A stretch of DNA of 64,000 nt from Clostridiales bacterium (GTDB lineage Bacteria; Bacillota; Clostridia; Christensenellales; UBA3700). The stretch is taken from contig SVHF01000004.1 in the NCBI GenBank assembly GCA_015055975.1, positions 5,390 through 69,389 on the forward strand. The letters are read 5' to 3'. A program made the position numbers and the translations under genes. The first letter of the stretch is position 1; every line of letters starts with the position of its first letter. The notes under the pieces were generated by a model. The model was given only the letters and a program-made list of their open reading frames with translations. It had not been told where the DNA came from and searched no databases. This document shows, piece after piece, positions 1-64,000 of this stretch.

Positions 1-976
1 TCAATCTATCTACATTCTTTATTACAGATATTCCATCTGCACTAGCCATAAGTACACTAACTATTGGCATTAAATCTGGGATATCTTTGCAATCTATTTC
101 AATTGAGTGTAGCTTCTTTTTTGAAACAATTACGTTATCTCCTCTAATTGCTACCTTTGCTCCCATATCCATTATGATTTGCAATATTTCTCTATCCCCT
201 TGAACTGAATCAAAGTATAGGTTATTTACTTGTGTTTCTCCATTTAATGCACCAAGTGCTAACCAAAAAGCAGCATTTGACCAATCGCCTTGTACATGCA
301 AGTCTGTTTTATTTAAATACTTTTGATTGCCTGGGACATAATAAGAATTGTTGTCTACTTTCTCAATAGATATACCAAAATATTTCAATACGTCTAGAGT
401 TATTTCTATATACTTTGATGAAACAACATCTCCAAGAATAGTTATAGTGCTATCTTTTTCAAGTATTGGAAGCGCTAACATAAGACCTGTTATATATTGA
501 GATGAAACGCTACCATTTATCTTGTAATCTCCAGGTAATAGTTTCCCAGATATATTAAGTGGTAAAGAATCTGCATCAATTGTTGCCCCATGTTCTCTTA
601 ATACATCCAACAAATCTTTAAGAGGTCTTTTTTGAAGCCCTTCTTTTCCAATAACTTTGCAAGATTTACCAAGAGCTAAAGCAATTGGCAATATAAATCT
701 TAGAGTTGATCCACTTTCAATGCAGTCTAAAACTATATCGTTTCTTTCTTTATTTGTTGGCTTTACTATATATTTATTTGGTTTTATTTCAACATCGCCA
801 TATAAAGCTTTAATACAATTTATTGTAGCTTCTATATCTTTAGATCCTGTAACTCCATTTAATTCAACTTCTTTACCTGAAAGCATAGCGCATAGAAGCA
901 TTCTATGTGCGTATGATTTTGAAGGTATAGAGTTTATCTTTCCGCCCATTAAATTAGGAGTTATAGTAGCCTTCAT
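1..976 (-). CDS. aroA: 3-phosphoshikimate 1-carboxyvinyltransferase (EPSP synthase), N-terminal ~325 aa; the 3' end runs off the window
   Basis: The minus-strand frame is open from the window edge to the ATG at 976, in a TAATG overlap with the aroB stop. My own translation reads MKATITPNLMGGKINSIPSKSYAHRMLLCA...ESGSTLRF...SSQYITGLMLALP...QGDWSNAAFW...DIPDLMPIVSVLMA, which are EPSP synthase hallmarks. It is absent from the ORF track because it has no in-window stop. Confidence 0.9.
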   Translation of the reverse strand, partial: MKATITPNLMGGKINSIPSKSYAHRMLLCAMLSGKEVELNGVTGSKDIEATINCIKALYGDVEIKPNKYIVKPTNKERNDIVLDCIESGSTLRFILPIALALGKSCKVIGKEGLQKRPLKDLLDVLREHGATIDADSLPLNISGKLLPGDYKINGSVSSQYITGLMLALPILEKDSTITILGDVVSSKYIEITLDVLKYFGISIEKVDNNSYYVPGNQKYLNKTDLHVQGDWSNAAFWLALGALNGETQVNNLYFDSVQGDREILQIIMDMGAKVAIRGDNVIVSKKKLHSIEIDCKDIPDLMPIVSVLMASADGISVIKNVDRL

Positions 977-2007
977 TAAATTAAGTCCTCAATCTTTAAC
1001 TTTTCTATTCTGCAATCTCCAAAAGCATATGGCATTACGACATTTATATATTCACCTTCTGCCTTTTTATCTAGTTTTATAACATCTATCATTTGTTGCA
1101 TTGAATATTCTTTATCTATATGCATATCGTATCTATCTAAAAGTGTTGTTAACTTTTCATATGCGCATGGTGCAAGCTTTCCTTGCTTTATAGATATATC
1201 TGAAATAATCTTTAGCCCTTTAGCTACCGCAAGCCCATGAGGGATTTCATATCCGCTCAATTTTTCTATAGCGTGAGCAAATGTATGACCAAGATTTAAT
1301 AATCTTCTTAAATTAGATTCTTTTTCATCTTCCTCAACTATGTATTTTTTGTATCTTATACATAATTCTACGAATCTATCTATATTTGATGAGCATGTAA
1401 CGCCCTCTCCTACAATGCTTTCTAATTCATTATCCATAAGCATTGCGTATTTAATTCCTTCTCCCATACCGTTTTTATATTCCGTACAAGGAAGTGAATC
1501 AAGTGTCTTTAAATCTATAATGACTTTAATTGGTTGGTAAAATGCACCAACAAGGTTTTTACCATTTGGTAAATCTATAGCGGTCTTACCACCAACTGAT
1601 GAATCTATCATAGCAAGAAGTGTTGTTGGAACTTGTACAAAATCCACACCTCTCATATATGATGCAGCAACAAAGCCTGCCAAATCTCCAACGACTCCAC
1701 CGCCAAGAGCTACGATTAGATCGTTTCTTTTAAAGTTTTGTGATGCAAGATATTCAAGTATTTCTGAAAATGATTTAATGTTTTTACTCTTTTCGCCGTG
1801 AGGAATTGTGAACATACAAACATTGTATCCAGCTTTTTTTAGCGAATTGAAAACAATATCTCCATATAGTGATGCAACTATATCGTCTGTTACGATACAA
1901 ACATTACATAAAGATTTTATCTTTAAGATATCTTCGCCGATTTTAGATAATAGGTTTCTTCCTATTTCAATATCATAAGATTTTGATGCATTTACATTAA
2001 TTACCAT
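976..2007 (-). CDS. aroB: 3-dehydroquinate synthase
   Basis: 343 aa. The GGGVVGDLAGFVAASYMRGVDFVQVPTTLLAMIDSSVGGKTAI block is typical of AroB. It overlaps tyrA by 11 nt. Confidence 0.92.
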   Translation of the reverse strand: MVINVNASKSYDIEIGRNLLSKIGEDILKIKSLCNVCIVTDDIVASLYGDIVFNSLKKAGYNVCMFTIPHGEKSKNIKSFSEILEYLASQNFKRNDLIVALGGGVVGDLAGFVAASYMRGVDFVQVPTTLLAMIDSSVGGKTAIDLPNGKNLVGAFYQPIKVIIDLKTLDSLPCTEYKNGMGEGIKYAMLMDNELESIVGEGVTCSSNIDRFVELCIRYKKYIVEEDEKESNLRRLLNLGHTFAHAIEKLSGYEIPHGLAVAKGLKIISDISIKQGKLAPCAYEKLTTLLDRYDMHIDKEYSMQQMIDVIKLDKKAEGEYINVVMPYAFGDCRIEKLKIEDLI

Positions 2008-2872
2008 TATTAATTCTCTCTTGTAATTTCTTTGCTCTTAGTGATTCTACTTGTTCTTTTGCTATTCTTCCTTCATCCAAAAGCTTTTCTAATTCTTCGC
2101 AATTGTTATCCATAAGTGCCTTTTTAAATGCAGATAGATTTTCTTGTAGATTGTCTATTTGACCAACCAAGTAATCTCTATTTTCTAGCATTAATTCTGA
2201 CCACATTTGAGGATTCAATCTTGCGACTCTTGTCATATCTCTAAAAGAACCTGCAGAAAAACCATAGTGAGTTGTTGCAAGTGGGTTTTTGATATAACTT
2301 GAAGACACGATATGTGCAAGTTGAGATGTAAATGAAATCATCTCATCGTGTTCTTCTGGAGTTGTTATAACAATACCTTCAAAACCAATGCTTTGTGCAA
2401 ATTCTTTCATTGTAACTAAAGCTTCGATTGGAGTTTTAATTGGAACAATAAGCATAGTAGATTTCTCAAACAATGTTGCTTGTGAATGAGAAAAGCCACT
2501 AAACTCTCTCCCTGCCATTGGGTGACCACCCATAAATATAATGTCTGGATATTTTTCATGCATTTCAAACATCTTTTTGCAGATGCCTCTCTTTGTACCA
2601 CCACAATCTACAACTATACAACCCTTTTTCAAAAGTGGAACCCACTCATCCAAAGCTTCTTCAATAGCTCTTGGGTATAAAGTTATAATAAGCATGTCTA
2701 ATTCTTTTGCATTCTCTTTTGATAAACGCGCATGAATTGCTTGGCAAAGCTCAGCTTTTTGCATTGTAGATTCATGTAAAGATAATCCATAAACCTTATT
2801 GTCTGTATATTTAGAGATGGCTCTTCCTAATGAGCCTCCGATTAGTCCTAACCCAATGATACCTATATTCAT
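1997..2872 (-). CDS. tyrA: prephenate (arogenate) dehydrogenase
   Basis: 291 aa. N-terminal Rossmann motif NIGIIGLGLIGGS followed by a prephenate dehydrogenase-like core. Sits in the aro operon. Confidence 0.85.
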   Translation of the reverse strand: MNIGIIGLGLIGGSLGRAISKYTDNKVYGLSLHESTMQKAELCQAIHARLSKENAKELDMLIITLYPRAIEEALDEWVPLLKKGCIVVDCGGTKRGICKKMFEMHEKYPDIIFMGGHPMAGREFSGFSHSQATLFEKSTMLIVPIKTPIEALVTMKEFAQSIGFEGIVITTPEEHDEMISFTSQLAHIVSSSYIKNPLATTHYGFSAGSFRDMTRVARLNPQMWSELMLENRDYLVGQIDNLQENLSAFKKALMDNNCEELEKLLDEGRIAKEQVESLRAKKLQERINNGN

Positions 2873-2873
2873 A

Positions 2874-3887
2874 TTAGTTTCTTACCTTTCCAACAAGTGG
2901 TAGCATAACGTCTACTTTCTTTACTACTTCTTCGAATTGTTCTGGACGAAGTGATTGTGCACCATCGCAAAGAGCGTGTGGTGGATCGTTATGAACTTCA
3001 ATAATTAAACCATCAGAGCCTGCACCAACAGATGCAAGTGACATTGGTTCAACTAATCTTGCAATACCTGACGCGTGAGATGGGTCAACAATAATTGGTA
3101 AGTGAGTCATCTCTTTTACAAGTGGAATAGCAGACAAATCTAGTGTGTTTCTTGTAGCTGGTTCGAATGTTCTTATACCTCTTTCGCACAAAATAACGTT
3201 TTCGTTTCCTTCGCTCATGATGTATTCAGCACTCATTAACCATTCTTGAATAGTATTAGCTAAGCCTCTCTTTAGAAGAATTGGCTTATTTAATTTACCA
3301 ACAGCTTTTAATAAATCGAAGTTTTGCATGTTTCTTGCACCAATTTGAATGATATCTACATCAGCAAATAGATCAATATATTTTTCTGCCATAAGTTCTG
3401 TACAAATTGGCATGCCTGTTTCTTTCTTTGCTTCAAGAAGCAATTTTAATCCTTCAGCTTTTAATCCTTGGAATGCGTATGGAGAAGTTCTAGGTTTAAA
3501 TGCACCGCCTCTTAAGATATTAGCACCTGCTGCTTTTACAGCTTTTGCAATGCCGATGATTTGTTCTTCTGATTCAACAGAACAAGGACCAGCAATTAAT
3601 TGGAAGCTATTGCCGCCAAATTTGTGGCCACATACATCAACTATTGTATCTTGAGGATGGAACTTTCTATTTGCTAGTTTAAATGGTTCTTGGATACGCT
3701 TTACGTTTTCAACAATATCTAATGATCTAATTAGATCAATATCTATTTTTGATGTATCACCAACCAAACCTAAAATTAGGTTCTTCTCACCTTTTGAAAC
3801 GTCGATTTTAACGCCTTGTGATTTAATCCATTTTGTTAGGGAATCTAACTGTTCCTTTTCATAATCTTGTTTTACAATAATAATCAT
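2874..3887 (-). CDS. 3-deoxy-7-phosphoheptulonate (DAHP) synthase, type I-beta with a short N-terminal regulatory-type domain
   Basis: ORF 2874..3989 trimmed to the ATG at 3887, which is preceded by GGAGAAGA. Carries [22 protein letters not shown] and IVDPSH motifs of the KDSA/DAHP I-beta family. The upstream in-frame extension crosses a terminator. Confidence 0.88.
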
Positions 3888-3904
3888 ATCTCTTCTCCAT
3901 ATAT

Positions 3905-3933
3905 AAAAAACCGCCAACTTTTTTGTGGCGGCT
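3905..3933 (-). terminator. intrinsic terminator / candidate attenuator directly upstream of the aro operon RBS
   Basis: The minus strand reads GCCGCCAC-AAAAAAG-TTGGCGG followed by TTTTTT. It lies about 20 nt before the DAHP synthase RBS. Confidence 0.6.
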
Positions 3934-3982
3934 TTAATAATTTTTATCCTTGTATTATTTAATCTAGAAAACCGCGCACAAA

Positions 3983-4045
3983 TTAACAACTATAATAATA
4001 GCCGTAAAAGTTCCATGTATAGATGTTAAATAAACGTGTTTTCAT
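3983..4045 (-). CDS. candidate leader peptide [20 protein letters not shown] (20 aa, 8 aromatic residues)
   Basis: Hand translation of the minus strand from 4045 to 3983. It lies between a sigma70-like promoter and the terminator at 3905-3933. There is no Shine-Dalgarno sequence, and the ATG sits only about 9 nt after the -10 box. Confidence 0.4.
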
Positions 4046-4054
4046 ATCGATGTA

Positions 4055-4084
4055 ATTATAGTTTTTATCCTTTAATTTTGTCAA
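4055..4084 (-). promoter_or_regulatory. sigma70-type promoter (TTGACA, 18-nt spacer, TATAAT) for the aro leader/operon
   Basis: Perfect -35 (4084-4079) and -10 (4060-4055) hexamers on the minus strand. Confidence 0.5.
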
Positions 4085-4101
4085 TAATGTTTTGTATTAT
4101 T

Positions 4102-4416
4102 TTATAGTTTCTTAATTATTTCTCCTAAATCTCTTTTTCCAAATAATATTCTAACTATAACAATTCTCTTATTTACCATTTTATAAAAAGCAATATATTG
4201 ATCAATATAAATTTTTCTAATTATCGTGTCTTTTAGAATAGTATTATCTAACAACATTCCACTTTCTGGATACTCACAAATAATTTGTATCTTCTCTTCG
4301 AATAATTGTATAAACTCTATAGCAGCAGTTTTATTACACAACGTATTCGCTATGTAATTCACTATTATGTCTAAATCTTTCTTTGCCCTGCTAGCAAATT
4401 TATATTTATAGGCCAT
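4102..4416 (-). CDS. type II toxin, RelE/ParE family
   Basis: 104 aa. The sequence pattern (FASRAKKDLDIIVNYI ... IVRILFGKRD) is typical of ParE/RelE. It overlaps the upstream antitoxin gene by 11 nt. Confidence 0.8.
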   Translation of the reverse strand: MAYKYKFASRAKKDLDIIVNYIANTLCNKTAAIEFIQLFEEKIQIICEYPESGMLLDNTILKDTIIRKIYIDQYIAFYKMVNKRIVIVRILFGKRDLGEIIKKL

Positions 4417-4663
4417 ATTTCTCCTTGATTTCTTTAATTACTAACTCTCCGTCTTCAATTCTTCCAGCCTTTATATCTTCTAAGCCTTCTGCTAACATTA
4501 CCGCTTCATAAGCATCTCTCATTATTTTTTCATAATACTTCATATCCATGACAACTAAAGATCCATATCCATTTTTTGTAACAAACACTGGCTCCTCTTT
4601 TTCGTGACACATCTCTTCTATTTTTACCGTATCTTTTAAATCTCTCATTGGTACTATTTGCAT
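4406..4663 (-). CDS. type II antitoxin, Phd/YefM family
   Basis: 85 aa. The N-terminal part (PMRDLKDTVKI...EPVFVTKNGYGSLVVMDMKYYE) looks like Phd/YefM. A GGGAGGA RBS precedes it. Confidence 0.8.
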   Translation of the reverse strand: MQIVPMRDLKDTVKIEEMCHEKEEPVFVTKNGYGSLVVMDMKYYEKIMRDAYEAVMLAEGLEDIKAGRIEDGELVIKEIKEKYGL

Positions 4664-4695
4664 TTTTTATCCTCCCTACTGCTCACAGTTCCTTT

Positions 4696-4719
4696 TGTGT
4701 GTCTAAATTATAGCACACA
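4696..4719 (-). promoter_or_regulatory. TA promoter with a flanking inverted repeat (candidate autoregulatory operator)
   Basis: TGTGTG (4696-4701) and CACACA (4714-4719) bracket a minus-strand TATAAT at 4712-4707, about 45 nt upstream of the antitoxin ATG. Confidence 0.4.
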
Positions 4720-4753
4720 TTTAGCCACAATACAATAAAGCATATAAGTAATA

Positions 4754-5038
4754 TTAAACTATTTCGTATATTTTAAGGGATTTATCAAATCTAGATTTAT
4801 TCAAAACATCCAAAAGTGCTAATTCTTTGCATCTTGATGCATGCTTTTCTAAGCACTCTTTGTTTTCCCATCTTTCAAAAAATACAATTTCTTTATCTTC
4901 TTCGTTATATTCTGAAATATCAAAAGCAATACAACCCTTGTCAACATCTTTAGACATTTTTGCATGTTCAATTGCTGCTTCCATAAATATTGGAACATCT
5001 TTTTCTTCTAATTTATTTGTACATACTACGTATATCAT
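4754..5038 (-). CDS. antibiotic-biosynthesis-monooxygenase (ABM) fold protein
   Basis: ORF trimmed to the ATG at 5038 with a GGGGTGA RBS. About 94 aa with a ferredoxin-like ABM pattern (FFERWENKECLEKH). Confidence 0.6.
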   Translation of the reverse strand: MIYVVCTNKLEEKDVPIFMEAAIEHAKMSKDVDKGCIAFDISEYNEEDKEIVFFERWENKECLEKHASRCKELALLDVLNKSRFDKSLKIYEIV

Positions 5039-5085
5039 AATTTCACCCCTTTTCAATAATACCATACTTTAAGTATAATAAGGCT

Positions 5086-5316
5086 ATGGAAGATTTAAAT
5101 AAACCACTGAACGAAGACGAAAAAGATTTAATTATTAATTGGTTCATCAAAAACGAAGGACCAAGCGGAGAATCGCAGATTAAAACTTTTAGATTAAGAG
5201 ATAAATTAGATAAATCTCCAAAGACTTCTCGTGAATTAATAGAAACAAATATTAAAGCAAATTCTTATAAGATAGATTCTATGAGCTTTTATATGCTACT
5301 TATGGCCCATATTTAA
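5086..5316 (+). CDS. hypothetical 76-aa protein
   Basis: An ORF only, with a weak RBS. It converges on, and overlaps by 4 nt, the end of the 1594-aa gene. Confidence 0.3.
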   Translation: MEDLNKPLNEDEKDLIINWFIKNEGPSGESQIKTFRLRDKLDKSPKTSRELIETNIKANSYKIDSMSFYMLLMAHI

Positions 5317-8300
5317 ATAGGCGTTGTTTTGTGTTCAACAAACTCAATTGTTCCCATTATCAATCTAATTGAATAATTCATCGTAACATCTTGATTATTA
5401 CTATCGATGATTTTCAATTCTTCTATTTCGTTATATGCAGGTTCTCCAATTGTTACTTGTATTTCCTTGAATGTACATTCTATGCGATCGCCATTTTGTA
5501 AATAACCTTGAGTTACATTTGCATATCTTCCAACTATTTCATCGCCAACAATTTGCTTAAACGAATTTGTTGTTATTGTTATAACTTTAGGATTTGTTTG
5601 CAAAGCGATGCCCTTTATAAATACAACATAATTATTTGTTACATCTTGATTTGAATAATTCTTTACTATCCAATGTGCGTTTTGCTCTAAATCTCTACCA
5701 TATACAATTCCAGCATTTAAAGTTTCCAATGTGTCAATTAATTCAACTCTATATACATTAGATGGCTTTGTTGCGGCAACTATTTCATAGTTGTAGTTAT
5801 AGTAATAATAATCAACCTCGTATTTTTGCCCATTATAACTTCTCGATGATGCATAAACCATCAATTCAATAATATCTTTGCTTGTAACTATAACTTCGCC
5901 TTTAGATGTTATGATGTTATATTTTTCTGTAACATCTTCGCCTTTTTTATTGAACAATCTAAACGACCGAATCTCACTTTCACTTGTTCCAACCTCTGTA
6001 CGCTTTCCATATACTTCACAAGAATATGTATATCCTTGGCTCAATAACATTTCAAATAAGCCATGTCCAGATTCTGTTTCAACTTCGTTTTTTGCAACCA
6101 ATTCTGTTCCGTTATATTTTGCATAAGTTCTTACAGGATGAATATACAAATTCTTCACACTATAATAATCTTTTATGCCAGCATGATTGCCAGGTACAAT
6201 TTCTCCTTCTCCTGCTTCGCCGCCTTCTCCCGATTCGCCGCCTTCACCGCCAGAACCACTGCCTGATCCGCCTGCACCGCCAGAGCCTCTACCATCTGGG
6301 GCTGTTACTTCTACCATAACCCAGCCAACGCCTTCAATATATACTTCTACCCATGCATGAAGATTCTTATCTGTAATTGTTGTAATTTTGTTTGCTTCAT
6401 CAATATATACATAAGCCCCGCCTATAAATCTTGCTGGGATTCCCAATGCTCTATAAAGCATTGTTGCGGCCGTTGCATAATGACGACAAACACCTTCTTT
6501 GTAATCTCTTAAGAATGCTATTACAACATCTGATTCTGAATCTAATGATTTATCATAATCCATGTTGTATTTAGCTGAGCTTTGAATGAACTTAGCAACT
6601 TTACTAATAATTGCTGGATCTTCTTTTGTAAATCCGTTTTCTACAATAATTGAATTCAAATATGTTTTTAATCTGCCTTCTTCTAGTGTTAAGAAGTTTG
6701 CGTTAACATAATCTCTATATATAACTTCGTTATTTGCTAAAACGCCTGTTAAATGATTGTCCAATCTTATTGCAACATCTGTTTGTGTAATAAAGTGACT
6801 AAAGCTATATCCATCAACAGATTGCTCTAAATCTATCAAATCACCATCCATTAAATGCTCTGTATCTGTTGATAGATAATAAGGTCTAAATGGCATGTAT
6901 GTAAATGAATTGATAATCATGCTATTTGCTTGAGCTTCAATATTCTTTAGGTTAGTACCTGTTATATATTCTTGTGTATGAGAACCATCTAACACAATTG
7001 ATTCAGGGTTTATGATATCAAAGACTCTGCCTTGATATTGACTATATGAATATGACTTCAAATAGAAAGCTCCAACCTCACTTGATTGTACAGCCGCTAT
7101 AATTAGTGGTTCATCGCCATATCCTTCACCTTCTCCACCGCCGCCGGCAGGGTCCACTACTGTCAATGTCCCGACTTCAAATGTAACAGTATAATAACTT
7201 GGGTTTGCAAAATAAGCTCTAACAACTGCGTGGTTTGGAGATTGACCTATATTTGTTCTTTGGCCAATAACTGTTACTTCAACTATGTCACCTTCAAATA
7301 CTGGATTTTCAAATACTGATGTATCCAATCTATAATGATCATATTTCAAAGGTTCGCCATCATATATCTTTTCTTTGCTTCCTGTTATAATCTTCAATAC
7401 TCTTGGAATTATTTTGATAGCGCTTTTTGCATATGTAATATTATATACATCTTTAACGCTAACATTATTTGCATCTAGTATATCTATGATTGAACTTATA
7501 GAACTTTCCGTTTCCCCAATTTCTGTTCGACTTCCGTCAATTGTTACATTTACAACATGATCTCCTTCTAATAAGCCTGAGCCCAAAATGTCAATATCTG
7601 TTGGTTTATGTTCTTGTTTATCAAATTGCGCTTCGACATATTGTGGAGAAATTACAATTGGTCGTTTGTTTATAACAAAATCTTCTTTATAATCTTCACC
7701 AAACACAAGGTTATAGCAATCTCTATTTGGGGTTATTGTATCGCCTGCATAGATATCAGCAGCTTGAATCCATGTTTTATATGTGCCAATATCTCTAAAT
7801 GAGCCATATACTTGAGACACTACAATTCGATCCTCTTGTGCCAATGACTTACCGTTTGTAATTTGATAATCCTTGCTTGGTTGATGATATTGTCTATCAT
7901 AAATTATTTCTTCATGAATAGGAGTAATAACGATTGTTTTAACATTGACTCTGACTTCAACTGGAGATAATGCATCAAGTCCTAAATCATAATTTGCCGT
8001 AAAGTCTTTAGTGTCATCAAATATTGATGAGATTCTTAGACTTATAATCTTTGATTGACACGCGCCAACTCTTGTTTGGTAGTTGTCAAATACAACATCT
8101 CGTAATATATGATCTGTACAAAGACCGCTTGTGCTAAATGCTGGGCTATGTTTAAGTCCATCATAATCTCCATTAAAACTTAAAAGCGATAGATTTAATG
8201 CTTTTTTATTAATAGTAAATGTTGCTTTTGAATATTCTTGAGGAACGATTATATTGTAATAGTCCTGATATACATAATATCTAGATCCGCCTGCTCTAAT

Positions 8301-10097
8301 TTCTAAGCCAACTCCAATATCGCTTATATCTGTTTGATATACACCAGCATCCGTTTTTGCATATAAATCTACAAACACTATATCGTTAGAATCTGGCAAC
8401 AATCTATTTGTGTCATATTCTATTTGAGGTATTTGTTCTTCTCCGTTATATGTAACGCTTGATGATAATACTCTAATTTCAATATCTCTTTTTGTAATTC
8501 TTAAGGTGCCAAAATCAGTTTCTGTTATTTCATAATATGGAACAGATTCATCTTTTAACCATGCCTCATTTGGGGCACTTACATCCCACCCATCAAGTAT
8601 TGTTGTATCTAATTGTGGAAATTTTGATGATGGTAAAGAATTTGTGTTTAGAGGCGTTGGTATTGCTCCACCTGTATACAAAGGCATTCCATCATATTCT
8701 TTTGTTTGAGATGAAGTTTTCACTTTAATGTTTATTTTGTCGATTTGTATCGTTCCAGGCTTTATTGTCAATAAATAATTGCCACTTATTGATCCGTTTT
8801 GTTGCTTTACATAGAAATTCAATGGATTATCATAAGTACCTGGTATTACATATCCTAGATTTGCATATTTAACTAGATAATCTCCGCCATATAAAGTGCC
8901 TGCTAATATTTCATAGCTATCTACAGCAAGCGCATTATTATCAAATACTTTAGAAGCTGACCCTGTCTTTATAATAATTTCTTGTTCTTCAACTTTTAAT
9001 TGGCCATAATTAACTGTTATAGAATAGTTGTTCAAATTAGTATTTGCATTAGCGCTCACTTGCATATAGTTATATGTTGTTCCAACATTTGTAATTGAAG
9101 CAAAATTGCTAAATATAAAACCTTCGCCACTTGGGATTAGAGATTCATCATACAAAACAGTTTCATTTGTTAAAGGTTGAGAATCATAAACTTTTGTAGC
9201 ATTTTTTGTTTTAAATTCAATATTTATCTTCGCTATATCAACATATCCAAAAGTAAATGTTGGATTGTAATATCTATAAGTTACATCTTCGCCATCTTTA
9301 TTAACGATTTTAGATTCTGAATTGTTTGTAAATCTGCCAGCCGTTAATCCAAATGACTTTGGAGTTACTACAACTTTGTCACCATATCCAAGTTTCCCAG
9401 AGGTTATTCTAGCTTTATCTAATACTTCTTCTTTACCATCATAGGTTTTTGATAAATCATCCGTTTTTATCGTTATGTTTTGCTTTGTATAATTAATTTG
9501 CTTACTTTCTACGATAATGTTATACGCGTTTTTAACGTCTTTTCCTTCGCTATTTAATATCTGTAGCGTGTCAAGATCAGGTGTCATATTGATTGTTTTA
9601 TCATCAATATAATCTACGTCATATTGTTCACAGATAAGTCTGTCTTTGAAAGATAATTCTGCATTCAAATAAATGCTATTTCCATAAACTATTGAATCGT
9701 TCTTTATTGTGATGTATAAGTCTTTTTTCTTAATAACCACTTTTGATGCTTTACTATATTCTTTTGCACCAAAAGATCTATTAGATACAGCTCTTATTTC
9801 ATATTCACCTGGTGTTTGAGGTAGACCTTCTTGCCATTGCCCATTTAATGTATGATATTCATAATTTGTCTTATTAAATATACTCTTTGCAAAAAATCCT
9901 ACATCTTCACCATATGTATATTCTGCCTTATTAAGTTCTACATCTGTAATTAGACCATTGATTCCTAAGAACACTGAAACAATTGTAAGAGCGACGATAA
10001 GGCATGCGATTATTAATAATCTATGTTTGATTATTGATGCTTTAATCGATGCTAGCGTTTCTAAACGCTTCTTATAAGAATCGTATGTCATTCCCAT
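5313..10097 (-). CDS. giant (1594 aa) membrane-anchored surface protein: repeat array, transglutaminase-like Cys-His-Asp core, Ig-like C-terminal stalk
   Basis: - One N-terminal TM helix.
- About 10 repeats with a K-x-YDG-x-PL-type signature (TKVYDSQPL, SKVFDNNAL, TKEYDGMPL, EKIYDGEPL).
- Transglutaminase core EGVCRHYATAATMLYRALGIPARF...NLHAWVEVY...GWVMVEVT.
- Gly/Ser/Glu linkers.
- TAATG overlap with the upstream gene. Confidence 0.85.
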   Translation of the reverse strand: MGMTYDSYKKRLETLASIKASIIKHRLLIIACLIVALTIVSVFLGINGLITDVELNKAEYTYGEDVGFFAKSIFNKTNYEYHTLNGQWQEGLPQTPGEYEIRAVSNRSFGAKEYSKASKVVIKKKDLYITIKNDSIVYGNSIYLNAELSFKDRLICEQYDVDYIDDKTINMTPDLDTLQILNSEGKDVKNAYNIIVESKQINYTKQNITIKTDDLSKTYDGKEEVLDKARITSGKLGYGDKVVVTPKSFGLTAGRFTNNSESKIVNKDGEDVTYRYYNPTFTFGYVDIAKINIEFKTKNATKVYDSQPLTNETVLYDESLIPSGEGFIFSNFASITNVGTTYNYMQVSANANTNLNNYSITVNYGQLKVEEQEIIIKTGSASKVFDNNALAVDSYEILAGTLYGGDYLVKYANLGYVIPGTYDNPLNFYVKQQNGSISGNYLLTIKPGTIQIDKINIKVKTSSQTKEYDGMPLYTGGAIPTPLNTNSLPSSKFPQLDTTILDGWDVSAPNEAWLKDESVPYYEITETDFGTLRITKRDIEIRVLSSSVTYNGEEQIPQIEYDTNRLLPDSNDIVFVDLYAKTDAGVYQTDISDIGVGLEIRAGGSRYYVYQDYYNIIVPQEYSKATFTINKKALNLSLLSFNGDYDGLKHSPAFSTSGLCTDHILRDVVFDNYQTRVGACQSKIISLRISSIFDDTKDFTANYDLGLDALSPVEVRVNVKTIVITPIHEEIIYDRQYHQPSKDYQITNGKSLAQEDRIVVSQVYGSFRDIGTYKTWIQAADIYAGDTITPNRDCYNLVFGEDYKEDFVINKRPIVISPQYVEAQFDKQEHKPTDIDILGSGLLEGDHVVNVTIDGSRTEIGETESSISSIIDILDANNVSVKDVYNITYAKSAIKIIPRVLKIITGSKEKIYDGEPLKYDHYRLDTSVFENPVFEGDIVEVTVIGQRTNIGQSPNHAVVRAYFANPSYYTVTFEVGTLTVVDPAGGGGEGEGYGDEPLIIAAVQSSEVGAFYLKSYSYSQYQGRVFDIINPESIVLDGSHTQEYITGTNLKNIEAQANSMIINSFTYMPFRPYYLSTDTEHLMDGDLIDLEQSVDGYSFSHFITQTDVAIRLDNHLTGVLANNEVIYRDYVNANFLTLEEGRLKTYLNSIIVENGFTKEDPAIISKVAKFIQSSAKYNMDYDKSLDSESDVVIAFLRDYKEGVCRHYATAATMLYRALGIPARFIGGAYVYIDEANKITTITDKNLHAWVEVYIEGVGWVMVEVTAPDGRGSGGAGGSGSGSGGEGGESGEGGEAGEGEIVPGNHAGIKDYYSVKNLYIHPVRTYAKYNGTELVAKNEVETESGHGLFEMLLSQGYTYSCEVYGKRTEVGTSESEIRSFRLFNKKGEDVTEKYNIITSKGEVIVTSKDIIELMVYASSRSYNGQKYEVDYYYYNYNYEIVAATKPSNVYRVELIDTLETLNAGIVYGRDLEQNAHWIVKNYSNQDVTNNYVVFIKGIALQTNPKVITITTNSFKQIVGDEIVGRYANVTQGYLQNGDRIECTFKEIQVTIGEPAYNEIEELKIIDSNNQDVTMNYSIRLIMGTIEFVEHKTTPI

Positions 10098-12271
10098 TAA
10101 TACACTCTCAATGTTCCAGAATATGTCGTGATATTAAAGTTTGCAGTAATATCATTTCCATCTGAATCTTTTATTATTACGTTTTGTATATAATTTTCAG
10201 CCACACCCTTGTTTGTCAATATCGCTGGCATTTCTACTTCAACATCAAGACCTAAAATTTCCGTATCAATTGAATATTCATGACACTCAAGTGGTTCTCC
10301 ATTATATGCTTTTTGTGCAGATCCTGCCGTTATATACATATAAGCTCTATCGATAGTAATAACCCCGAAGTTATAATCTATCTCATAGTTTTGTGTGACA
10401 TCTTTGCCGTTTCTTGTAACTGTTACTAGATAATAATTAACGTATGTTCCAGCATTTTTAAATGTTGAGAAATCTAATGTAAATACATCGTTTGAGTTCC
10501 TTGCGCCAGAAATTGTGTAGTCATCAAAGGTGTATTCTTCATTTGTGTATTCAACCAGCTTGCTTGAACTTGAAATGCTTATTAAATATTCATAAACATG
10601 TAAATAGCCAAATTTTGATTCATCTATACCATATTGATCAGTTACGTCTTTTCCTGTGTTATCTTCAATTATTGGATAAATCATATTCTTGACATATCCA
10701 TATTCTGTAATTGTTCCAACGTAATCATATCCAACAACTGAGTGGAATGATTGTAAATCGCCTAAAACTTGAACTGACGTTCCTTTACCTGTTAGAGGAG
10801 TTCCATCACCTTTTTTAGATTTGTTTTCTGTAACAATGGTAAGTTCCGTCCAAACCTGTTTAAATAATCCATCCCCTAATGAAAAATCGAATCTTGATGT
10901 TATATCTACATCATTTTCATCAAATATTCTAAATTCTTGTATTTTAGTTGCACCTGCACTTCCAAGTGCTGTTTCTTCAGAATTATGGTATTGGAAAGTT
11001 ATATAACTTCCATTTTTTTGTGCATATCCATAGACTTTTGCTGTGTAATAATAGCCTTTTTCGTATATTTGCTCAATAGTAGTTCCGCTCAAGAATCCAC
11101 CATTTCTAGAATCAAGTAAGACTCCTTCAACTTTTGTGTTTAAAGGATAATAATAACCATCCGCGCCATCTCTTGGCACATATGAATCAAATGGCACTAT
11201 TTCATTTGTTTGCTTTTGTTTATCATCGCTTTTGTTTGGAGTTGTCATTGTAGGATCTATTGGGACCCAGCCAACTCCATCTACATATACTTCAACCCAG
11301 GCATGCGCATCACCACCTGTTACTTCCACTTCTACATTTGCAGCTACTTCTGCACAATATCCTTCAACTCTTCTTGCAGGAATACCTAAAGTTCTATATA
11401 GCAACACAGCCGATGATGCAAAGTGTTGACAAATACCTTCTTTATATTTAGTTAAAAAGGCAACTATAACATCGCTTTCTTTGTTCATTGCAGGATTGAA
11501 GTTTAGATTATATTCTGCTTGATTTGATATATATGTACTGACTTTTTTATATATTCCATCTGTATTTTTTGACCAACCTTGCTCACGAATTATTTGTCTC
11601 ATAAGCGTTATTGTTGATTCAGGAACGTTAATATAGTTTGCATAAACAAATTCTCTATAGGCTTGTTCTTCTTGAACATGCTCTGTTCTTGAAGAAGACC
11701 CATATAAGGCTTTTAGCGAATCTGCAGTAAACTTTCCTGCTCCATAATATTTCATAGCGTATGTATCACTTACTGAACCAATAGATTCTATATCGCTCTT
11801 TTGAATAGATTTAGCTTCACTATTTATTGAATGATAATATGGGACTAAATAATCTTTTCTAACAGGCGTAATTGTCATGTCATATTCACTTGCGCCATGT
11901 AAAGAACAATATATTGAAGTTAGATAGTCCATTGAATATTGACCATCTAATAATCCATCATATTTTTTAGGTGTTCTCCATTTGTTATTTAAAATATCTC
12001 CAAAAGCAAAGCTCTTTAAATAAATAAGACCATTTGATGTAGCTGTTACTCTATAGGCAACGGATTCATCTTTTTCTGCTCCATTTATATCATTGAATTC
12101 GCCAGATCTATCTAATGCGTCAATTAAATCGTTGGCGCCAGCTTTTTTTGTACCTTCGCCAAAATTAACAAAGAAGCGAATCATAAATCCTGCAAGAAGT
12201 ATGATAAGTAGTATAACTACTGCACCATAAATACTTATTAGATTATTATTCCCCTTCTTTTGTTTTTCCAT
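10097..12271 (-). CDS. membrane-anchored transglutaminase-like protein (724 aa) with C-terminal Ig-like repeats
   Basis: N-terminal TM helix. Core EGICQHFASSAVLLYRTLGIPARR...DAHAWVEVYVDGVGWVPIDPT. The pre-core region is paralogous to residues ~960-1260 of the 1594-aa protein. Confidence 0.85.
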   Translation of the reverse strand: MEKQKKGNNNLISIYGAVVILLIILLAGFMIRFFVNFGEGTKKAGANDLIDALDRSGEFNDINGAEKDESVAYRVTATSNGLIYLKSFAFGDILNNKWRTPKKYDGLLDGQYSMDYLTSIYCSLHGASEYDMTITPVRKDYLVPYYHSINSEAKSIQKSDIESIGSVSDTYAMKYYGAGKFTADSLKALYGSSSRTEHVQEEQAYREFVYANYINVPESTITLMRQIIREQGWSKNTDGIYKKVSTYISNQAEYNLNFNPAMNKESDVIVAFLTKYKEGICQHFASSAVLLYRTLGIPARRVEGYCAEVAANVEVEVTGGDAHAWVEVYVDGVGWVPIDPTMTTPNKSDDKQKQTNEIVPFDSYVPRDGADGYYYPLNTKVEGVLLDSRNGGFLSGTTIEQIYEKGYYYTAKVYGYAQKNGSYITFQYHNSEETALGSAGATKIQEFRIFDENDVDITSRFDFSLGDGLFKQVWTELTIVTENKSKKGDGTPLTGKGTSVQVLGDLQSFHSVVGYDYVGTITEYGYVKNMIYPIIEDNTGKDVTDQYGIDESKFGYLHVYEYLISISSSSKLVEYTNEEYTFDDYTISGARNSNDVFTLDFSTFKNAGTYVNYYLVTVTRNGKDVTQNYEIDYNFGVITIDRAYMYITAGSAQKAYNGEPLECHEYSIDTEILGLDVEVEMPAILTNKGVAENYIQNVIIKDSDGNDITANFNITTYSGTLRVY

Positions 12272-13356
12272 TATGCGTTATTAACAATGTTTCTAATGTA
12301 TTGCTTGCATCTTGGCATTGCTTCGTCTCCAAATAGCTCGTTTAATTTGTCTACTAACCCATCTGCTCCATTTTTTACATAGATTGGGTTCTTCATCTCT
12401 AACTTTCTTAATATCTTCTTAGATAACATATCATCTAGCGCATCTAACTCTTCTCCACCACATCCTATATAGATTGGTACATACTTGTTTATTTGCATCA
12501 TTATTCTGTTACCAAATGTAACTTGGAAATGCTTCGTTAGATAATCGTCTAATTCCTTTAACTTTGCTTTGTTTCTCTCTGTTAGAGAATTTTCTTGTTG
12601 TGCATTAGATATTAATCTATCGAAATCCTTTGCACTTAAATGTATGTTTTGTGTGTTTTGTCCTTTAAATGGTTCACACTTGTTATCTAAGTTCAATATC
12701 ATGGCTCTATCGTATACCTTGTCGGATATAGCAAATGTAGAATCATCGTTGTTTGCTGTTCCAATAAACCACATGTTTGTTGGTAATTGAATTTGTCCAT
12801 CTTTTAGATTGCTTGGGTCTGTTCCCCATTTGTCTGAAACTACTTCCATGAATCTTTCATCTGATCTTGGCAATTCCAATAAAGATAAGAATTCAGCAAA
12901 ATAATATTCAACTCTTGCAATGTTCATTTCATCTAACACAGTTATATAGATATCTTCTGAATAATTTGCTTCATACATCTTCTTTAGAAGTGCTGTTTCA
13001 TTAAAGTGCTTTGTGAATTCATTGTAGTATCCAATTAAGTCTGTTCTTTCCTTCCACATAGGTTGAATTGGTATAACTGTTGATGGATTCTCTACAAATC
13101 TTCCAAATGCATATGCAAGTGATGTCTTACCCGTACCACTCATACCTTGAAGTATCATGATGTGTGAAACTCCAAGTCCTGCTATGAATGCTCTTATGTC
13201 TTCTTCTCTATAGAACAAGCCTAATTCATTTGCTGCATAGTTTCTAAAATCATCGCAAAACATCTTTAAGGTGATGTTGTTTATGTAATCTTCTTTTGAA
13301 TACGTATCCTTCTTTTTGTCTATTTGCTTTAAAATACTAAACCTTGTGTCTGTTGT
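12269..13356. repeat. copy 1 of a 1,088-bp direct repeat (partner at 15209-16296)
   Basis: A line-by-line comparison at an offset of 2,940 nt finds only two differences (12307 G vs A, 13342 C vs T). Confidence 0.95.
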
Positions 13357-13668
13357 TATCTTCTTTGGATTTAAAGTAGATTGAGGAACACCTATTTCTC
13401 CGTGTCTTCTTTCATATCTATAAATTAGATTGCTTTGTTTTCTAACTTTCTTATATACGACAATGATTAAAATAGCTAAGAAAATTGGAACGCCAATAAG
13501 CATTGCAATTAGATATGCAAAGTCTATTATGTTTTGATCGATGATATATTGTTTAATCTCGTCCATTTTGGCAACTAAAACAACTTCTAAAACGAAAACC
13601 AAAATCGCAATGATTATTGCAATGATAAGGACTAACTTAATTGGGTCAAATTGCTTACTTTTCTTCAT
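12271..13668 (-). CDS. membrane-anchored AAA+ ATPase, McrB/MoxR-like (paralog 1)
   Basis: - Start trimmed to the ATG at 13668, with a GGGGAGAAG RBS.
- Two N-terminal TM helices.
- Walker A GMSGTGKT and Walker B VLDEMNIARVEYYFAEFLSLLE.
- FIGTANNDDSTFAISDKVYDRA, which matches the McrB-type layout. Confidence 0.8.
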   Translation of the reverse strand: MKKSKQFDPIKLVLIIAIIIAILVFVLEVVLVAKMDEIKQYIIDQNIIDFAYLIAMLIGVPIFLAILIIVVYKKVRKQSNLIYRYERRHGEIGVPQSTLNPKKITTDTRFSILKQIDKKKDTYSKEDYINNITLKMFCDDFRNYAANELGLFYREEDIRAFIAGLGVSHIMILQGMSGTGKTSLAYAFGRFVENPSTVIPIQPMWKERTDLIGYYNEFTKHFNETALLKKMYEANYSEDIYITVLDEMNIARVEYYFAEFLSLLELPRSDERFMEVVSDKWGTDPSNLKDGQIQLPTNMWFIGTANNDDSTFAISDKVYDRAMILNLDNKCEPFKGQNTQNIHLSAKDFDRLISNAQQENSLTERNKAKLKELDDYLTKHFQVTFGNRIMMQINKYVPIYIGCGGEELDALDDMLSKKILRKLEMKNPIYVKNGADGLVDKLNELFGDEAMPRCKQYIRNIVNNA

Positions 13669-15211
13669 CTTTCTTCTCCCCAAATAGTATTTCTTTCTTT
13701 AGACGCTTTTTAGTCTTCTTCCAAGCCATCTTATAGTAGTCGCCAACTATTTTGTATTCCTTCTCTATTAACTTAAACTTATCTTCGTCTGTATAATCCT
13801 TTTCTTTCACAGCTAATCCAAGCTTTGTTCTAAAAGCATTGTTTTGAGTCATCAATTGATCTTTTTCTTTAGTATTTTCTTCAAGCTTTTGATTTAGCGA
13901 TGCAATATTTTCTTCAAGCTCTTGAATCTTGCTTTCTAAATCTTCCTTTTCGAATGTCATTACATCAATTTCATCTGCGTGTGCTTTGTCTTTTTTAGCC
14001 ATTGATTCAAGATATTCTCTTTCTTTAGCTTTAGCCCCATCTTTTAAACTTACAATCTCGCCCTTTAGAGAATCTATCTTTTCTGTTTGTTTTGCAGCTA
14101 AACTATTTGCAGACTTTAGAGCAACTTCTTTTGCTTCTAATTGCTCAATTCTTTCATTTAGTGAAACTAAATATTCATCAAGGCTCTTTCCGCTTAGTTT
14201 TGCCTTGCTCTTTAGGTATTCAAGTCTTTCTTTTAATTCTTCTGCTCTTTGCTCTTCTTCAAGCTTTAATTGCTTTTCAAGCTCTAATTGCAATCCTTCT
14301 TTTAAATCTAACGAGTGCATTTGCATCATAAATAACAATAAAAGCACTGCGTTATTTATATCGTCTTCTGCGCTTGCATCTAATTGCTTTTCAAAAGCTT
14401 CTCTTGTTATGGTGTATCCTGGTGCTGTATATGATGAGATATATTCATATAAAGCTAGTGCATATTTAAAGTTTGTTTCCATCTTTAAGACATTTGTCTT
14501 TGTGATTGGTGGCTTTATCATAGGCACTTTTGAAACTTCAACCATGAGTGGCGTAGATAGCAATTTCAAAATAGCATTTAAAACATCTTCAATTCTTTCA
14601 ACAACTTTTGCATTGTCGCTATCTTTAGATAAAGACATGTTCTCATCTTCAATGTTTAGTGTATATTTGATATTTCTTTGCTTTGTCTTATATGTCGATG
14701 CAACATCTAAAACTGTATAGTACTTTCCAGATGATTGAGTGATTTTGTTATATCTTTCTGTTGTGAAGTCTCTAAGATAAGTTAAAAGAAGATATAGGAA
14801 TCTATTTTCATAAACTGCATAATCACTTAGCTTTTCAACTGTATAAATCTTTTCTGGTTTTACTTGATCAGTTTCTTCGTCAACTTCCTTAATTAAAGAT
14901 GCATGCTTTGCTAAATGGCTAATTGATTCTTTAGAAATGCTCTTAGTCTTTTCAATTAATACTACTTCCCCATTAGTTCTAATGAATTGTCTTTCTTGAG
15001 AAATTGCCTTTTCAATGTATTTTAGATTATTCTCAATTTCACTTATCCAATCTTCACTAACTTCGCATTTAACCTTTTCAATTGTTAATCTTGCCTTCTT
15101 ATTTGATCCAAGCGTTCTAATTTGGCGTAGAAAATCTTGGATGCCCTTATCTGAAAGCGCAATTTTCTTATATTCTATAAACGCTCTATAGTAATAATCG
15201 TTTGTCTTCAT
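13655..15211 (-). CDS. 518-aa protein: globular N-terminal domain plus a long K/E/L-rich coiled coil
   Basis: The ORF sits between the two AAA+ paralogs, with overlapping start and stop codons on both sides. The N-terminal domain contains AVYENRFLYLLLTYLRDF. The C-terminal ~200 aa are heptad-like. Confidence 0.75.
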   Translation of the reverse strand: MKTNDYYYRAFIEYKKIALSDKGIQDFLRQIRTLGSNKKARLTIEKVKCEVSEDWISEIENNLKYIEKAISQERQFIRTNGEVVLIEKTKSISKESISHLAKHASLIKEVDEETDQVKPEKIYTVEKLSDYAVYENRFLYLLLTYLRDFTTERYNKITQSSGKYYTVLDVASTYKTKQRNIKYTLNIEDENMSLSKDSDNAKVVERIEDVLNAILKLLSTPLMVEVSKVPMIKPPITKTNVLKMETNFKYALALYEYISSYTAPGYTITREAFEKQLDASAEDDINNAVLLLLFMMQMHSLDLKEGLQLELEKQLKLEEEQRAEELKERLEYLKSKAKLSGKSLDEYLVSLNERIEQLEAKEVALKSANSLAAKQTEKIDSLKGEIVSLKDGAKAKEREYLESMAKKDKAHADEIDVMTFEKEDLESKIQELEENIASLNQKLEENTKEKDQLMTQNNAFRTKLGLAVKEKDYTDEDKFKLIEKEYKIVGDYYKMAWKKTKKRLKKEILFGEKKDEEK

Positions 15212-16296
15212 TATGCGTTATTAACAATGTTTCTAATGTATTGCTTACATCTTGGCATTGCTTCGTCTCCAAATAGCTCGTTTAATTTGTCTACTAACCC
15301 ATCTGCTCCATTTTTTACATAGATTGGGTTCTTCATCTCTAACTTTCTTAATATCTTCTTAGATAACATATCATCTAGCGCATCTAACTCTTCTCCACCA
15401 CATCCTATATAGATTGGTACATACTTGTTTATTTGCATCATTATTCTGTTACCAAATGTAACTTGGAAATGCTTCGTTAGATAATCGTCTAATTCCTTTA
15501 ACTTTGCTTTGTTTCTCTCTGTTAGAGAATTTTCTTGTTGTGCATTAGATATTAATCTATCGAAATCCTTTGCACTTAAATGTATGTTTTGTGTGTTTTG
15601 TCCTTTAAATGGTTCACACTTGTTATCTAAGTTCAATATCATGGCTCTATCGTATACCTTGTCGGATATAGCAAATGTAGAATCATCGTTGTTTGCTGTT
15701 CCAATAAACCACATGTTTGTTGGTAATTGAATTTGTCCATCTTTTAGATTGCTTGGGTCTGTTCCCCATTTGTCTGAAACTACTTCCATGAATCTTTCAT
15801 CTGATCTTGGCAATTCCAATAAAGATAAGAATTCAGCAAAATAATATTCAACTCTTGCAATGTTCATTTCATCTAACACAGTTATATAGATATCTTCTGA
15901 ATAATTTGCTTCATACATCTTCTTTAGAAGTGCTGTTTCATTAAAGTGCTTTGTGAATTCATTGTAGTATCCAATTAAGTCTGTTCTTTCCTTCCACATA
16001 GGTTGAATTGGTATAACTGTTGATGGATTCTCTACAAATCTTCCAAATGCATATGCAAGTGATGTCTTACCCGTACCACTCATACCTTGAAGTATCATGA
16101 TGTGTGAAACTCCAAGTCCTGCTATGAATGCTCTTATGTCTTCTTCTCTATAGAACAAGCCTAATTCATTTGCTGCATAGTTTCTAAAATCATCGCAAAA
16201 CATCTTTAAGGTGATGTTGTTTATGTAATCTTCTTTTGAATACGTATCCTTCTTTTTGTCTATTTGCTTTAAAATACTAAATCTTGTGTCTGTTGT
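15209..16296. repeat. copy 2 of the 1,088-bp direct repeat (partner at 12269-13356)
   Basis: See copy 1. The two copies are about 99.8% identical. Confidence 0.95.
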
Positions 16297-16506
16297 AACT
16301 TTCTTTTCCTTTCCTTTAGCTAATGCTTTATCTGGTTCGAATTCAACAGCTATTTGAGATACGCTCTTTAAGTCTTTATTTTGTCTTGATTGAACAATAA
16401 GCAAAATAACCATTATTGTTATGAACGCAATAATTAACGTTGAATAAATAATAATTGCATATGTTGAAGTCAAGACGTTGACTAATATTTCTAAAAAATT
16501 ATCCAT
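15211..16506 (-). CDS. membrane-anchored AAA+ ATPase, McrB/MoxR-like (paralog 2)
   Basis: 431 aa with a GGAGG RBS. It has one N-terminal TM helix that differs from paralog 1. From TTDTRFSILKQ to the C-terminus the protein is identical to paralog 1. Confidence 0.8.
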   Translation of the reverse strand: MDNFLEILVNVLTSTYAIIIYSTLIIAFITIMVILLIVQSRQNKDLKSVSQIAVEFEPDKALAKGKEKKVTTDTRFSILKQIDKKKDTYSKEDYINNITLKMFCDDFRNYAANELGLFYREEDIRAFIAGLGVSHIMILQGMSGTGKTSLAYAFGRFVENPSTVIPIQPMWKERTDLIGYYNEFTKHFNETALLKKMYEANYSEDIYITVLDEMNIARVEYYFAEFLSLLELPRSDERFMEVVSDKWGTDPSNLKDGQIQLPTNMWFIGTANNDDSTFAISDKVYDRAMILNLDNKCEPFKGQNTQNIHLSAKDFDRLISNAQQENSLTERNKAKLKELDDYLTKHFQVTFGNRIMMQINKYVPIYIGCGGEELDALDDMLSKKILRKLEMKNPIYVKNGADGLVDKLNELFGDEAMPRCKQYIRNIVNNA

Positions 16507-17854
16507 CTATTTCCTCCAACTCTTCATTATCTATTTCATCGACTGGCGCATCTTCAACCTTGTCTTTGACTACTTCTTGTTCTTCATATACATAATCCAT
16601 TAAGACATTTGCTAAAGTTTCATTCTTGTTGCCAATCAATTGCTTTAACTTCTTTGTTGCATCCTTGTCTTTAGAGCTACTAATAATTGGGGCAATTAAT
16701 GGTAATATTCTTTGAGCTATAACAAGATTCTTAAATTCTGAAGAATCTATTCCAAATGAACCTAATAGTGTTATGTATCTTTCAATTTCGACATATTCTT
16801 TATTTGTAAGCTTACAATCGTTTTGAATTGCCATTAAGCTATCTATCGCTTTCCAATCTTCTTCGCTTAGCTTATATGAACCTTTCATAGAATCGATTCT
16901 ATATAAATAGTCATAAACAGCATCGCATGCTGGCAATTGCAAATCTGTTGATGTTGTCTTGCTAAAGGCAATATCTAAAATTGTTGATGCTCTTCTTAAT
17001 TCTTGTGAATAAGTCTTAACTGTTTCTAAGTTCTCAACAGCAACAAATACAATGTGAGATGGCACCATCAATGATTGGTGTCTGTATTTCAATTCAATAT
17101 CGTTGTATCTAATATTTAATACTGGAATTGCGTTTGCTAATATTTCTTGTTTTTCTGCGCTGAAATTCTTTAGAAGAATAATTCTCAATTCTTCTATTCC
17201 TAATTCTTGTTCTAATGCTTTAACTAAAGATTCAACATTGCTTATATCAACAAAATCTAATTCTTTAACTTCTAAAGATAGTGCAGTTAATGCTTTTATG
17301 GCTTTTGATCCTAAAGCAATATCTGATGTATTTATGGTAATGAATTTATTTGCAAATATTGAAGAAATAATATTGATTGCATCCTTTTCCTCAACTGCAA
17401 CGCCATTTGCTTTTAGACTAGAGATATAAGTATCTTTAATTTGGCTAAATTCAACATAATTTTTGATGATTACTGCATTCTTTCTTTCTCTCTTTGAAAC
17501 ATTAAATGCTGAATCAAAGAATTCATCAATTGCTTTTGAATTGCTCTTTTGGGCAAATCTTGATGTTGTAATTTCTATTTGTGCAATCTTATCTTTTGAA
17601 TGCTTTGCTACCTTTTTCCTCAACGCATGCGCTCCACATGCAAATACCATGAATAATATAAAACTTACAACAGCTAGAATTAAACAAGTAAATGCCCAAA
17701 CTGTAGATAAATCACCCTTTCCTGTTGCTAATTTGTCTATAGTTGGGATAAATAAAAATCCAAGTCCTGCAGCTAATAAGATAAATAAAGCTATCTTCCA
17801 ACCTTTATCGTAAGTTTTTAGAGGTGATCTTCTATAAGAAACATATGCTTTCAT
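16499..17854 (-). CDS. hypothetical membrane protein (451 aa; 2 N-terminal TM helices, cytoplasmic body, acidic tail)
   Basis: AGGAGG RBS and an 8-nt overlap with the downstream AAA+ gene. I recognise no motif. Confidence 0.7.
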   Translation of the reverse strand: MKAYVSYRRSPLKTYDKGWKIALFILLAAGLGFLFIPTIDKLATGKGDLSTVWAFTCLILAVVSFILFMVFACGAHALRKKVAKHSKDKIAQIEITTSRFAQKSNSKAIDEFFDSAFNVSKRERKNAVIIKNYVEFSQIKDTYISSLKANGVAVEEKDAINIISSIFANKFITINTSDIALGSKAIKALTALSLEVKELDFVDISNVESLVKALEQELGIEELRIILLKNFSAEKQEILANAIPVLNIRYNDIELKYRHQSLMVPSHIVFVAVENLETVKTYSQELRRASTILDIAFSKTTSTDLQLPACDAVYDYLYRIDSMKGSYKLSEEDWKAIDSLMAIQNDCKLTNKEYVEIERYITLLGSFGIDSSEFKNLVIAQRILPLIAPIISSSKDKDATKKLKQLIGNKNETLANVLMDYVYEEQEVVKDKVEDAPVDEIDNEELEEIDG

Positions 17855-17866
17855 ACTTTATACCTC

Positions 17867-18880
17867 CTATTTAACTAAAGAATCATAATCAATTCTTTGC
17901 CCTTCATAATAGAAGGTGATGTTGCTTGGGTATTGGAACGCACCTTTTTCTATAGTAGGTTTGCTATGCACAAATCTTACTTCTGTAATTCCTGTACAAC
18001 CAAGGAACGCATTTGCTGCAATCTTCTTTGCATTGTAGATTTGCACATATTTTAAATTTGCACAACTCTCTACTGTGTTTGCTTTAATTTTGCTTGTATC
18101 TAATATTATTGATTGCAAATTGCTGCAACTTTCTATTGCTTTGCTTTCAATATTTTTTGCTTCTATATCCAAACTATATAAAGTTCTTGCGTTATAGAAT
18201 GCTAAAGACTCAACTTTATCTAAGTTATAGATTCTAACCGTTGGCACATTAGAATTACTAAATGCTTCCGATTTAATTCCTTTAATCTTAGTTGCCGAAT
18301 TCGTAAAATCTAAACCTCCGCTAACATATGAAGCAACTTTCTTTATATACAACTTTCCAACTGAAACTTCTTGAAGAGTTACTCCTTGATAATAAGCAGA
18401 TTCACCAGTGTTATTCCCTATCCAAATTTCAGTTTGTTGATAGAATGGTAAATAGATAGAGTATATTGCCCCCGTTATAACTAAAAGTAATATTGCAAAC
18501 ACTCCAACAACTGCCCACATTTTATTTGAAGAATCATGGACTTTAGCTGAACTTGCTTTCTTTGTTTTTAATTCTTTAACATTTTGAACATCTATTTGTT
18601 CGCAATTTGGATCAACGCTAATAATTTTTGATTTTCCAAAAGTCTCTCCTGTTTTTGCATATTGGCCTTCAACTGTTACTTGCTTTGTTTCTATAACATT
18701 ACCTGTTGAATCTTTTACGACAAGTGAGTATGAAACGCCATATACAGGGGTTTGTAATCCGTTTCTAAATTCTACTAAAACTTCTTTTTTGTCATCTTCT
18801 GTATAGATAACATATCTTGTTGCACAAAGGGTTTTAGGATTCGCGTTAAGCACGCAGGCTTTATAAATAATCTTAGCCAT
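17867..18880 (-). CDS. single-pass membrane protein with an extracellular BspA-type leucine-rich repeat domain
   Basis: 337 aa with a central TM helix (MWAVVGVFAILLLVITGAIY). The C-terminal repeats have the form xAFxxCxNLxxI (ESLAFYNARTLYSL, SKAIESCSNLQSI, ANAFLGCTGITEV). Confidence 0.75.
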   Translation of the reverse strand: MAKIIYKACVLNANPKTLCATRYVIYTEDDKKEVLVEFRNGLQTPVYGVSYSLVVKDSTGNVIETKQVTVEGQYAKTGETFGKSKIISVDPNCEQIDVQNVKELKTKKASSAKVHDSSNKMWAVVGVFAILLLVITGAIYSIYLPFYQQTEIWIGNNTGESAYYQGVTLQEVSVGKLYIKKVASYVSGGLDFTNSATKIKGIKSEAFSNSNVPTVRIYNLDKVESLAFYNARTLYSLDIEAKNIESKAIESCSNLQSIILDTSKIKANTVESCANLKYVQIYNAKKIAANAFLGCTGITEVRFVHSKPTIEKGAFQYPSNITFYYEGQRIDYDSLVK

Positions 18881-19628
18881 TCTTCTTTACCCCCTTTTGT
18901 TGCTTATATTTAATCTTTGGACAAAATGTTATTTTTGTAAAAGCCCACATAATTCCAACGCAGGCAAAATATGAAAGTATTGGGACTACTAGCGCCGCTA
19001 TGCTATATGTTAGTTCATAATTCTTATTCCACAAAACCATAAAAGATGAATCACTACCATATATTCCAAGAGCTAAAAACCCAATAGTCGTTAATGCAGC
19101 TGGAAGCATAGTTAAAGAAGCTACAAATGAATATGATGTAATTTGCTTTTTTGCAATGCTGTGCTCGTTAATTTTTACATCGTCTACATTTAAAACTTTG
19201 ATTTGAATTGCTTTCGTTCTTTCAGATAAACGAATTAAATCTAATTCATTATTAGATACTTCTCTTTGTGTGACTATAATTGTCTTAAATGGTTCAAAAC
19301 CTTCTTCTTTTTCATCAAACATTGTAACTTCGTAAACAATACGTTCAACTTTTGTTGCCAATATTGCTCTTAAATAGCAATTGATTCCCTTTGTCATTAC
19401 AACGGCTTTGTTGATGTACTTTTGAGATAATTCATCATTTACTTGGAAAATCATGACCCTTCCATCTACACTTCTGTCGTCTTTAATCATAGTATCTGGA
19501 TCTTTAAACACTTTCTTATTCATGAAGAACTTCTTTGGGTATACGAAAAAGTTTAATGAAAGCATAACTATGAATAATGCGGCAAATAGACCGACGAAAT
19601 AGTCTATTTCAATAAGATCAAATAACAT
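18873..19628 (-). CDS. hypothetical membrane protein (251 aa; TM, ~130-aa soluble domain, 2-3 TM), first gene of the operon
   Basis: GAGAGGGA RBS. A ~190-bp promoter-bearing intergenic region lies upstream. Confidence 0.7.
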   Translation of the reverse strand: MLFDLIEIDYFVGLFAALFIVMLSLNFFVYPKKFFMNKKVFKDPDTMIKDDRSVDGRVMIFQVNDELSQKYINKAVVMTKGINCYLRAILATKVERIVYEVTMFDEKEEGFEPFKTIIVTQREVSNNELDLIRLSERTKAIQIKVLNVDDVKINEHSIAKKQITSYSFVASLTMLPAALTTIGFLALGIYGSDSSFMVLWNKNYELTYSIAALVVPILSYFACVGIMWAFTKITFCPKIKYKQQKGVKKNG

Positions 19629-19730
19629 TAGTCCCTCTCTTTTTTAATATAGTTAGTTCGTTAGTTTTTCATTGATTGCGAATATTTTAATTGCCGTGCT
19701 TTCTAGATAAGCTTGCGCTCGCATTTTTCT

Positions 19731-19759
19731 ATTATAGATAAAAATAGGGGCGCGCGCAA
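19731..19759 (-). promoter_or_regulatory. candidate sigma70 promoter of the 8-gene operon (TTGCGC, 17-nt spacer, TATAAT)
   Basis: Hexamers at 19759-19754 and 19736-19731 on the minus strand, about 100 nt upstream of the first ATG. Confidence 0.45.
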
Positions 19760-19819
19760 TATAATATATCACAACGCTTCCCCTATATACTAAACACTCA
19801 TGTTTAAAATAAACAAAAA

Positions 19820-20515
19820 TTACAATAATTTTTCAATATCTTTGAATAATACCTCATCAAAAGGCTCTAAATTGTCTTTATCTCTTACAATATTTCCTGT
19901 TAAATAGAACTTTATTCCAAGTTCTCTTGCAGCTTTTCCGTCTTCTTTTTCAGAATTTCCAAAATATATAACTTCATCTTCTTTTAAATCAAGTTTGTCT
20001 AGAACTTCTTTTATGAACATCTTATTTGGCTTTGCGTAATGTGCTGTTTCATAGCATGAAATATAATCAAAAGACTTAGGATCTATTCCTGTAAATCCAA
20101 TTCTTGTTAACATCCCTACCATTGGGAAAACTGGGTTTGCTACAAGCACAATCTTATCTACTTTCTTCTTTATTGAATCAATGATTTTTTGTGCATTTTC
20201 ATGAGGCGCATCGCAAAATTGAATTGCTTTTTTAAACTCCGTTGCATAAAAGTCATGGAACCCTTTGTGTAAGGCTTCTTTGTCTTTATCTGGAAATAAC
20301 GATGAAAACGCATTCCAAAAAGCTTCTTCGCAAGTCAATTTTCCATCGTTTTTTCTCATTGCATCCGTGCCTATCCAAATAGCTTTTACAAATTCGTCCT
20401 TATCAAAATTAAATGGGGCCATAAACTTGTAAAGATATCCAAAATAACCTTTAACGAATTTGTCTTCATCCATTGGCAAAAGTGTGCCATCCAAATCAAA
20501 TAATACCGCCTTCAT
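19820..20515 (-). CDS. HAD-superfamily hydrolase
   Basis: 231 aa. Motif I is AVLFDLDGTLL. The later motifs are consistent with the HAD family. Confidence 0.8.
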   Translation of the reverse strand: MKAVLFDLDGTLLPMDEDKFVKGYFGYLYKFMAPFNFDKDEFVKAIWIGTDAMRKNDGKLTCEEAFWNAFSSLFPDKDKEALHKGFHDFYATEFKKAIQFCDAPHENAQKIIDSIKKKVDKIVLVANPVFPMVGMLTRIGFTGIDPKSFDYISCYETAHYAKPNKMFIKEVLDKLDLKEDEVIYFGNSEKEDGKAARELGIKFYLTGNIVRDKDNLEPFDEVLFKDIEKLL

Positions 20516-20572
20516 TTTTAGCTCCTTAAATCTACGATTTATATTATAATCTTTCCTTTATTTATTATCAAT

Positions 20573-20608
20573 AAAAAATTGGGCTAAAGCTTTTATGCTC
20601 TAGCCCAA
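20573..20608 (-). terminator. intrinsic terminator after the DUF975-like gene
   Basis: TTGGGCTA...TAGCCCAA stem followed by a T-run on the minus strand. Confidence 0.55.
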
Positions 20609-20633
20609 ATATTTCAACAATTTATTTTATTAA

Positions 20634-21359
20634 TTATTCAGCTTTTTCGTCGAAGATTTCAGCTTCTTTATCTGTTACTTCGCCTTCAATTACTTCGCCT
20701 TCTTCTGCTACTGGTTCTTCACCCTTTATTAATTCTAGATAGAAGTTTGCTTTTGTCATTTCATAATATGGTCTTACCCAAAGTGTACCAACAAATAAGC
20801 ATAAAAATCCGACAATCCACCATCCAATAAAGCTTAAATCAAGTACGAATAAATCCCACTTATGTCCTTTCATGATTGCTTGGCTCTTATCTAAGCAATA
20901 TTTCCAATCCTTGTTTGGTTGGTCTTGTTGAATATAGAAAGCCATTGAATAAGCATAATATTTAATAATACCTGGAATAATTAGAAGTAATGCCCATAAG
21001 AATACAAAAATCGAAGATAATACTTGCAATAAAATTGCATCTCCAAAGGAATCTTTGAATCCATCAAATAGATTAGACAAATCTGCCTTCTCATTTTTTC
21101 TTGCAGCAGTTATCGCTACTCTTGCTGCACCATATGTTAATGGGCCTGTAACTATTAATGCTGCGATAGAAATAATTACATTAAATGATACTCTAATACC
21201 ATCTAAGCCATCTAGATTATATGGAACAGATCCTGATACTGCGCCAAGTAGCAATCCCAAAATAAGGAATGCTAAAAGCATATTCAACCAACGATCTCCA
21301 AATAATTTATGGCCTAATTGATCTTTTGCTCTCTCTTTTAATTCTGCTCTTGTTGCCAT
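20634..21359 (-). CDS. DUF975-like integral membrane protein
   Basis: 241 aa. The N-terminal TRAELKERAKDQL signature plus multiple TM helices match my recollection of DUF975. Confidence 0.7.
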   Translation of the reverse strand: MATRAELKERAKDQLGHKLFGDRWLNMLLAFLILGLLLGAVSGSVPYNLDGLDGIRVSFNVIISIAALIVTGPLTYGAARVAITAARKNEKADLSNLFDGFKDSFGDAILLQVLSSIFVFLWALLLIIPGIIKYYAYSMAFYIQQDQPNKDWKYCLDKSQAIMKGHKWDLFVLDLSFIGWWIVGFLCLFVGTLWVRPYYEMTKANFYLELIKGEEPVAEEGEVIEGEVTDKEAEIFDEKAE

Positions 21360-21465
21360 AATTAAAATCTCCTTTAAAATTGATTACAACTTTATTATAT
21401 ATCGCGCGCGACTCTAAATCAATTTTTTGCGGTTTTCCCAGCCTTTTTAATGCCATTTATAACAC

Positions 21466-21489
21466 AAAAAGCGCCACAATCGTGGCGCC
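21466..21489 (-). terminator. intrinsic terminator after the EEP gene
   Basis: The minus strand reads GGCGCCAC-GATT-GTGGCGC followed by TTTTT. Confidence 0.7.
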
Positions 21490-21509
21490 TTCTATCCTAG
21501 GATTTATTG

Positions 21510-22703
21510 TTATCCAATTAATTCAAACTCAATGTATACTGGTTCGTGATCTGAAAATGCATAACCATCAACGCCCTTTACACCATTTTTAGTTTGAATA
21601 GCTTCAATCTTATTTACTTTAATATTGTTTGAAGCAATATAACCATCAACAGCACAGACATATGTTGAACCTGGTACCCATTCCATATCATTGTTTCTAC
21701 ATGTTGGATTATTCTCTGCTGCATAAATTGTGTAGCCATCAATAATTGGAGATTTTCCCTCTTCATTAAACATATATGCTACCCAATCTGGAGCTTTCTT
21801 TTGTTGCCAAATTGCTGAGTGAGTTTCTGCGTTTTCATACCAATGTGGCTTGTTTTCTGATGTGTAAGAATACATTGGGTTATATGTAATTAAGTCGTGG
21901 TTGAAATCCCCTCCTACTAATACATAGTGGCCTTCATCTTGGCAAGCTTTTAAGAAGTTATTTAATTCTTGCATTTGCTTTTCTCTAATTGTGCCACCTT
22001 TATCGTATGCAGACATGTGAGAATTAACAATATATAAATTCTTTTCATTTGTAACCTTTACTACGCATACAGAAAAACATCTATCTAGATCGAATAGTTT
22101 TGAGAATGAATCTGAAACTGTATATTGTTTTCTTTGAGCAGATTGAATCTTATATTTAGATAAAGATGTTAATCCTGCATTAACATAACCATGCATATCA
22201 TTTAGTGGATATGGTAAAAATGGAGCATGGAAGTTTACACAATGAACTGAATCAAATGCCTCAAAGTTTTCAACTATTTTTTCATGTTGATTTACTTTGT
22301 AAGAACGAGAAGATTTTGTATCTACTTCTTGGAATAGCATAAAATCTGGGCTCAATTCTTTAACGGCATTTATTGCACCGGCTGTGTCTGTTTCTACATA
22401 TTCTTTAGAAAACGCTTTGCCGTATTTACCACAAGTCTCGTTACCATATTCATCGTAGCCTGTATCCATAAAGAATGTGTAATCTTGAGAATATGCACCA
22501 AACCCTATGTTATATGTTGTACATGAATACTGTGTATTCACATCTACATACTCAAGCGTTGATTTCGAATCAATACTTAGGTCCATATCGCCTAATCTTG
22601 AATAACTTAAAAAGATATACCCTACATAGCCACCAGCTAGAACTATTATCAAACCAATAACTATTGCTATGGTAATTAACGAGATTTTTAAACCTTTTTT
22701 CAT
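21510..22703 (-). CDS. membrane-anchored endonuclease/exonuclease/phosphatase (EEP) family protein
   Basis: 397 aa with an N-terminal TM helix. LFQEVD, GGDFNHD and SDHEPV motifs are typical of the EEP fold. Confidence 0.75.
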   Translation of the reverse strand: MKKGLKISLITIAIVIGLIIVLAGGYVGYIFLSYSRLGDMDLSIDSKSTLEYVDVNTQYSCTTYNIGFGAYSQDYTFFMDTGYDEYGNETCGKYGKAFSKEYVETDTAGAINAVKELSPDFMLFQEVDTKSSRSYKVNQHEKIVENFEAFDSVHCVNFHAPFLPYPLNDMHGYVNAGLTSLSKYKIQSAQRKQYTVSDSFSKLFDLDRCFSVCVVKVTNEKNLYIVNSHMSAYDKGGTIREKQMQELNNFLKACQDEGHYVLVGGDFNHDLITYNPMYSYTSENKPHWYENAETHSAIWQQKKAPDWVAYMFNEEGKSPIIDGYTIYAAENNPTCRNNDMEWVPGSTYVCAVDGYIASNNIKVNKIEAIQTKNGVKGVDGYAFSDHEPVYIEFELIG

Positions 22704-22852
22704 AAACTTTCCCCTTTACCTTTCGGCATTTTAATTATACTTTTATTTTATATATAATTTCAATACAGACAATTTACATGCAAATTTTACAATTATTTAG
22801 TTTCATATTCTATATGAAGTATGGTAATATAATATTGACATCCGAATATATC

Positions 22853-22947
22853 CTTTCTTGTAACTGACGGAATTGTGGGATACCACAGGGGAGCAAGAAA
22901 GTTTTCAGTCGACCGTCTGGGCAAAATTGTAGCTCGGGTCGATTTTT
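22853..22947 (+). promoter_or_regulatory. ZTP (pfl-motif) riboswitch with a terminator expression platform
   Basis: - P1: CTTTCTTG (22853-22860) pairs with CAAGAAAG (22894-22901).
- Conserved ACUGACGG...GUGGGAUACCAC.GGGGAGC.
- 3' subdomain CCGUCUGGGCA (22913-22923).
- GACGG and CCGUC can pair with each other.
- TCGACC...GGGTCGA plus TTTTT (22909-22947) overlaps the 3' subdomain. Confidence 0.8.
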
Positions 22948-22964
22948 GTTAATTGGAGGTATCT

Positions 22965-25190
22965 ATGGAAGCTTGGAGAGGTTTTATTGAAGGCAATTGG
23001 AATAATGAAATTGACGTCAGAAATTTCATTTCATTAAATTACACCCCTTATCTTGATGGTCCAGAATTCTTACAAGGACCAACTGAAAGAACTAAGAGGG
23101 TTTCAAAACGTTTAGACGATTTGCTTCGTCAAGAATTTAAAAAAGGTGGAGTTTTAGATGTAGACACACATACTGTATCTACAGTCTTTGCGTTCCAACC
23201 TGGATATGTTATTAAAGAAGACGACATCATTGTTGGTCTTCAAACTGATGCACCACTAAAGAGAGCCATTTCTCCATTCGCAGGCTTTAGAATGAGTGAA
23301 CAAGCTTGTAAAGCTTATGGCTATGAAATTGGTGAAAATATCAGAGACGAATTCAAATATAGAACAACACATAACACAGCTGTTTTCAAAGCATACACAG
23401 ATGATATGAAAAGAGCTAGACACTGCGGTATCTTAACTGGTCTTCCAGATGCTTACGGAAGAGGTAGAATCATTGGAGATTATAGACGTATTGCCCTATA
23501 TGGTATGGACTATCTTATGGAGCAAAAGAAAAAAGATAAAGCAAATCTTGGTCTTAATGAAATGAGCGAAGAAAACATTCACCTAATTGAAGATGTTGCA
23601 AAGCAATTAGACTTCATGCAAGCTTTAAAAGATCAAGCTGCCCTATACGGCTATGATATCTCAAAGCCAGCAACGAATGCTAAAGAGGCTATTCAATGGT
23701 TGTATTTTGGTTATCTTGGCGCAGTTAAAGAACAAAACGGTGCTGCAAACTCAATTGGTAGAATTACTACATTTTTAGATATCTATATTCAAAGAGATAT
23801 AAACGAAGGAACTCTAACAGAAGCAGGAGCTCAAGAGCTTATCGATGACTTAGTTGTAAAACTAAGACTTGTAAGACACTTACGTACTCCTGAATATAAC
23901 GAACTATTTGCTGGAGATCCAACATGGGTTACAACTTCTGAAGGTGGTATCGGAGAAGATGGTAGACCACTTTTAACAAAGACAAGTTATAGAATGCTTC
24001 AAACTCTATACAACCTTGGACCATCAGCTGAACCAAACATCACTATTTTGTGGTCAGAAGATTTGCCAAAGCCATTTAAAGAATTCTGTGCACAAGTTTC
24101 TATCGATACAGATTCTATTCAATATGAAAATGATGACGTTATGAGAAAGACTTATGGCGACGATTATGCTATTGCCTGCTGCGTATCTGCAATGAAAGTT
24201 GGTAAGCAAATGCAATTCTTCGGCGCTCGTTGTAATTTGGCAAAAGTTCTACTTATGTCACTAAATGGTGGTAAGGATGAAATCCATGGAATACAAGTTG
24301 CTCCAGAAGGCAAAGTATATGACGAAGAACCTTTAAAATATGAAGATGTATTAGAATCTTTCGAATTCTACGCAGCTTGGATGGCTAAGTTATATGTAAA
24401 TACAATGAATGTTATTCACTATATGCATGACAAATACGCATATGAAAGATTAATGATGTCTCTTCACGATACAAACGTTGAAAGATTAATGGCATTTGGT
24501 ATTTCAGGACTATCTGTTTTAGTTGATTCACTATCTGCTATTAAATATGCAAAGGTAACACCAATTAAGGATGAAAGAGGTATTATTACTGAATTCAAGA
24601 CTGAAGGCGAATTCCCTAAATATGGTAACGATGATGACAGAGTAGATAGAATTGCTAAATGGGTAACAGAATTCTTCTATAACGAACTTTGCAAGACAAA
24701 GGCATATAGAGGAGCTCATCATACACTATCTATCTTAACTATTACATCAAATGTTATGTATGGTAAAAAGACTGGTGCTACTCCAGATGGAAGAAAAGCA
24801 GGTGAACCATTTGCTCCTGGTGCAAACCCAATGCATGGAAGAGATTCTCAAGGTGCTTTAGCTTCACTAAATTCTGTTGCAAAACTTGAATATAGCTGCT
24901 GCAGAGATGGTATTTCTAATACATTCTCTATCACTCCAAATACACTTGGTAAAACAAACAAAGATAGAGTTGATCACTTGGTATCTATTTTGGATGGCTA
25001 CTTCATTCAAAATGCTCACCACTTAAATGTTAACGTTCTAAATAGAGAAAAGCTTATTGATGCTATGGAAAATCCTACAAAATATCCAAACCTAACTATA
25101 AGAGTTTCTGGATATGCAGTAAACTTCAATAAACTATCTTTAGAACAAAAGAAGGAAGTTATATCTAGAACATTCCACGAAAAGATGTAA
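22965..25190 (+). CDS. pflB: formate C-acetyltransferase (pyruvate formate-lyase)
   Basis: Start trimmed to the ATG at 22965, after GGAGG. Has the glycyl-radical C-terminus (RVSGYAVNF) and the Cys-Cys active site (IACCVSAM). Confidence 0.95.
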
Positions 25191-25191
25191 T

Positions 25192-25908
25192 ATGAGAATT
25201 CATTCTTTTGAATCATTAGCAACATTAGATGGAGATGGCGTTAGATACGCCATCTACCTAAATGGTTGCCCTCTTCGTTGTGTATATTGTCATAACCCTG
25301 ACACTTGGGGCGTTTCTGGCGAAGATTATTCAGCCGAAGACCTATTTAACAAGATTAAACGTTATAAGCCTTATTTCGGCCAAAATGGAGGTGTAACATT
25401 CTCTGGTGGCGAGCCACTTCTTTCTGCACATTTTATAAATGAGGTAGCTCCCCTATTAAAAGAAGCTAACATTAATTATGCACTAGATACATCTGGACAA
25501 GTTGACATGAATGAAGAAACTAAAAAAGCTATTACAAATTCTGAACTTGTCATTCTTGATTTGAAGTTTTGGGACAATGATTCATATTTTAAATACACAG
25601 GAAAGACTATGGCAAAGACTTTAACTACCCTATATTTTTTAAATGCCATTCAAAAAAGAACTTGGATAAGAACGGTTATTGTTCCAGGGATTAACGATTC
25701 AAAAGAAGCATTAGATAAATATATTGAAATTCTTAAGTTGTATCCATTTATTGAAAAATATGAATTATTAGCCTTCCACACAATGGGCTTTTTTAAATAC
25801 GAAAATCTTGGTATAGATAATCCACTTAAAGATGTTCCGCCAATGGATCAAGATAAATTAAAAGACCTTCAATCTTACGTTGATTCTAGGCTAAAAAACT
25901 CAAATTAA
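25192..25908 (+). CDS. pflA: pyruvate formate-lyase activating enzyme (radical SAM)
   Basis: 238 aa with the CPLRCVYCHN CxxxCxxC motif. It starts immediately after pflB. Confidence 0.92.
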   Translation: MRIHSFESLATLDGDGVRYAIYLNGCPLRCVYCHNPDTWGVSGEDYSAEDLFNKIKRYKPYFGQNGGVTFSGGEPLLSAHFINEVAPLLKEANINYALDTSGQVDMNEETKKAITNSELVILDLKFWDNDSYFKYTGKTMAKTLTTLYFLNAIQKRTWIRTVIVPGINDSKEALDKYIEILKLYPFIEKYELLAFHTMGFFKYENLGIDNPLKDVPPMDQDKLKDLQSYVDSRLKNSN

Positions 25909-26028
25909 TCCCCCATCTGAAAAATTGTTAGTCTTCCCTAACAAATTTCTTGATTTTACCCTTTTATTTTGCTATCTTTTTATAGGTTGAATTTTTCAAA
26001 AAAATTTTAACTTAGGAGGGTTATTTAA

Positions 26029-26994
26029 ATGAGTAAGAAACTTACTAACAAATTTTTATTGCTTACTGTAGTTCTTGTTATTCTAGCTTCTATGTTATTC
26101 ATTGGCGTTTTAGCAAACAATTCATTTGCTCACGCTGATGAAGTAGATGAATACCAAGAAGTATATGTAACTTACAACAATCAGTTCAACGTATGGGGTA
26201 AAACAGTTCTTGTTGATATCTCTGAAATCAGTCGTCCATATCCTACTCTTGAAGTAATTATTTTGAACACTGTTGAAAACATCATATTTACTGATGGTGG
26301 TCAAAATATTAAACTTTATGATACCAAAATCACAATCAATCAAAGATCATCAGATTTAAATGTTTACATTGATGGTTTTGATTTTGAAGCAAAAGACAAC
26401 TCAACTGCTATTATCAACAAGTCAACTAACGGAACTGTTAACTTCATTAACAATGGTACTAGCCCAGTTGTTATTACAGGTGGCACAAGAACAAATTCTG
26501 GAAGCTTTGAAGATGGTCTAGGAATAAGCGGTATCTTATACACAAAGGGAAACATTTCTTTTGCTGGAGAAGCTGGTTTCGAAATTAAAGGATCTGGCCT
26601 TCTTACATCAACAACATATCTTGGAAATCTTCACTATGGTAACACTGGTTTACAAGTTAATGGCAATAAAAAAGTATATGTTAACACAACTCTAGACATC
26701 ACAGGCGGAAAAGGATTAGATGGAGCATACATCCCTGGCCTAATCGGATTTGATGGCGGACATGGCGGATATGCATTTGATGGATCAAATGCTCAAATTA
26801 TCATTGGAGATGCAGGTTATCTAACACTTAAAGGTGGTAATGGCGGAAACGGTGCTTCACAATTTGGAAACAGCGGAACAGTTGGCGGCGCTGGTAAAGG
26901 ATGTGCAGCTTACAAGAACTCTATCCACGTAAATGATACTTCAAAGTTCGAATATGAAGCTGGAGAAGATGGACAACCTGGATTCCGTCGTTAA
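26029..26994 (+). CDS. secreted hypothetical protein with a Gly-rich C-terminal third
   Basis: AGGAGGG RBS. Signal peptide ending in NSFAHA. C-terminal GGKGLDG, DGGHGGYAFDG, KGGNGGNGAS and GGAGKG repeats. Confidence 0.7.
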   Translation: MSKKLTNKFLLLTVVLVILASMLFIGVLANNSFAHADEVDEYQEVYVTYNNQFNVWGKTVLVDISEISRPYPTLEVIILNTVENIIFTDGGQNIKLYDTKITINQRSSDLNVYIDGFDFEAKDNSTAIINKSTNGTVNFINNGTSPVVITGGTRTNSGSFEDGLGISGILYTKGNISFAGEAGFEIKGSGLLTSTTYLGNLHYGNTGLQVNGNKKVYVNTTLDITGGKGLDGAYIPGLIGFDGGHGGYAFDGSNAQIIIGDAGYLTLKGGNGGNGASQFGNSGTVGGAGKGCAAYKNSIHVNDTSKFEYEAGEDGQPGFRR

Positions 26995-27022
26995 TTAATC
27001 ATTTAGTTAACACATCAAAAAT

Positions 27023-27049
27023 AGAAGGAGCTGCTTTTCAGCTCCTTCT
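27023..27049. terminator. bidirectional hairpin between convergent genes
   Basis: AGAAGGAGCTG-cttt-CAGCTCCTTCT. Confidence 0.65.
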
Positions 27050-27064
27050 TTATTGTATTTATCC

Positions 27065-30000
27065 TTAAATACTTCGGATAGCATCGATTGGTTTTTTCCT
27101 TGCTATGTTGAATACTGGGATTGCTGATGCAAATGCTGCTACCACAACCGCAATTAATAAAATCAAACCAACTTGTCTTATACCAAAGTTTAGAATTGTT
27201 AACGTGATATTATACTTGTTTCTCATCATATTGTTTATATAGAATACAAATCCAAATGTAGCAATTGATGATAATACAAAGTTAATAAATGCGATAATCA
27301 ATGATTCATTGAAGAAGATACCAAATACGTCAACTGATCTTGCACCAACCGCACGTAAGATACCAATATCTCTCTTCTTATAAGAAATAGTTGTTGCAAT
27401 ATAGTTCATCATAAGTAGAGCTGCAAATACCGCAAATCCTATACCTACATATAAGAATACTTCTGACATATCTTCAAGAAGACCATTAACCATTCCTAAC
27501 AATTCTGTAGGACCTGCTTTTAATTCAAAGTGAATTGTTCTTGTGCCTTCCTTTGCTGTATTATCATATGCCCACTTAACAATATTTTTTAGTTGATTTT
27601 GTGCTGGCATCTTTGTTAACGCAAATGCATAAATACCTTGTTTTGCTGAAGCAACTTGTGCATATGTTGCATCTGCAATTACTACGATTCCACTAGCGCT
27701 ATAACTCTTTGATTGTGCATAGCTTACTGGTGCATAGAATACACCAACCAATGTCGCTGGATATGTTGCTTCTCCGCCTGTATATTCGTTTATTCCATAT
27801 ACATCATTTGAATAACTTCTCATATAATCTGTTCTTATGTTAGGATCTACGCTAGTAATTGTTGAAATATATGTGCTATATACAGCTTGCTGAGCTTTAT
27901 AGTAGTTATAGTAATAGATATCATTATAATCTTCAAAATCATATCCATCTTCGGCAACTACCCATGTTGGGAATGGTTCTTCTGGAAGATACCCACTTAA
28001 ACTATTTAGATAATTTTCAAGATTATTTTTCTTGTCTTCTTCTGTCCATCCTGTTGTATCGACAGGCTTCCAATTATATGTTCTTGCTGTGTCATCATAT
28101 TCCCATTGTCCAAAGAAGAATCCATGACTTAATGCCTTTACCAACAAATCGTCATAACAACTATTTCTAATCTCATTATATTTTGTGTCTACTGTTGAAT
28201 TTAATATCCAAGTTGGAGCATCTATCCAAGATGATTCATCCCATCCATATTGATTTTGGTAAGCACTTCTTAGCCAATCTTTATAAAGTCCAATGTCTAT
28301 CATGAAGTCTCTATTTGAAACAGATTCAGAACCATCAAATGATTTGTAAACGCCGCCTGCTTGAGTTAATCCTTGAGTATTAATTACTCTACTAACGCTA
28401 ACATAGTTGCTTCCCATGTTATCTGCTGCGTTATAGTAAATGCTTACATTTGAACCAGCGCTGTAGCTCATGTCTATACCAATGCCTTTTTGAGATAGAT
28501 ACACATCTTGAATAAATCCTTCTTTAACATAAACTTGTCCATGATATCCATATTGAGCTGTTGATTCTAGTTCTTGAACTAATACGAAATCCGTAATTGA
28601 AGATGAACCCGATGAGCTTCCTTCTTGTACATCTAGAGCCTTAAAGTGATCATAGTTAAACTTTGTATCAATAATACCAACAATTTCATAGTCTGTATTA
28701 TCCATTCTTAATGTTGGATGAGTGGCCAAGAAGTTATCTGGAGTAGCTAGTTTCGTGTCTCCCTTTTCATATGCTTCAGAGTTATCTGAAGTTCTATATC
28801 CAAATTGCTTAAATGTTCTATATGTGTATTCAGTTATCGCAATTTCTTCGTTATTTTCCGGATACTTTCCATATAATGTAAATCCACTACTTTGAATATC
28901 CTGTGCATTAGATTCCAAAACGCCTTTTAAGCTTTGTGGATATAAGCTTCCCCACGATGGAGACTTAATTGTATTTGAAGATAGATTGATTCCACTTCCC
29001 GGAGAATAAACTCCATTGAAATCTAGACCTATTTTTGTTTTTAATCCAGCCAAATCTTCGTTTGTAAGCAATACTGTTCTCTTATCTGTATAATTATCTC
29101 TTTGTATTTCTACTTGCTTTGTGAAAGATAGATTGTCTACTTCTGAATCAATTAAAGAATCAACTGTTGCCGTATATTTATTGTATGCATTAATTGTGTC
29201 TGCAAGTCCAAATAGCGTAAACGCAACTAAAGAAAGCAAGATAGATATAAATAATCTAACTGGCTTTGCTTTTAAGCCTGATGCGCCAATTTTGAAACTA
29301 TCTTTAAATGGAAGTCTAGATTTAATTAATTTAAACTTAGGTTGCTTTTCGTAAACAATCTCGCTTTCGTCTGTTTCTTTAAAGCATTCCTTATTTCCTG
29401 AATCATTGATTCTTGCAAATTTCTTTAAGTCTCTATTTGACATCTCGTCGATAGACAAAATCGCATTGTTTTTTTGTAGATATTCATTAATCATTTTGAC
29501 ATCGTCTTTTGTTAATTCATATCCTTGCTTAATTTGAATGATTTTATCATCGATTACAGAAATTGATTCATTCTTCTTTTCTGATTCAGCAACATACTTT
29601 TCAATATCAGATATAACTTGACCATCTTTAAGTTCAATAACTCTATCGCCATAGCTTTCAGCAAATTCTCTATCATGAGATACGACGATAACTAACTTGC
29701 TTTTAGATAGTTCTTTTAGAGTATCAAATACTTGAATACCTGTTTTTGAGTCCAACGCACCTGTTGGTTCATCGGCTAAAATGATTTCTGGATTCTTAAC
29801 AAGAGCACGCGCAATTGCAATTCTTTGTTTTTGACCACCAGATAATTGCATTGGCTTTCTTGTTGCATATTCTTCCAATTCTACTTGGCTTAAAATGTCA
29901 TTGATGGCTTCTTTTGTTGCCTTCTTACCTTGTAATTCCAAAGCAAGAGCTACGTTTGCGCCTACTGTGAATTCGTTTAAGATATTGTATTCTTGGAAGA

Positions 30001-30265
30001 TGAATCCTAAATATGTGTTTCTATAACTATCGAAATCTGCTTGAGAAAAGTCTTTACTTGACTTGCCCTTTATAATAATTTCACCACTGTCTACTCTATC
30101 TAGACCGCCTAGCATGTTCAATAAAGTTGATTTACCACAACCAGATTTACCTAAAATAAAAACAAGCCCTTTCTCTGGAAATTTAATAGAAACATCATTT
30201 AATGCTCTAACCTCTTTTCCTTTCTTAGGCTTGTAGACTTTTACTAAATTTTTTACTTCTAGCAT
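27065..30265 (-). CDS. fused ABC transporter: MacB/LolD-type ATPase, large extracytoplasmic domain and FtsX-type permease
   Basis: Start trimmed to the ATG at 30265 with a GAAGGAGGAC RBS. Walker A GKSGCGKST, signature LSGGQKQR and Walker B ILADEPT. C-terminal FtsX-like TM helices. Confidence 0.88.
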   Translation of the reverse strand: MLEVKNLVKVYKPKKGKEVRALNDVSIKFPEKGLVFILGKSGCGKSTLLNMLGGLDRVDSGEIIIKGKSSKDFSQADFDSYRNTYLGFIFQEYNILNEFTVGANVALALELQGKKATKEAINDILSQVELEEYATRKPMQLSGGQKQRIAIARALVKNPEIILADEPTGALDSKTGIQVFDTLKELSKSKLVIVVSHDREFAESYGDRVIELKDGQVISDIEKYVAESEKKNESISVIDDKIIQIKQGYELTKDDVKMINEYLQKNNAILSIDEMSNRDLKKFARINDSGNKECFKETDESEIVYEKQPKFKLIKSRLPFKDSFKIGASGLKAKPVRLFISILLSLVAFTLFGLADTINAYNKYTATVDSLIDSEVDNLSFTKQVEIQRDNYTDKRTVLLTNEDLAGLKTKIGLDFNGVYSPGSGINLSSNTIKSPSWGSLYPQSLKGVLESNAQDIQSSGFTLYGKYPENNEEIAITEYTYRTFKQFGYRTSDNSEAYEKGDTKLATPDNFLATHPTLRMDNTDYEIVGIIDTKFNYDHFKALDVQEGSSSGSSSITDFVLVQELESTAQYGYHGQVYVKEGFIQDVYLSQKGIGIDMSYSAGSNVSIYYNAADNMGSNYVSVSRVINTQGLTQAGGVYKSFDGSESVSNRDFMIDIGLYKDWLRSAYQNQYGWDESSWIDAPTWILNSTVDTKYNEIRNSCYDDLLVKALSHGFFFGQWEYDDTARTYNWKPVDTTGWTEEDKKNNLENYLNSLSGYLPEEPFPTWVVAEDGYDFEDYNDIYYYNYYKAQQAVYSTYISTITSVDPNIRTDYMRSYSNDVYGINEYTGGEATYPATLVGVFYAPVSYAQSKSYSASGIVVIADATYAQVASAKQGIYAFALTKMPAQNQLKNIVKWAYDNTAKEGTRTIHFELKAGPTELLGMVNGLLEDMSEVFLYVGIGFAVFAALLMMNYIATTISYKKRDIGILRAVGARSVDVFGIFFNESLIIAFINFVLSSIATFGFVFYINNMMRNKYNITLTILNFGIRQVGLILLIAVVVAAFASAIPVFNIARKKPIDAIRSI

Positions 30266-30322
30266 AATGTCCTCCTTCAAGTAAACTATATTAATTATAC
30301 TACATATAAATATTTAAGCAAC

Positions 30323-31000
30323 TTAAGGCTTTTTTGGACATGCTATAACTCTGTGTATCTTTTTACCCTCTTTTATGTATTTTTTCTCGTGTTCTGTTTG
30401 GATATTTTCGCTATCTTGAAGTGACTCTAAATCCCATGTTTTACCACTTAATTCAAAGCCTTCTTGTTCGTACTGTTCTAGCGAATATTCAAAGAAATCT
30501 CTATCGTCTGTCTTTTGAATGATGCAGCCACCTTCCTTTAAAAATTGCTTGTATAATTTTAAAAATCTTGGGCTTGTTAATCTTTGTTTTGCATCACACT
30601 TATTTGGAAGCGGATTTGAAAAATTTAGATATATAGTATCTATAGAATGAGGCTTTATAAACTTTTCTAAACACTCTATTCTACAATTCAAAAACTTTAA
30701 GTTTTTAACACCCACTTTTTCTGCTTTGTCTATAGCTCCAATAATGACATTTGAGAACATTTCAACCCCGATTAAATTAACATCTTTATACTTTTGAGCA
30801 AACTCGATTGCAAAGCCCCCAAGTCCACAGCCTAAATCTAAGCATACTTTATTGTCATTATTGAATACTTTAATATAATCAATATATGCCTTGTCTTTAA
30901 TATACTCATTTACATTAGTAAATGAACCCTCATATGCAAGTAGATATTCTTTTGCATTTTGAAGTCTTTCATCAAGGTTAGATTTTCTTCTCATTCTCAT
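30323..31000 (-). CDS. trmB: tRNA (guanine-N7)-methyltransferase
   Basis: 225 aa. SAM-binding motif LDLGCGLGGF and a TrmB-like overall pattern. Confidence 0.8.
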   Translation of the reverse strand: MRMRRKSNLDERLQNAKEYLLAYEGSFTNVNEYIKDKAYIDYIKVFNNDNKVCLDLGCGLGGFAIEFAQKYKDVNLIGVEMFSNVIIGAIDKAEKVGVKNLKFLNCRIECLEKFIKPHSIDTIYLNFSNPLPNKCDAKQRLTSPRFLKLYKQFLKEGGCIIQKTDDRDFFEYSLEQYEQEGFELSGKTWDLESLQDSENIQTEHEKKYIKEGKKIHRVIACPKKP

Positions 31001-31095
31001 GGCTCAATTATACTTTGAAATATCTATCAAAAACAACCACTTTTGACAATGCTTTTTATGCGTGCTAAATTATATTTAAGATGGGAGGGAAAAAT

Positions 31096-32133
31096 ATGGG
31101 GGTACAACACCAAGTCACAAAAAGACAAAGACTTTTAGATGATGACGGAAATATCGCAGAACCAGGCTATGCATTATCTCAAGTTTGGCACTACGATAGA
31201 TCAAACATCAAAGCTCCAAAATGGAGAATTAAAGAGTGGGATTATTACTACATTGGCACAAAAGATTTCGGCCTTTGTTTAACTATTTCAGATTGCGGTT
31301 ATGTAGGTACAGTTTCTGCTTCTTTATTAGATTTTAAAAACAAAACTCAAATCAACAAAACAGGACTAAAATTATTCCCAATGGGAAGATTAAATTTGCC
31401 TAACACTCCAGATGTTGGAGACATCTATGGCAAATGCTCTTTAGCTGATTTTGCGTTTGAAAATGATGGCAAAGAAAAACACTTATCTGGCGTTTTTAAT
31501 AAGTTCTACGATAACCTAGATCCTCTAGTTTTTGACATTACCCTATACGACATCCCAAAAGATCATATGGTTATTGCAACTCCATTTAAAAAGGATAAAC
31601 ACTTCTATTACAACCAAAAAACTAATCTTCTTAAAGCTAAGGGCTATTTCACAATTGAGGGCGAAGAATATAAGCTAGACGATAAGAGTGCTTTGGCAAC
31701 TCTTGATTGGGGCCGTGGCGTTTGGACATATGATAACACATGGCTTTGGTCTTCATGTAATGGCTATATGGAAGATGGCACTTTAGTTGGTTGGAATTTA
31801 GGCTACGGCTTTGGAGATACAAGCCGTGCATCCGAAAATATGGTGTTTGTAAATGGCCTTGCATACAAGCTTAACGAAGTAACATTCAACATTCCTCAAA
31901 AAGACGGAAAGGATGATTTTCTATCGCCTTGGACATTTACATCAAACGATAACACTCTAAATCTAACATTTACTCCTATTATAGATAGATTTGATCCATT
32001 AGATTTAAAGGTCGTTATGATGATTCCTCATCAAGTATTTGGATATTTTAGCGGAACAATAAAGCTTCAAGATAGAGTTTTAGAAATAAAAGATTTCTTG
32101 GGCTTTGCAGAAAAAGTTCACAATAAATGGTAA
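31096..32133 (+). CDS. DUF2804-like protein
   Basis: Start at the ATG at 31096, after GGGAGGG. The EWDYYYIG region matches my recollection of DUF2804. Confidence 0.6.
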   Translation: MGVQHQVTKRQRLLDDDGNIAEPGYALSQVWHYDRSNIKAPKWRIKEWDYYYIGTKDFGLCLTISDCGYVGTVSASLLDFKNKTQINKTGLKLFPMGRLNLPNTPDVGDIYGKCSLADFAFENDGKEKHLSGVFNKFYDNLDPLVFDITLYDIPKDHMVIATPFKKDKHFYYNQKTNLLKAKGYFTIEGEEYKLDDKSALATLDWGRGVWTYDNTWLWSSCNGYMEDGTLVGWNLGYGFGDTSRASENMVFVNGLAYKLNEVTFNIPQKDGKDDFLSPWTFTSNDNTLNLTFTPIIDRFDPLDLKVVMMIPHQVFGYFSGTIKLQDRVLEIKDFLGFAEKVHNKW

Positions 32134-32147
32134 TTATCTTTATATGC

Positions 32148-32181
32148 AAAAAGAGAAGTTCGATGTGAACTTCTCTTTTTT
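32148..32181. terminator. bidirectional hairpin between convergent genes
   Basis: AAAAGAGAAGTTC-gatgt-GAACTTCTCTTTTT. Confidence 0.7.
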
Positions 32182-32196
32182 ATGCTTTTAACTTTT

Positions 32197-33369
32197 TTAG
32201 ATTCTTGCAACGCCTGACTTTCTAGCAGCTTCAGCAACAGCCTTTGCAACTGTTGGGCCTACTCTTAAGTCAAATGCCTTTGGAAGGATGTAATCTGGAT
32301 TCAATTCTTCGTCAGATACTAATCCTGCAATAGCGTTTGCAGCAGCTATCTTCATTTCTTCATTGATATCACTAGCTCTTACATCTAATGTTCCTCTAAA
32401 GATTCCTGGGAATGCTAAAACGTTGTTGATTTGGTTAGGGAAATCTGATCTTCCTGTACCAACAACTGCAGCCCCTGCTTCTTTAGCTAAATCTGGCATG
32501 ATTTCTGGTGTTGGGTTAGCCATAGCCATGATGATTGGATCTTTAGCCATTGATCTTACCATATCTTGAGAAACAAGACCTGCTTTAGATACACCAACAA
32601 AGATATCTGCACCCTTCATAGCATCAGCAAGTCCGCCTTTAATGTGCTTTTTGTTAGAAAAAGCAGCAATAGCTTGCTTATCTGGAGTTAATCTTGGATC
32701 TCCTTCACAGATAACGCCCTTACTATCACACATAATTACTTCTTTTAATCCAGCAGAAAGTAATAGTTTTGCAATTGCAACACCAGCTGCACCGGCTCCT
32801 GAGAATACTGCTGTACAATCAGATAGCTTCTTTCCAACAATCTTTAATGCGTTCATAGTTGCAGCTAAACAAATAACAGCTGTACCATGTTGGTCATCGT
32901 GGAAGATAGGAATGTCGCAACATTCTTTTAATCTCTTTTCGATTTCAAAACATCTTGGAGCTGAAATATCTTCTAGATTAACGCCACCAAATGAACCTGC
33001 AAGTAATCTTACTACATTTACAATATCGTCAACGCTCTTTGATCTAACACAAAGTGGAATAGCATCTACATTACCAAATGTTTTGAATAGAACGCACTTT
33101 CCTTCCATAACTGGCATACCAGCTTCTGGACCAATGTCGCCTAAACCTAATACTGCAGTACCATCTGTTACAACAGCAACTGTGTTCCATCTTCTTGTTA
33201 ATTCATAAGACTTATTAACATCCTTTTGAATTTCCAAACATGGTTGAGCAACACCTGGTGTGTATGCTAATGATAAATCTTCTTTGTCCTTTACTGGCAC
33301 TCTAGAGATGTATTCTAGTTTACCTTTCCATTCATAGTGTTTCTTTAGTGATTCTTCTGCGTAATTCAT
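32197..33369 (-). CDS. NAD(P)-dependent malic enzyme
   Basis: Start trimmed to the ATG at 33369 with a GGGAGA RBS. LSLAYTPGVA, FHDDQHGTA and GAGAAG motifs. Confidence 0.88.
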   Translation of the reverse strand: MNYAEESLKKHYEWKGKLEYISRVPVKDKEDLSLAYTPGVAQPCLEIQKDVNKSYELTRRWNTVAVVTDGTAVLGLGDIGPEAGMPVMEGKCVLFKTFGNVDAIPLCVRSKSVDDIVNVVRLLAGSFGGVNLEDISAPRCFEIEKRLKECCDIPIFHDDQHGTAVICLAATMNALKIVGKKLSDCTAVFSGAGAAGVAIAKLLLSAGLKEVIMCDSKGVICEGDPRLTPDKQAIAAFSNKKHIKGGLADAMKGADIFVGVSKAGLVSQDMVRSMAKDPIIMAMANPTPEIMPDLAKEAGAAVVGTGRSDFPNQINNVLAFPGIFRGTLDVRASDINEEMKIAAANAIAGLVSDEELNPDYILPKAFDLRVGPTVAKAVAEAARKSGVARI

Positions 33370-33370
33370 A

Positions 33371-34495
33371 TTATTTCTCCCATGGGAATACATACTTTAA
33401 TCCCAAATCGTCTCTTACTTTGCTCATTTCTTTTTGTACTGGTTCTGAAATTGGAACACCCTTGTCCTTTCTTTCTTGCCATACATTGTATTCTTTTTCA
33501 CCAGCAGAATAAATGTGGTCTTGTCCTGGAGCCTTCTTTGAAGCTCTAATTGAACGGATGATTTCACCAGCCTTCTTTCTGCATAGATCTTCGCCTAAGA
33601 AGTGGTTTGTATCGATTGCGATGAAGAAATGTCCTAAATGATATGGAACTTTCTTTCCATTTTCATCTTTACCATTTAATGCCTTACCATAAGCACCATC
33701 TTGCAAAGCTGCAGATAGAAGTTCGACAGCAAGAGCATATCCATAGCCCTTGTATCCACCTAGAGCTTCTCCAATACCGCCAAGTGTTGTTAAAGCTGCT
33801 GTACCATTTCTGATTTGCTTTAATGCTTCACCTGCGTCACCTTCAACTGGCTTACCATCTAGACCTACGATTGTGCCTGGATGAACATTTTCTTTAATTC
33901 TTTCATAAAATTCGATCTTACCATTTTGTGTGATTGATGTAGCACAGTCAATGTTGAAATCGAATGGTTCGTCTGTTGGGATACCAATTGTTAATGGGTT
34001 TGTACCAAACATACCCTCAACACCAAATGTTGGAGCAACTGATGGACGAGCGTTTGTACCAGTGATACCGATACATCCTTGCTTTGTTGCCATAGTTGTG
34101 TAATATCCAGCGATACCATAGTGGCAAGAATTTCTTACTACTACCATACCCATACCATACTTCTTAGCTTTATCAATAGCCATTTGCATTGATTTATAAC
34201 CAATAACTTGGCCCATACCATCATGGCCATCTACAACGGCTGTTGTTTCTGTTTCCTTTACAATTTCAAAATTTGTAATAGGTTGTTGAATACCATCGTT
34301 AATTCTATCAATATAAATTGGTTTAAAACGGTTGCATCCATGAGACTCAATACCTCTCTTGTCTGCCTCTAATAAAATGTCTGTACAAATTTTTGCCTCA
34401 TCTCTTGGAACGCCTACGCCTGCAAATGCATCTGTGATAAATTCTTCAGCTGTTTTCCAATCCAAATAAGGTCTTCCCATATTGTCTCTTTCCAT
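33371..34495 (-). CDS. Ldh_2-family (malate/L-lactate/sulfolactate-type) dehydrogenase
   Basis: Start trimmed to the ATG at 34495, after GGAGG. Carries SHGCNRF and the GGYKGYGYA signature of the Ldh_2 family. Confidence 0.8.
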   Translation of the reverse strand: MERDNMGRPYLDWKTAEEFITDAFAGVGVPRDEAKICTDILLEADKRGIESHGCNRFKPIYIDRINDGIQQPITNFEIVKETETTAVVDGHDGMGQVIGYKSMQMAIDKAKKYGMGMVVVRNSCHYGIAGYYTTMATKQGCIGITGTNARPSVAPTFGVEGMFGTNPLTIGIPTDEPFDFNIDCATSITQNGKIEFYERIKENVHPGTIVGLDGKPVEGDAGEALKQIRNGTAALTTLGGIGEALGGYKGYGYALAVELLSAALQDGAYGKALNGKDENGKKVPYHLGHFFIAIDTNHFLGEDLCRKKAGEIIRSIRASKKAPGQDHIYSAGEKEYNVWQERKDKGVPISEPVQKEMSKVRDDLGLKYVFPWEK

Positions 34496-34593
34496 GTGAA
34501 CCTCCAAAAAAGTATAAATTTCTTACTAACCTTTATTTTACTATTCTTTATAGAATAGTTCAATGCTAGTTTTGTTTTTGGCAATCTATAAAC

Positions 34594-34615
34594 AAAAATC
34601 GGCCTTTTAGGCCGA
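34594..34615 (-). terminator. intrinsic terminator after the GPH transporter gene
   Basis: TCGGCC-ttta-GGCCGA stem followed by TTTTT on the minus strand. Confidence 0.6.
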
Positions 34616-34639
34616 CCTTGTTTTTGTGTGTTTTCTTTA

Positions 34640-36109
34640 TTATTCTTGAGGTTTTGTCTCCTCATTTACAATACTGTGTTTTTTGTCTAACTCTTCTTTG
34701 ATCATATTGTATCTATCACGCCCTAAATTTGCTCTATATGAAGTAAATGCAGAGATTAAGAATGTTATTCCCGGAATTACTGCAAGAACGATTCTTATGG
34801 CCAATAATGCGCCTTCTGGTTGAGTGATTGTGCCATATTGCTCTATCATCTCATAATATGCTTCTGAATTTGCTTCGATGTATCCAGCAGCGCCTAATAT
34901 TAATGAAACAAGTGCACATCCAACACCAGATGCAAATTTATAACAAAATTGTGTAACGCCATAATATGCTCCTTCTCTTCTTTTGCCATTTACATATTCG
35001 TCTACGTCAACAACATCAGGAAGTGCTGCCCATGGAATAATTTGAATAGCGCTCATACCAATACCACATAGTGCAACGTGGATGATTGTTAAAACAACAT
35101 TGTTCATTGGCATAAATATTGCAAAAAGTAGAATTGCTGTCATATAAATACATGAGAATGCATATACTACATGCTTTTGGAATTTCTTGCACAAAAAGTC
35201 CCAAAGTGGAGCTGAGAATATTGCGCACAAAAGTGGTATTGCTATAAATACCATTGAAAGTGTTGCGTCATCGCCAAATCCCAATGAATCGTTGATGTAG
35301 AATACAAATACCGTCATTATGATATCGAATCCCATCATAGATAGAAGGAATGTCATCATTATGTTTCTGAACTCTTTTAGTTTGAAGAATTCTTTTAGAG
35401 TTTGAATAAAGCTCTTGTCATTCTTTTCTGAATATTCAAATCTTTCCTTAACGCCAAAGCAGCAAAGTAGCCATATAATTAGCGCAATTACACCAAATAT
35501 AGCAGATGCTAACATATATGCATATTTTGCACTATCTAAAGGCGAATTGTTCTTTATAAATATTTCATAGAAAATACTTGTTTCGCCATCTGCAAGAAGT
35601 GCAAAGATTGCAGCACCCATAATAAGTCCAAGATTTGCCATGATGATTCTTATACTATTTAGTGATGTTCTTTCATCATAATCTTTTGTCATATTTGGAG
35701 CTAATGTGTTATATGGAATGTATATAATTGTCCATGTTGTACAATACAACATGTACATTGCAGTATAGAACAAGAATAACAATCCTTGAACATTTGTTGA
35801 TGGAACCATCCACATTACAACAAATGAAATGACAAATGGAACCGACCCAAATAACATATAAACTTTACGCTTACCAAATCTTGATTGTGTTTTATCAACT
35901 ATTCTGCCCATTAAATAGTCAGTGATAGCGTCCCATCCCTTTCCTACTAAAAAGACACCGGATGCTAGCGCTGGTTTTAATCCTCCAACGTTTATCATGA
36001 AATATAGAAAATAAAAGTTGATTGTGGCAAATAGGATATTTGAAGCCATATCGCCTGCGCCAAAGGCTAATTTTTCTTTAAAAGCTAGTTTTTGTTTTTT
36101 TCTTCCCAT
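34640..36109 (-). CDS. glycoside-pentoside-hexuronide (GPH)/MFS cation symporter
   Basis: Start trimmed to the ATG at 36109 with a GGAGAGG RBS. Twelve-TM pattern and an N-terminal KLAFGAGD...D motif typical of MelB/YicJ-like carriers. Confidence 0.8.
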   Translation of the reverse strand: MGRKKQKLAFKEKLAFGAGDMASNILFATINFYFLYFMINVGGLKPALASGVFLVGKGWDAITDYLMGRIVDKTQSRFGKRKVYMLFGSVPFVISFVVMWMVPSTNVQGLLFLFYTAMYMLYCTTWTIIYIPYNTLAPNMTKDYDERTSLNSIRIIMANLGLIMGAAIFALLADGETSIFYEIFIKNNSPLDSAKYAYMLASAIFGVIALIIWLLCCFGVKERFEYSEKNDKSFIQTLKEFFKLKEFRNIMMTFLLSMMGFDIIMTVFVFYINDSLGFGDDATLSMVFIAIPLLCAIFSAPLWDFLCKKFQKHVVYAFSCIYMTAILLFAIFMPMNNVVLTIIHVALCGIGMSAIQIIPWAALPDVVDVDEYVNGKRREGAYYGVTQFCYKFASGVGCALVSLILGAAGYIEANSEAYYEMIEQYGTITQPEGALLAIRIVLAVIPGITFLISAFTSYRANLGRDRYNMIKEELDKKHSIVNEETKPQE

Positions 36110-36151
36110 AAGTAAACCTCTCCTAAATAAGTATATCAAATTTTCCGCATG

Positions 36152-36178
36152 AAAAAAGCCCCAATTTTACTTGGGGCT
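36152..36178 (-). terminator. intrinsic terminator after hydA
   Basis: The minus strand reads AGCCCCAA-gtaaaa-TTGGGGCT followed by TTTTTT. Confidence 0.7.
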
Positions 36179-36199
36179 CAATATCATATTAATTTAGAA

Positions 36200-37933
36200 T
36201 TAATAATTTGTTCTTGGAGCGTACTTTGTATGAAGTATCTCGTGAGCCTTATGGCTATTTGGTTCTCCTAAGAATTCTTTATATAATTCTTTAACTGCTG
36301 GGTTTTCGTGAGACTTACGAAGCTTCATTGATTTATCTGTAGCGTAGATACTTGCAGCACGAGTTGCCTTAATATCTGTGAAGTTTCTTGTGTAAGCATC
36401 CTTAATTGGTTGTCCACCACCATTTACACATCCGCCTGGGCAAGACATGATTTCGATGAAATGATATGGGCTTGTACCAGCTTTAATTTGATCCATTAAG
36501 ATTCTTGCATTAGCAAGGCCAGATGCAACAGCAACCTTAACCTTTGTGCCAGCAATATCATATTCAGCTTCTTTAATGCCCTTTGTACCTCTAACTTCCA
36601 TGAAGTCTGGATCTTTATTTTCCTTACCAGTTAAAACTTCAGAAACAGTACGCAAAGCAGCTTCCATAACACCACCAGTTGCACCAAAGATTAAACCAGC
36701 ACCTGTATCTATTCCAAGTGGAGCATCAAATTCTTCATCTGGAAGATCATTGAACATCAAACCAAATCTCTTAATTAATTTTGCTAATTCTCTTGTTGTT
36801 AAAACCGCATCAATATCTGGAACACCAGCAGCTGCTTCAAAATCTCTTGTCTTTTCAAACTTCTTAGCAACACAAGGCATGATTGATACAACATATAAAT
36901 CTTTTGGATCCATACCTAGCTTTTCAGCATAGTATGTCTTTACAACAGCACCAAACATTTGTTGTGGAGATTTGCAAGAAGATAAGTGACCTAATTGTTC
37001 TGGATAGTTATGTTCGATGAACTTAATCCAAGCTGGAGAACAAGAAGTGATCATTGGTAGAGTTCCACCATTTTTCAATCTTCCGATGAATTCTGTTCCT
37101 TCTTCCATGATTGTTAAATCTGCTGCAAAGTCTACATCGAATACATCGTTGAATCCTATTCTTCTTAAAGCAGCAACCATCTTTCCTTCAACATTTGTTC
37201 CAATTGGACTTCCGAATTCTTCACCAAGACCAACTCTTACTGATGGAGCTGTTCCAACGATTACTCTCTTTGTTGGGTCAGATATTGCTTTTATAACGTT
37301 GTCTATTTCGCTTCTTTCTGTGATAGCACCTGTTGGGCAAACGTTAATACATTGTCCACATCCTACACAAGGAGTTTCTCCTAGGTTCTTTTCGAATGCA
37401 CAACCAATTCTTGTATCAAAACCTCTTCCGTTTGGTCCGATAACTGCAACTGATTGATACTTTTCGCAAGCTGCTACACATCTTCTACATTTAATACATT
37501 TAGAATTATCTCTAATTAAATATGCTGTTGAATCGTCATATTCAGCGTGAGACTTTTCGCCTTCATACTTTAGAGCATCACAATTGTATTCTAAAGCTAA
37601 AGCTTGTAGTTCACAATGTTGGTTTCTATCACAGCTCAAGCAATCTTGCTTGTGGTCAGATAAAATTAATTCTAAAGTCTTTTTTCTGCTTTCTAATACT
37701 CTTTGAGTATTTGTGAAAACTTCCATTCCTTCAAATACTGGGTATACACAAGAAGCAACTAATGTTCTTGCTCCCTTAACTTCTACTACACAAACACGGC
37801 ATGCACCAATAGCATTGATATCTCTTAGATAGCATAGAGTTGGAATCTTGATGCCAGCTTGTTTAGCTGCGTCTAATATTGTTGTACCTTCTTCAACTTG
37901 AAGTGGAAGATTGTTAATCTTAATATTTACCAT
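36200..37933 (-). CDS. hydA: [FeFe]-hydrogenase catalytic subunit (multi-cluster, HydABC type)
   Basis: 577 aa. N-terminal 2Fe-2S fold and ferredoxin-like CxxCxxCxxxC motifs. H-cluster motifs TSCSPAW, MPCVAKK and EIMSCPGGC. Confidence 0.93.
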   Translation of the reverse strand: MVNIKINNLPLQVEEGTTILDAAKQAGIKIPTLCYLRDINAIGACRVCVVEVKGARTLVASCVYPVFEGMEVFTNTQRVLESRKKTLELILSDHKQDCLSCDRNQHCELQALALEYNCDALKYEGEKSHAEYDDSTAYLIRDNSKCIKCRRCVAACEKYQSVAVIGPNGRGFDTRIGCAFEKNLGETPCVGCGQCINVCPTGAITERSEIDNVIKAISDPTKRVIVGTAPSVRVGLGEEFGSPIGTNVEGKMVAALRRIGFNDVFDVDFAADLTIMEEGTEFIGRLKNGGTLPMITSCSPAWIKFIEHNYPEQLGHLSSCKSPQQMFGAVVKTYYAEKLGMDPKDLYVVSIMPCVAKKFEKTRDFEAAAGVPDIDAVLTTRELAKLIKRFGLMFNDLPDEEFDAPLGIDTGAGLIFGATGGVMEAALRTVSEVLTGKENKDPDFMEVRGTKGIKEAEYDIAGTKVKVAVASGLANARILMDQIKAGTSPYHFIEIMSCPGGCVNGGGQPIKDAYTRNFTDIKATRAASIYATDKSMKLRKSHENPAVKELYKEFLGEPNSHKAHEILHTKYAPRTNY

Positions 37934-37945
37934 TTCTCTATCCTC

Positions 37946-39841
37946 CTATTTCTTCTCAATTGCCTTGAACTTACATGTTTGATAGCAAACACCACACTTA
38001 ATACACTTGTTTGGATCAATTGTGTGTTTCTCTCTTACTGTACCAGAAATAGCATATACTGGGCACTTTCTAGCACAAGCTGTACATCCCTTACAATTAT
38101 CATTAATTTCGTATCTAATTAACTTCTTACATACGCCTGCTGGACATCTTCTTTCAACGATGTGAGCTTCGTATTCTTTTCTGAAGTTCTTTAGTGTAGA
38201 TAGAACTGGGTTTGGAGCTGTTTGTCCAAGTCCACATAAAGCATTATCTTTGATGTAGTAGCAAAGTTCTTCCATCTTATCTAAGTCTTCTAATGTAGCT
38301 GTACCTTCTGTTACTTTTGTTAACATTTCAAGTAATCTTCTTGTACCAACTCTACATGGAGTACACTTACCGCAAGATTCATCTACAGTGAATTCTAGGA
38401 AGAATTTAGCGATATCTACCATACAAGTATCTTCGTCCATAACGATAAGACCACCAGATCCCATCATTGAACCGATTTTAATTAAGTTATCATAATCGAT
38501 TGGAACATCAAGATTTTCAGCTGTAATACAACCACCTGATGGACCACCAGTTTGAGCAGCCTTGAATTTCTTTCCATTTGGAACACCACCACCGATGTCT
38601 TCAACGATTTCTCTTAATGTTGTACCCATTGGAACTTCAACAAGACCTGTGTTTGTAATCTTACCGCCTAGAGCAAATACCTTTGTACCCTTAGACTTTT
38701 CTGTTCCAACTGCATTGAACCAATCTGCACCCTTCAAAATAATTTGAGCTACGTTTGCATATGTTTCAACGTTGTTTAATAATGTTGGCTTACCAAATAA
38801 ACCTTTATTTGCTGGGAATGGTGGACGAACTCTTGGTTCACCTCTCTTTCCTTCGATAGATGTCATAAGAGCTGTTTCTTCACCGCATACGAATGCGCCA
38901 GCGCCTAGACGAATATCAATATCAAACTTAAATCCTGTTCCTAAAATGTCATCGCCAAGTAAACCGTATTCTCTAGCTTGCTTGATAGCAATCTTACATC
39001 TTTCAACAGCGATTGGGTATTCAGCACGTACATAGATGTAACCTTGATGTGCTCCGATTGCATAAGCTGCGATTGACATAGCTTCCAAAATAGCATGTGG
39101 ATCACCTTCTAGAACTGATCTATCCATGAATGCACCTGGGTCACCTTCATCGGCATTACAGCAAACGTACTTAATGTCGCCCTTTGCATCATGACATAGT
39201 TGCCACTTTCTTCCTGTTGGGAAACCTGCACCACCACGACCACGAAGACCTGATGCTAAAATAGTATCTATAACTTGTTGTGGAGTCATTTCTGTTAAAG
39301 CTTTAGCAAGAGCTCTATAACCATCTCTTCCAATATATTCATCAATATTTTCTGGGTTGATTAATCCGCAGTTTCTTAAAGCTACACGATGTTGCTTTTT
39401 GTAGAAGTTTGTTTCTGATAAAGCTGGAGCTGCGTGATGATCTGCTGCTGCCTTTTCTTTATATAACAATCTTGCTACCGGTCTATCATTTAAAATGTGT
39501 TCACTTACGATTTCATCTACATCTGATTCTTTTACATAGCTGTAGAATGAACCTTCTGGGTAAACGATAACAACTGGACCTACAGCACAAAGACCGAAAC
39601 ATCCAGTTCTAATAATTTGAACATCTCCTGTTAATCCCTTTTCAGCGATTTGTTCTTGGAATCTCTTGTAAATATCATTTGAGTGATTTGATGTACATCC
39701 TGTACCACCACAAATTAATACTGTATGTCTATATTTAATGTTTTTTGCGATTCTTTCCTCTTTTGTTAGTTGATTGTCTCTGAATTCAACTATATCGCAT
39801 GTTTGCTTTTTAATAGCTTCTATATCTTTAATAGTTTTCAT
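37946..39841 (-). CDS. hydB: NuoF-like flavoprotein subunit of bifurcating hydrogenase
   Basis: Start trimmed to the ATG at 39841, after GGAGG. FMN/NADH motifs GRGGAGFPTG and CGKCTPCR, plus C-terminal 2x[4Fe-4S]. Confidence 0.9.
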   Translation of the reverse strand: MKTIKDIEAIKKQTCDIVEFRDNQLTKEERIAKNIKYRHTVLICGGTGCTSNHSNDIYKRFQEQIAEKGLTGDVQIIRTGCFGLCAVGPVVIVYPEGSFYSYVKESDVDEIVSEHILNDRPVARLLYKEKAAADHHAAPALSETNFYKKQHRVALRNCGLINPENIDEYIGRDGYRALAKALTEMTPQQVIDTILASGLRGRGGAGFPTGRKWQLCHDAKGDIKYVCCNADEGDPGAFMDRSVLEGDPHAILEAMSIAAYAIGAHQGYIYVRAEYPIAVERCKIAIKQAREYGLLGDDILGTGFKFDIDIRLGAGAFVCGEETALMTSIEGKRGEPRVRPPFPANKGLFGKPTLLNNVETYANVAQIILKGADWFNAVGTEKSKGTKVFALGGKITNTGLVEVPMGTTLREIVEDIGGGVPNGKKFKAAQTGGPSGGCITAENLDVPIDYDNLIKIGSMMGSGGLIVMDEDTCMVDIAKFFLEFTVDESCGKCTPCRVGTRRLLEMLTKVTEGTATLEDLDKMEELCYYIKDNALCGLGQTAPNPVLSTLKNFRKEYEAHIVERRCPAGVCKKLIRYEINDNCKGCTACARKCPVYAISGTVREKHTIDPNKCIKCGVCYQTCKFKAIEKK

Positions 39842-39853
39842 TTTGACCTCCAA

Positions 39854-40387
39854 CTAATTTTCCTTAGTTACTTCTTCGATTGCTTCATCGATGCCTTCGA
39901 ACTTCTTAATGATACCTTCAACCTTATCTTCTGTTAAATTACCAAATACTTCATCATTAACAGTTGCAACTGGTGCAAGTCCGCAACATCCGATACAACG
40001 ACAAGCTTCTAATGACCATTCTCTATCTGCTGTACATCCACCAACTGGAATGCCAAGTAATTCAGAGAACTTATCAATAACGGCTTGTGAACCTTTTACG
40101 TAACATGCTGTACCTAAACAAACAGATACGTGACGTCTTCCCTTTGGGTTCAACTTAAATTGCGCATAGAATGTTGTAACACCATATAACTTTTCTAGTG
40201 ATACATTAAGTTCTTCTGCGATAATTTTTTGAACTTCGATTGGAAGATAACCATAAATCTCTTGAGCTTGTTGAAGAGCTATCATTTCGCAACCATCAAT
40301 CTTTTTGATTTCTTGCAACTTTTGTCTTAACTCTTTTTCTTGCTCAGGTGTGCCATTGAAAGGAACTGTAGTCTTTTCAACTTTCAT
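39854..40387 (-). CDS. hydC: NuoE-like [2Fe-2S] subunit of bifurcating hydrogenase
   Basis: Start trimmed to the ATG at 40387, after GGAGG. Thioredoxin-like ferredoxin motifs CLGTAC...CIGCCGLAP. Confidence 0.9.
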   Translation of the reverse strand: MKVEKTTVPFNGTPEQEKELRQKLQEIKKIDGCEMIALQQAQEIYGYLPIEVQKIIAEELNVSLEKLYGVTTFYAQFKLNPKGRRHVSVCLGTACYVKGSQAVIDKFSELLGIPVGGCTADREWSLEACRCIGCCGLAPVATVNDEVFGNLTEDKVEGIIKKFEGIDEAIEEVTKEN

Positions 40388-40433
40388 ATTAAACCTCCAC
40401 AAAAAACTTTAGTTTTAAATTCTACCAAACACT

Positions 40434-40451
40434 TTGTTAAAAAAATAACAA
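40434..40451. promoter_or_regulatory. Rex-like operator TTGTTAAAAAAATAACAA upstream of hydCBA
   Basis: An 18-nt inverted repeat (TTGTTA, 6-nt spacer, TAACAA) lying 47 nt upstream of the hydC ATG. It has one mismatch to the clostridial-type Rex box TTGTTAANNNNTTAACAA as I recall it. Confidence 0.5.
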
Positions 40452-40682
40452 TTGTGATTAGTTATTATCTTACCATATATAAAATGCGCATGTAAAATAT
40501 TTATATGTAAAAAATACTTTACTTAAAAAAATGCATAATTTATTACCCTTTTTCTTATGTATGACATTTTCGCCACTCTCATTTTTGCTTTTATTATTGA
40601 TTTTGTTGTATCATTAAATAGCACAATCATCTAGTCGTTCTAAGGGAGAGAAAGATTAGTATAAAGGAGTACTACGCAAAAA

Positions 40683-41903
40683 ATGATTCTCTCTCATAAG
40701 ATTAGAATTTATCCTAATAATAAACAGAAATCTCACATTGAGAAATCTTTCGGCGTTTCTAGATTTACATATAATTGGATATTAGAAAAGTTCAATCAGC
40801 ATCAAGCAACTAATACACCTTTTTATCTTTATGAATTAAAGAAAGAGTTTAATGCTATAAAAAAAGTATCATTTCCTTTTGTTTGCGAAGTTTCTAAATA
40901 CGCATCTCAAGAAGCATTTATCGATTTTAAAGACGCTCTTCATGCATACTACAATAAAACCAAGAGGCATGTAACGTTAAAATATAAAAGCAAAAAGGAC
41001 CCTCATCAAAATTATTATGTGGGCGGAGATTTAATTCGTGTATTTCAAAAAGAAGGCATTGATAAAGATTATCTTAAATTGCCAAAAATGAACGCCTTGA
41101 AGCTCTCTGAAAAAATTCGATTTAATGGACATATCGTTGGAGTAAGAATTATAAGAGAACATAATATATATTATGTTGTTGTAAATATTAATACTGAACA
41201 TCATATGAGTTCTATATCAAAGCCCAATTTCTCTGTTGGGATAGATTTGGGCATTAAACACCATATAACTTTATCTAATGGTCTTCAAATTGATTACCCT
41301 AACCTCTCTAGCCTAATAAATAGAATTAATTTTATGCAACGTATATTATCAAGGAAGAATCATCCGAGAACCAAAGATGACAAGACCCCTTGTTCAAATA
41401 ATTACATAAAGCAAAAGGCCAAACTCATAAATCTATATCGAAGGCTAGATAATGTTAAGCGCGATTATGAGAAAAAAGTAACGTCGATACTTGTAAACCA
41501 CTATAGTGATATATGCATCGAAGATTTATCTGTTGAGCATATGAAACACAATCGTTTTGTCGCTAAAAACTTACAGTTCATGAGTTTTAATAAAATAAGA
41601 ACAAATCTCGAGTATAAATGTAGTGAATATGGATCTAATTTACATATCGCAAATCGATTGTTTGCATCATCAAAAATATGTAGCAATTGTGGAGTCGCTA
41701 AGACAAAGTTAAAGCCTAGCACTCGTATTTATAAATGCCATAATTGCGGATTGTCTATTGATCGAGATTTAAATGCAGCGATAAATCTTAAAAACTACAT
41801 AGGGCGGGTTACGTCCGATATTATGCCTTTGGACTTAGATTCATTTATTGCAGATTGTAAAAAATCAAATGTAAATGTTTTTAGGATTGAAGAAGGAAGA
41901 TAG
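40683..41903 (+). mobile_element. tnpB: solo TnpB (IS200/IS605-family OrfB, IS1341-like); no tnpA gene
   Basis: 406 aa. The RuvC triad candidates are present (VGIDLGIKHH, ICIEDLSV, DRDLNAAINL) together with the zinc ribbon CSNCG...CHNCG. Element ends are not determined. Confidence 0.85.
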
Positions 41904-41957
41904 TTGATTAATTTCATAAATCTATCATAACAGTATGAACCGGGCGCTCAAAAAAAT

Positions 41958-41984
41958 AGACAGGATTTCACCTGTCTGTTTTTT
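41958..41984. terminator. hairpin AGACAGG-atttca-CCTGTCT with flanking A and T runs (bidirectional)
   Basis: Lies between the tnpB 3' region and the 3' end of the tRNA pair. Confidence 0.6.
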
Positions 41985-42062
41985 TGGTAGCGGCGGTCGG
42001 ATTCGAACCAACGATATCCGAGGTATGAACTCGGCGCTATAGACCAACTAAGCTACGCCGCC
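41985..42062 (-). tRNA. tRNA with a CAU anticodon (elongator Met or lysidine-type Ile2)
   Basis: The reverse complement folds as a cloverleaf: acceptor GGCGGCG/CGCCGCT, anticodon stem CCGAG/CTCGG, loop TTCATAC, T-loop GGTTCGAATCC and an encoded CCA. Confidence 0.85.
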
Positions 42063-42070
42063 ATATCTTT

Positions 42071-42145
<75 letters not shown>

Positions 42146-42205
42146 ATACGATGCTTACATATCTTAATTTATTAAAATTGGGTTTGTCAAGTGTTTTTCG
42201 CTGTG

Positions 42206-43075
42206 CTACATTTGCAATTGTCCAAGTTTATATTGCAAATAACCCTCTTGATTGTCTGACTCTCTAACTATAAGAAAGTCTTTATTTAATTTTTTCATTA
42301 TTTTCATTATAAGGATTCCGCCGCCAACAATAACATCTCGTCTTTTCAAAGATAAACCTTTAACGGCTCCTCTATCTTCCATAGGAAGTACCCTTATTCT
42401 TTCAACTGCATTCTTTATATCTTCATATGTTAATTTAAAGAAATCTACTTTCTTTGAATCGTATATTTCCATTTCCATTGCAATTGCTGCAAAAGATGAA
42501 GCTGTTCCTCCAATAGATATTAAAGTATCAAAAGTAGGAATTTCCCCATAATCTTTAATTTTACTATCTATATATTCTTCAGCTTTTTCAACGTCTTCTG
42601 CACAAACATCTTTTATCTTTACTATTCCAATAGGAATACTCTTTGCATATATAAGCCCATTTTCATCGCCAACGGCAATCTCGCTACTTGCTCCACCCAC
42701 ATCCATTACGGCCACTCTTCCGCCGTAATATGCGCCCGCAAAGCCGAGCTTTGCTTCGTTTTGTGCTGGAATAAGATCAACATCTATTCCCATATCTTTT
42801 AATCGGCCTAAAAAGACATCTTTATTCTTTGCGCTTCTTACTGCTTCTGTAGCAAATGGCCAAACATAATCTGCGCCCTTTTCTTTTGCGTATTCCACTA
42901 GCTCTTTTATTACTTTTATTGTACGAGACATAGCTTCGTCATCAAGCAATCCTGTGTTTGCCAAATTATAGGCCAATTGAGTTCTAACAACTTTTTTATC
43001 CTCAATTGCCTCTTTGCCATTACTTAAAAGTAATCTTATCGAATTTGAGCCAATGTCTATAATGCCGTATATCAT
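42206..43075 (-). CDS. Ppx/GppA-family phosphatase
   Basis: Start trimmed to MIYGIIDIGSNSIRLLL (ATG at 43075). ASKHA-fold motifs DIGSNS and DVGGASSE. The RBS is weak. Confidence 0.75.
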   Translation of the reverse strand: MIYGIIDIGSNSIRLLLSNGKEAIEDKKVVRTQLAYNLANTGLLDDEAMSRTIKVIKELVEYAKEKGADYVWPFATEAVRSAKNKDVFLGRLKDMGIDVDLIPAQNEAKLGFAGAYYGGRVAVMDVGGASSEIAVGDENGLIYAKSIPIGIVKIKDVCAEDVEKAEEYIDSKIKDYGEIPTFDTLISIGGTASSFAAIAMEMEIYDSKKVDFFKLTYEDIKNAVERIRVLPMEDRGAVKGLSLKRRDVIVGGGILIMKIMKKLNKDFLIVRESDNQEGYLQYKLGQLQM

Positions 43076-43172
43076 ACTTGTTTTATTATATACTATGGCA
43101 AAAATTTTTGAAACAAAAACGCTTGACACTAAATTATTCAATATATTATATTAATTAAGCATTCTAATGCAT

Positions 43173-43247
43173 GGCCCCATGGTCAAGCGGTTAAGACATC
43201 ACCCTTTCACGGTGGTATCGTGGGTTCAATTCCCGCTGGGGTCACCA
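43173..43247 (+). tRNA. tRNA-Glu (UUC)
   Basis: Acceptor GGCCCCA/TGGGGTC, anticodon loop CTTTCAC, T-loop GGTTCAATTCC and an encoded CCA. Confidence 0.88.
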
Positions 43248-43273
43248 AAAAACAAGTTTTTACGAACGGAAAT

Positions 43274-43296
43274 AGACACTGTTAAGTGTCTTTTTT
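43274..43296 (+). terminator. intrinsic terminator after tRNA-Glu
   Basis: AGACACT-gtta-AGTGTCT followed by TTTTTT. Confidence 0.7.
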
Positions 43297-43610
43297 CTTG
43301 CTCTGAAATATTAATTTTACTCGATAAATACTACATTTCTCGCTATATGACAAAAAAATATATCCACGTTTTGTGTGATGAATAAATAAAAAACTTTATG
43401 ACAAAAAAACTTCATTTTTTACAAAAATCCGAGATTTACAACTAAGATGCAAATATTTAAAACCTTCGATAATATCTACATAATTTTAACTCTATATATT
43501 GTTGTATTTCTCGGATATGAATATATTTCTCGGATATTAAATCCAATAAAATCAACACATAACAAATATAATTTAGACCAATTATAGCCTAGAACAAACT
43601 TTTGCGAACC

Positions 43611-43814
43611 CTATTTAACATCTGATATTCCCAATAAATAGTCTACTGAACATTCAAAAACTCTAGCAAGATCAATCAATTGATGAGCTAATGGCTCTCT
43701 TTCGCCTCTTTCCCATGCAGAAATACTACTTTGCCCTGTTGATAACAAATCAGCTAATTCTTTTTGAGACAACTGTCTTTCTTTTCTTAATTCTTTTAAT
43801 CTAACATCAAACAT
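43611..43814 (-). CDS. XRE-family helix-turn-helix regulator
   Basis: 67 aa with an HTH_3 pattern (LSQKELADLLSTGQSSISAWERGEREP). Confidence 0.85.
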   Translation of the reverse strand: MFDVRLKELRKERQLSQKELADLLSTGQSSISAWERGEREPLAHQLIDLARVFECSVDYLLGISDVK

Positions 43815-43968
43815 CCTAATCTAAATATATCACAAAACAAATAAAAGCTGACCCCCAAAATTATACCAATAATGGAGCCCAGCCCTCTATTATGTAAATG
43901 ATTATATAATTATTCTATTTGTTTTTTTAATTGCCCATCTATTTTAGTTCATAGCTTTATTTATTCTA

Positions 43969-45288
43969 TTATTCAACTTCTTCATCAATCGGACTGTCCA
44001 TAACAGAATCATCTATTTCTTCTAAATCATCTTCTTTATTTGACTCAATAGGCTCTTCTACAGCCAATCTCAAAGCATTTAATTCTAAATGAGATACCTT
44101 CCATTTTGTTAATTTAACCGGCAAGAATAATAAATATATGCCAAATGTTATAATTCCTAAAAAACACCATAAAATCCACTTTCCTAAAAGTTGTAGTCCA
44201 TTACCATTAAAATGTAACCTATACCCATTATAAGTAATATGTTTTGCTTCCCATTTCATCATTAAAGTTACTGCAATTGGCCTTAACAAACCAAGAGAAA
44301 CTAAAGATATTAAACCTGTTAATAATTTCCAACCAATATATTGGATAATATAACCATCAAATTTTGACTCAACATTATCTTTGCCTCCGACCATATCTGT
44401 ATGCTTAACAACCCATGCCTTCATTTTGACACTTACAAAAAACGCATATATTCCAAATGTTATTAAGATTAAAAATAGCCATAATATCCATTTACCTAGC
44501 AATTGAACTCCATTGCCATTAAATGACAACCTTCTACCATTAATAACACTATGATTGCATTTCCATCGTTCTACAAAAGTTATAGCAAAAGGTAAAGCTA
44601 TTCCCAATGTAATTAATGTCAATATTCCTCCCAATATCTTCCATCCAATATATTGGAATGTATTTCCATCAAATTTAGATTTACCATCAAATTCTAATTG
44701 AATATTACTATTATGCAAAAGTTTTGCGTCTTCAATATTTTGTGGCGAATCTATTTTGTTTTGCTCAGCTTCTTTTTGCTTCAACAAAAGTCTTTTCTTA
44801 GCATTCTTTGGATCATAAACAACTGCAATACACCATTGAGCAATTATAACTATTAACATTAAAATTAATTGAAATATTATTAGCGATAATCGCCCGCTAT
44901 CTTTATACAAATATAAGTGTGGTATTGTTAAAAATCCCTCCCATAGAAACCATCCTATTTGCAAAACATTAGAAGTTATTATTAATCCTAAAATGCTTTT
45001 CGTAACTGTTTTATTCTTCAAACGCTTAGATAATCTATTTATCGAAACCCCCGTCAATATAAGTGGAATCAAATAAAAAACGACAGTAATGGCCCCATTT
45101 AAAACCATCGTATCCACTTTTTGACGAGTGCTAAGCATATCATCTGAAGGAATATTAAATATACCAACTATATTAGATATCAAATATCCCAAATAATAAA
45201 TAAAACATATTACTTCTGTTATTAAAACAATCTTTGTGTCCGTCGAATTGTATAAAAGTTCAACATTTTCTTTTACGCGCTTAGACAT
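43969..45288 (-). CDS. polytopic membrane protein with a duplicated DUF898 (YjgN)-like module
   Basis: 439 aa. Two copies of FDG..QYIGWK...TLG...(N)GRRL.FNGNG.QLLGKWILW...TFGIY. Confidence 0.7.
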   Translation of the reverse strand: MSKRVKENVELLYNSTDTKIVLITEVICFIYYLGYLISNIVGIFNIPSDDMLSTRQKVDTMVLNGAITVVFYLIPLILTGVSINRLSKRLKNKTVTKSILGLIITSNVLQIGWFLWEGFLTIPHLYLYKDSGRLSLIIFQLILMLIVIIAQWCIAVVYDPKNAKKRLLLKQKEAEQNKIDSPQNIEDAKLLHNSNIQLEFDGKSKFDGNTFQYIGWKILGGILTLITLGIALPFAITFVERWKCNHSVINGRRLSFNGNGVQLLGKWILWLFLILITFGIYAFFVSVKMKAWVVKHTDMVGGKDNVESKFDGYIIQYIGWKLLTGLISLVSLGLLRPIAVTLMMKWEAKHITYNGYRLHFNGNGLQLLGKWILWCFLGIITFGIYLLFLPVKLTKWKVSHLELNALRLAVEEPIESNKEDDLEEIDDSVMDSPIDEEVE

Positions 45289-45760
45289 AAAACCCCCAAA
45301 ATTTTAAAATTATTAAAATGTAAGCCTGGAATCTAGTAAAAAATAAAAGTTTTCCACAATAAATTGTGGTTTCCTTAATAATTAAAGTGTAAATGATGAT
45401 GATGATGATGATAGTCAATACTGTTTTTTTAATTTCTTTGCTTTTATACTCAAAATTTACAAATTTTAACAGATTTTTTGTTAAAAGTTTTCCACAATTT
45501 ATAAAACTACAATTGACGTGCTTCGGACTCCTCTTTTTTTACTTCGCCTCCTTAATTAAGTTAATGTATTTAGTATTGAATTTTCTTTATATCTAAAAGC
45601 ATATGTTTGTCCCCTCCAAAGGGAAATAAATATGACTTAAGCAATTAAATTCACTGACTTTAAAGATAATATTGATTTCTTTATCCTTTTCCACGTCCTG
45701 CACATGTGCATATGTATGCTTTGCGGAGGCTACATAAAAAAAATAGGAGGATTACAAGAT

Positions 45761-46030
45761 ATGCAAAAAGTAGTTTATTCAGTAACAAGGGTTATGAAGG
45801 AAGATAACCTAAAGGTTAAGGGAGTTGGGTACATCTCAGATACCGATCTTTTAATTCTAGCAATCAGTAAGGATAATAACCCTTACATAAGAGTATTTGA
45901 GGACTGTATTAAATATTGCCATCAAATTAACAATTCAGATGCATACAAAGGTACTTACTACGAAATGGATGAATACGAAGGACATGATTACCAACGTACA
46001 TTCTATATTTGGTACAAGCTATTAGCTTAG
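45761..46030 (+). CDS. hypothetical 89-aa protein
   Basis: Start trimmed to the ATG at 45761, after TAGGAGG. First gene of a tightly packed plus-strand cassette. Confidence 0.6.
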   Translation: MQKVVYSVTRVMKEDNLKVKGVGYISDTDLLILAISKDNNPYIRVFEDCIKYCHQINNSDAYKGTYYEMDEYEGHDYQRTFYIWYKLLA

Positions 46031-46041
46031 GAGGTACAGAT

Positions 46042-46329
46042 ATGAAAAATAAATATTATAACGAATCAATAGATAAAGAACTTTTCAAGTTTGAATATGA
46101 ATACTTCGATGGATATGATTTCATCACATTAAATATGATAGACATAGATTTCATAAGAAGCAAGATAACAATAGAAGTTACAAATAGAGGCAGGTTATAC
46201 CCTGTCTCTTTTCAATTATTTACAGACAACAATGGCTGTTATTTCTTCTATGGAAACTATCCATACGTAGAAAAGATATATGCAACAGACTTCATTTACA
46301 AGGACCAACCAAATGTTGGACGAATATAA
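46042..46329 (+). CDS. hypothetical 95-aa protein
   Basis: Start trimmed to the ATG at 46042, after AGGAGG. Confidence 0.6.
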   Translation: MKNKYYNESIDKELFKFEYEYFDGYDFITLNMIDIDFIRSKITIEVTNRGRLYPVSFQLFTDNNGCYFFYGNYPYVEKIYATDFIYKDQPNVGRI

Positions 46330-46378
46330 AAACATAAATAATAACATGCAGGATTTGCCTGCTAAGGAGGATTAAAAC

Positions 46379-46927
46379 ATGGATAACACAGTATCAGTAG
46401 TTATAGGGTCTTGGGGCTCATATAACGAATGTAACGAAAGAGCTTTAGGCTCTAAATGGATTAAGTTAAACGACTATGAATCTTATGAAGACATAGAAGA
46501 AGAACTTAAAAACGAAGGATTTGAACTTGAAGGAATAGACGAAGAGCTATTTATTCAAGATATCGAAGGACTTCCAGCAAATGATGTTAATTGGGATTAT
46601 ATGCATCCTGAACGTTTATTTAATGTATTAAAAGCTAGTGGCGTTCTTGATCATAAATACCAATACAAAACTATGTGTGCTTACTTGGAGGTTAGAAGTT
46701 GGAATGACTTTGAAGATAAAGTGAACACTCATGAAGATAGATGGGATTCAGATGTATATACATACGAAGGATCTTGGGCTGACTATGGAGAAGAAATGTT
46801 TAGAAATATGGGATATAACCTTCCAGAACATTTAGAGAATTTCTTTGATTTCGAAGAATACGGTAGATACATAGGTAGTGATTATGCCGAGGAATACTCA
46901 GAAGGCATCATTGAAATTGTAGCGTAG
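46379..46927 (+). CDS. ardA: ArdA-type anti-restriction protein
   Basis: 182 aa and highly acidic. The N-terminal IGSWGSYNEC...WI and C-terminal GIIEIVA parallel Tn916 ArdA as I recall it. Confidence 0.75.
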   Translation: MDNTVSVVIGSWGSYNECNERALGSKWIKLNDYESYEDIEEELKNEGFELEGIDEELFIQDIEGLPANDVNWDYMHPERLFNVLKASGVLDHKYQYKTMCAYLEVRSWNDFEDKVNTHEDRWDSDVYTYEGSWADYGEEMFRNMGYNLPEHLENFFDFEEYGRYIGSDYAEEYSEGIIEIVA

Positions 46928-46940
46928 GAGGTAAAGAAAA

Positions 46941-47288
46941 ATGCTTACATATAAACTTAGAAATTTCTATGGTGGAGATTACACCATTGCACCGCTAAAA
47001 ACAAATTATGCCAGGGATAATTCTCTGGCTATTGTTTTATATGACGTTAAAAACAAAGAAACATTTGAGGTCATATCAACAAACTTAGTCTTCTCTATTG
47101 AACTAAACGAAGATGAAGCATTTATAGATACATCAAAAGAATGGGCTATTAGATTCATCGAAGAAAACAAGTTAGCAAAGAAAATACAAAGAATGGCTAT
47201 ATCTGGATTTTGTAAATACCAAGCATATAAATTCGATTTAGACAAAATCAACCCACAAGAAGCTCCATATAGAGCAAATAACAGATAA
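46941..47288 (+). CDS. hypothetical 115-aa protein (possibly DUF4313-like)
   Basis: Strong AGGAGG RBS. The pattern ...LAIVLYD...EAFIDTS...ISGFCKYQAYKF recalls DUF4313, but I hold that assignment with low certainty. Confidence 0.6.
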   Translation: MLTYKLRNFYGGDYTIAPLKTNYARDNSLAIVLYDVKNKETFEVISTNLVFSIELNEDEAFIDTSKEWAIRFIEENKLAKKIQRMAISGFCKYQAYKFDLDKINPQEAPYRANNR

Positions 47289-47325
47289 TACACGCAGCAT
47301 ATGGCTGCAAAGGAGATATAAAACT

Positions 47326-47745
47326 ATGGAAAACAATTTAAGACAACAACAAAAAGAAGTAGCAATCAAGTTAATGGAAACTATGGACTTATATAAGCCA
47401 TACATTAAAGCTTTCAAAGAACACGACACAATCACTATGTATGAACAATATGGTGGATACTACATCGAGGACGATGAAAATCTATTAAACAATATCCGAG
47501 AGTTTGAAAAAGAACATAACTGCTTAGTATATGCCGTAACACATGAATATACATCTTTCGGTGAATGTTATGACTATCTAATCGTTCCTCAATACAAAGA
47601 AGAGTGGGATGACATCATCTCATACTCTAATCAAACAAAACATGTAATATTCGCATATGTAAGAAATGTCGATGATGAATGGTGTAGCGAATTTGGCGAC
47701 ATCACTGTTAACCAATTTGGAGGCGGCTTAGCCAGAGTTGCCTAA
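47326..47745 (+). CDS. hypothetical 139-aa protein
   Basis: AAAGGAG RBS. No recognised motif. Confidence 0.6.
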   Translation: MENNLRQQQKEVAIKLMETMDLYKPYIKAFKEHDTITMYEQYGGYYIEDDENLLNNIREFEKEHNCLVYAVTHEYTSFGECYDYLIVPQYKEEWDDIISYSNQTKHVIFAYVRNVDDEWCSEFGDITVNQFGGGLARVA

Positions 47746-47787
47746 TGATAAACACAAACAATCGCTACGGATACAAACTATATTCAA

Positions 47788-47817
47788 AGGGGTGCTCACA
47801 AGGTGCCCCTCTTTTTA
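47788..47817 (+). terminator. intrinsic terminator inside the anti-defence cassette
   Basis: AGGGGTGC-tcacaag-GTGCCCCT (including two G:U pairs) followed by CTTTTT. Confidence 0.6.
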
Positions 47818-47987
47818 TGGTTCATTCATTTTCTCATGCTTTGAAGATAAAACAAATATATACAAACGGACACCATATACCTGTATGGATAGTCCCTATT
47901 AAGAAATCTGAATATATGAAAGGTATATGGAGAGATCCCCTCCTTTCTGATTTCTAAAGCTACTAAATAAATTGGAGGTGATAACAA

Positions 47988-48560
47988 ATGAAAATAAACT
48001 TAGAAACAAAAACAAAAGAGCAGGAATTAATCCTGCACTATCTTGAAGAAAATGCAAGCGAAGTATTAGCTGACAAGATTAACAATGGAACGCCCTACAC
48101 AAAGGATGGCAAAGAACTAATAAATAAGAAGGATTTTGAATCCTTTATGAAATATGCTTGTGATGAAGCAAAGAAACTTGCAGAGAAAGGAGCTTCTTAT
48201 GCTTGCATTGAAGATGCTACTGTTTACCAATGGGCTATTCACTACTTTGAAGAAGATACTATCTTAGGAACTTTATATAACCAAGACGGAACTTTATATG
48301 AAGAACCAAAGAAAGAAATACCAAAGGCTACTCCAAAACCTGTCGTTAAAGAAGAACCAAAGGTTAAACAACTATCTTTATTCGATATGATTGAGCAAAA
48401 CTTTCCACCAAAAGATCAACAAGATGTAGAAGAAAAAGCCGATACATCACCTAAAAATGAGGTTATTGACTTTGAAACAGGTGAGGTATTCGAAACACCA
48501 AACGAAACAGATAGCACTATTGCTACTTTAAACGCTTTATTCGGAGGTTCACAATGCTAA
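47988..48560 (+). CDS. PcfK-like protein (the family that includes the Cas9 inhibitor AcrIIA9)
   Basis: 190 aa with a GGAGGTG RBS. The N-terminal domain ending in ATVYQWAIHYFEED matches my recollection of PcfK-like proteins. A PcfJ-like gene follows, as on pCF10-type elements. Confidence 0.65.
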   Translation: MKINLETKTKEQELILHYLEENASEVLADKINNGTPYTKDGKELINKKDFESFMKYACDEAKKLAEKGASYACIEDATVYQWAIHYFEEDTILGTLYNQDGTLYEEPKKEIPKATPKPVVKEEPKVKQLSLFDMIEQNFPPKDQQDVEEKADTSPKNEVIDFETGEVFETPNETDSTIATLNALFGGSQC

Positions 48561-49834
48561 TAGAAAAGATTAAACCAATACCTAAATATATAGAGAAACA
48601 AATAATAACGAAATATGAGCAAAGCAATTATGCTGAACACTATTATTCATATCTAACAAAGAATGATGGCGAACTAGTAGAAATGCTAGTTGCTGTAAAG
48701 CCATATAAAGGAAACATCTATTTAAAGCAAGTCGCTTGTCATGGAATAGACTCAGAAGAAGCTTTTATAAAAGATATGAACTTTACATATCTTGCTGGCT
48801 ATCGAGTTGGCTGGTATGCCGAAGGATTAACTAAACAGCAAAAATATTGGGAAGATGGTAGATGGTGGAAATCTTATGATGAATACTATAACCCATACTC
48901 AGTTTTACTAAATCCTGAATATGCTAATAAACAAAAAGAATTCAAATATGCTCTTGTAGAAAAAGTGTCTGGAGTATACATATTTACATATCTTAGACTG
49001 TTTAGAGAATTCCCTGAGATGGAATCTATCGAAAAGATGGGACTTGCTTGTCTTATATATTCTAAACAGATCTTAAAGAAATTTAGAAAAGATACTACAT
49101 TTAGGAAATGGCTTTATAAGAATAAGGCAAACATTAACCAAAAGAGATATAGGATTGGAGATATTATATCAGCATACAACAAGCATATAGAGATAGATTC
49201 ATATTGCGAATGGGCTGACTTTAAACGCAAATACAAAGGCGTTTCTCTTAATGGATTTAAAGATTTAAAATCTTTCTTCAATTACATCAAGAAACAAGAT
49301 GCAAACGTAGAATCATATAAAGATTATATGTTAGCTTGCCAAGAACTTGAGATAGATACTTCTCTACCTAAAAACTATATGCCACATAATTTCAAGTATT
49401 GGCACGATGTTAGAATAGACCAACTAAATGCTTTAAAAGCCGAAAGAGATAGAAAAGCAAGAGAAGAACTATATAACAAGTTTGCTATTGTATCTAACAA
49501 ATATTCTTCCCTACAAAAGCTAAAAGGAAATATGTATGTAGCCATCATACCAACTAGCCCTGCTGACTTAATTCAAGAAGGCGATATTCTACACCATTGT
49601 GTAGGTAGAATGAACTATGATGCTAAATTTTCAAGAGAAGAAACCCTTATATTCTTTATTCGAGATATACAAAACATTAAACAACCTTTGGTTACTATTG
49701 AATATTCTTTACGTGAACATAAAGTCCTTCAATGCTATGGAGATCACGATACAAAACCAAATGAACAAATAGAAAACTTTGTTTTCAAACAATGGCTACC
49801 TTATGCCAATAGACAATTAAAGAAAATCGCTTAG
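48554..49834 (+). CDS. PcfJ-like protein
   Basis: 426 aa. The C-terminal block LIQEGDILHHCVGRMNY...TIEYSL...VLQCYGDHDTKP resembles the PcfJ domain as I recall it. Confidence 0.65.
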   Translation: MLIEKIKPIPKYIEKQIITKYEQSNYAEHYYSYLTKNDGELVEMLVAVKPYKGNIYLKQVACHGIDSEEAFIKDMNFTYLAGYRVGWYAEGLTKQQKYWEDGRWWKSYDEYYNPYSVLLNPEYANKQKEFKYALVEKVSGVYIFTYLRLFREFPEMESIEKMGLACLIYSKQILKKFRKDTTFRKWLYKNKANINQKRYRIGDIISAYNKHIEIDSYCEWADFKRKYKGVSLNGFKDLKSFFNYIKKQDANVESYKDYMLACQELEIDTSLPKNYMPHNFKYWHDVRIDQLNALKAERDRKAREELYNKFAIVSNKYSSLQKLKGNMYVAIIPTSPADLIQEGDILHHCVGRMNYDAKFSREETLIFFIRDIQNIKQPLVTIEYSLREHKVLQCYGDHDTKPNEQIENFVFKQWLPYANRQLKKIA

Positions 49835-49845
49835 GAGAAATACTT

Positions 49846-50160
49846 ATGGAAAACTATTTTAGAATTACTGCACAATTAGATAATGGAACAAGCTTTATAC
49901 TAGACTCTCATGGTATGTTTGAAAAACTATGGGAATTTTCTGTATATGTTAAATCCAAAGGAGCATCAATTATTGAAGCTACATCATCTGAACAATTTAT
50001 AGATATTAATACTCAAAAAGAGATACAAAGATATTCAGATAAATTATTCCTTATTGCCTGCGACCCTGACCCAGCAAAATGGATTGACTATGAATATGAG
50101 GGGAAGAAATATAAGGCAATACAAGTAAGAGATAAGATTTATATACCGAGAAAGGAGTAA
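49846..50160 (+). CDS. hypothetical 104-aa protein
   Basis: AGGAGA RBS. Last gene of the plus-strand cassette. Confidence 0.6.
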   Translation: MENYFRITAQLDNGTSFILDSHGMFEKLWEFSVYVKSKGASIIEATSSEQFIDINTQKEIQRYSDKLFLIACDPDPAKWIDYEYEGKKYKAIQVRDKIYIPRKE

Positions 50161-50167
50161 TTGAAAA

Positions 50168-50190
50168 AGCCAGGTCTTTCGATCTGGCTT
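50168..50190. terminator. bidirectional hairpin between the convergent cassette and the R-M genes
   Basis: AGCCAGGTC-tttc-GATCTGGCT. Confidence 0.55.
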
Positions 50191-50674
50191 AAATTCTATC
50201 TCCATATGGCAACGCTTTTATATAATTCTCCATATAACTCCAATCCGGACTTCCATCTTTTGTTGCTGGCATTTTTAAAATCGTTTCATTTATTAAATCC
50301 ATTTTAAACGATCTACCATAACTATATTTATATCTTTCTTTTTCAATTAATGATTTAACAAATAGTGCAGTATATTTATTAATCCAATCAGCTCTACAAA
50401 CTACTATATGATCACCCGTTACAAAATCTTCTTCTTGATAAAAAATAGTAGAAGTTGTGTCACCAATGATTAAAGCACCACCCTTTTCTTTACTTGTTAC
50501 ACTTGTTTTATCAATATAGCAATCACAACCATTTTTGTTTTCCGTTCTAGTAATAAATCGTATTCTTTCTTCACTTGGAGAATCAAAATACTCTATATCA
50601 TTCTTTACATATGCCGTTGCTTTATATATTTTGGACAACAAATCGCCAAACCTAAACTCTTTCCAATCATTCAC
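50189..50674 (-). CDS. R-M specificity subunit, second target-recognition half (no ATG or RBS of its own; reading frame continues upstream to the G9 tract)
   Basis: 161 aa from a GTG codon. It begins NDWKEFRFGDLL and ends MPATKDGSPDWSYMENYIKAL, a TRD-plus-conserved-region layout like an HsdS half. Confidence 0.6.
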   Translation of the reverse strand: MNDWKEFRFGDLLSKIYKATAYVKNDIEYFDSPSEERIRFITRTENKNGCDCYIDKTSVTSKEKGGALIIGDTTSTIFYQEEDFVTGDHIVVCRADWINKYTALFVKSLIEKERYKYSYGRSFKMDLINETILKMPATKDGSPDWSYMENYIKALPYGDRI

Positions 50675-51185
50675 ACCATGAATAACTGATTGATACCCCC
50701 CCCCTATTCTTAGTCGTAATAGGATTAGAGTTTAGAGTTTTTATGTAATTATCCATAAAAGCCCAATCAGGCTCTCCATCTTTTGTCGCAGGCAATTTAA
50801 TTACTATCTTTTTAGAATTACCAACTCTACATTGTCTACCATATGCCCACTTATAATTTTCATTAAAATTAATAACTTGAGCAACAAAAAGCCCGATCCT
50901 ACTATTCATTTTAAACTTAGGAATAAATATGTTTACGTCTGAAGTAGCACAAAAAGGTTCTGGTGCATAAAAGGCTGTACAACCGACCTTTCCAGTAACA
51001 ATGCAATTGCCCTCAAAATCTGGAGCTAAGTCTATATATGAACCAATTCCATTGTTTTCGTTTGAAGCAGAATAATATGGAGTTTTTCCTTCTTCATATT
51101 CCTCTGGATAATGATATTTCCCTGGTATTATATTGAAATAATCATATAATAAAAATTCTTTCCAGTTTTCTGTATTAAGACTCAT
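50667..51185 (-). CDS. R-M specificity subunit, first target-recognition half (terminates 25 nt after the G9 tract)
   Basis: Start at the ATG at 51185, after GAGGGG. Carries NTENWKEFLLYDYF...LPATKDGEPDWAFMDNYIKTL. The tail NRGGVSISYSWCE looks out of frame. Confidence 0.65.
   Translation of the reverse strand: MSLNTENWKEFLLYDYFNIIPGKYHYPEEYEEGKTPYYSASNENNGIGSYIDLAPDFEGNCIVTGKVGCTAFYAPEPFCATSDVNIFIPKFKMNSRIGLFVAQVINFNENYKWAYGRQCRVGNSKKIVIKLPATKDGEPDWAFMDNYIKTLNSNPITTKNRGGVSISYSWCE
50696..50704. repeat. C9 (coding-strand G9) homopolymer at the junction of the two specificity half-genes
   Basis: It is the only 9-nt G/C homopolymer I saw in this AT-rich window. Confidence 0.95.
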
Positions 51186-53004
51186 ATACATGCCCCTCTT
51201 TAACCAAAAATGCTAAATAATCATTTATAGTTTTTTGAAAATCTGCATCAGACAATTTTGAATAATCGGTCTTCATATAAGCTTCGCACAACCATTCATC
51301 TTTACCTGTTACTTTTTTTACTGCAGATAAACCATCAACGCTTCTTCTATTTCTATATAACTCAATCCACTGCTTCTCTATAGCATCCCATTTACTATTA
51401 CCTTTTGAGTCAACTTGCTCAACACGTCCAATATTCTTTTTCTTCTTAAATCCATCATCCTTATAATATCCAAAGAATGTATCTGGATTTGAAACATCTT
51501 TATGCTTTTTCCCAATTTTAAACACCATACAACAAGCTGATGCTGATGCTCCTGGGTAGAATACTTCGCCAGGTAAAGTGAAAACTGCATCTAACGTATT
51601 TTCTTCTAATATTTTCCCTTTAATAGCGGAAATATCGCTACTTGACCCAATTGCACACGCAACAGGCAACAAACATGCTAAAGTGGCTTGGACATTAGCC
51701 TTATTCAAAGTATCACAAATATATTTTACGAAATAAAAACCCTTCGTTGGATCTTCTTTTTTGTCCTTAGGCCAAGTATCTGTAAAAGCTTCTGGCAAAT
51801 GCTTTCTTTGCGCATTGTATGGAGGATTCATAAGGATTACATTTGGCTTTGTATCTTTAATTAAATCTTCATAATCAAAACAACTTCCAACTCTAATATT
51901 AGAATTTCCATCAGAATGAATTAACATATTAGTTGTTGCTAACCCATACACATTCTCATCATATTCAATTCCATAGATTTGTTTTTTCTTTACTTCGGCT
52001 TGTTCTTCTGCCGTTGAACAATCATCTAAAGCTTGCGTCATTGCCCTAACAAGGAACGAACCACTTCCACAGCATGGATCTAAAATAACGGAATGCTTAT
52101 TTACTCCACATATTTTTGACATAAAATCTGTAATATGATCAGGAGTAAACGCTTGGTTTTTATCTTGTTTTCCAACGTACTTATTAAATGTAATAAAGAA
52201 TAGATTCAATAAATCTTGGCCCGCGGTACTCTTATCGTTAATAAATGGCAAAATGTTTTCTTCAATAAACTCTAAGATTTTTCTAAAATCTTCTATCTTT
52301 AAAGCACGAACATCTTGTGAATCAATAACATTTTTGTTTAACAAGACCAATTTCTCAGCTTTTCTCAAATCGCCATTTAACAAATTTTCCAATATTTCAC
52401 TAAATCTGGCTCTTATTTGTTTAGCAGTCAATGATGGAATGTTGTAATCCAATCCATTCTTTAATCCTAATAAACATGTTCCAACAAACTGACTTCTCAA
52501 ATCTTCCGAAATACCATAACGATGCAATAGTTCGTTTAGTTTATATGTATTGCTCATTACTTTTTCTTTGTTGTTAATTTTTGTTGTATAAAAATCTATA
52601 TATTCGTCAATTGTCTTTAACTTTGTTTCTGTAGGCATAAAATCCATATCTGATACAACGCCACGCCAAACCAAAATATCATCATTTGTTGTATTTGCTA
52701 AAATAGCCACAATCTTATTTGTTGGAAATAACTGTTTTTCATATTGTACATATGCAGCCAACTGTTCTTTTGCGCTATCCAAATCATTATTAAAATCAAT
52801 TTTTGTTTCAATTAATACAGCTACACCATCTTTAACAAATCGTAAATCAAGCTTTTCATATTTTCTATTATCTTTTTTGCTTGTTATTGGTGTAAATGTA
52901 ATAGCAAGTTTTTTGAACTCTTTAGGATAACTAAACTCATCGTTTTCAATGTTAGCAACTAAATTCCCTGCTCCTACTGTTGTAATCATCTGATTTCTCT
53001 TCAT
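51175..53004 (-). CDS. gamma-class N6-adenine DNA methyltransferase with an extra N-terminal PD-(D/E)xK-like domain (BcgI-A-like R/M fusion candidate)
   Basis: Start trimmed to the ATG at 53004, after AGGAG. Motif I is ILDPCCGSGSFLV and motif IV is ILMNPPYN. The N-terminal ~130 aa contain KLDLRF...VAVLIETK (D, 12 residues, then E-x-K). Confidence 0.8.
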   Translation of the reverse strand: MKRNQMITTVGAGNLVANIENDEFSYPKEFKKLAITFTPITSKKDNRKYEKLDLRFVKDGVAVLIETKIDFNNDLDSAKEQLAAYVQYEKQLFPTNKIVAILANTTNDDILVWRGVVSDMDFMPTETKLKTIDEYIDFYTTKINNKEKVMSNTYKLNELLHRYGISEDLRSQFVGTCLLGLKNGLDYNIPSLTAKQIRARFSEILENLLNGDLRKAEKLVLLNKNVIDSQDVRALKIEDFRKILEFIEENILPFINDKSTAGQDLLNLFFITFNKYVGKQDKNQAFTPDHITDFMSKICGVNKHSVILDPCCGSGSFLVRAMTQALDDCSTAEEQAEVKKKQIYGIEYDENVYGLATTNMLIHSDGNSNIRVGSCFDYEDLIKDTKPNVILMNPPYNAQRKHLPEAFTDTWPKDKKEDPTKGFYFVKYICDTLNKANVQATLACLLPVACAIGSSSDISAIKGKILEENTLDAVFTLPGEVFYPGASASACCMVFKIGKKHKDVSNPDTFFGYYKDDGFKKKKNIGRVEQVDSKGNSKWDAIEKQWIELYRNRRSVDGLSAVKKVTGKDEWLCEAYMKTDYSKLSDADFQKTINDYLAFLVKEGHVYES

Positions 53005-53093
53005 AATAAAACTCCTAAACGCAATTATTATAACACGCACGCACGAAGTATAACAATACCGAAAATGTCACCTTATTAACCTACTAAACTGCT

Positions 53094-53415
53094 AAGTGGT
53101 AATGAGACGTGTGCTTGTCTTGATACGAGCGTCTCGCTTCGCTCGCCGTCGACAAGCACACGCCCACCCGATGAACTTGATAAACTGCTGAAACAAAAAA
53201 GTTGCTGGGGCGGTAGCGAGTTCCGCTGAACCGCTCCACAACCATCTCGCTATCACACATTTCCAGTCAATCTTAAATTTTGTTTTTCATCGCATTGTTT
53301 AAATCAATTGTTCAAAACGGTTGTTGGGCTTTGTTTTTCTTGTCGATCTCGGCGTTCATTCGTTATTAGTTTTTAGTTCAAGTGGTGATGGGCGTGTCGC
53401 TTGTCTTGATACGAG
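53094..53415. other. candidate rolling-circle replication origin: GC-rich hairpins and repeats upstream of rep
   Basis: - A 12-bp inverted repeat, 53108-53119 with 53151-53162, enclosing a nested CGAGCG/CGCTCG.
- TAGCGAG/CTCGCTA arms.
- The 16-nt core CTTGTCTTGATACGAG at 53114-53129 and again at 53400-53415.
- ATTGTT(T/C)AAA at 53294 and 53307. Confidence 0.45.
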
Positions 53416-53439
53416 AATAAATATTTAAATATTTATATA

Positions 53440-54357
53440 TTATGAACTCTTAGTTTTCAATAATGGTTTAACTTCCTTAGACATATTACCTAAGAATTCC
53501 CCTTCATCCCAACATTCAAAATCATCAGGAAGAACCATACTCTTTTCATACTTGCCTATTCTTCCTAAATCATCATCACTGTTAATGTCAGAAACTAAGA
53601 ACATTGGTAGCCCCTTGGAATGAATAACCTTTTCATTTGTCTTAGATATGTATTTCATGATGTAGCTTATTGCCATCTCATATGCTTGCTTATGCTGTAT
53701 TATTTCTCTAAAATCGTTTCTTCCAAAATGCTCTTCAAAAAATGTATTATATGTTGTTTCTTGCATCTTATGTTGTTTTGTACTGTAATCTTTTCTAACT
53801 TTTAATTCTCCAACCATCTTTCCTTCAGGAATATATAACATCCCATGGAAATGTAATCTTTCATTTGGAGAGATCTCCCATACGCCCATATATTTCCAAC
53901 CATATTTTTTCTTATACTTACACAACTTATTTATTAGCCCTCTTTTAAAAGATGCTTCTGTATGCTTTTCATCATCATATGTAAATGTTACGAAATAGTT
54001 AAACTCATTCATAAATGCCTTTCGCATAAAAGTTCTTTTCTTTCTTGCTATTTGATTCTGTCTACGTTCAGCTTCCTTTTCTACTAATTCTCTTGCCCTT
54101 TGCTCAGACATACATTGTTCCATTAATTTCTCTACTGCTTTTTCCTTTCGTTTCTCTCCTTTCAATTCACTACTATCTTCATAAGCTTCTTTTGCTGCTT
54201 CCTTTTCTTTATCCACAATCTCTTCTTTTTCTTTCTCGCCAATAATATCTAAAAGATTGTCTGCCATCTTCTTTGGCTTTCTAGGTTTGGCTGGATGATA
54301 TGTAATAGCAACATAGTGAGATCCATCATGGTATACTTTCGCTGCTGGATACATCAT
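53440..54357 (-). CDS. HUH-superfamily rolling-circle replication initiator (two-Tyr type)
   Basis: Start at the ATG at 54357, after GGAGGTG. Motif I is FVTFTYD, motif II (HUH) is RLHFHGMLYI and motif III is YIMKYISK (Y-x-x-K-Y). Confidence 0.8.
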   Translation of the reverse strand: MMYPAAKVYHDGSHYVAITYHPAKPRKPKKMADNLLDIIGEKEKEEIVDKEKEAAKEAYEDSSELKGEKRKEKAVEKLMEQCMSEQRARELVEKEAERRQNQIARKKRTFMRKAFMNEFNYFVTFTYDDEKHTEASFKRGLINKLCKYKKKYGWKYMGVWEISPNERLHFHGMLYIPEGKMVGELKVRKDYSTKQHKMQETTYNTFFEEHFGRNDFREIIQHKQAYEMAISYIMKYISKTNEKVIHSKGLPMFLVSDINSDDDLGRIGKYEKSMVLPDDFECWDEGEFLGNMSKEVKPLLKTKSS

Positions 54358-54424
54358 AATTATCACCTCCTTTGCATCCCTGCATGAAAATATATAGACG
54401 GAGCTTTTACACCCCGCCTATATC

Positions 54425-56545
54425 TCAATCTTCTTTATATAATGAATTTATAAAATAGCTGTTTTGCATTTTCAGTTCATCTACACTAGCTTTAGTCTCC
54501 ATATATTCTTCATAATCATCAAGACCTACTTTTGTTTGTCTTGCTCTATCATTGAAATAATCACTAAAACAATCTGTAGAGAATCTATCTGCATAAATCT
54601 TTTTGTTAATGACATAATACCTTTCTTCAATAGCATCGCCTTCCATTGTGCCTTTTTCTCTAGATATATACGCTACCGAATATCCATACTTATTAACGGC
54701 TAAACAATGTTGCTTATATAAAAATGCTGCTATCGATTTGAACAAATACATAAATAAGGTATTATCTCCTCTTAAATATCTTATGCTTGTGTATAAGCCC
54801 AAAAACTTATCACAAATGTATCTATACACTTTACCTTCTAACAAATAACCAACTGACGCAAACTTTGTTTGAGAAACTTCATTAATCGTTAGAATATCGC
54901 ATAGATCTCTTGCATCTGCTCCCCAAGATTCAGGTCTTTGCTCATCCGTAAATACCTTTATAAATGGGAAGTTTTCAACTGTGGCTGAGTGTCTACACAT
55001 TTTTAACCAAGAATTAAATAGGTCATTCTTTTGGTTAGTTACAAACTCACCTTTCTTAACTTCCTTTAATTCCAATGTGTTTCCACGTTCTTTTCCTACC
55101 TCAGATATATTAACTACACCAAATTCAAAGCTACCTGTCTTTTCATTGTTCTCTAACACTTGCTTACCTAGTCTTAACGCATCAAAATCTAGAATGTGAG
55201 CATGTCTTGAAAACCTATTTCTATTATTCGAGAAGAAATTGAAATTCCATAATGGGAAATTGCCTTCTTCATAGATATAGTTATCCTCTCTAATAGAATA
55301 GTTTGAAACCATCAATGAACTTTGAATAATATAGATTAGATATAGTTGAGCATAACTCTCCAATATATCCCAGATATTAACTACCTTTAATGCATCATAA
55401 TATTCATAAGGATATCTCTTTATGTCATAACCATATAACTTGTCTGCTGATGGATTCTTTTCATATCTCATACGTTTTTTCTCAATCCATCCTTTCGCTG
55501 TAGCCAAGTTATATATTTGCCTATACCCCATCATCCTTTGAATATCTAACTCAAATAGAATCCATGGGAAATTTGGAAATCTTAAATCACAATCTTGTAA
55601 TAGCTCTAATGCTTTTTGCCTAAACATTACCTCTTGAGATAATGCCATATCTGTTATCAATGTTGTTTTCTTCTTTCCCATTGATCCACAAACCATAGAT
55701 ACTATTGGAAGTTCATTAATAAATCCTTTATCACAACATTCCATTCTATTTAGTTCTCTTAAAGCAGCTTCGTGTCTTGCTTTAATAAACAACCATATAA
55801 ATATGATTGGAGCAATAATAGGCACTTGCTTGATAGGAGTTTGTATATCCAATATAAACTTCACCAATTGTATATATAAGTCTGCTACATTAAACGTCAC
55901 TACGAAATAGAAATAGAATGATAAGAATTCAAATACTATCGTAAAGATATTTAGATTAATGCCCCAAACCAATATCAACAAAACAATAACTGGTGTACAA
56001 TTACGCAAATAATCAATATACCCCTTTATAGCTTCTTTTATTGGCTGAAAGATAAAAATATCAATACGTTTCCATATTTTTAAAGGTATTGTATCTCTAT
56101 TATAGTTGTTATTTGGCTTCATATAGAGCTGTTTGATTAGATATCCAAATAAGAATAATAATGGTATTAAAATCGCTCCTGCCTTGCCTATATAGCCCAT
56201 TATATTTCCCGTCTCTCCTAGCCAATTAGTGAAATTCTTTTTAGATATAAACAATTCCCAATAATCTTTTGCTCTATCCGATACTCCATCTTGTGTCTTA
56301 GCAAAAAAGTTATCCCAAGTTATAAACTCAGAATAACCATTAACACCTAATTCCTGTGTATAGTCCTTTTGAACTATCCTCATGAAATAGTATTTGATAG
56401 ACTCTCCTAGATGAAATATAGATTCTTCTGCACGACAATATGATCTAAAAAATATATCTAATCCAATAACTATTGAAGCTGCAATTATAAGAACTGACAC
56501 TATCGCATATATTATGTCTTTTAATTTATTATTTTCATTTATCAT
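54425..56545 (-). CDS. 706-aa protein: ~260-aa polytopic membrane domain plus a C-terminal P-loop NTPase (distantly Zot/pI-like)
   Basis: About 6 TM helices at the N-terminus. P-loop-like VCGSMGKKKTT, candidate Walker B GVVNISE, and then CRH...IKVFTDEQRP, which is reminiscent of the Zot-family RH...TQ block. Confidence 0.7.
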   Translation of the reverse strand: MINENNKLKDIIYAIVSVLIIAASIVIGLDIFFRSYCRAEESIFHLGESIKYYFMRIVQKDYTQELGVNGYSEFITWDNFFAKTQDGVSDRAKDYWELFISKKNFTNWLGETGNIMGYIGKAGAILIPLLFLFGYLIKQLYMKPNNNYNRDTIPLKIWKRIDIFIFQPIKEAIKGYIDYLRNCTPVIVLLILVWGINLNIFTIVFEFLSFYFYFVVTFNVADLYIQLVKFILDIQTPIKQVPIIAPIIFIWLFIKARHEAALRELNRMECCDKGFINELPIVSMVCGSMGKKKTTLITDMALSQEVMFRQKALELLQDCDLRFPNFPWILFELDIQRMMGYRQIYNLATAKGWIEKKRMRYEKNPSADKLYGYDIKRYPYEYYDALKVVNIWDILESYAQLYLIYIIQSSLMVSNYSIREDNYIYEEGNFPLWNFNFFSNNRNRFSRHAHILDFDALRLGKQVLENNEKTGSFEFGVVNISEVGKERGNTLELKEVKKGEFVTNQKNDLFNSWLKMCRHSATVENFPFIKVFTDEQRPESWGADARDLCDILTINEVSQTKFASVGYLLEGKVYRYICDKFLGLYTSIRYLRGDNTLFMYLFKSIAAFLYKQHCLAVNKYGYSVAYISREKGTMEGDAIEERYYVINKKIYADRFSTDCFSDYFNDRARQTKVGLDDYEEYMETKASVDELKMQNSYFINSLYKED

Positions 56546-56667
56546 ATGCTACCCTCCATTAAATCATAAAGGGCTGCTAACTCATTTCCTGTATAAACAA
56601 GATATGAAATTAACAACCCTAGAATGATTAGTACGAAGAGTATTATGAATACTTTTAATTTCTTCAT
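56542..56667 (-). CDS. unannotated 41-aa single-TM protein MKKLKVFIILFVLIILGLLISYLVYTGNELAALYDLMEGSI
   Basis: Hand translation. It has a strong AAGGAGGAG RBS, and its stop overlaps the ATG of the 706-aa gene (ATGA). It falls below the ORF-track size cut-off. Confidence 0.6.
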   Translation of the reverse strand: MKKLKVFIILFVLIILGLLISYLVYTGNELAALYDLMEGSI

Positions 56668-56678
56668 ACTCCTCCTTT

Positions 56679-57101
56679 TTAACCTAATTTAATTAGGCAT
56701 GTTGCACATATGCTCTCATCTTCAACGCTCTTTGCTGTAAGTGTTAAATATACCGTTTGCTTTACCCAAACTACTGTATGATACTTAATGCACCATATAG
56801 TACATTTGTTTCCCTCAACTAACATTCCGACGTTGTTCGTTGGTGGATAGCCTTTAATACGGTTATATTCTCCTTCAGATGTGTTAACTGGATCCCAAGC
56901 TAGTTCCCATGTTACTTCTTGATTTGCATCTACTGGTTCTACATAGGCATATATTTCTGCACTATCCCCAACTTCAGCAAATACTACATCTGCGTTTGCA
57001 CCTTCACTAACACTTAAGCTCAAGATTGAGATAAGAACAATGGCTACCCCTAGCATTATGCATGCTATACTTGCTCTATTTACTTGTGTAAATCTCTCCA
57101 T
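56679..57101 (-). CDS. membrane-anchored 140-aa protein with an Ig-like (Big_2-type) ectodomain
   Basis: GGAGG RBS and an N-terminal signal/anchor. The pattern AEIYAYVEPVDANQEVTWELAWDP is present. Confidence 0.65.
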   Translation of the reverse strand: MERFTQVNRASIACIMLGVAIVLISILSLSVSEGANADVVFAEVGDSAEIYAYVEPVDANQEVTWELAWDPVNTSEGEYNRIKGYPPTNNVGMLVEGNKCTIWCIKYHTVVWVKQTVYLTLTAKSVEDESICATCLIKLG

Positions 57102-59061
57102 TTTCCTTGCCTCCTCGCTTTCGCTTTCTTATTGATTTAAAGATAGCTATAACAATCTTGAATGGTAAGGTTATTACCCATAACACTGCTCTTATGATGT
57201 AAGGAAGAATTGGCAATAGAATTAATAACAATAAAATTCCTAAGATAATTCCCAAGATGAGTTTCCATAAAGATATCTCATCTGCAGGGGCTGTAAAACC
57301 GCTTACTATATCTATTGGACTTGATACAACTGGTATAACGAAATATTCACCTTCTTTATTGAAGGTTAACTCGATAATGTCAAAATCAAAAAAGCATGTC
57401 TCTTGTGCTACATATGTATCTTTGTTGTTAGATTTAACTTCTATTCCATTGATTGTTCCATCAACGTTTTGTGTGAAATAATCTGTTACAGCAAATCTAA
57501 ATAGCACTAAATGTTCGCCCTTTAACTGAGCTTGAGCATATGCTGCTTGAATATCTGATACATCATCTTCATCTACTAATAGATTCTTTGAAATATTCGC
57601 CTTTGTACCTATAACATCATCAGCAGATACTTCATATATTGGAGAAACATTAGAATAGTCTCCTGATGTATCTGGCCAACTAAAACCGAAATCTAATAGC
57701 TTATCGTACCAAGCATGGTTTGAGTCATACGAATTCAAATCGAATGTGTCATTAAGGTCAATCTCTTTTAGATTGTATCCTCTAGTTCTACCACCATCTA
57801 CTGTTGCCTCAAACAGATCAGCGCTGATATCCCTACCATTACAATCGATTGTTTCGCCACTACCTTGGAAATTGTATATATAGTCCAATACTTCGTTGGA
57901 TGTTACATCCCCTACATTTTGACAATCCGTAAAGAAACTAAATATGTTCTCTACCGAATTTGCCCTTTCACTATAAAAGCAATATGGGATTTGGTCTGAA
58001 GCTGATTTCACTTCTATGATTCTCAAATAGCCGAATCCAGATTGTGTTTCACCTTTGATGTTATAAGCCCAATCGTATGAAGTCTTTGAATTACTTTGGA
58101 ACATAGTCGATGTATTTTGCTCAATTCTATTAATGTATAGATTGCCATTTACTGCATCACTATGCTCTCCTACATTGATTTTTGTATAAGGCATAAATGC
58201 GTTATATAAACTTTGGTTCGATGTAATCAAAGCCTTCTTGGTCTTATACTCCCACCACTCAGCTTTTATCTTCTGCAAATACCCATATTGATTGTAGATA
58301 TAATTTGGAATTGAGAAATATACTGTATTTACTTGGTTATAGTGTCCTGCACCTTGAGATGACATATTGGTTCTAAATGCAGTATGTTGAACATTCAATA
58401 GAAGTGTTTCTATTTCTTCAATCCTGCAAGTCAAACTCGATTCGTCATTCTCGTTAGGCCCATAACCTTTAGAATAACCAGTGAAGTTATACTTCCCTCC
58501 AACTGTATATTCCGTAGCATTCTTATTTCCAACTCTCAATAACTCTATACCAGAGATTTTGTATGTACGCTCATTAGAATTTAAGCCATCCAAAATTTGT
58601 TTGGCATCCTTTAATCTATATTTGTAGAACAATCCCCTATATGCAGCCTCATTTGATTTAGAACAAAACTCTAAAGCATATTTGGTGTAATTAACTTCAT
58701 CGCCAACTGCTATCTGTACTTTATTTTGCCCACTTGTTTCAGATAAGACTAAACCTTGAGGATTATATATATAGAAATAAAGCCCATAATTAGCTTGCTT
58801 ATTCTTCTTATATGAATAACAATACTCAACCACTTGGATTATCTTTAAATTGCCTTGCTCATAAAATGGATAGTTCTTTATATCAAAGCTTTCTCCATTT
58901 ATCTTTGCACTCCTTAAATCATCTAAGACATTTGTATTTTTAAAAGAATCGCTCTCAGCGTAACAAGTATCTATAAATGTGCTCTGCACGAGCAATAAAC
59001 TTATGCAGAGCATTAGGATTATACATATTATTTTGACTGAGAGTTCATAATTTACCCTCAT
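57076..59061 (-). CDS. 661-aa secreted protein with a C-terminal membrane anchor (adsorption/spike-protein-like topology)
   Basis: The ATG at 59061 overlaps the upstream stop (TGATG). Signal peptide ending in DTCYA/ES. C-terminal TM region LWKLILGIILGILLLLILLPILPYII followed by a basic tail. Confidence 0.7.
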   Translation of the reverse strand: MRVNYELSVKIICIILMLCISLLLVQSTFIDTCYAESDSFKNTNVLDDLRSAKINGESFDIKNYPFYEQGNLKIIQVVEYCYSYKKNKQANYGLYFYIYNPQGLVLSETSGQNKVQIAVGDEVNYTKYALEFCSKSNEAAYRGLFYKYRLKDAKQILDGLNSNERTYKISGIELLRVGNKNATEYTVGGKYNFTGYSKGYGPNENDESSLTCRIEEIETLLLNVQHTAFRTNMSSQGAGHYNQVNTVYFSIPNYIYNQYGYLQKIKAEWWEYKTKKALITSNQSLYNAFMPYTKINVGEHSDAVNGNLYINRIEQNTSTMFQSNSKTSYDWAYNIKGETQSGFGYLRIIEVKSASDQIPYCFYSERANSVENIFSFFTDCQNVGDVTSNEVLDYIYNFQGSGETIDCNGRDISADLFEATVDGGRTRGYNLKEIDLNDTFDLNSYDSNHAWYDKLLDFGFSWPDTSGDYSNVSPIYEVSADDVIGTKANISKNLLVDEDDVSDIQAAYAQAQLKGEHLVLFRFAVTDYFTQNVDGTINGIEVKSNNKDTYVAQETCFFDFDIIELTFNKEGEYFVIPVVSSPIDIVSGFTAPADEISLWKLILGIILGILLLLILLPILPYIIRAVLWVITLPFKIVIAIFKSIRKRKRGGKENGEIYTSK

Positions 59062-59660
59062 CAAAATTCAATTACCTCCTCACTTAAAGTTACTTTGTCG
59101 ATTATGCTATCTGCTAGTCTAAACCCTATACATATTGAAGATTCGCCATTATATGATGTAACAATGACAGTGAATTGATCTTTTTCAAAATCTATTTCTT
59201 TCTTGTCTATTGTTACCTTTGAATCCTCATACATTTTGTCTAAAACATCTTGCATTGATGTATAGTAGATTGTAAAGGATGTTTCATCCCTTGCTATCTC
59301 AAATGCTTTTGTGCAATCTCCAATAGCTGAGAATGAATATGGCTCATCATCTACTAAAAATGCAAAATCGTTGTCTTGGTTTGGAACTATTTGAATATCA
59401 TAACCGGATACCTCTTTGCTTAGTGCCCCAAATGTGTATTTAACATCAATAGTCAATGGACTATCCCAGTCTAATACATATCCACCAGTGTTAGATAAGA
59501 TATTTACATCTCCCATAGAAACATAGAATGTCTTAAAATCACCAGTGAAACCATTTGTGAAGAACGCAAAGAAGCCACCAATTGCGATTACAACAAGAAC
59601 TACAATAATGTAAATGATTATGTCTTTAACCTTGCTGCCCTTACTTCTTGCGTTTCTCAT
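59061..59660 (-). CDS. 199-aa N-terminally anchored membrane protein
   Basis: GGAGGTGG RBS and TM helix IIIYIIVVLVVIAIGGFFAFF. Confidence 0.65.
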   Translation of the reverse strand: MRNARSKGSKVKDIIIYIIVVLVVIAIGGFFAFFTNGFTGDFKTFYVSMGDVNILSNTGGYVLDWDSPLTIDVKYTFGALSKEVSGYDIQIVPNQDNDFAFLVDDEPYSFSAIGDCTKAFEIARDETSFTIYYTSMQDVLDKMYEDSKVTIDKKEIDFEKDQFTVIVTSYNGESSICIGFRLADSIIDKVTLSEEVIEF

Positions 59661-59672
59661 AAGCCACCTCCA

Positions 59673-60728
59673 TTAAAATTCAATTGAAGTTGCGCTTAAA
59701 CTGAGACTAGATACTGTAGCTTGGGTTGTGATATTGATAGATTGGGAAACTCCAGAATTTACTTCTGTAACAGTTACTGCAATATATGGCTTTTTACCAT
59801 CTATATATCCTGTAAAAGTCCAATCTGAATATCCAGATCTATCTGCACCATGTGACGAATAAGCACTGAAAGAATCCCCTGCTGTTAATTGCAACTTTCC
59901 ATCAACGATCTTTGCAGTAAGAATATTTAAATGTCCACCTGTTTTAGCCAAGAATGCATAATAATTAGTATGAGATTCTGGAATATCGCCAGCAGAAGAT
60001 GCTAATTGAACGGTACCATCAGATTCAGTATCAGCCCCTGTGTAATTATTATGACTAACAGAATGATATGTAATACCACCATGGCATTCCATACTGATAT
60101 TATATGTGCCATAACCTGAACCTACTGCGTGCATATAGTTATCTAGATTTAAATCCAAACTTGTTGTTGTTCCACAATATAACTCAATACCAGATACATT
60201 CCAACCTTGAAGAGTCTTTGTTGTATATCCATTTGTATTAATGCTTAATGAATTTGGTGTACCTACATATTTAACTACGCAAGTTGCCATATATCCACCA
60301 ACATCTGTTCTACATTGAACTAATACGTTATATCCTTCAAAAGGTTTTAAACATTGAATTGTTGCTACCTTACTATCGTTTGAACTTGGTGTAACTGTAA
60401 TGTAGTGAGAAACCACACCATCTTCTGATGGGGCATCCGTTGATGCATCCCATACTACTGACCATCTAACGCTCTTATTTGGAGCATCAGAAGGTAGAAC
60501 TGTTGCTGTAATAGTCTTTGTATAAGAATCTTGATCTCCAGCTGCTGCTAAGGACAATGTAATATGCCCTTCGTCATTGAAAATTTCGTAATCTAGTAAT
60601 CCTGGTGCTGAGAATGACATTTGTGGATTATTAATCTTAATTGCTAATCCAATTGCAATACCAATACCAGTAAATGCTAAGACTACCACGATAGCCAAAG
60701 CTATCCATTTAATTTTTGTCTTATCCAT
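59673..60728 (-). CDS. 351-aa N-terminally anchored protein with an Ig-like (Big_2-type) domain
   Basis: AGGAGG RBS and TM helix WIALAIVVVLAFTGIGIAIGLAI. The ITATVLPSDAPNKSVRWSVVWD pattern is present. Confidence 0.65.
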   Translation of the reverse strand: MDKTKIKWIALAIVVVLAFTGIGIAIGLAIKINNPQMSFSAPGLLDYEIFNDEGHITLSLAAAGDQDSYTKTITATVLPSDAPNKSVRWSVVWDASTDAPSEDGVVSHYITVTPSSNDSKVATIQCLKPFEGYNVLVQCRTDVGGYMATCVVKYVGTPNSLSINTNGYTTKTLQGWNVSGIELYCGTTTSLDLNLDNYMHAVGSGYGTYNISMECHGGITYHSVSHNNYTGADTESDGTVQLASSAGDIPESHTNYYAFLAKTGGHLNILTAKIVDGKLQLTAGDSFSAYSSHGADRSGYSDWTFTGYIDGKKPYIAVTVTEVNSGVSQSINITTQATVSSLSLSATSIEF

Positions 60729-60764
60729 CTTGTTTTATACCTCCTATTAAAATGAATAAATGTT

Positions 60765-60790
60765 AAAAGGCGACCCTTTTCGAGCCGCCT
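60765..60790 (-). terminator. candidate intrinsic terminator after the 113-aa gene
   Basis: The minus strand reads AGGCGGCT-cgaaaag-GGTCGCCT followed by TTTT. Confidence 0.4.
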
Positions 60791-60811
60791 AGTTTTCGAT
60801 ATTATCTATGC

Positions 60812-61153
60812 TTATCTACCAAGCATCTTTAATAACATCTTGTCTGATTGCTTGTCTGGCTTAACTTTACATGTGTAAACTTCGCCATTTTCATCGGTTG
60901 ATTCTACTTCATATGTATTACCATTGATGATGTTGCCCGTTTCGTCCTTCATTTCGAATGGAGTAATCTTTAGATTAGCTTTGTCTTCGCCATTAAATAC
61001 GATTTCTAATACTTGATATCCACCGTTATCTTGTGGCTTAACATATGCCTTAACTTCCCTTCCTCTAATTACGCCTTTTACGAAATATGAGAAAAATGAC
61101 TTACCATCTTTAGTTACATATGGTTCTCTCTCAACAACTACTACGTTTGCCAT
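60812..61153 (-). CDS. 113-aa soluble protein (possible ssDNA-binding, OB-like, judged from position and size only)
   Basis: AAGGAGG RBS. A beta-rich sequence with no TM helix. The functional guess is inference. Confidence 0.6.
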   Translation of the reverse strand: MANVVVVEREPYVTKDGKSFFSYFVKGVIRGREVKAYVKPQDNGGYQVLEIVFNGEDKANLKITPFEMKDETGNIINGNTYEVESTDENGEVYTCKVKPDKQSDKMLLKMLGR

Positions 61154-61199
61154 TGATTAATACCTCCTTTTAATTATTTTTGTGCCTAGTCTCGACTAA

Positions 61200-61466
61200 C
61201 TATTTTTGTGCTGACTTTGCTTTCTTGGCACGAGAGATTTCTTTAGCTTCAGCTTTTGTTTTACCTTCATTCATTGCTTTCTTATACTTGTATAAGCCAG
61301 CGTGATCTGATTGACATTGAAGATAACCACTTCTAATACCTGCTTCGAAATCTGTTAACTCCTTGCCCTCTTTAGGACCATGAGTGTGAACCTTATTTTT
61401 ACGCTCTTCTGCGTATCTACCGGCTCTCTTGTTTGGTGTTAACCAACGTCTTAATAAATTTGCCAT
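61200..61466 (-). CDS. 88-aa lysine/arginine-rich protein
   Basis: TGGAGGA RBS. Strongly basic N- and C-termini. Confidence 0.6.
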   Translation of the reverse strand: MANLLRRWLTPNKRAGRYAEERKNKVHTHGPKEGKELTDFEAGIRSGYLQCQSDHAGLYKYKKAMNEGKTKAEAKEISRAKKAKSAQK

Positions 61467-61732
61467 TTATATAAATCCTCCAATTTTTATTTGTAATTAT
61501 TTACGATGGGTTTTACGACCCACGCCTTTCTAAATCAATATGACCGATCTACCGTTATCCCAGTAAAATTTAGAATCTGCTATAAAAATGTAATTATTGT
61601 TTTATTTGTATATACCCTATATAATCTTCACGATTTACGTGGAACATTTGGTTCCTCCTATGTACACTCAGAAGAACGTTAAACATTTGGTTTACCACCT
61701 CCTTTGTGGGTATATTTCTATTTGGATTCTAG

Positions 61733-62014
61733 CTATGCTAGTTTCCTGACTGCGATGTTTGATGCAATACGTTTGCCTTCAAGTTTATCTCCACGCATCA
61801 TGAAGATTCGCTCGTACTGCACGTCTCTAAGTTGTGTTCTGCGATAGAATGTATCTGAGCTCATTAATTGTGCTTCACCATTAAATTCCCTTACCGCCAA
61901 TTTCTGAACGATAATGAAATCTTTGGTTCTATAGATGTTGTCAATGTTCCCGACGATAAAATCGCATGGACCAACTTGTTTTTCTATCGACTCAATATCG
62001 AAGATCATGCCCAT
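61733..62014 (-). CDS. 93-aa hypothetical protein (first gene downstream of the iteron array)
   Basis: Start trimmed to the ATG at 62014, which lies 9 nt after GGAGG. Confidence 0.55.
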   Translation of the reverse strand: MGMIFDIESIEKQVGPCDFIVGNIDNIYRTKDFIIVQKLAVREFNGEAQLMSSDTFYRRTQLRDVQYERIFMMRGDKLEGKRIASNIAVRKLA

Positions 62015-62119
62015 TGATTTGTACCTCCTTTGTTTATTCAATTCGCCACTTGTTTCCTTGTAGCTTATTGTCTGATGTAAATGTTCACTTGCCTTTCAGC
62101 ACTTACAATATATGGCGAA

Positions 62120-62229
62120 TAAAAGGGAGATTGCGTGGGAGTAAATGGGGAGTAAAAGTGAGTTTTATGGGTACTAAAAGTGAGTTAAAAGTGAGATAAA
62201 TGGGTATAAAGGTGAGATAAAAGTGGGCA
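62120..62229. repeat. about ten tandem 11-bp iterons, consensus TAAA(A/T)G(T/G)G(A/G)G
   Basis: Reading in 11-mers from 62120 gives: taaaagggaga, ttgcgtgggag, taaatggggag, taaaagtgagt, tttatgggtac, taaaagtgagt, taaaagtgaga, taaatgggtat, aaaggtgagat, aaaagtgggca. Confidence 0.85.
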
Positions 62230-62230
62230 T

Positions 62231-62258
62231 AAAAAAAGACCCAGATTTCTCTGAGTCT
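62231..62258 (-). terminator. intrinsic terminator after the lipoprotein gene
   Basis: The minus strand reads AGACTCAGA-gaaa-TCTGGGTCT (one mismatch) followed by TTTTTTT. Confidence 0.6.
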
Positions 62259-62281
62259 TTGAATCGAAATTCTAAAATGAA

Positions 62282-63817
62282 CTATAAATTAATCCAACAT
62301 GCAGGTCGAATTCCTCCTAGCGTATTTGTCTTTTTCCCAGTTGAACTCAATGCACTTGTGCCATAAATATTACCATCGGCCCCGATATATTTATTACTAT
62401 TATCGCCAGTGGTATCTCTGTCAGGGGAACGCAATCTCCAATCACTATATTCTGAACTATACTTAATTAATCCTTGGCACTTTGCATATGACGTAGAAAC
62501 CGTTTGAGTTGATTTTAATTCAAAATATGTATTCACTTCTGAATATGACAACAAAAACAACTTATCATAACATGAATTACATTCATAATAACTTGGAGAC
62601 CCACCATACGAAGCTGAACTATTATCAATCATTGTTGCTTGAAGTATACTTTCTTCGGCATCTACAAAAACTTCTGCACAAAACGATTCTGCCAACCAAA
62701 TACGAATATCTGACAATTCATAATTGTTTGCATATCCACTTCCACCATTATGAGTAAAAACTCCAGATGTTTTTGCTGAATAAAATACTTGAGCATCTAA
62801 TACTATTGATGATATTAACAAAGCTTTACCATCTGATACATTTAATACTTCCCATTTAACTGGAGCCCACTTAAACCAATAAAAAGTGTTTTTGCTAAAG
62901 CCATTATTTGTTCTATATTGATTGTCTTTTGAATAATATATACCTCTATATTTTTCTCCATTTAAATAGTAATCTTGGTACCACATATTTGAGTCATTTG
63001 TACACCTATTCCATACAGAAGAATCGAAGCTAATTGTGTTTTGTCCTGATTTTGATTGTAATGCGTTAATTATTGATGTATTTTCAACTAACTCTTGAGG
63101 ATATCTTCCATAATAAATAATATTAGAATCTAATGAATCGTATTCGTATAATTTATATTTTTCCATTGTAATTGTCACATCAACAGCTGGCATTGAAAAA
63201 CAATAAGTATTGCCGTATTCTGTAACCCCGTCACTTCTTATCCATTTAATTGAATACCCAGCTGGAACATTATTTGCTTCTAAAATAACATTTTCGTTAT
63301 AATCATAACTATCATCAATGCTATTAAGTAAGCTAATACCATCTGCGCTTGCTTGATTATTTACTATTAATTTATGTTGTTCAACCAACAAAATAACACT
63401 AATTGACAAATCATACTTTGGCATTTTAAAACTATATGTACTACCAGTAAATGTTTCCCCATCACTTCTTGTCCAAATAATATTAGATCCAACTGGAACC
63501 CCTACTGAACGAAGAAACACTTCAGAATTATACTCTTTTGAAAAAGAATCTTGGCTTAATATATTAATTGCACCACTTTGTATCGCGATACTATTATTAG
63601 CTGTATTATTATTAATGGTTAAAGTATAATACTCAACATCATCATTGTCATTATTTGAATTGTCATTGGTTTGACTGTTTGCGTCGTTATTTGAATTGTC
63701 ATTGGTTTGAATGTTTGCGTCATTATTATAATTAGATTTGCCTGATGAACATGCAACCGCAAAAAGCATACTAACCGCAATTAATAAAACAATAGAAATA
63801 GTTATAACCTTTTTCAT
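62282..63817 (-). CDS. lipoprotein with an Asn/Asp-rich linker, two InlB-B-repeat-like domains and a DUF6273-like C-terminal domain
   Basis: Start trimmed to the ATG at 63817, after GGAGAG. Lipobox LFAVAC. Domains of the type YTLTINN...WTRSDGETFTGSTYSFKMP. The C-terminus GGIRPACWINL matches my recollection of DUF6273. Confidence 0.7.
   Translation of the reverse strand: MKKVITISIVLLIAVSMLFAVACSSGKSNYNNDANIQTNDNSNNDANSQTNDNSNNDNDDVEYYTLTINNNTANNSIAIQSGAINILSQDSFSKEYNSEVFLRSVGVPVGSNIIWTRSDGETFTGSTYSFKMPKYDLSISVILLVEQHKLIVNNQASADGISLLNSIDDSYDYNENVILEANNVPAGYSIKWIRSDGVTEYGNTYCFSMPAVDVTITMEKYKLYEYDSLDSNIIYYGRYPQELVENTSIINALQSKSGQNTISFDSSVWNRCTNDSNMWYQDYYLNGEKYRGIYYSKDNQYRTNNGFSKNTFYWFKWAPVKWEVLNVSDGKALLISSIVLDAQVFYSAKTSGVFTHNGGSGYANNYELSDIRIWLAESFCAEVFVDAEESILQATMIDNSSASYGGSPSYYECNSCYDKLFLLSYSEVNTYFELKSTQTVSTSYAKCQGLIKYSSEYSDWRLRSPDRDTTGDNSNKYIGADGNIYGTSALSSTGKKTNTLGGIRPACWINL
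63651..63722. repeat. 2 x 36-bp tandem repeat within the lipoprotein linker (encodes NDANxQTNDNSN)
   Basis: Copies at 63651-63686 and 63687-63722 differ at 2 positions. Confidence 0.9.
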
Positions 63818-63841
63818 AAATAAACTCTCCATATTTTTGTG

Positions 63842-63975
63842 TTATCCACAAAATATTCTAATTAAAAGAATATCGTGGTGGTGATGGTTATGTCAACCCG
63901 ACTTTAACCTAGTTATCAACAATTGGTATGAATATTGCCTAAAATTGTTGTTTTTATTAAATTTACTTATCCACA
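63842..63975 (+). promoter_or_regulatory. cluster of DnaA-box-like 9-mers
   Basis: TTATCCACA at 63842-63850 and at 63967-63975 are perfect matches. TTATCAACA at 63913-63921 has one mismatch. All three are in the same orientation. Confidence 0.4.
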
Positions 63976-64000
63976 ATATAGAAAATTCAGCAGCCATCTC

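Follow-up and report, generated by a model that had tools for sequence, protein, structure and literature searches.

A probable leader-peptide attenuator for tyrosine and phenylalanine upstream of the aroF operon in Clostridia

Introduction

In the enterobacterial leaders pheL-pheA, trpL, and hisL, regulatory codons are placed in a leader ORF and an antiterminator is set against an intrinsic terminator. T-boxes and TRAP are the usual explanation for aromatic amino-acid control in Firmicutes, and in the open literature that we searched no aromatic leader peptides were described for Clostridia. In Corynebacterium glutamicum, the aroR gene encodes an F-Y-F leader peptide upstream of a DAHP synthase operon, and stalling of the ribosome on it raises read-through (Neshat et al. 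2014, as summarised in PMC11802643); according to the same summary, the leader is experimentally supported and responds to Phe, not Tyr. The predicted uORFC-13-1, with a promoter, a start codon, and Phe codons, lies right before an intrinsic terminator and is found exclusively upstream of aroF (Brewer et al. 2021, PMC8632094). It is known from Acholeplasma and environmental sequences, and has an RBS as well as a U-run that encodes "at least one" Phe (PMC8632094). Leader ORFs beginning at the very start of their transcripts have also been described: the ilvL leader peptide of C. glutamicum is encoded on a leaderless transcript (PMC11857589) and the leader ORF of Sinorhizobium meliloti trpL/rnTrpL is located at or beside the transcript 5' end (PMC6614838).

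Here, we analyse a leader upstream of aroF in a 64,000-nucleotide stretch (the window) of the genome of a Clostridiales bacterium. With aroR-aroF, as that system is summarised, it shares a short Phe/Tyr leader before the DAHP synthase operon; aroR is from Actinobacteria and Phe-responsive, whereas the codon run here is mainly of Tyr (YGYYY), the operon contains tyrA, and pheA has a separate Phe leader. With uORFC-13-1, as far as its verbal description allows the comparison, it has in common a uORF and a terminator before aroF; set side by side from that description, uORFC-13-1 belongs to Acholeplasma and unknown organisms and has an RBS, whereas the present leader belongs to Clostridia and has no Shine-Dalgarno sequence. 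As in ilvL and trpL/rnTrpL, the ORF would start at or next to the transcript 5' end. For those leaders, from Actinobacteria and Alphaproteobacteria, respectively, the 5' ends have been studied, whereas the leaderless start is here suggested by the distance between promoter and ATG and, unlike them, the leader belongs to a genus of Clostridia whose relatives use Shine-Dalgarno sequences. The logic is that of pheL-pheA, trpL, and hisL, but the leader differs from these in having no significant 1:2 helix, Tyr instead of Phe or Trp codons, and no Shine-Dalgarno sequence.

Results

Promoter, leader ORF, and operon

The promoter, the leader ORF, the terminator, and aroF-tyrA-aroB-aroA are all on the minus strand (Table 1). 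The promoter at 4084-4055 agrees with the consensus at 12 of 12 positions and is the top promoter-like site of the region 2800-5400 in a consensus scan. A preliminary description had proposed a perfect TTGACA/TATAAT promoter here, followed by a 20-codon mini-ORF rich in Tyr, Phe, and Trp codons, an intrinsic terminator, and the operon; when re-read, its account of the sequence proved correct in every detail, the mini-ORF with its YGYYY run base for base. Public gene calls assign Pfam domains PDH_N and PDH_C to tyrA. Beyond the window, on the same contig, the operon goes on with aroC, an 83-aa chorismate mutase (PF01817), and an aroE::aroK fusion, and then ends in a terminator (G000:C33:2510-5119; G000 is this genome). 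We propose that the operon under control is aroF-tyrA-aroB-aroA-aroC-chorismate mutase-aroE::aroK. The genome is 1.59 Mb long, has a G+C content of 33.6%, and is estimated to be 98% complete.

Table 1. Positions of the predicted regulatory elements and the genes of the aroF locus in the window
Feature	Position	Strand	Remarks
-35 hexamer TTGACA	4084-4079	-	kept in G005, G002, G003, and most relatives
-10 hexamer TATAAT	4060-4055	-	spacer from -35 is 18 nt
Predicted transcription start, G4048 (7 nt past -10) or A4045	4048-4045	-	from promoter-to-ATG spacing
Leader ORF, 20 codons and TAA	4045-3983	-	ATG 4045-4043, coding 4045-3986, TAA 3985-3983
Regulatory codon run Y14-G-Y16-Y17-Y18 (TAC GGC TAT TAT TAT)	4006-3992	-	proposed ribosome stall site
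Segment 2, antiterminator 5' arm UUUGUG-C-GCGGUUUU (sequence UUUGUGCGCGGUUUU)	3982-3968	-	starts 1 nt after the stop codon
Variable A/U-rich spacer, 32 nt, antiterminator loop	3967-3936	-	least conserved part
Segment 3, AAAGCCGC-CACAAA (sequence AAAGCCGCCACAAA)	3935-3922	-	antiterminator 3' arm; also terminator 5' arm and loop
Intrinsic terminator, stem AAAGCCGCCAC / GUUGGCGGUUU	3935-3905	-	U6 tract at 3910-3905
aroF Shine-Dalgarno GGAG	3898-3895	-	start codon ATG 3887-3885
aroF, 3-deoxy-7-phosphoheptulonate (DAHP) synthase, 337 aa	3887-2874	-	NF006421, 494.9 bits
tyrA, prephenate dehydrogenase	2872-1997	-	best NCBIfam match NF006307, 160.5 bits, under the model's 295-bit cut-off
aroB, 3-dehydroquinate synthase	2007-976	-	TIGR01357, 350 bits
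aroA, EPSP synthase	976-2	-	cut by the window edge

Eight of the 20 codons of the leader ORF are aromatic (5 Tyr, 2 Phe, and 1 Trp), and the last Tyr codon of YGYYY begins 12 nt ahead of the antiterminator arm. The C-terminal Cys codons of the peptide reflect the RNA arm. Gene calls on the public contigs leave the region empty. Across the whole 1.59-Mb genome we found only 56 ATG-initiated mini-ORFs of 8-45 codons that contain a six-residue window with at least five F, Y, or W; the expected background for such dense aromatic mini-ORFs is ~0.0035 per 200 nt of one strand. Three other candidate reading frames were rejected. A longer version of the leader ORF, starting from a TTG within the -35 box (MTKLKDKNYNYID...), would begin inside the promoter; a mini-ORF in the +1 frame (ATG 4017-4015) has no Shine-Dalgarno sequence and loses its ATG in strain variants having TAT for TGG; and another mini-ORF rich in Tyr (DYFYYYF, contig C7) is inside a 442-aa gene and thus not a leader.

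A start at or near the 5' end

The leader ATG is exactly 9 nt past the -10 box and is not preceded by a purine-rich Shine-Dalgarno sequence. Given the predicted transcription start (Table 1), the 5' UTR of the leader transcript would be 0-3 nt, making it leaderless or nearly so, and translation of the mini-ORF would depend on leaderless or near-leaderless initiation. The preliminary description had listed both the lacking Shine-Dalgarno sequence and the spacing of ~9 nt as caveats. They are real and extend genus-wide: the distance from the -10 box to the ATG is 9 nt in G000, G005, G002, and G003, all without a Shine-Dalgarno sequence, though the nine bases themselves differ. As the arrangement is conserved in the genus, we regard it as a feature and not an error. 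The distant locus L033 has 7 nt between the two elements, and most other leaders have a 5' UTR of 17-42 nt with a recognisable Shine-Dalgarno sequence.

A perfect -35 box combined with a close ATG was found at 18 genomic sites; two of the genes there looked leaderless but were dropped, as a Shine-Dalgarno sequence and another ATG follow shortly after. Elsewhere in the genome, four long ORFs start 6-9 nt after a TTGACA-N16-18-TAnnnT promoter and have neither a Shine-Dalgarno sequence nor an earlier in-frame start codon. Leaderless initiation is therefore plausible in this organism.

Mutually exclusive terminator and antiterminator

Folding of the minus strand, a check suggested in the preliminary description, gave a terminator and an antiterminator that exclude each other. 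The terminator hairpin has a folding energy of -11 to -14 kcal/mol (-11.1 to -13.9, RNAfold), in agreement with the intrinsic terminator reported earlier; a simple terminator pattern scanner gave none within 2800-5400, a false negative, with the 9-nt loop or the bulged stem falling outside its rules. In the antiterminator, 3982-3968 pairs with 3935-3922 over 14 bp with one bulged C. The partial pairing of GCGGUUUU with AAAGCCGC noticed previously makes up the inner half of this helix; the antiterminator that could not be drawn convincingly in the preliminary description does exist. The antiterminator duplex has an energy of -17.9 kcal/mol, compared with -6.5 +/- 2.4 for shuffled arms (z -4.9); for the terminator duplex the energy is -15.5 kcal/mol (z -3.9).

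The balance between the two structures depends on how far the RNA extends and where the ribosome stands. With the RNA free from 3984 on, the antiterminator hairpin (-15.4 kcal/mol) is the MFE structure for transcripts ending at 3922, 3918, and 3911; when the whole U-tract is included, the two are iso-energetic, with -15.6 for the terminator vs. -15.4 for the antiterminator. The argument is therefore kinetic, as the complete RNA at equilibrium has nearly equal energies for the two folds. Masking the RNA covered by a ribosome with the stop codon in its A site leaves only the terminator to form. If stalled at Tyr codon 14 or at codons 16-18 (4006-3992), a ribosome ends at least 12 nt short of the arm or barely touches its first bases; when the RNA extends through the 3' U-tract, solely the Tyr14 stall gives the antiterminator as the MFE structure.

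A 1:2 (anti-antiterminator or pause) helix is typical of enterobacterial attenuators but not indispensable to the class of leader-peptide attenuators. We found no significant 1:2 helix, the best duplex having -9.3 kcal/mol and a z of 0.1 against shuffles. The full-length MFE structure pairs the AUG-proximal GAAAACACG with GCGGUUUUC; this was rejected as a 1:2 helix, given its z of 0.1 and the lack of a matching pairing in G003 when inspected by eye. The design predicted by folding is thus one of three segments. Without a 1:2 helix, the default of the untranslated leader would be read-through, and repression would need a ribosome to be kept on the stop codon while ~60-80 nt more are made.

Under the model that emerges, transcription would start from the consensus sigma-A promoter and the 20-codon ORF would be translated, probably from a leaderless or near-leaderless 5' end. 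With Tyr-tRNA (and Phe-tRNA) in good supply, the ribosome would reach the UAA and cover UUUGUGCGCGGUUUU just downstream; segment 3 (AAAGCCGCCACAAA) would then be available to pair with GUUGGCGGUUU in the terminator hairpin, halting RNA polymerase at ~3905. With too little charged tRNA-Tyr or tRNA-Phe, the ribosome would stall within YGYYY, 12-24 nt upstream of segment 2, which could then pair with segment 3 once this has been made (a hairpin of ~-15 kcal/mol), such that no terminator forms and transcription continues into the operon. That the mini-ORF is translated, where transcription starts, the stalling, the premature 3' end, and the response to amino acids are in each case predicted from the sequence.

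Conservation among close relatives

The preliminary description had also suggested aligning orthologous leaders from related genomes. In the alignment, the aromatic-rich ORF, the terminator, and the antiterminator are all kept. The leader peptide of G005 is identical to that of G000 and the sister species G002 has an orthologous peptide of 20 residues, while the counterparts in G003, G013 (another genus), and G039 (another family) are MNRVLNFTNGYYYFSNYYFSSCKF, MKTIDFNFYANYYFMNYYFNSPSVCVR, and MRNQLTNNFYFYYMAYYYGKSCLLCG, respectively; a terminator is present in every one of these five orthologous leaders. An automated search gave an antiterminator whose 5' arm is next to the stop codon or overlaps it in G000, G005, G002, and G039 and in another 24 loci, the arms differing considerably in sequence. 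The antiterminators of G003 and G013 were drawn by eye, and they also hold in an alignment of seven sequences. The arms read by eye in G013 are UUUGCG..CGGU with ACCG.CGCAAA, those of G039 are UGUUUGCUA.GCGGU with ACCGU...UAGCAAACA, and a recurring arm motif of UUGUGC..GC with GCCGC.CA(A/G) is common to the present locus and several others.

Applied to the seven sequences from the end of the ORF to the terminator, RNAalifold returned exactly this antiterminator as the consensus, with 14 pairs, of which 5 had changed on both sides and are thus compensatory. Of the cells in the antiterminator alignment, 85.6% are paired, compared with 40-54% when the partners are slid, and the observed value was reached in 0 of 500 shuffles. 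Between G000 and G005, the ORF is identical at 63 of 63 positions, the arm at 14 of 15, and the terminator at 31 of 31, while the spacer is identical only at 22 of 32; in G002, the spacer contains a 13-nt insertion. A variable spacer between a conserved ORF and conserved arms fits a switch read by the ribosome and argues against a ligand-binding aptamer.

A family of aroF leaders

To place the leader in a wider context, we sampled aroF loci from 40 related genomes and 80 public contigs and scored 108 of them. Dense aromatic ATG mini-ORFs (at least five F/Y/W in six residues) were found in the sense direction at 46 of the 108 loci and in the antisense direction at none, the mean for shuffled sequences being 0.25. 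The count is a lower bound: genuine leaders, those of G003 and G013 among them, fail the strict criterion, and weaker aromatic ORFs are present at ~15 more aroF loci. Of the 46 dense-ORF loci, 43 have a terminator of -9 kcal/mol or better separating the ORF from aroF. In 16 of the 43, the cognate antiterminator beats at least 95% of the arms taken from other loci; the automated search for antiterminators gives noisy results at the more distant loci, with a median of 0.12, not 0, for the fraction of noncognate arms doing as well. The residues of these leader peptides are ~17% Tyr and ~17% Phe, with Trp making up 0.5%. Among the 62 loci without a dense ORF, the T-box core motif was found upstream of aroF in 2, and in ~16 others aroF is directly behind another gene.

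In this family, a strong promoter precedes a mini-ORF that is dense in aromatic codons and located 90-300 nt upstream of aroF, an antiterminator arm lies at the 3' end of the ORF, and a terminator follows; the present locus shows all of these features. A leader-peptide attenuator had been considered unusual for Firmicutes in the preliminary description. In this lineage that view fails, leader peptides being the commonest upstream device at the 108 related aroF loci and the T-box motif being found at 2.

Tyrosine and phenylalanine as the signal

The Trp codon of the leader is replaced by TAT (Tyr) in the metagenomic strain variants L119 and L123 and by TCT (Ser) in the sister species G002, and trpA was not found in the G000 genome at its estimated completeness of 98%. 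As the Trp codon is not conserved and trpA is lacking, the signal is read as Tyr/Phe; the broader aromatic set named previously stands for these two amino acids and falls for Trp. Consistent with the codon run being mainly Tyr, tyrA is inside the aroF operon. The gene pheA (CM-PDT-ACT), in turn, is outside the aro operon in G000, G005, and G002 and still follows aroC in G001, G003, G004, and G039.

The relocated pheA (G000:C40:47183) has its own promoter, a Shine-Dalgarno sequence, a Phe-rich leader of 18 codons, and a strong terminator in the region G000:C40:46982-47183. Its leader peptide is MTKLLVFTFGGFFTNCSK in G000, MTKNLVFNFRGWFTKSCE in G005, and MIKTLVFNFRGWFFKSC in G002. As read from the sequence, an arm at the stop codon, GCUACA-GCC-UCUAUU, can pair with the 5' side of the terminator; the MFE structure gives the terminator instead. 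A Tyr-dominated leader at aroF-tyrA and a Phe leader at pheA within one genome are what codon-specific sensing predicts.

Search for known regulators and alternative explanations

A scan with Rfam models, another check named at the outset, returned no riboswitch or T-box. Using Rfam 15 at gathering thresholds across the window, nothing was found at this site, and a permissive scan of 3800-4200 gave only subthreshold, terminator-driven matches to rpsL sRNA (23 bits) and Phe_leader (22.3 bits). The match to Phe_leader (RF01859), with an E value of 0.19 and a gathering threshold of 55 bits, comes mostly from the terminator, and the locus is not a member of that family. The T-box model (RF00230) had no match in the window nor in the permissive scan of 3800-4200, and a search of 20 related leaders with Rfam found no leader family. 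The six T-boxes of the genome are all elsewhere; the genes behind them include pheS (by Pfam scan) and thrS and cysE (by sequence inspection only).

These results bear on the possibility that the switch between terminator and antiterminator is real but set by a trans-acting factor, such as an RNA-binding protein, an uncharged tRNA, or a small ligand, with the mini-ORF left untranslated. The ATG without a Shine-Dalgarno sequence could be taken to favour this, as could the frequent use of T-boxes by Firmicutes, including the six in this genome. On the other hand, models of T-boxes and riboswitches do not score here, no run of TRAP-type (G/U)AG repeats was seen on reading the sequence, and the leader is only ~140 nt long, with the spacer, the sole room for an aptamer, being its least conserved part and varying in length. 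In most relatives, moreover, the mini-ORF is preceded by a Shine-Dalgarno sequence, and the in-frame aromatic codon run and the stop codon beside the antiterminator arm, which solely a translating ribosome could read, are conserved across very different sequences. We therefore consider control by such a factor very unlikely.

Slightly less probable still is that the mini-ORF or the short attenuated RNA acts in trans, as a small protein or an sRNA, besides or in place of the control in cis. There is precedent in rnTrpL/peTrpL of S. meliloti (PMC6614838, PMC7298713), and the strong promoter would yield an abundant short RNA. Apart from its aromatic composition, however, the peptide is unconserved, with C-terminal Cys codons that reflect the RNA arm, and nothing here indicates a target. 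That an ordinary promoter, a leaky hairpin or RNA-stability element, and a chance AT-rich ORF merely coincide, without any amino-acid regulation, is the least credible explanation: TAT and TTT codons are common at 33.6% G+C and the terminator has a short stem containing 5 G-C pairs, but the low background of such ORFs (~0.0035 per 200 nt), the 46 sense versus 0 antisense cases across 108 loci, the ORF kept at 63 of 63 positions between G000 and G005 despite a diverged spacer, and the compensatory changes in the antiterminator all speak against it.

Discussion

We conclude that the leader is very probably a ribosome-mediated (leader-peptide) transcription attenuator that senses the supply of Tyr and Phe and controls the aroF operon. 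This reading is supported because different species, genera, and families alike keep the mini-ORF, the terminator, and the mutually exclusive antiterminator, with changes that compensate each other, and because no riboswitch or T-box model scores; the comparative evidence thereby backs the attenuator sensing aromatic aminoacyl-tRNA that had been proposed before aroF-tyrA-aroB-aroA. The leader has an ORF rich in codons for the end products, a terminator before the first structural gene, and an antiterminator arm that a ribosome positioned on the stop codon would cover, as expected for the class; no significant 1:2 helix, as in the classical four-segment model, was found. The only unusual aspects are the probable leaderless start, the absent 1:2 helix, and the pairing of a Tyr with a Phe leader, and the accepted mechanism of attenuation is unchanged by this finding.

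More tentatively, the attenuator may have turned into a leaderless, three-segment, default-ON device in this genus, and the departure of pheA in the lineage of G000, G005, and G002 may have split control into a leader with a Tyr run at aroF-tyrA and one with a Phe run at pheA. The 70S ribosome would then load on the 5'-terminal AUG, 9 nt behind the consensus promoter, and nothing but a ribosome held on the stop codon would turn the operon off. We regard this scenario as possible but, on balance, slightly doubtful. If true, it would provide a natural pair of amino-acid-specific leader peptides and a Tyr-specific leader-peptide attenuator, of which we found no experimental description in the literature. 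The Tyr and Phe leaders in one genome offer a clean test of codon-specific sensing, and the leaderless variant a test of whether attenuation works with 70S initiation at a 5' AUG.

The leader could also serve as a compact Tyr/Phe-responsive part for the engineering of anaerobes. The family of aroF leaders in Clostridia is missing from Rfam and from genome annotation, and cataloguing it would improve the annotation of thousands of MAGs. For this large and mostly uncultured group of gut Clostridia, our results suggest that the commonest device before aroF is a leader peptide of the classical type in which Tyr and Phe abound.

A second leader and the distal end of the aro operon

The pheA gene (CM-PDT-ACT), which lies within the aro operon in other relatives, has been relocated in the source genome and is preceded there by a second predicted leader-peptide attenuator. 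The promoter reads TTGACA-17-TAATAT, a Shine–Dalgarno sequence is present, and the leader ORF comprises 18 Phe-rich codons (MTKLLVFTFGGFFTNCSK); an arm begins at its stop codon, and the terminator is formed by GACCUUGUA...UACAAGGUC followed by U7. The attenuator is kept in the two close relatives G005 and G002. The site occupied by pheA in relatives is taken in the aro operon by a stand-alone AroQ-type chorismate mutase of 83 aa, and a fused shikimate dehydrogenase–shikimate kinase (aroE::aroK, 411 aa) comes next and closes the operon. The operon contains no dehydroquinase gene.

T-boxes and riboswitches

None of the six T-box leaders found in the genome, only one of which exceeded the Rfam cut-off, stands at aro genes. 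The gene behind the C32 leader is pheS (Pfam scan); those behind the other five, assigned by inspection of the sequence only, are a sodium/solute symporter, an HTH-cupin/AMP-ligase fusion, an ABC substrate-binding protein, cysE, and thrS. The window also contains a ZMP/ZTP riboswitch (pfl motif, RF01750) scoring 62.8 bits, above the gathering score. One related MAG has an FMN riboswitch roughly 1 kb ahead of aroF; it has no relation to the aro leader.

Promoter surroundings and candidate leaderless mRNAs

Upstream of the aro promoter, a toxin–antitoxin module stops 18 nt short of the -35 element. In public contigs with identical AroF, the interval from the ABM-domain gene to the same promoter holds an antitoxin gene alone or neither gene, so the module varies among strains. 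Four long ORFs elsewhere in the genome, one encoding an XRE-type HTH protein, have their first in-frame ATG 6–9 nt past a TTGACA-N16-18-TAnnnT promoter and no Shine–Dalgarno sequence, making them candidates for leaderless mRNAs.

Coordinates of features (G000, source genome; C, its contigs; L, loci from related genomes or public contigs)
Feature	Location	Strand	Remark
Chorismate mutase, aroE::aroK	G000:C33:2558-4044		just beyond window, downstream of aroA and aroC
pheA leader attenuator	G000:C40:46982-47183 (= L125 1300-1501)		outside window
T-box leaders	G000 C29:8460-8671, C32:69964-70182, C1:13488-13718, C12:29973-30189, C22:6998-7202, C4:31139-31315		
ZMP/ZTP riboswitch	window 22850-22929	+	
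FMN riboswitch	L041 340-454		
ParE/RelE toxin gene	window 4102-4416	minus	module 4102-4663
Phd/YefM antitoxin gene	window 4406-4663	minus	
Very large ORF	window 5313-10097	minus	1594 aa, upstream of ABM gene
Long ORFs	G000 C39:18815, C14:11184, C22:5413, C9:7112	+	156-346 aa

Consequences for aromatic metabolism

Tryptophan auxotrophy is probable in this organism, because tryptophan synthase alpha (PF00290) was not found in the whole genome, whose completeness is estimated at 98%. Its chorismate supplies tyrosine, phenylalanine, and other products that do not include tryptophan.

Follow-up and report, generated by a model that had tools for sequence, protein, structure and literature searches.

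What kind of system is encoded where genes for twin membrane-anchored ATPases stand in one operon with genes for giant surface proteins that carry transglutaminase-like cores? This question is raised by a locus of the window, i.e., the whole stretch of 64,000 nucleotides analysed here, which was taken from contig SVHF01000004.1 of a Clostridiales bacterium. A first-pass annotation of this DNA described an eight-gene, translationally coupled operon and could name no described system of this composition; our literature search likewise found no description of these eight components together.

Organization of the Operon

The eight open reading frames are encoded on the minus strand from 19628 to 5313, with the same coordinates in the first-pass annotation, which used the ATG at 13668 as start of g6, and in our analysis:

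18873-19628, minus: g1, 251 aa, conserved C4-short family
17867-18880, minus: g2, 337 aa, family C3, LRR_5 domain
16499-17854, minus: g3, 451 aa, two transmembrane (TM) segments and a cytoplasmic McrB-like module
15211-16506, minus: g4 (GTPase-A), 431 aa, one N-terminal TM segment and a McrB-family AAA+ module
13655-15211, minus: g5, 518 aa, soluble, DUF2357 at residues 1-300
12271-13683, minus: g6 (GTPase-B), 470 aa from TTG at 13683 or 465 aa from ATG at 13668
10097-12271, minus: g7 (TG1), 724 aa, Transglut_core
5313-10097, minus: g8 (TG2), 1594 aa, Transglut_core

The genes are joined, and preceded, by the following features:

19731..19759, minus: promoter-like TTGCGC-17 nt-TATAAT 5' of g1, read from the sequence
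19628, minus: ATG of g1, with the ribosome-binding site GAGGG ahead of it
18873/18880, minus: g1/g2 junction, 8-nt overlap
17854/17867, minus: g2/g3 junction, 12-nt gap
16499/16506, minus: g3/g4 junction, 8-nt overlap
15211, 12271 and 10097, minus: TAATG junctions, 1-nt overlap each
13655/13668, minus: g5/g6 junction, 14-nt overlap counted from the ATG at 13668

The coupled eight-gene operon is thereby borne out in its reading frames and junctions, and the same set of genes in the same order is found elsewhere with unrelated flanks. Hydropathy analysis places TM segments in all products but the 518-aa protein g5. The single upstream promoter that had been annotated is readable, but its -35 hexamer has 3/6 matches, a consensus scan did not list the site and promoter-like sites across the region show no enrichment compared to shuffles; TTGCGC-17-TATAAT is a weak candidate for the promoter of g1. 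A search for terminators within the operon returned none that was convincing, as had been annotated. Nuclease or DNA-binding domains are absent from all eight products in Pfam, NCBIfam, PADLOC and PHROG searches, HEPN or other cytoplasmic effector domains were not found with Pfam, NCBIfam and PADLOC, and PHROG returned no match for any operon product. The reported lack of a DUF58 or vWA partner was confirmed by Pfam and NCBIfam searches of all products. The operon is flanked by ordinary metabolic genes, and a ParE-type toxin gene lies about 900 nt downstream of it.

Distribution and Conservation

The order g1/C4, g2/C3, pseudo-GTPase, GTPase-A, DUF2357-coiled-coil protein, GTPase-B, TG1, TG2 was met again in about 50 loci of different species-level genomes, the flanks of which are not conserved, so that the co-occurrence of these genes, proposed in the first-pass annotation as a check, is found across related genomes. 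The hosts are gut and rumen Clostridia, with dozens of genomes at species level, and the GTPase was found in hundreds of matching stretches, syntenic and within one bacterial class, with a protein identity of ~55-68% across Christensenellales- and Oscillospiraceae-labelled genomes. The carriers, which number in the hundreds, are mostly uncultured and known as metagenome-assembled genomes (MAGs) with these two labels, in which surface biology matters for host association. Across the loci, hypervariable ectodomains are combined with a conserved motor. A "single" form without g5 and GTPase-B exists in L015, L021, L028, L031, L051, and L057; because of these loci, either g5 and the second anchor are dispensable or the "single" loci are decaying or mis-assembled.

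The Twin ATPases as McrB-Family GTPases

The first-pass annotation described the ATPases as duplicated, membrane-anchored and of McrB-type motif layout, in agreement with the TM segments, motifs and profiles reported here, and it also labelled them MoxR-like. This label has to be withdrawn, since Pfam AAA_5 matches both ATPases (g4 with 1.4e-6) and NCBIfam McrB matches g4 (1e-5), while no Pfam match to an AAA_3/MoxR signature was obtained for either. In g4, the Walker A motif is GMSGTGKT, the Walker B motif LDEMN and the signature NNDD. All 23 sequences compared share G-M-S-G-T-G-K-T and L-D-E-M-N without change; N272-N-D-D275 is invariant as well and aligns ungapped with N-T-A-D of E. coli McrB, i.e., as NxxD, while a reading as NxD plus a further D is equally open. 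An Nx(xx)D signature after the sensor-1 strand defines McrB-family GTPases (PMC11090510). Searched against the PDB, the profile of the ATPase family (A1) matches only McrB entries (6hz4, 6ut6, 7vsr; E=1e-3), and Foldseek with the ATPase model (pLDDT 65) returned McrB as top match (6ut6_D, E=2e-3), followed by RavA (7e-3). RavA belongs to the MoxR family. By motifs and profiles, the twin ATPases are McrB-family GTPases and not MoxR proteins, and in analogy to McrB the modules of g4 and g6 would hydrolyze GTP specifically and form hexameric rings.

The N-terminus of these GTPases consists of one or two TM helices and a short linker, and a nucleic-acid-binding specificity domain is absent. The linker of ~40 residues has no DivIC/FtsB match in Pfam and no obvious coiled coil. 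GTPase-B carries two N-terminal TM segments, and its GTPase module is identical to that of g4 in protein sequence; the 2-TM anchor is kept at the GTPase-B position in ~28/30 genomes.

A Repeat Maintained by Gene Conversion

The identity of the two modules extends to the DNA, where they form a direct repeat:

12269..13356: copy 1, 1,088 nt, GTPase module of g6, TAATG junction included
15209..16296: copy 2, 1,088 nt, GTPase module of g4, TAATG junction included

A distance of 2,940 nt separates the copies, which differ by two mismatches, at 12307 and 13342. The twin-module architecture is present in 30/30 genomes, and the two copies of one genome are 94-100% identical in DNA (median 99.86%), whereas GTPase orthologues of different genomes are ~66% identical. 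The two N-terminal anchors differ in sequence and each is conserved by position across genomes. Because the copies are this similar within but not between genomes and carry distinct anchors, the pattern identifies long-term gene conversion as the process that homogenizes the two GTPase modules. The annotated duplication thereby stands, but the twins are not ordinary paralogues as their AAA+ parts are held near-identical by conversion. Homogenized modules behind distinct anchors imply that both anchors are strongly constrained to bear one and the same motor. Such near-perfect homogenization of part of a gene across an order-level radiation is an unusually clean natural example of concerted evolution.

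A near-identical repeat also raises the suspicion that independent units, namely a membrane McrBC-like pair, adhesin genes and LRR genes, are juxtaposed by chance and that faulty assembly made twin ATPases out of one gene. MAG assemblies often break or collapse at this locus because of the 1.1-kb repeat, many contigs begin at residue ~75, L005 equals L004 minus one repeat unit, and assemblers can make near-identical repeats look more alike than they are. We nevertheless consider this explanation highly improbable, as the same gene order recurs between non-conserved flanks in the loci described above, start and stop codon overlaps join the genes, and the two anchors are distinct and stay in their positions. 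Furthermore, the copies are not indistinguishable: they differ at two positions here, and in several genomes, that of the isolate Anaerocaecibacter muris among them, their identity is 93.9-98.5%.

A McrC-Like Partner, a Pseudo-GTPase and Two Small Membrane Proteins

The gene product between the two GTPases, g5, had been annotated as a coiled-coil protein. A coiled coil of ~170 aa, with a length that varies between genomes, is present, but it is preceded by a DUF2357 domain, the N-terminal domain of McrC (Pfam, 30 bits at a cutoff of 23.3; 31/31 family members match), and it is followed by a C-terminal stretch of ~45 aa with the conserved basic motif W-K-K-T-K-K-x-I/L-R/K. It was reported that DUF2357 is the part by which McrC binds McrB and activates it (PMC11090510). 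A PD-(D/E)xK nuclease was not matched in g5 by Pfam, NCBIfam or PADLOC. Foldseek with the AF2 model of g5 (pLDDT 83) found no significant PDB match, with nothing below E=0.07, and did not recover McrC. On the strength of the profile match, g5 is a nuclease-less McrC homologue.

The 451-aa protein g3 had been listed as a TM protein. It does contain TM segments, but it is also a degenerate paralogue of the ATPases: its family (A5) aligns to the ATPase family (A1) in hhalign with a probability of 99.85% and E=1.1e-30 over 326 columns, residues 128-424 of g3 being aligned to residues 92-429 of the ATPase, and blastp links the two families as well. As Walker A, Walker B and NxxD are all lost in the alignment, g3 is classified as a third McrB-like paralogue that turned into a pseudo-GTPase. 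In most genomes the equivalent of g3 comprises ~1100 aa, with GH3_C and Fn3-like ectodomains (Pfam) ahead of the TM segments. The 1,088-nt repeat, the DUF2357 domain of g5 and the ATPase kinship of g3 were all missing from the first-pass annotation.

The protein g1 has TM segments at residues 11-29, 169-187, and 209-227 and a soluble domain of ~130 aa that is predicted to be cytoplasmic. Its family aligns to C4-short in hhalign (probability 98.3%, E=1.4e-14), and it has no Pfam, NCBIfam, PADLOC or PHROG match. The second product, annotated as a TM protein with a BspA-type leucine-rich repeat (LRR) domain, was found to be just that: a conserved N-terminal domain of ~115 aa, cytoplasmic by the positive-inside rule, is followed by a TM segment at 121-139 and by the extracellular BspA-type LRR (Pfam LRR_5, 1.9e-20). 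In family C3, as judged by clustering, the length of the ectodomain differs from genome to genome, from 0 up to ~2000 aa. The soluble domain of g1 is homologous to the N-terminal domain of g2 (probability 94.5%, E=8e-8), and by this profile comparison a small cytoplasmic domain is common to g1 and the LRR protein.

The Transglutaminase-Like Surface Proteins

Both g7 and g8 match Pfam Transglut_core (g7: 7.4e-22, 78.1 bits; g8: 2.8e-19, 69.8 bits; cutoff 23) and they are homologous to each other. In g7, a short basic cytoplasmic tail and a TM segment at 17-35 are followed by the extracellular core at 239-340 and by C-terminal repeat domains. In g8, a conserved cytoplasmic N-terminal helix of ~25 aa and a TM segment at 28-46 precede the core at 1166-1263, which is flanked by Gly-rich linkers, and about 8-12 K-x-Y-D/N-G motifs were counted, in keeping with the roughly ten YDG-type repeats noted before.

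That the operon encodes two transglutaminase-core surface proteins is thus supported by profile matches and by a Cys and a His that are nearly invariant. Of the Cys-His-Asp triad that had been claimed, Cys and His hold, but Glu prevails in the third place, where it is atypical of this family: g7 itself has C-H-D and g8 C-H-E, while across loci TG1 has CHE in 44 and CHD in 9 cases and TG2 has CHE in 18, SHE in 2 and AHE in 1. The ectodomains are only ~25% identical between loci, the cytoplasmic N-terminal tail of TG2 is conserved across 51 loci and the TM sequence of TG1 is conserved as well. The cytoplasmic tails of both proteins are short, and any coupling to the cytoplasm would therefore run mainly through the TM helices.

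A Transmembrane Machine or a Defence System?

With somewhat better than even confidence, we propose that the products of the operon form a single transmembrane machine of several subunits, with a McrBC-derived GTPase at its core that has lost all of its nucleic-acid-directed parts. On the cytoplasmic side, this machine would contain two competent GTPases with identical AAA+ modules on anchors of one (A) or two (B) TM helices, together with the pseudo-GTPase g3 and the two small paralogous domains of g1 and g2. In analogy to McrC, DUF2357 of g5 would bind to the GTPase ring and enhance its hydrolysis, and the coiled coil of g5 could bridge rings. The outer side would expose the LRR ectodomain of g2 and the two N-terminally anchored giants, whose cores are placed among Ig-like repeats. 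The TM helices and the conserved TG2 tail might then transmit GTP hydrolysis to the surface transglutaminases, which would thereby be assembled, anchored, activated or remodelled, and the product would be a surface-fibre or adhesin apparatus and not a restriction enzyme. This would be a clear exaptation, in which a restriction GTPase and its McrC activator shed their nuclease and DNA-binding parts and were turned into a membrane complex in the service of cell-surface proteins. The first-pass annotation had suggested a motor in the cytoplasm that works on surface Cys-His enzymes, and this is plausible. A role of the operon as restriction system is unlikely; the complex of all products, the direction of coupling and an enzymatic role of the transglutaminase cores are what we infer beyond this. 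The observations that speak against the proposal are the g5 model that did not recover McrC in Foldseek, RavA as close second structural match to an ATPase model of only moderate quality, the "single" loci, the short cytoplasmic tails of TG1 and TG2, the Glu-containing triads and the match to PDC-M26A.

This last match leads to a different explanation, namely a defence system against phages or mobile elements that would belong to the McrBC (Type IV restriction-like) lineage and act at the cell surface or membrane; ectodomains would sense phage, the GTPase would transduce the signal, and transglutaminase cores or membrane perturbation would be the effector. PDC-M26A, which PADLOC lists as a candidate defence protein, is the best library match of the GTPase module (g4, E=6.5e-44) and belongs to the same GTPase clade; the match is partial, with 312-431 of the 724 profile positions in its best stretch, and relatives that carry long N-terminal extensions are matched just as well. 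The other operon products, g5 included, miss all PADLOC models, and nothing was found on PDC-M26 in the literature. A McrB-like GTPase with a DUF2357 partner, hypervariable ectodomains on a conserved motor, the loss of g5 and GTPase-B in some lineages and the nearby ParE-type toxin gene would all suit a defence system. In conflict with this, the eight products contain neither a nuclease nor a HEPN, DNA-binding or cytoplasmic effector domain, PHROG matches are absent, the metabolic flanks are ordinary and not conserved, and the GTPase, ~60% identical across families and syntenic, looks vertically inherited and housekeeping-like instead of patchy. A defence role is hence rated as unlikely.

The proposed transmembrane machine can also be taken further, in a reading that is possible but clearly more tentative: the operon may represent a new class of transmembrane GTPase machine, in which a McrBC-derived ring would use GTP hydrolysis in the cytoplasm to build, tension or remodel giant surface fibres that are covalently cross-linked via transglutaminase-like Cys-His cores. 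The ring would be composed of two gene-converted catalytic paralogues with different anchors and of a pseudo-GTPase with a glycan-binding-like ectodomain. If true, a new apparatus for surface fibres, adhesion or motility, parallel in mechanism to pilus motors, evolved from a restriction enzyme.

Comparison With Known Systems

The first-pass annotation regarded the MoxR-DUF58-transglutaminase triad (yeaC-yeaD-yebA in B. subtilis; the TgpA operon in P. aeruginosa) as nearest arrangement, and the function of this triad is poorly understood. Like the triad, the operon places an AAA+ gene beside genes for transglutaminase-core membrane proteins. It differs in its ATPases, which are of AAA_5/McrB and not of AAA_3/MoxR type, membrane-anchored and duplicated, in its DUF2357 partner instead of DUF58/vWA, and in its transglutaminases, which are single-pass type II giants with repeats and without the multiple TM segments of TgpA or DUF4129. 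The operon could still be a functional analogue, in which an AAA+ chaperone, with McrB-type replacing MoxR, would mature or insert a membrane transglutaminase: one AAA+ subgroup comprises both McrB and MoxR, RavA ranks second among the structural matches and the transglutaminase-core proteins are encoded directly downstream. We consider this unlikely, since the sequence matches McrB only, and the homologous system that comes closest has pilin and signal-peptidase genes as neighbours and not transglutaminases; the mechanism overlaps with the transmembrane machine preferred here, whereas membership in the triad family fails.

Judged by the McrB-type ATPase and the DUF2357 partner, McrBC, the textbook example of a GTP-dependent restriction motor (Type IV), is the known system that comes nearest to the operon. 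Both share the AAA+ Walker A and B motifs and the N-x-x-D signature, ungapped compared to E. coli McrB, McrB is the top structural match, and a DUF2357 partner is encoded adjacently. Unlike McrBC, the operon encodes GTPases with TM anchors in place of the N-terminal DNA-binding domain, a McrC homologue with coiled coil and basic tail instead of PD-(D/E)xK, and three McrB paralogues of which one is catalytically dead, and it is embedded among membrane and surface genes with no detectable link to DNA.

Among McrBC relatives, CoCoPALM was named but is uncharacterized (PMC11090510). It was described that its GTPase is fused to an FtsB-like TM and coiled coil and belongs to the NxD clade, that coiled coils occur on both McrB and McrC homologues and that it is associated with the signal-peptidase family or pilus assembly (PMC11090510). 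Locus L086, which holds the closest relative of the GTPase/DUF2357 pair, resembles CoCoPALM when compared with this published description: it encodes N_methyl pilin-like and Peptidase_S24/S26-like proteins, a TM-GTPase and a DUF2357 protein, i.e., the same pair with different surface components. Its GTPase is 45% identical to that of the window (hhalign E=1e-99), and its DUF2357 protein is ~27-30% identical to the g5 family in related loci and 24% to g5 of the window; beyond these two proteins the operon has no counterpart in L086. In the eight products of the window there is no Peptidase_S24/S26 or N_methyl match, and an FtsB-like domain or coiled coil was not detected on the GTPase, which does have a TM anchor, the coiled coil being present on g5. 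The NxD of the CoCoPALM clade compares with N-N-D-D in the operon, aligned as NxxD. The partners are different as well, i.e., two transglutaminase giants, the LRR protein, the pseudo-GTPase and another copy of the GTPase. Like CoCoPALM, the operon combines a membrane McrB-like GTPase and a coiled-coil McrC homologue that are tied to extracytoplasmic components and not to nucleases, and it thereby offers a way into the role of CoCoPALM and of the recurrent pairing of AAA+ proteins with transglutaminase-like membrane proteins.

Operon layout and expression signals

The operon comprises eight minus-strand ORFs, all of which were recovered exactly where the first-pass annotation had placed them. 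In the order of transcription these are:

18873-19628 (-): g1, 251-aa ORF, membrane protein of the C4-short family
17867-18880 (-): g2, 337-aa ORF, membrane protein of the C3 family
16499-17854 (-): g3, 451-aa ORF, putative pseudo-GTPase
15211-16506 (-): g4, 431-aa ORF, GTPase-A
13655-15211 (-): g5, 518-aa ORF, DUF2357/coiled-coil protein
12271-13683 (-): g6, 470 aa from a TTG start (ATG at 13668), GTPase-B
10097-12271 (-): g7, 724-aa ORF, transglutaminase-like surface protein TG1
5313-10097 (-): g8, 1594-aa ORF, transglutaminase-like surface protein TG2

From these coordinates the junctions are those described before, i.e., an 8-nt overlap, a 12-nt gap, a further 8-nt overlap, three TAATG overlaps and a 14-nt overlap. 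The domain calls were reproduced with Pfam LRR_5 in g2, AAA_5 in g4 and g6, and Transglut_core in g7 and g8, and hydropathy analysis revealed TM segments in every product but g5. The promoter-like site noted upstream is present as TTGCGC-17-TATAAT at 19759-19731, but promoter-like matches across the operon region are no more common than in shuffled sequences; a GAGGG ribosome-binding site precedes g1. The scan for promoters and terminators found no convincing terminator within the operon, in agreement with the earlier reading. As it gave no enrichment of promoter-like matches over shuffles, it is the gene overlaps and the synteny from which we infer that g1-g8 are co-transcribed as one unit. 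On the strand opposite the coiled-coil region of g5, a 263-aa Ser/Phe-rich ORF occupies 13929-14720 (+); it almost certainly arises from the GAA/AAG richness of the coding strand and is no gene.

Further features were observed elsewhere in the window. About 650 nt downstream of the operon, beyond an ABM-domain gene (4754-5065), a pair of overlapping genes (4102-4663, minus strand) consists of a ParE-family toxin gene (104 aa, Pfam 1.2e-10) and, upstream of it, an 85-aa ORF that probably encodes the antitoxin. At 22850-22929 (+), a ZMP/ZTP riboswitch (pfl motif, 62.8 bits) directly precedes a 745-aa ORF. The counterpart of this ORF in L004, a close relative, encodes a PFL-like glycyl-radical enzyme, and the gene for its radical-SAM activase comes next; this association of riboswitch and enzyme is known. 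Three tRNA genes (Rfam; 41988-42145, minus strand, and 43173-43244, plus strand) are unrelated to the operon.

A McrBC-like core

The products g4 and g6 match AAA_5 in Pfam and, weakly, the McrB equivalog in NCBIfam. In a comparison of the GTPase family profile with all PDB sequences E. coli McrB alone was matched, with an alignment free of gaps from Walker A to the signature motif, in which N-N-D-D faces N-T-A-D of McrB. Across the family, Walker A, Walker B and NNDD show no variation. The AF2 model of the GTPase, built on a shallow MSA, is of moderate quality (pLDDT 65); Foldseek retrieved McrB of the 6UT6 complex as best match with the MoxR-family protein RavA close behind, a narrow margin that is weak because the model only reaches pLDDT 65. 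From the earlier description as twin membrane-anchored McrB/MoxR-like ATPases, the McrB-type motifs and the N-terminal TM anchors were retained, but the proteins are not MoxR-like, as the defining features of MoxR are missing, and their modules are homogenised by gene conversion (see below).

The PADLOC candidate defence protein PDC-M26A is matched by g4 and g6 strongly (6.5e-44) yet partially, and equally partially by other GTPase relatives, which carry long N-terminal extensions. Since PADLOC gave only this partial match, placement of the operon within a known defence system was rejected. That the operon is a defence system at all appears improbable, given the lack of an evident effector and a distribution that speaks against it.

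The protein g5, annotated at first as coiled-coil protein, does contain a coiled coil, but its N-terminal 300 residues constitute a DUF2357 domain, which makes it McrC-like. The window copy scores above the Pfam gathering threshold and all 31 g5 homologues analyzed match DUF2357. This domain is the N-terminal domain of McrC, which binds and activates the McrB GTPase (Bell et al., PMC11090510). It is followed in g5 by the coiled coil, which differs in length between genomes, and by a conserved basic motif; a PD-(D/E)xK nuclease was matched in neither Pfam, NCBIfam nor PADLOC, and there is no room for one. AF2 modelled the g5 domain with confidence (pLDDT 83) as a helical bundle that includes long β-hairpins, for which Foldseek returned no significant match and did not retrieve McrC; the N-terminal profile yielded only noise against PDB sequences (e.g., Lys-tRNA ligase, E≥0.03). 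Because Foldseek found neither McrC nor anything else, the assignment of g5 as predicted nuclease-less McrC homologue is one made from sequence profiles.

The 451-aa protein g3 has the TM segments described earlier and is in addition a divergent GTPase paralogue. In most genomes its place is held by a protein of ~1,100 aa, which has GH3_C and Fn3-like domains and a TM; its C-terminal domain could be aligned with blastp to g3 and to the full length of the GTPase. The comparison of g3 alone with the ATPase profile by hhalign was not significant; a profile of g3 together with the syntenic domains of the large proteins matched the GTPase profile with a probability of 99.85% (E=1e-30, 326 columns). 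Walker A, Walker B and NNDD are each replaced, which is why g3 is regarded as a predicted pseudo-GTPase. The homologue search with g3 itself returned only three close relatives, and the resulting MSA was of no use for structure prediction.

Gene conversion between the GTPase genes

The genes g4 and g6 have in common a direct repeat of 1,088 nt (12269-13356 and 15209-16296, 2,940 nt apart) with two differing positions. It takes in the complete cytoplasmic GTPase module, and its end coincides exactly with the TAATG by which either copy is coupled to the gene that follows. The products g4 and g6 differ only in their N-terminal anchors, g4 having a single TM and g6 two. Within each of the 30 loci with two complete GTPase genes, the DNA identity between their 3'-terminal ~1.1 kb is 93.9-100% (median 99.86%), a value that short-read assemblers can inflate for near-identical repeats. 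Between genomes the same region reaches a median of 66% and a maximum of 87%. The repeat boundary is sharp, at ~1.1 kb from the stop codon, and many MAG contigs break there, at residue ~75. The anchors group by position and not by genome (normalised scores A-A 0.77, B-B 0.73, A-B 0.29), and the pattern of one versus two TMs is kept in about 28 of the 30 pairs. The identities within versus between genomes, together with this grouping, show that the duplication is old and that gene conversion keeps homogenising the motor module, including its synonymous sites. An assembly artefact was rejected as origin of the twin genes, since the effect is far too large and non-identical copies exist, including those of an isolate genome at 98.5%.

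Conservation and variants of the module

A word-indexed search for the GTPase family returned at least 8,000 hits, and an exhaustive search 751 representative clusters at E≤1e-30. With one genome per GTDB species, matches were found in at least 551 stretches; essentially all of those listed are from gut or rumen Clostridia, with labels such as Christensenellaceae, Borkfalkiaceae, Pumilibacteraceae, Oscillospiraceae and Eubacteriales, and the cultured Anaerocaecibacter muris also has a match. An exact match to the window itself is a protein of a "Clostridiales bacterium" MAG at NCBI. The gene-neighbourhood check proposed earlier showed the operon order to be conserved in related genomes. When 80 loci were compared gene by gene and all their ORFs clustered without bias, one recurring unit emerged: an optional ~500-aa multi-TM protein, C4-short (g1), C3 (g2), the pseudo-GTPase, GTPase-A, the DUF2357 protein, GTPase-B, TG1 and TG2. 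No gene outside this unit is conserved in the 80 loci, so the operon boundaries in the window are those of an evolutionarily conserved module. A search of the operon against PHROGs gave nothing relevant, and a prophage origin was therefore rejected.

Several species have a single form, which lacks g5 and GTPase-B (L015, L021, L028, L031, L051, L057). L004 and L005 are contigs of one species from different samples; L005 equals L004 minus exactly one repeat unit, i.e., g5 and the GTPase-B anchor, and is otherwise 99.8-99.96% identical (L005 1-2805 corresponds to L004 7521-10326, and L005 1722-6537 to L004 12158-16973). This reflects either a population polymorphism created by recombinational deletion between the repeats or assembler collapse. 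Likewise, GTPase-A and g5 without GTPase-B (L017), and g5 and GTPase-B without GTPase-A (L072, L081), are either real arrangements or repeat-induced mis-assemblies.

The most distant g5 match, P0237 (24% identity), is encoded in L086 (1-10872; ena:ERZ23500064 scaffold_10) together with an N_methyl pilin-like protein, Peptidase_S24/S26-like proteins and a TM-GTPase. The latter, a TM-bearing protein of 525 aa, shares 45% identity with the window GTPase across the full module (hhalign E=1e-99).

Membrane and surface proteins

The protein g1 is a member of a conserved family with three TMs (probability 98.3%). Homology links its soluble domain with the g2 N-terminal domain (probability 94.5%), and the positive-inside rule predicts a cytoplasmic location for both. 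The g2 ectodomain varies between loci from 0 to 2,000 aa. Around the transglutaminase core g7 and g8 are homologous (28% identity over 424 aa), and each has one N-terminal TM. Concerning the claimed Cys-His-Asp triad, Cys and His are nearly invariant in ~75 core sequences and g7 has the Asp, but g8 and most homologues have Glu instead. The TG2 ectodomains are ~25% identical, yet the cytoplasmic N-terminal helix directly ahead of the TM is kept in 51 related loci (g8 residues 1-27; pattern M-x-Y-x-x-Y-x-x-basic-h-x-K-h-A...). In TG1 the TM helix is conserved despite a divergence of the ectodomain to ~25% identity.

Functional interpretation and comparison with known systems

The operon is a McrBC-derived, membrane-linked system. 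The best-supported reading is a membrane-embedded, GTP-driven complex, which would act on the surface proteins or be controlled by them. A physical link between the cytoplasmic and the surface parts is favoured, because the ~25-residue cytoplasmic tail of TG2 and the TG1 TM are conserved while the ectodomains are only ~25% identical, and because the same motor pair is reused with other surface components in the pilin/signal-peptidase locus L086. The pattern of gene conversion suggests a need for both types of anchor to offer the same motor surface to the shared partners g5 and g3, e.g., in mixed or bridged rings.

No description of such a system was found in the literature on McrB, transglutaminase, PDC-M26, CoCoPALM and membrane, coiled-coil or pilus McrB-like proteins, in line with the first-pass annotation. 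The McrBC census describes no transglutaminase-linked clade and its supplements do not mention "transglutaminase" (PMC11090510). The gene content of L086 fits the brief, one-paragraph published description of CoCoPALM, a McrBC-related system named in the census, which is itself uncharacterised and for which no follow-up paper was found; L086 and the window operon have nothing in common beyond the GTPase and the DUF2357 protein. The MoxR-DUF58-transglutaminase triad, named earlier as nearest system, is set apart by MoxR's defining features, which the window operon lacks; the operon is derived from McrBC instead, with a predicted nuclease-less McrC and a putative pseudo-GTPase.

Follow-up and report, generated by a model that had tools for sequence, protein, structure and literature searches.

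Twin McrB-like motor domains in a Clostridiales operon are probably kept near-identical by gene conversion between old paralogues

Introduction

How do two AAA+ genes of one operon come to share a motor part that is almost letter-for-letter the same, silent sites included, while the membrane anchors in front of it differ? The question is raised by an operon in the window (the whole 64,000-nt stretch of Clostridiales DNA analysed here), in which an upstream gene (U) and a downstream gene (D), in the same orientation and 2.9 kb apart, flank a McrC-like coiled-coil gene. The identity could reflect a young duplication, strong constraint, the assembler or sequence exchange. Comparison with related loci makes it very probable that the twin motors are kept near-identical by gene conversion between old paralogues.

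Results

Extent of the repeat

The segments 12269-13356 and 15209-16296 (offset 2,940) are identical at 1,086 of 1,088 bases, with mismatches solely at 12307/15247 (G/A) and 13342/16282 (C/T). Both differences are silent, as the last 362 residues of the U and D proteins are identical. The repeat spans the whole cytoplasmic part (362 codons) of the two McrB-like genes and its GC content of 33% equals that of the window. The TAATG context and the 40 nt upstream of it are common to the DUF2357 and 724-aa transglutaminase genes except for one SNP.

The first-pass annotation had described a near-identical 1,088-bp repeat with two synonymous changes that takes in the ATG of the following gene, within an operon otherwise free of such duplication. 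We recovered the same coordinates and silent codons, both copies run through the stop codon into the overlapping start codon, and no further long repeat was found within 10-19 kb. The annotation also had the repeat end at the junction of the ATPase and transmembrane (TM) regions. The flanks of the two copies are indeed unrelated to each other on either side, but the 5' boundary lies in the linker, about 30 residues past the last TM helix (aa 70 of U; aa 104 of D counted from ATG 13668), rather than at the helix itself.

Table 1 Features of the operon, in window coordinates
Feature	Position	Strand	Description
1,594-aa protein	5313..10097	-	Transglutaminase-core surface protein; last gene of the operon
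724-aa protein	10097..12271	-	Transglutaminase-core protein; start codon within the repeat
D gene	12271..13668	-	McrB-like AAA+ (AAA_5), 465 aa from ATG 13668; open frame reaches TTG 13683
Repeat copy in D	12269..13356	-	Last 362 codons, stop and overlapping ATG of the 724-aa transglutaminase gene
Silent difference 1	12307	-	D TGC, U TGT at 15247 (Cys); 39 nt inside the repeat edge
D NNDD signature	12739-12762	-	
D Walker B	12922-12945	-	
D Walker A	13120-13146	-	
Silent difference 2	13342	-	D AGG, U AGA at 16282 (Arg); 15 nt inside the repeat edge
D-specific anchor	13357..13668	-	Outside the repeat; basic N-terminus, two hydrophobic helices, linker
Intervening gene	13655..15211	-	518 aa; DUF2357 (McrC N-terminal domain), then long coiled coil
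U gene	15211..16506	-	McrB-like AAA+, 431 aa
Repeat copy in U	15209..16296	-	Last 362 codons, stop and overlapping ATG of the DUF2357 gene
U NNDD signature	15679-15702	-	
U Walker B	15862-15885	-	
U Walker A	16060-16086	-	
U-specific anchor	16297..16506	-	Outside the repeat; one hydrophobic helix (aa 11-38), linker
451-aa protein	16499..17854	-	Membrane-anchored; P-loop not conserved
337-aa protein	17867..18880	-	Membrane protein with BspA-type LRR_5 repeats
251-aa protein	18873..19628	-	Membrane protein without family match; first gene of the operon

The motor genes and their operon

The shared motor contains the motifs GMSGTGKTS, ITVLDEMN and GTANNDDS, which align to the McrB motifs in PDB entry 6hz4. 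It scores 28.6 bits against Pfam AAA_5 (cut-off 22), and its best solved relatives are McrB proteins (E ~1e-4), whose NTAD signature aligns to NNDD. With 24 bits against a cut-off of 637, the motor falls outside the NCBIfam McrB equivalog NF008457. For D, the most likely start codon is ATG 13668, with its GGGGAG ribosome-binding site, rather than TTG 13683; the second TM helix of D then lies at about aa 50-72. A protein search returned at least 8,000 homologues at E <= 1e-20, and a 465-aa form of D on record is 99% identical to the query across 99% of its length. Exact-sequence matching of the U protein gave no hit in other samples. A third homologue, 48% identical, is encoded on another contig of the same genome.

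The 518-aa intervening protein is McrC-like by a DUF2357 match (residues 58-186) that lies just over threshold (23.8 bits versus 23.3). This was its sole Pfam match, and no nuclease domain was detected in it; the remainder is coiled coil, the C-terminal ~220 residues being E/K-rich and heptad-like as judged by eye. An AlphaFold model of the first 330 aa (pLDDT 76.8) ends in long helices (H279-300 and H304-329). A Foldseek search of this model against the PDB gave no match at E < 0.1, nuclease-like folds included, and thus neither supports nor refutes a relation to McrC. To judge by transitive homology only, the 451-aa protein is probably a degenerate third McrB-like paralogue. The U/DUF2357/D set is situated upstream of two giant transglutaminase-core surface proteins. 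A promoter and terminator scan of 4800-20200 found fewer promoter-like sites than in shuffled sequences and nothing informative within the repeat. No published description of the operon was found in the literature searched, and searches for McrB together with transglutaminase or with gene conversion returned nothing relevant.

Twin loci across relatives

The U/DUF2357/D layout is conserved in 33 loci with GC contents from 32 to 63%, and in all 33 twin loci examined the U anchor is of the one-TM type, the D anchor is of the two-TM type and orthology follows position. Alignment scores of the anchors across species were 247 for N1 with N1, 159 for N2 with N2 and about 40 for N1 with N2. By this distribution, the two-copy layout predates all of the lineages compared.

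The motors behave differently from their anchors. Twins are mutual nearest relatives in 28 of 32 genomes (92.3-100% nucleotide identity versus 69-90% for the best foreign copy) and group by genome in maximum likelihood trees. A repeat of at least 99% identity was present in 8 of the first 13 twin loci, and twin identity was 92.5-100% in 21 additional loci. In the sister species G005 the two genes are arranged in the same way, and the repeat found at the same place is 1,117 nt long and 100% identical. Between G005 and the window the repeat is only 87% identical, and neighbouring genes that gave a working alignment are 62-77% identical. Insertions and deletions are common to the paralogues within a species and not to the orthologues. 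The orthologous loci had been proposed as the check that would tell conversion from duplication, and twins equally identical within each of 28 of 32 genomes are what conversion leads one to expect.

Silent sites and mosaic tracts

The window twins have a dS of 0.005; the closest species are separated by a dS of 0.55-0.82. Where twins have diverged at silent sites, their dN/dS is 0.01-0.025, versus 0.05-0.075 between orthologues (Fisher p = 8.5e-6). Partly diverged pairs in relatives contain identical runs of 194 nt (L061), 155 nt (L083) and 844 nt (L085), lengths reached by none of 5,000 permutations (p < 0.0002); this mosaic test rests on the relatives, the window pair having just two differences. 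Silent sites have been homogenised, and relatives carry mosaic tracts.

A related strain (97.5% identical) shows 28 differences from the window D copy across 1,098 repeat sites, whereas U and D of the window differ at only two. The D copy of this strain has the U allele at both of the silent-difference sites.

Diverged twins and the direction of change

Five loci hold old, diverged twins at 59-69% nucleotide identity (four computed; G180 placed by tree and BLAST) and keep the same gene order. With outgroups of the CoCoPALM type (see Discussion) the tree is rooted within the homogenised group (support 84/80, on a long branch), and diverged U and diverged D are sister clades (97/95); two of the four outgroups in this rooted tree, G009 and G031, are wrongly extracted ORFs with a branch length of 10 and are to be disregarded. 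Because of this root position and the sister relationship, escape from conversion in one operon lineage is at least as likely as replacement of an old D-type motor. Overwriting of an old D-type motor by the U type, a reading of the midpoint-rooted tree, was dropped as the favoured one after outgroup rooting.

Alternative explanations

The first-pass annotation had offered either conversion or a recent duplication. The conversion half is sustained by 28 of 32 loci and by the orthologous anchors; an independent, recent duplication of the motor part in this lineage, with copies similar because they are young, would account for the near-perfect identity and for an operon otherwise without duplication, but it must be rejected because the duplication is older than all of these lineages. 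The layout and the one-TM/two-TM anchors recur in 33 loci, five loci hold old diverged twins, and the same boundaries would have to be hit independently at least 28 times, all of which makes a recent duplication very improbable. Still less credible, to the point of being negligible, is that purifying selection alone keeps the motors identical and no sequence is exchanged. The motor is strongly constrained, as its dN/dS between orthologues indicates, but synonymous sites are identical too, insertions and deletions follow the genome rather than the orthologue, and mosaic tracts are present.

The assembly deserves more weight. The source genome is a k=77 short-read de Bruijn graph assembly, and shared overlaps of 77 nt or more are found at 54 of its 84 contig ends (99 nt, the next length tested, failed). 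Because both repeat differences lie less than 77 nt from a repeat edge in such an assembly, the 1,034 nt of perfect interior identity may stem from a single graph edge that was collapsed and then output twice, concealing up to ~1% divergence. In all eight loci of the first set, differences are likewise confined to the outermost ~110 nt at the 5' boundary and 40 nt at the 3' end. Some 19 of 49 single-copy loci have a match within ~100 nt of the locus end, several being contigs that end at the repeat. In G420 the locus is demonstrably collapsed: the loop is a separate 2,663-nt contig that shares exactly 55 nt with the main contig at each of the two repeat boundaries. That two real copies owe their near-perfect identity to the assembler, the true difference exceeding 0.2%, is thus a possibility to be taken seriously, if on balance an unlikely one. 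Graph assemblers would be expected to conceal only sparse differences (~1% or less), as denser ones should give long parallel paths that are kept, and relatives' assemblies do retain interior differences (25 scattered mismatches in L079, 68 in L061, 79-83 in L083). Twins at 99% would still be far closer than the 87% between sister species, and the biological conclusion would stand. A mis-join, with one motor gene only and the second copy or loop an artefact or a separate molecule, is highly unlikely. A graph A-R-B-R-C is also compatible with A-R-C accompanied by a circle B-R, and four loci (L076, L080, L084 and L087) do show A-R-C, the ATPase gene being followed directly by the transglutaminase gene with the DUF2357 gene absent. 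Against this, the diverged-twin loci, which cannot be collapsed, keep the same gene order; one contig of the related strain joins the DUF2357 gene, the D anchor, the complete D repeat and the transglutaminase gene without a break; and the loop missing from G420 exists as a contig with matching 55-nt ends. Of the technical alternative named in the first-pass annotation, collapse or mis-join, what survives is that the interior identity may come from the k=77 assembly; the two-copy arrangement is very probably real.

True deletion of the DUF2357 gene was considered for the loci that appear to skip it and was set aside, as in the one testable case (G420) the missing piece is a separate contig and the gap an assembler shortcut. 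For two others of these four loci no DUF2357 homologue is in the bin, which is uninformative for metagenome-assembled genomes (MAGs).

Discussion

Gene conversion between the two motor parts would proceed by recurrent intrachromosomal homologous recombination without crossover, copying one motor part onto the other, and a RecA-type process is the mechanism we infer. Homology would set the limits of the conversion tract: one in the linker that follows the anchors, the other at the stop codon, where the start codon of the next gene overlaps it. Because the tract ends where homology ends, the anchors stay different and the 362 codons, synonymous sites included, stay identical. High identity would in turn maintain the pair as a good recombination substrate, a self-sustaining state that may have broken down in the one operon lineage in which the copies diverged. 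It is plausible that the repeat could also serve as a substrate for deleting or amplifying the intervening coiled-coil gene.

At the protein level, U and D may assemble in the cytoplasm into GTPase rings of the McrB type that the DUF2357 protein plugs, with a role in serving the neighbouring giant surface proteins rather than in restriction. Selection might add to conversion if the same motor were needed for one mixed hexameric ring or for two bridged rings, an addition that we regard as doubtful, although the low dN/dS of twins that have diverged at silent sites would fit it. In the bridged version the coiled-coil McrC-like protein would join the rings, and the two kinds of anchor would tether them to the membrane. 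Should the mixed-ring reading be true, the diverged lineage would be a natural switch between homo-oligomeric and hetero-oligomeric forms, and the operon would encode a new nuclease-free, McrBC-derived envelope machine handling giant transglutaminase-core surface proteins.

The tufA and tufB genes of enterobacteria are an example of concerted evolution. Long-lasting concerted evolution of prokaryotic paralogues has been described for 26 genes (Commun Biol 2018, PMC6053082), and two mtrA copies inside the mtr operon evolve in concert (PMC4632066). The process is already known from tufA/tufB and mtrA, and the present gene family is a new, domain-limited case. Like the known concerted paralogues, the U/D pair is older than the species, near-identical within genomes, diverged between them and found in many lineages; like mtrA, both copies lie in one operon and part of the gene is shared. 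Unlike the known cases, the U/D family consists of membrane-anchored McrB-like AAA+ proteins (the words 'ATPase' and 'McrB' are absent from the main text of PMC6053082). Its tract is also confined to a single domain and ends sharply at the non-homologous anchors and at the start codon of the next gene, and one operon lineage that may have escaped homogenisation provides an internal contrast.

Few bacterial cases are on record of protein-coding paralogues that have evolved in concert over long periods. The U/D loci add a clean one that is confined to a single domain, is replicated independently dozens of times and includes, as an internal control, a lineage where homogenisation may have stopped; they could be used to measure how fast conversion occurs, how long its tracts are and at what divergence it fails. 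There is a practical consequence as well. In these uncultured gut Clostridia, short-read assemblies are systematically interrupted or short-circuited by the repeat: contigs end there or the McrC-like gene is skipped. What MAG catalogues say about the gene content of this operon is therefore unreliable. The results also draw attention to a widespread operon in which a restriction-type motor appears to have lost its nuclease and become membrane-bound.

The Walker A, Walker B and Asn/Asp signature motifs align with those of E. coli McrBC (PDB 6hz4, 6ut6 and 7vsr), and the N-terminal domain family of McrC is represented in the partner gene. Unlike McrBC, U and D have hydrophobic membrane anchors in place of the DNA-binding N-domain, no PD-(D/E)xK nuclease was detected in the partner, and the context is one of surface proteins, not defence genes.

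A parallel in architecture is CoCoPALM (2024, eLife, PMC11090510, section 7), which likewise has a McrB-like GTPase with a transmembrane N-terminus, a McrC homologue (DUF2357) with a coiled coil and without nuclease, envelope or surface proteins as neighbours, and a signature readable as NxD followed by D. Unlike CoCoPALM, the window operon encodes two GTPases and probably a degenerate third one, and two transglutaminase-core giant proteins stand in place of pilus-type genes; Pfam found no signal-peptidase or pilus-assembly genes in the window operon. U and D have transmembrane helices, and by eye no FtsB-like coiled coil was seen between anchor and motor. A CoCoPALM-type locus is present on contig C34 of the same genome, with a 48% identical GTPase and an LRR_5 protein. 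An S26 peptidase match at this locus is weak (E 0.0086, below cut-off), and the GTPase paralogue there has a heptad-like stretch after its TM region.

The two-ATPase operon and its protein families

The window carries an eight-gene minus-strand operon in which two ATPase genes, upstream (U) and downstream (D), flank a DUF2357 gene.

Genes of the operon, listed 5' to 3' on the minus strand
Gene	Product	Window position	Strand
1	251-aa membrane protein		minus
2	BspA-type LRR_5 membrane protein		minus
3	451-aa membrane protein	16499-17854	minus
4	ATPase U, 431 aa, one hydrophobic helix		minus
5	518-aa DUF2357 plus coiled-coil protein		minus
6	ATPase D, 465 aa, basic N-terminus plus two hydrophobic helices		minus
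7	transglutaminase-core protein, 724 aa		minus
8	transglutaminase-core protein, 1,594 aa		minus

U and D have in common a domain that matches Pfam AAA_5 (28.6 bits, cut-off 22), and among solved structures its best relatives are E. coli McrB (E about 1e-4). The motor motifs are in register: Walker A (GMSGTGKTS), Walker B (ITVLDEMN), and the McrB Asn/Asp signature, in which NTAD pairs with NNDD. The motor is not an McrB equivalog, scoring 24 bits in NCBIfam versus a cut-off of 637. The motor domain also matches PDC-M26A, a candidate defence family of PADLOC (E 2e-43, query the protein of window 12271-13683), which is a lead rather than a classification. DUF2357 is the N-terminal domain of McrC, and the 518-aa protein that carries it ends in a long C-terminal coiled coil. 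No nuclease domain was detected in this protein, and no solved relative was found for an AlphaFold model of residues 1-330 (pLDDT 76.8). The 451-aa protein connects to the ATPase family only indirectly, by way of a 427-aa orthologue and of the C-terminal regions of upstream proteins at other loci (1,000-1,350 aa), which match the ATPase profile with E values as low as 4e-26. It lacks a conserved P-loop and probably represents a degenerate third McrB-like paralogue. The closest named relatives are the CoCoPALM systems, which Bell et al. 2024 mention without analysing them (PMC11090510).

The repeat and its boundaries

Direct comparison of 12269-13356 with 15209-16296 (offset 2,940 nt) gave identity at 1,086 of 1,088 positions, the exceptions being 12307/15247 (G/A) and 13342/16282 (C/T), and the sequence flanking the copies is unrelated on either side. 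Both copies are read on the minus strand within two ORFs whose products are identical across their last 362 residues, and thus both differences are silent, in agreement with the first-pass annotation. Also as described there, the repeat includes the ATG of the next gene, since the 3' end of each copy runs through the stop codon into an overlapping start (TAATG). The other boundary had been placed exactly at the transmembrane region and must be moved: it lies in the linker, ~30 residues past the last membrane helix. The D gene probably starts at ATG 13668, preceded by a GGGGAG ribosome-binding site, to give the 465-aa protein.

Because the repeat spans the stop/start overlap, the same 40 nt lie 5' of the start codons of the DUF2357 and 724-aa transglutaminase genes, which share a translation-initiation context (window 12269-12310 and 15209-15250). 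No Shine-Dalgarno motif is present in the 40 nt upstream of either start, which suggests that both genes are translationally coupled to the preceding ATPase gene.

Homogenization of the motor domains

The first-pass annotation had offered recent duplication, gene conversion, or an assembly artefact as sources of the repeat and proposed comparison with orthologous loci. Sister species G005 shares the eight-gene layout, and the two copies of its 1,117-nt repeat are 100% identical to each other. Between the window and G005 the repeat is just 87% identical and the neighbouring genes 62-77%, a range covering only those genes whose alignment worked. The anchors are orthologous by position (alignment scores of 247 for D-D, 159 for U-U, and about 40 for U-D), and a short linker insertion is found in both G005 paralogues and in neither window copy. 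Given orthologous anchors and a repeat identical within but not between species, the two-gene arrangement predates the divergence of the species, with homogenization of the motor parts following separately in each lineage. A recent duplication is therefore not the origin of the pair. In a related strain (97.5% identical), one contig links the DUF2357 gene to the transglutaminase gene by way of the D anchor and the complete D repeat. Its D repeat differs from that of the window at 28 of 1,098 sites, versus two between the window's U and D. At both of these sites the related strain's D copy has the U allele, and thus the two differences are specific to the window's strain, and homogenization has been active since the strains split at about 2.5% divergence.

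The same order (U, DUF2357, D, transglutaminase) was found at 33 loci, the sources of which include two metagenome contigs, nine more species representatives from the same order, and 21 genome-collection loci. These loci, which range from 32 to 63% GC, all come from MAGs of uncultured gut Clostridia, with titles that include Christensenellaceae, Borkfalkiaceae, and Oscillospiraceae; one locus, L110 (GC 33%), is in a MAG titled 'uncultured Anaeroplasma sp.'. Anchor types are constant in 33 of 33 loci, U having one helix and D two. When the last 1,005 nt were compared in 32 genomes, the twins were mutual nearest relatives in 28, at 92.3-100% identity, and the best copy from any other genome was 69-90% identical. 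In maximum-likelihood trees every homogenized pair clusters by genome. In the remaining loci, G272, G303, G108, and G341 (plus G180, placed by tree and BLAST), twin identity is 59-69% and the copies group by position. Within most relatives the paralogues are thus closest to each other, the pattern expected of conversion.

Silent sites are homogenized as well: dS is 0.005 for the window twins versus 0.55-0.82 for the closest species pairs, which excludes selection alone as the cause of identity. Three pairs have long identical runs. In L085 all 17 differences fall within the first 290 nt and an unbroken identical run of 844 nt comes after them, and the runs are 194 nt in L061 (93.9% identical) and 155 nt in L083 (92.5%). 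None of these lengths was reached in 5,000 permutations (p < 0.0002), and by this pattern the three read as mosaic pairs in the course of diverging. Gene conversion is the option supported, as these are old paralogues with positionally fixed anchors, and homogenization, silent sites included, is limited to one domain, recurs in many lineages, and leaves mosaic tracts.

The L061, L083, and L079 twins have 144 synonymous versus 13 non-synonymous differences (dN/dS 0.01-0.025, dS 0.09-0.45), whereas orthologue pairs of similar divergence have 168 and 59 (dN/dS 0.05-0.075). The several-fold lower twin dN/dS (Fisher p = 8.5e-6) comes from few pairs and differing time scales and so gives only a hint, suggesting that amino-acid changes between twins are tolerated less than ordinary constraint would predict, as would follow if U and D share one assembly.

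Effects of assembly

The genome carrying the window has 42 contigs with 84 ends, and 54 of these have an exact overlap of 77 nt or more with another contig end. Testing at the next length, 99 nt, failed, and 12 more ends share at least 55 nt. This is a short-read de Bruijn assembly with k=77, and hence exact repeats longer than the insert size are written from a single graph edge. The 1,034-nt exact repeat is unspannable by such data, so the contig passes twice through one edge. Both differences are <77 nt from the repeat ends (39 and 15 nt), where the graph still separates the copies, and in the first set's seven other near-identical pairs the differences are likewise confined to positions near the edges. 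The exact interior identity may therefore be a product of the graph, and to that extent the artefact option stands. The 99.8% identity is an upper bound, as sparse interior differences to roughly 1% could be merged; this limit comes from reasoning about graph assemblers, and denser differences are kept, as in L079, L061, and L083. The conclusion of homogenization is unaffected because even 99% is well above the 87% between sister species.

On the main contig of genome G420 (L087), U runs straight into the transglutaminase gene. The DUF2357 gene and D anchor are on a 2,663-nt contig (G420:C20, L117) with exact 55-nt overlaps to the main contig at both repeat boundaries; the missing gene is an assembler shortcut, of a kind that would mislead gene-content surveys. 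L076, L080, and L084 also read from U to the transglutaminase gene without DUF2357. Layouts with U and DUF2357 but without D before the transglutaminase genes include L057, L065, and L035 (genome G043), and L099 has DUF2357 and D with no U between a large upstream protein and DUF2357; loss or assembly could account for either. At roughly 19 of the 49 loci with a single copy, about 100 nt or less separates the match from a locus end, and several of these are contigs that end at the repeat. The repeat thus has practical consequences for MAG assembly.

Mechanism and direction of exchange

Homogenization would proceed by non-reciprocal homologous recombination between the direct repeats, which are 2.9 kb apart, and the tract would stop where homology ends. 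By what is established for bacterial recombination, high identity would favour further exchange, and divergence, as at the five diverged loci, would shut it off. Both motors are predicted by the positive-inside rule to face the cytoplasm. By analogy with the McrBC family (structures PDB 6hz4 and 6ut6), they would assemble into rings in the cytoplasm, with the DUF2357 domain inserting into and stimulating them. Speculatively, the targets of the machine may be the giant transglutaminase-core and LRR surface proteins encoded nearby instead of nucleic acids.

In the unrooted tree diverged D, diverged U, and all homogenized pairs form three groups joined at one node, and the direction of change depends on the root. 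Midpoint rooting suggests that an old D-type motor was overwritten. When CoCoPALM-type outgroups are used, the root lies within the homogenized group (84/80, on a long branch) and diverged U and D are sister clades (97/95), and on that rooting homogenization is ancestral and stopped once. G359 has a homogenized pair, yet it is in the same genus (by the tool's grouping) as G272 and G303, which are of the diverged type. As operon types do not follow species grouping, transfer or differential loss of operon lineages is likely. Taken with the L110 label, this mixture suggests that operons were transferred or differentially lost, or that binning or labelling is in error.

Paralogues are already known to undergo concerted evolution (PMC6053082, PMC4632066), and the main text of PMC6053082 contains neither 'ATPase' nor 'McrB'. 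Our literature search found no paper on this operon. A further example of the process is tufA/tufB; the twins provide a replicated, textbook-quality one, tied to an uncharacterized McrBC-derived envelope system.

A second CoCoPALM-type locus

The genome carrying the window has a second, diverged CoCoPALM-type locus on contig C34 (L034, 1-11125). Its 515-aa GTPase has a transmembrane segment, a heptad-like stretch, and a motor 48% identical to that of the window, and its partner is a 538-aa DUF2357 coiled-coil protein. Two proteins appear signal-peptidase-like by eye, one with a weak S26 match under the cut-off (E 0.0086). The locus also encodes several small secreted proteins, an LRR_5 protein, and an EAL-domain protein.

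Follow-up and report, generated by a model that had tools for sequence, protein, structure and literature searches.

The closest described counterpart of the switch considered here is NgoAV, a Type I restriction-modification (R-M) system of Neisseria gonorrhoeae (hsdS1/hsdS2). There, a poly-G tract between the recognition domains of the specificity (S) subunit switches the target from GCAN8TGC to GCAN7STCA (PMC9577141): a 1-nt change fuses or splits the S gene, natural isolates mix tract lengths, and the truncated and full-length subunits differ in specificity rather than forming a simple ON/OFF pair. In a REBASE survey by Atack et al., every simple repeat of an hsdS gene is located in the stretch that separates its two domains (PMC7383803). 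The same source cites, as its ref. 32, half-size HsdS subunits of the EcoDXXI / EcoR124 type, which dimerise and recognise a symmetric bipartite target; as described there, these are laboratory or transposon-made Type IC truncations and not a reversible natural switch. Frameshifts that alter specificity, and do not just turn the enzyme OFF, are known also from the Helicobacter pylori Type IIG enzymes JHP1272 / HP1353-54 with their two homopolymer switches, in which nuclease and methylase are fused; the tract is located inside a single-chain enzyme and swaps its C-terminal recognition segment, changing 1-2 bases of the motif (PMC3936762).

On the side of the enzyme, the closest relatives are BcgI and BsaXI, Type IIB enzymes of (RM)2S composition (PMC3592470, PMC11997821, PMC9159934). 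When the S subunit of BsaXI is cut down to TRD1-CR1, it provides, together with RM, a new symmetric specificity, AC N5 GT (PMC9159934). By analogy, the change proposed below for a natural S subunit would be of the same kind as this engineered one.

The locus described here, located in a 64-kb stretch of DNA (hereafter, the window), shares features with both groups. As in BcgI and BsaXI, a nuclease-methylase fusion (RM, 609 aa) is encoded next to an HsdS-like two-domain S subunit (331 aa when fused); as in NgoAV, a slippable homopolymer, here G9, lies inside the S frame between the recognition domains. NgoAV has separate HsdM and HsdR subunits and long coiled-coil conserved regions, whereas the window system has one nuclease-methylase chain and short helices, and NgoAV belongs to host-adapted pathogens, whereas the present family occurs in gut anaerobe Firmicutes and on mobile elements. 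Unlike the tracts of the H. pylori Type IIG enzymes, the tract in the window sets one versus two domains in a separate S subunit; a difference in specificity between the truncated and full-length forms, as reported for NgoAV, is proposed here by analogy. Both the kind of switch (NgoAV, the Atack survey, H. pylori Type IIG) and the class of enzyme (BcgI, BsaXI) are known. The new details are a tail of the truncated S that is conserved in the alternative frame, for which we found no description in the available text on NgoAV, and stand-alone one-domain relatives. In the literature searched, we came across no natural poly-G switch described for a Type IIB S gene or for gut Firmicutes, and a preprint on phase variation in the gut does not mention homopolymers.

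The operon and its interrupted specificity gene

By its sequence and predicted folds, the locus is a BcgI/BsaXI-like two-gene Type IIB R-M operon and not a Type I system, given the fused RM protein, the fold match to BsaXI, the PADLOC calls and the lack of HsdR (Table 1). The RM gene, for which the start at 53004 is the one used in a public gene call, matches Pfam N6_Mtase over residues 286-529 (E 1.8e-32), with an NPPY motif, and the PADLOC model of fused REase-MTase proteins, REase_MTase_IIG (E 2e-52). The 280-residue N-terminal extension contains D53, E66 and K68, none of which varies among 26 homologues; the AlphaFold model gives residues 1-140 a pLDDT of 81-94, and the alpha-beta-beta-beta-alpha-beta order of the N-terminal domain is the strand-helix order of PD-(D/E)XK nucleases. 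The single RM polypeptide is therefore predicted to combine a nuclease with a gamma-class N6-adenine methyltransferase. The best fold matches of the RM model in the PDB are the RM chains of BsaXI (E 7e-12 to 4e-11), ahead of Type I HsdM. In phmmer searches of RM, its N-terminal domain and S against the PDB, no BsaXI or BcgI match was obtained, so the link to BsaXI is one of fold. A search of NCBIfam gave no family-level name.

Table 1. Features of the R-M operon, in coordinates of the window
Feature	Coordinates	Strand	Basis and remarks
Promoter-like site, TTGTTA-18-TATAAT with upstream TG	53027..53056	-	10/12 matches; consensus match only; just 5' of the RM start
RM (A) subunit gene, 609 aa	51175..53004	-	Predicted N-terminal PD-(D/E)XK-like nuclease domain and gamma-class N6-adenine methyltransferase (NPPY)
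S1, truncated specificity subunit of the G9 state, 172 aa	50667..51185	-	ORF; the same protein is recorded in independent assemblies
G9 homopolymer (C9 on the plus strand)	50696..50704	-	Proposed slipped-strand switch in the linker of the S gene
Dual-frame segment after the tract	50670..50695	-	G9 (+1) frame, VSISYSWCE tail; fused frame, linker YQSVIHGV
S2, second recognition domain and C-terminal conserved helix	50189..50674	-	Methylase_S match; ends in PDWSYMENYIKALPYGDRI
Hairpin GCCAG-N10-CTGGC followed by TTTTT, candidate operon terminator	50164..50188	-	Read by eye; directly after the S2 stop

A Type I assignment was rejected: the methylase has its own N-terminal nuclease-like domain, and no HsdR-like, helicase or ResIII gene is found near the operon in the window or at the loci of the relatives, the neighbours in the window being PcfJ, ArdA, a Rep protein and ORFs without a Pfam match. 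Both halves of the HsdS-like two-domain S gene that lies next to RM, and that is split by G9 in the window copy, match Pfam Methylase_S (PF01420; E 1.4e-11 and 2.4e-8) and are labelled by PADLOC as 'Type II specificity subunit' (Specificity_II). Together with the fold match to BsaXI and the invariant D53, E66 and K68, these Pfam and PADLOC hits bear out the BcgI-B/HsdS-type system that the original prediction had read from the letters alone.

The ATG of S1 overlaps the RM stop by 11 nt. The S1 product consists of recognition domain 1, the conserved helix PDWAFMDNYIKTL, a linker and the tail GGVSISYSWCE, with the C-terminus KNRGGVSISYSWCE directly before the stop. The tract, CCCCCCCCC on the plus strand, encodes Gly-Gly in the linker between this first conserved helix and the second recognition domain. 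In the window (GC 33%), it is the sole run of at least 6 G or C, and the expected number of runs of at least 9 in an i.i.d. sequence of this length is 0.017, in agreement with the original impression that the homopolymer is conspicuous. The sequence and the frames likewise agree with the original prediction that the tract splits a two-domain specificity gene, with one small correction: the TGA stop of S1 lies 26 nt past the tract and not 25. At G9, S2 is intact and yet out of frame with S1, and the frame 3' of the tract stays open to the TAA at 50189-50191. In silico, tracts of G8 or G11, the two lengths originally expected to fuse the halves, join them into one S protein: with the ATG at 51185 as start, it has 331 or 332 aa, and with a further ATG upstream, at 51191, 333 or 334 aa. 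G7 and G10 give a third, differently truncated product that ends in GGINQLFMV. In the same in silico comparison, extended over G7-G12 for the window and to 11 relatives, tract length interconverts full-length and truncated S, with the rest of the coding sequence intact.

The predicted structure of the fused S (pLDDT 88.9) includes two recognition domains, each followed by a short helix, with the tract-encoded glycines in a low-confidence linker at about residues 152-172; in fold comparison, this model resembles HsdS structures and the S subunit of BsaXI. For the second half, the original prediction held in one part and not in the other. There is indeed no ATG and no Shine-Dalgarno-like run in the window sequence ahead of the GTG; an in-frame GTG (50674-50672) is, however, located 4 nt before the S1 stop, overlapping the end of S1, just ahead of WKEF, the conserved start of domain 2, and an in-frame TTG is present at 50641-50639. 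These two codons are taken as starts by two public gene callers. The equivalent start codon is missing in 11 of 13 other tract-bearing alleles, including all the other out-of-frame ones; because only one other allele has a start codon there, independent translation of S2 is not a feature of the family, although it is possible for the allele of the window itself.

The putative terminator after S2 implies that the second domain would be co-transcribed in every state of the tract. An automatic scan with a loop limit of 8 nt listed no terminator, the 10-nt loop of this hairpin being above that limit. Genetic code 4, under which a public translation (P0122) reads through the S1 TGA, was rejected: long ORFs are unbroken under code 11, and code 4 lengthens the three TGA-terminated ORFs by only 3-6 codons.

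The operon sits in an island that begins after tRNA-Glu and carries ArdA, PcfJ and a rolling-circle Rep protein; in relatives, the operon adjoins genes for AbiE, Kiwa and mobilisation. A single RM protein cluster, P0211, accounts for 367 contigs, and megablast of the operon against phage and plasmid collections gave no match. In the scan of species representatives described below, the best RM identity was 78%, and the nearest RM relatives belong to uncultured Clostridia MAGs. The gene content of the window also includes an FeFe hydrogenase.

Tract length in the window allele and in its relatives

A homopolymer sequencing error, which the original prediction named as the trivial alternative, is ruled out by the recurrence of G9 in an assembly of independent origin: a JGI contig (3300019375), close to the window in sequence but with 3 substitutions and, in another gene, a deletion of 2 nt. 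G9 is also present in an ENA contig (ERZ27247008) identical to the window across 12.5 kb, and the exact 172-aa S1 product is recorded in several assemblies. An exact look-up of the products that this allele would encode with G5-G14, among about 15 billion proteins, returned the G9 product only. Since G9 alone is on record for the exact allele (3-4 assemblies), we infer switching in the strain of the window from its relatives.

More than 1300 S homologues were identified, mostly two-domain proteins of 327-348 aa, several with Gly-Gly at the junction. At the same codon position, diverged relatives carry tracts of G6-G13, for example, G7 in a common gut allele (L001-L008), G13 in L009 and G9 in L159/L160. 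A search in which each species was represented by one genome, and which was blind to the S linker because the RM protein served as its query, yielded 80 loci, mostly from gut Clostridia, about 70 of them with enough downstream sequence. The junction contains G6-G11 in 11 of these ~70 informative loci. The S frame is kept in 7 of the 11 and broken in the other 4 (L018, L019, L022 and L061); in all four of the latter, adding or removing one G restores in silico a full S ending in LPYGDRI. A DNA-pattern scan of metagenomes identified 58 tract-bearing loci of the family, 34 in frame and 24 out of frame. The out-of-frame loci comprise 14 in the -1 state and 10 in the +1 state with the conserved tail described below; as the -1 state is no rarer than the +1 state, the out-of-frame loci are not all in the selected state.

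Near-identical alleles differ in tract length. When alleles were clustered such that the 250-nt flanks on both sides were at least 97% identical, cluster 1 (n=20) included one G7, 16 G8 and three G9 tracts; cluster 2 (n=10), three G7, five G8 and two G9; cluster 3 (n=5), one G7, three G8 and one G10; and cluster 4 (n=4), four G7, all out of frame. Among the 20 sequences of cluster 1, no indel other than that at the tract occurs in the 1179 aligned columns, the alignment covering the S region, upstream of which the RM segments are divergent. The alignment of the 10 sequences of cluster 2 has two indel sites in 2036 columns, the tract, which is the only coding one, and an intergenic site, along with 160 substitution columns. 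The out-of-frame lengths are seen in contigs with 10-27x coverage, according to the contig names, alongside some contigs of low coverage. These are metagenome consensus sequences, in which lengths are compared between samples and reversibility within a clone is not visible.

The tract-length polymorphism to be expected at orthologous loci of a phase-variable gene is present in the relatives (G7-G10 among near-identical alleles). As seen in assembled sequences, this length variation is the pattern of a contingency locus, and it is very likely that the tract truly is a frame switch of variable length throughout the family. Some alleles may be effectively fixed in a truncated state, considering that the window allele is found with G9 only and the cluster 4 allele with G7 in 4 of 4 samples.

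The alternative frame and one-domain specificity genes

The segment that follows the tract can be read in two frames. In the fused state, it encodes a poorly conserved, flexible linker (YQSVIHGV in the window), with low pLDDT in the fused model; in the G9 state, it encodes the C-terminal tail of S1. We compared the three frames across 20 nt after the tract in 12 distinct sequences from loci found via proteins only; loci found with the DNA pattern, which fixes positions, were left out to avoid circularity. Over these ~20 nt, the three-base periodicity fits the +1 (truncated) frame (Table 2).

Table 2. Conservation by reading frame after the tract. Entropy is the mean at codon positions 1/2/3, syn/nonsyn counts codon differences, and amino acid identity is the mean pairwise value; the codon-pair counts come from related sequences and are not independent events, so they are descriptive, although the contrast is large
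Frame	Entropy, positions 1/2/3	Syn/nonsyn	Amino acid identity
Fused	0.39/0.92/0.36	22/218	0.45
+1	0.36/0.39/0.92	123/111	0.76
-1	0.92/0.36/0.39	36/227	0.51

The tail in the +1 frame has the consensus [V/A]-x-I-[T/S/C]-Y-[T/S]-W, as in VSISYSW (window), VLICYSW (L009), AIITYSW (L035), VRITYSW (L061) and the common form VRITYTW, and the peptides of the fused frame, such as YQSVIH, CLFATL, QLSPIL and YRSHTL, look like free linker. Some alleles are fixed in the fused state, their tract having decayed by substitution (for example, L015, L021, L027, L062, L077 and L082); in the hidden frame of these alleles, an ITYTW that is eroding can still be recognised. Two of them come from cultured relatives, Zhenpiania hominis BX12 (L077) and Anaerostipes hominis BG01 (L082), where G6 or no tract is left.

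One-domain S genes with this tail are found also on their own. In several stand-alone operons (L012, L158 and L161/L162), the RM gene is intact, the S gene comprises one domain and ends in the tail, and no second domain follows. L158 has no G run longer than 3 and an unrelated gene next to it, and L161/L162 has G6, a remnant WEF and then a terminator-like hairpin. Relatives of the L012 S1, 68-99% identical, retain the tail (LGVQISYSWID, EGVKITYSWND, RGVRIMYSWND and RGGAIVTYTWDK), and none of the 51 relatives of the L012 recognition domain reaches the length of a two-domain S, 327-348 aa; ARAGORN detected no tRNA downstream of the L012 half-gene. A further subclade contains natural one-domain S genes of about 200 aa.

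The +1-frame tail thus evolves as if under purifying selection, and the G9 (+1) state is, judging from these alignments, probably not simply OFF. One-domain and two-domain S both exist as stable genes, and tract-bearing alleles can move between the two forms. The conserved tail in the alternative frame and the stand-alone one-domain genes elsewhere favour specificity switching over a plain ON/OFF switch. The phase-variable R-M system of the original prediction, which allowed for either of these, is accordingly supported by the relatives, with the balance leaning to specificity switching.

A probable switch between one- and two-domain subunits and its alternatives

The likely explanation, in our view, is that slipped-strand events at the tract switch a Type IIB operon, carried on a mobile island, between specificity based on two domains and specificity based on one. 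In this model, slipped-strand mispairing during replication would alter the length of a hypermutable poly-G in the linker codons and thereby set the frame of an S gene designed as domain 1, helix, linker, domain 2, helix. With 3n+2 G (8 or 11), a two-domain S would be made, leading to cutting and methylation at an asymmetric bipartite site. With 3n G (9 or 12), translation would stop 9 codons past the tract and give a one-domain S with the conserved tail, which, by analogy, would most likely pair with itself and direct the enzyme to a symmetric site composed of two domain-1 half-sites. With 7 or 10 G, the truncated S would lack the conserved tail, perhaps a true OFF or a weak state. By the same analogy, we infer dimerisation of the truncated S and a change of target sequence; dimerisation is an assumption, given that the conserved helix is short in this Type IIB family. 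We rate it as somewhat more plausible than not that the product of the G9 state has activity and that its specificity is a different, symmetric one. We would only tentatively, with less than even confidence, go further to a three-state switch in a segment of overlapping code, in which symmetric and asymmetric specificities alternate, along with an OFF state, and the +1 tail is needed by the one-domain S. To the same, limited extent, the ~26 nt might then be a throw-away linker in the fused frame and a selected C-terminal tail in the +1 frame.

The main competitor is a plain ON/OFF switch, in which the truncated S is inactive at G9, with neither cutting nor methylation, and only G8 or G11 is active. 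The frames behave as such a switch would, in most alleles the second half lacks a conserved start, being OFF carries the least risk where nuclease and methylase share one S, and out-of-frame states without the conserved tail are frequent (14/24). The apparent purifying selection on the +1-frame tail is not accounted for by inactivity, nor are the stand-alone operons of RM and S1, with intact RM, in several diverged lineages; furthermore, one-domain S is active in BsaXI, where it was engineered (PMC9159934), and in NgoAV, as a natural form (PMC9577141). Taken with this evidence, a plain ON/OFF switch seems unlikely. We give still less credence to a stably split gene, with G9 fixed, S2 restarting at the GTG and the halves assembling non-covalently to retain the same asymmetric specificity. 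G9 is found in every assembly of the window allele, the GTG that precedes WKEF and the S1 stop was chosen by one gene caller, and the hairpin after S2 suggests that S2 is co-transcribed; but no Shine-Dalgarno-like sequence lies ahead of this GTG, the start has no equivalent in most other tract-bearing alleles, TRD2-CR2 of BsaXI could not be expressed alone (PMC9159934), and the assemblies are few and may all derive from one clone-like lineage.

It is very unlikely that the tract, at a length fixed in DNA, acts as a recoding signal and not as a DNA-level switch, with slippage of RNA polymerase or of the ribosome producing a mixture of truncated and fused S from one genotype. Meaningful protein is encoded in both frames 3' of the tract, and there are alleles fixed at an out-of-frame length, as slippage would have it, but length polymorphism is seen directly at the DNA level among near-identical alleles, and tract-free versions, fused or truncated, apparently work with one product. 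Such slippage is compatible with the DNA-level switch and does not exclude it. The least credible explanation, with hardly any weight, is artefact or decay, that is, an assembly error in tract length or an S gene that is being lost as a pseudogene: sequencing errors are frequent in homopolymers, and in formal terms the gene is broken, but beyond the recurrence of G9 in independent assemblies, both halves are otherwise intact Methylase_S matches, RM is intact with its catalytic residues, and the same architecture, with intact downstream domains, is found family-wide.

The two-/one-domain switch model leaves unexplained how a cell survives a switch, and this counts against it. Hemimethylated DNA is the reported preference of methylases of the BcgI type (PMC6789123), so unmodified sites could be left open to the cell's own nuclease when specificity changes suddenly. 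Three-state switching with nuclease and methylase on one chain would accordingly imply some way to avoid self-restriction, and the family thus raises the question of how a specificity switch is survived when the nuclease shares the S subunit.

The switch between one- and two-domain subunits would extend homopolymer specificity switches, well documented in the Type I systems of a few pathogens, to a Type IIB family that travels on mobile and defence islands and is often met in Firmicutes of the human and animal gut. For annotation, S genes split at G tracts in this Type IIB family should not be labelled pseudogenes, and the natural pairs of one- and two-domain S are a resource for the engineering of Type IIB specificity. 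Activity of the truncated form would equip a single strain with two restriction barriers and two methylomes as alternatives, and, in that case, phage defence, plasmid / ICE transfer and methylation-based binning of metagenomes would be affected, and possibly also gene regulation. Should the three-state reading hold, a widespread Type IIB family of gut commensals would routinely alternate between asymmetric and symmetric specificity.

Genomic setting of the R-M operon

The region at window positions 43300-64000 is likely an integrative mobile element. Several large ORFs in it, of 706, 662 and 351 aa, have no Pfam matches. The restriction-modification (R-M) system and the anti-restriction gene ArdA share this one element. 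The gene for tRNA-Glu directly precedes the start of the island that holds the R-M operon, and together with two tRNA-Met genes it adjoins an IS605-family TnpB gene, which encodes Cas12f1-like TNB, OrfB_IS605, and HTH domains.

Features of the likely integrative mobile element and of the stretch before it
Feature	Position (strand)	Location
TnpB gene (IS605-family)	40683-41903 (+)	before the island
two tRNA-Met	41985-42145 (-)	before the island
tRNA-Glu	43173-43247 (+)	directly before the island
ArdA	46379-46927	element
DUF4313		element
PcfJ	48554-49834	element
rolling-circle Rep protein (REP_ORF2-G2P)	53440-54354	element
large ORF, 706 aa	54425-56545	element
large ORF, 662 aa	57076-59064	element
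large ORF, 351 aa	59673-60728	element
DUF6273 protein	62282-63832	element

A common gut allele of the system (P0068 allele; loci L001-L008, about 600-8200) sits in a defence and mobilisation island that carries AbiEi/AbiEii, the RM-S operon, KwaA/KwaB (Kiwa), TnpV, and Mob_Pre. One of these loci, L004, has an intact specificity (S) gene, but its RM (nuclease-methylase) gene is disrupted, with separate fragments encoding 146 and 33 aa.

Comparison with JGI sequences

Relative to the window, the near-identical JGI contig L011 lacks 2 nt of the PcfJ gene (48722-48723), a deletion that would shift the reading frame; the L011 annotation accordingly splits PcfJ into a 352-aa and a 92-aa ORF. The truncated first half of S (S1) ends in a TGA codon (50667-50669), which is read through as Trp (...SWCEWLERV) in P0122, a public protein that JGI translated from this gene, so genetic code 4 was used for the contig of P0122. 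For the window, code 4 was rejected: TGA terminates just 3 of the 44 long ORFs and interrupts none, and accordingly code 11 fits.

Variation and possible horizontal spread of the family

The first recognition domain of the window's S protein recurs, with up to 83% identity, as the C-terminal, second domain of other S proteins (P0012, P0016, P0084, P0087, P0092, P0096, P0107, and P0124). Thus, domains move between both S positions, in a case of natural circular permutation or shuffling. One subclade of the R-M family (L044, L048, L049, L051, L052, L053, L074, and L090) encodes, downstream of the RM match, natural one-domain S subunits of about 195-205 aa that start with MDYF and end with PDWxYMxxYIKSLPY; these half-size genes contain no tract.

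RM homologues with 45-68% identity are present in metagenome-assembled genomes labelled Methanobrevibacter, Bacteroidaceae, Rickettsiales, Thermoguttaceae, Prevotellaceae, and Mycoplasmataceae/Ureaplasma (loci L053, L059, L075, L078-L081, and L085). This diversity of labels suggests wide horizontal spread of the system or else binning errors.
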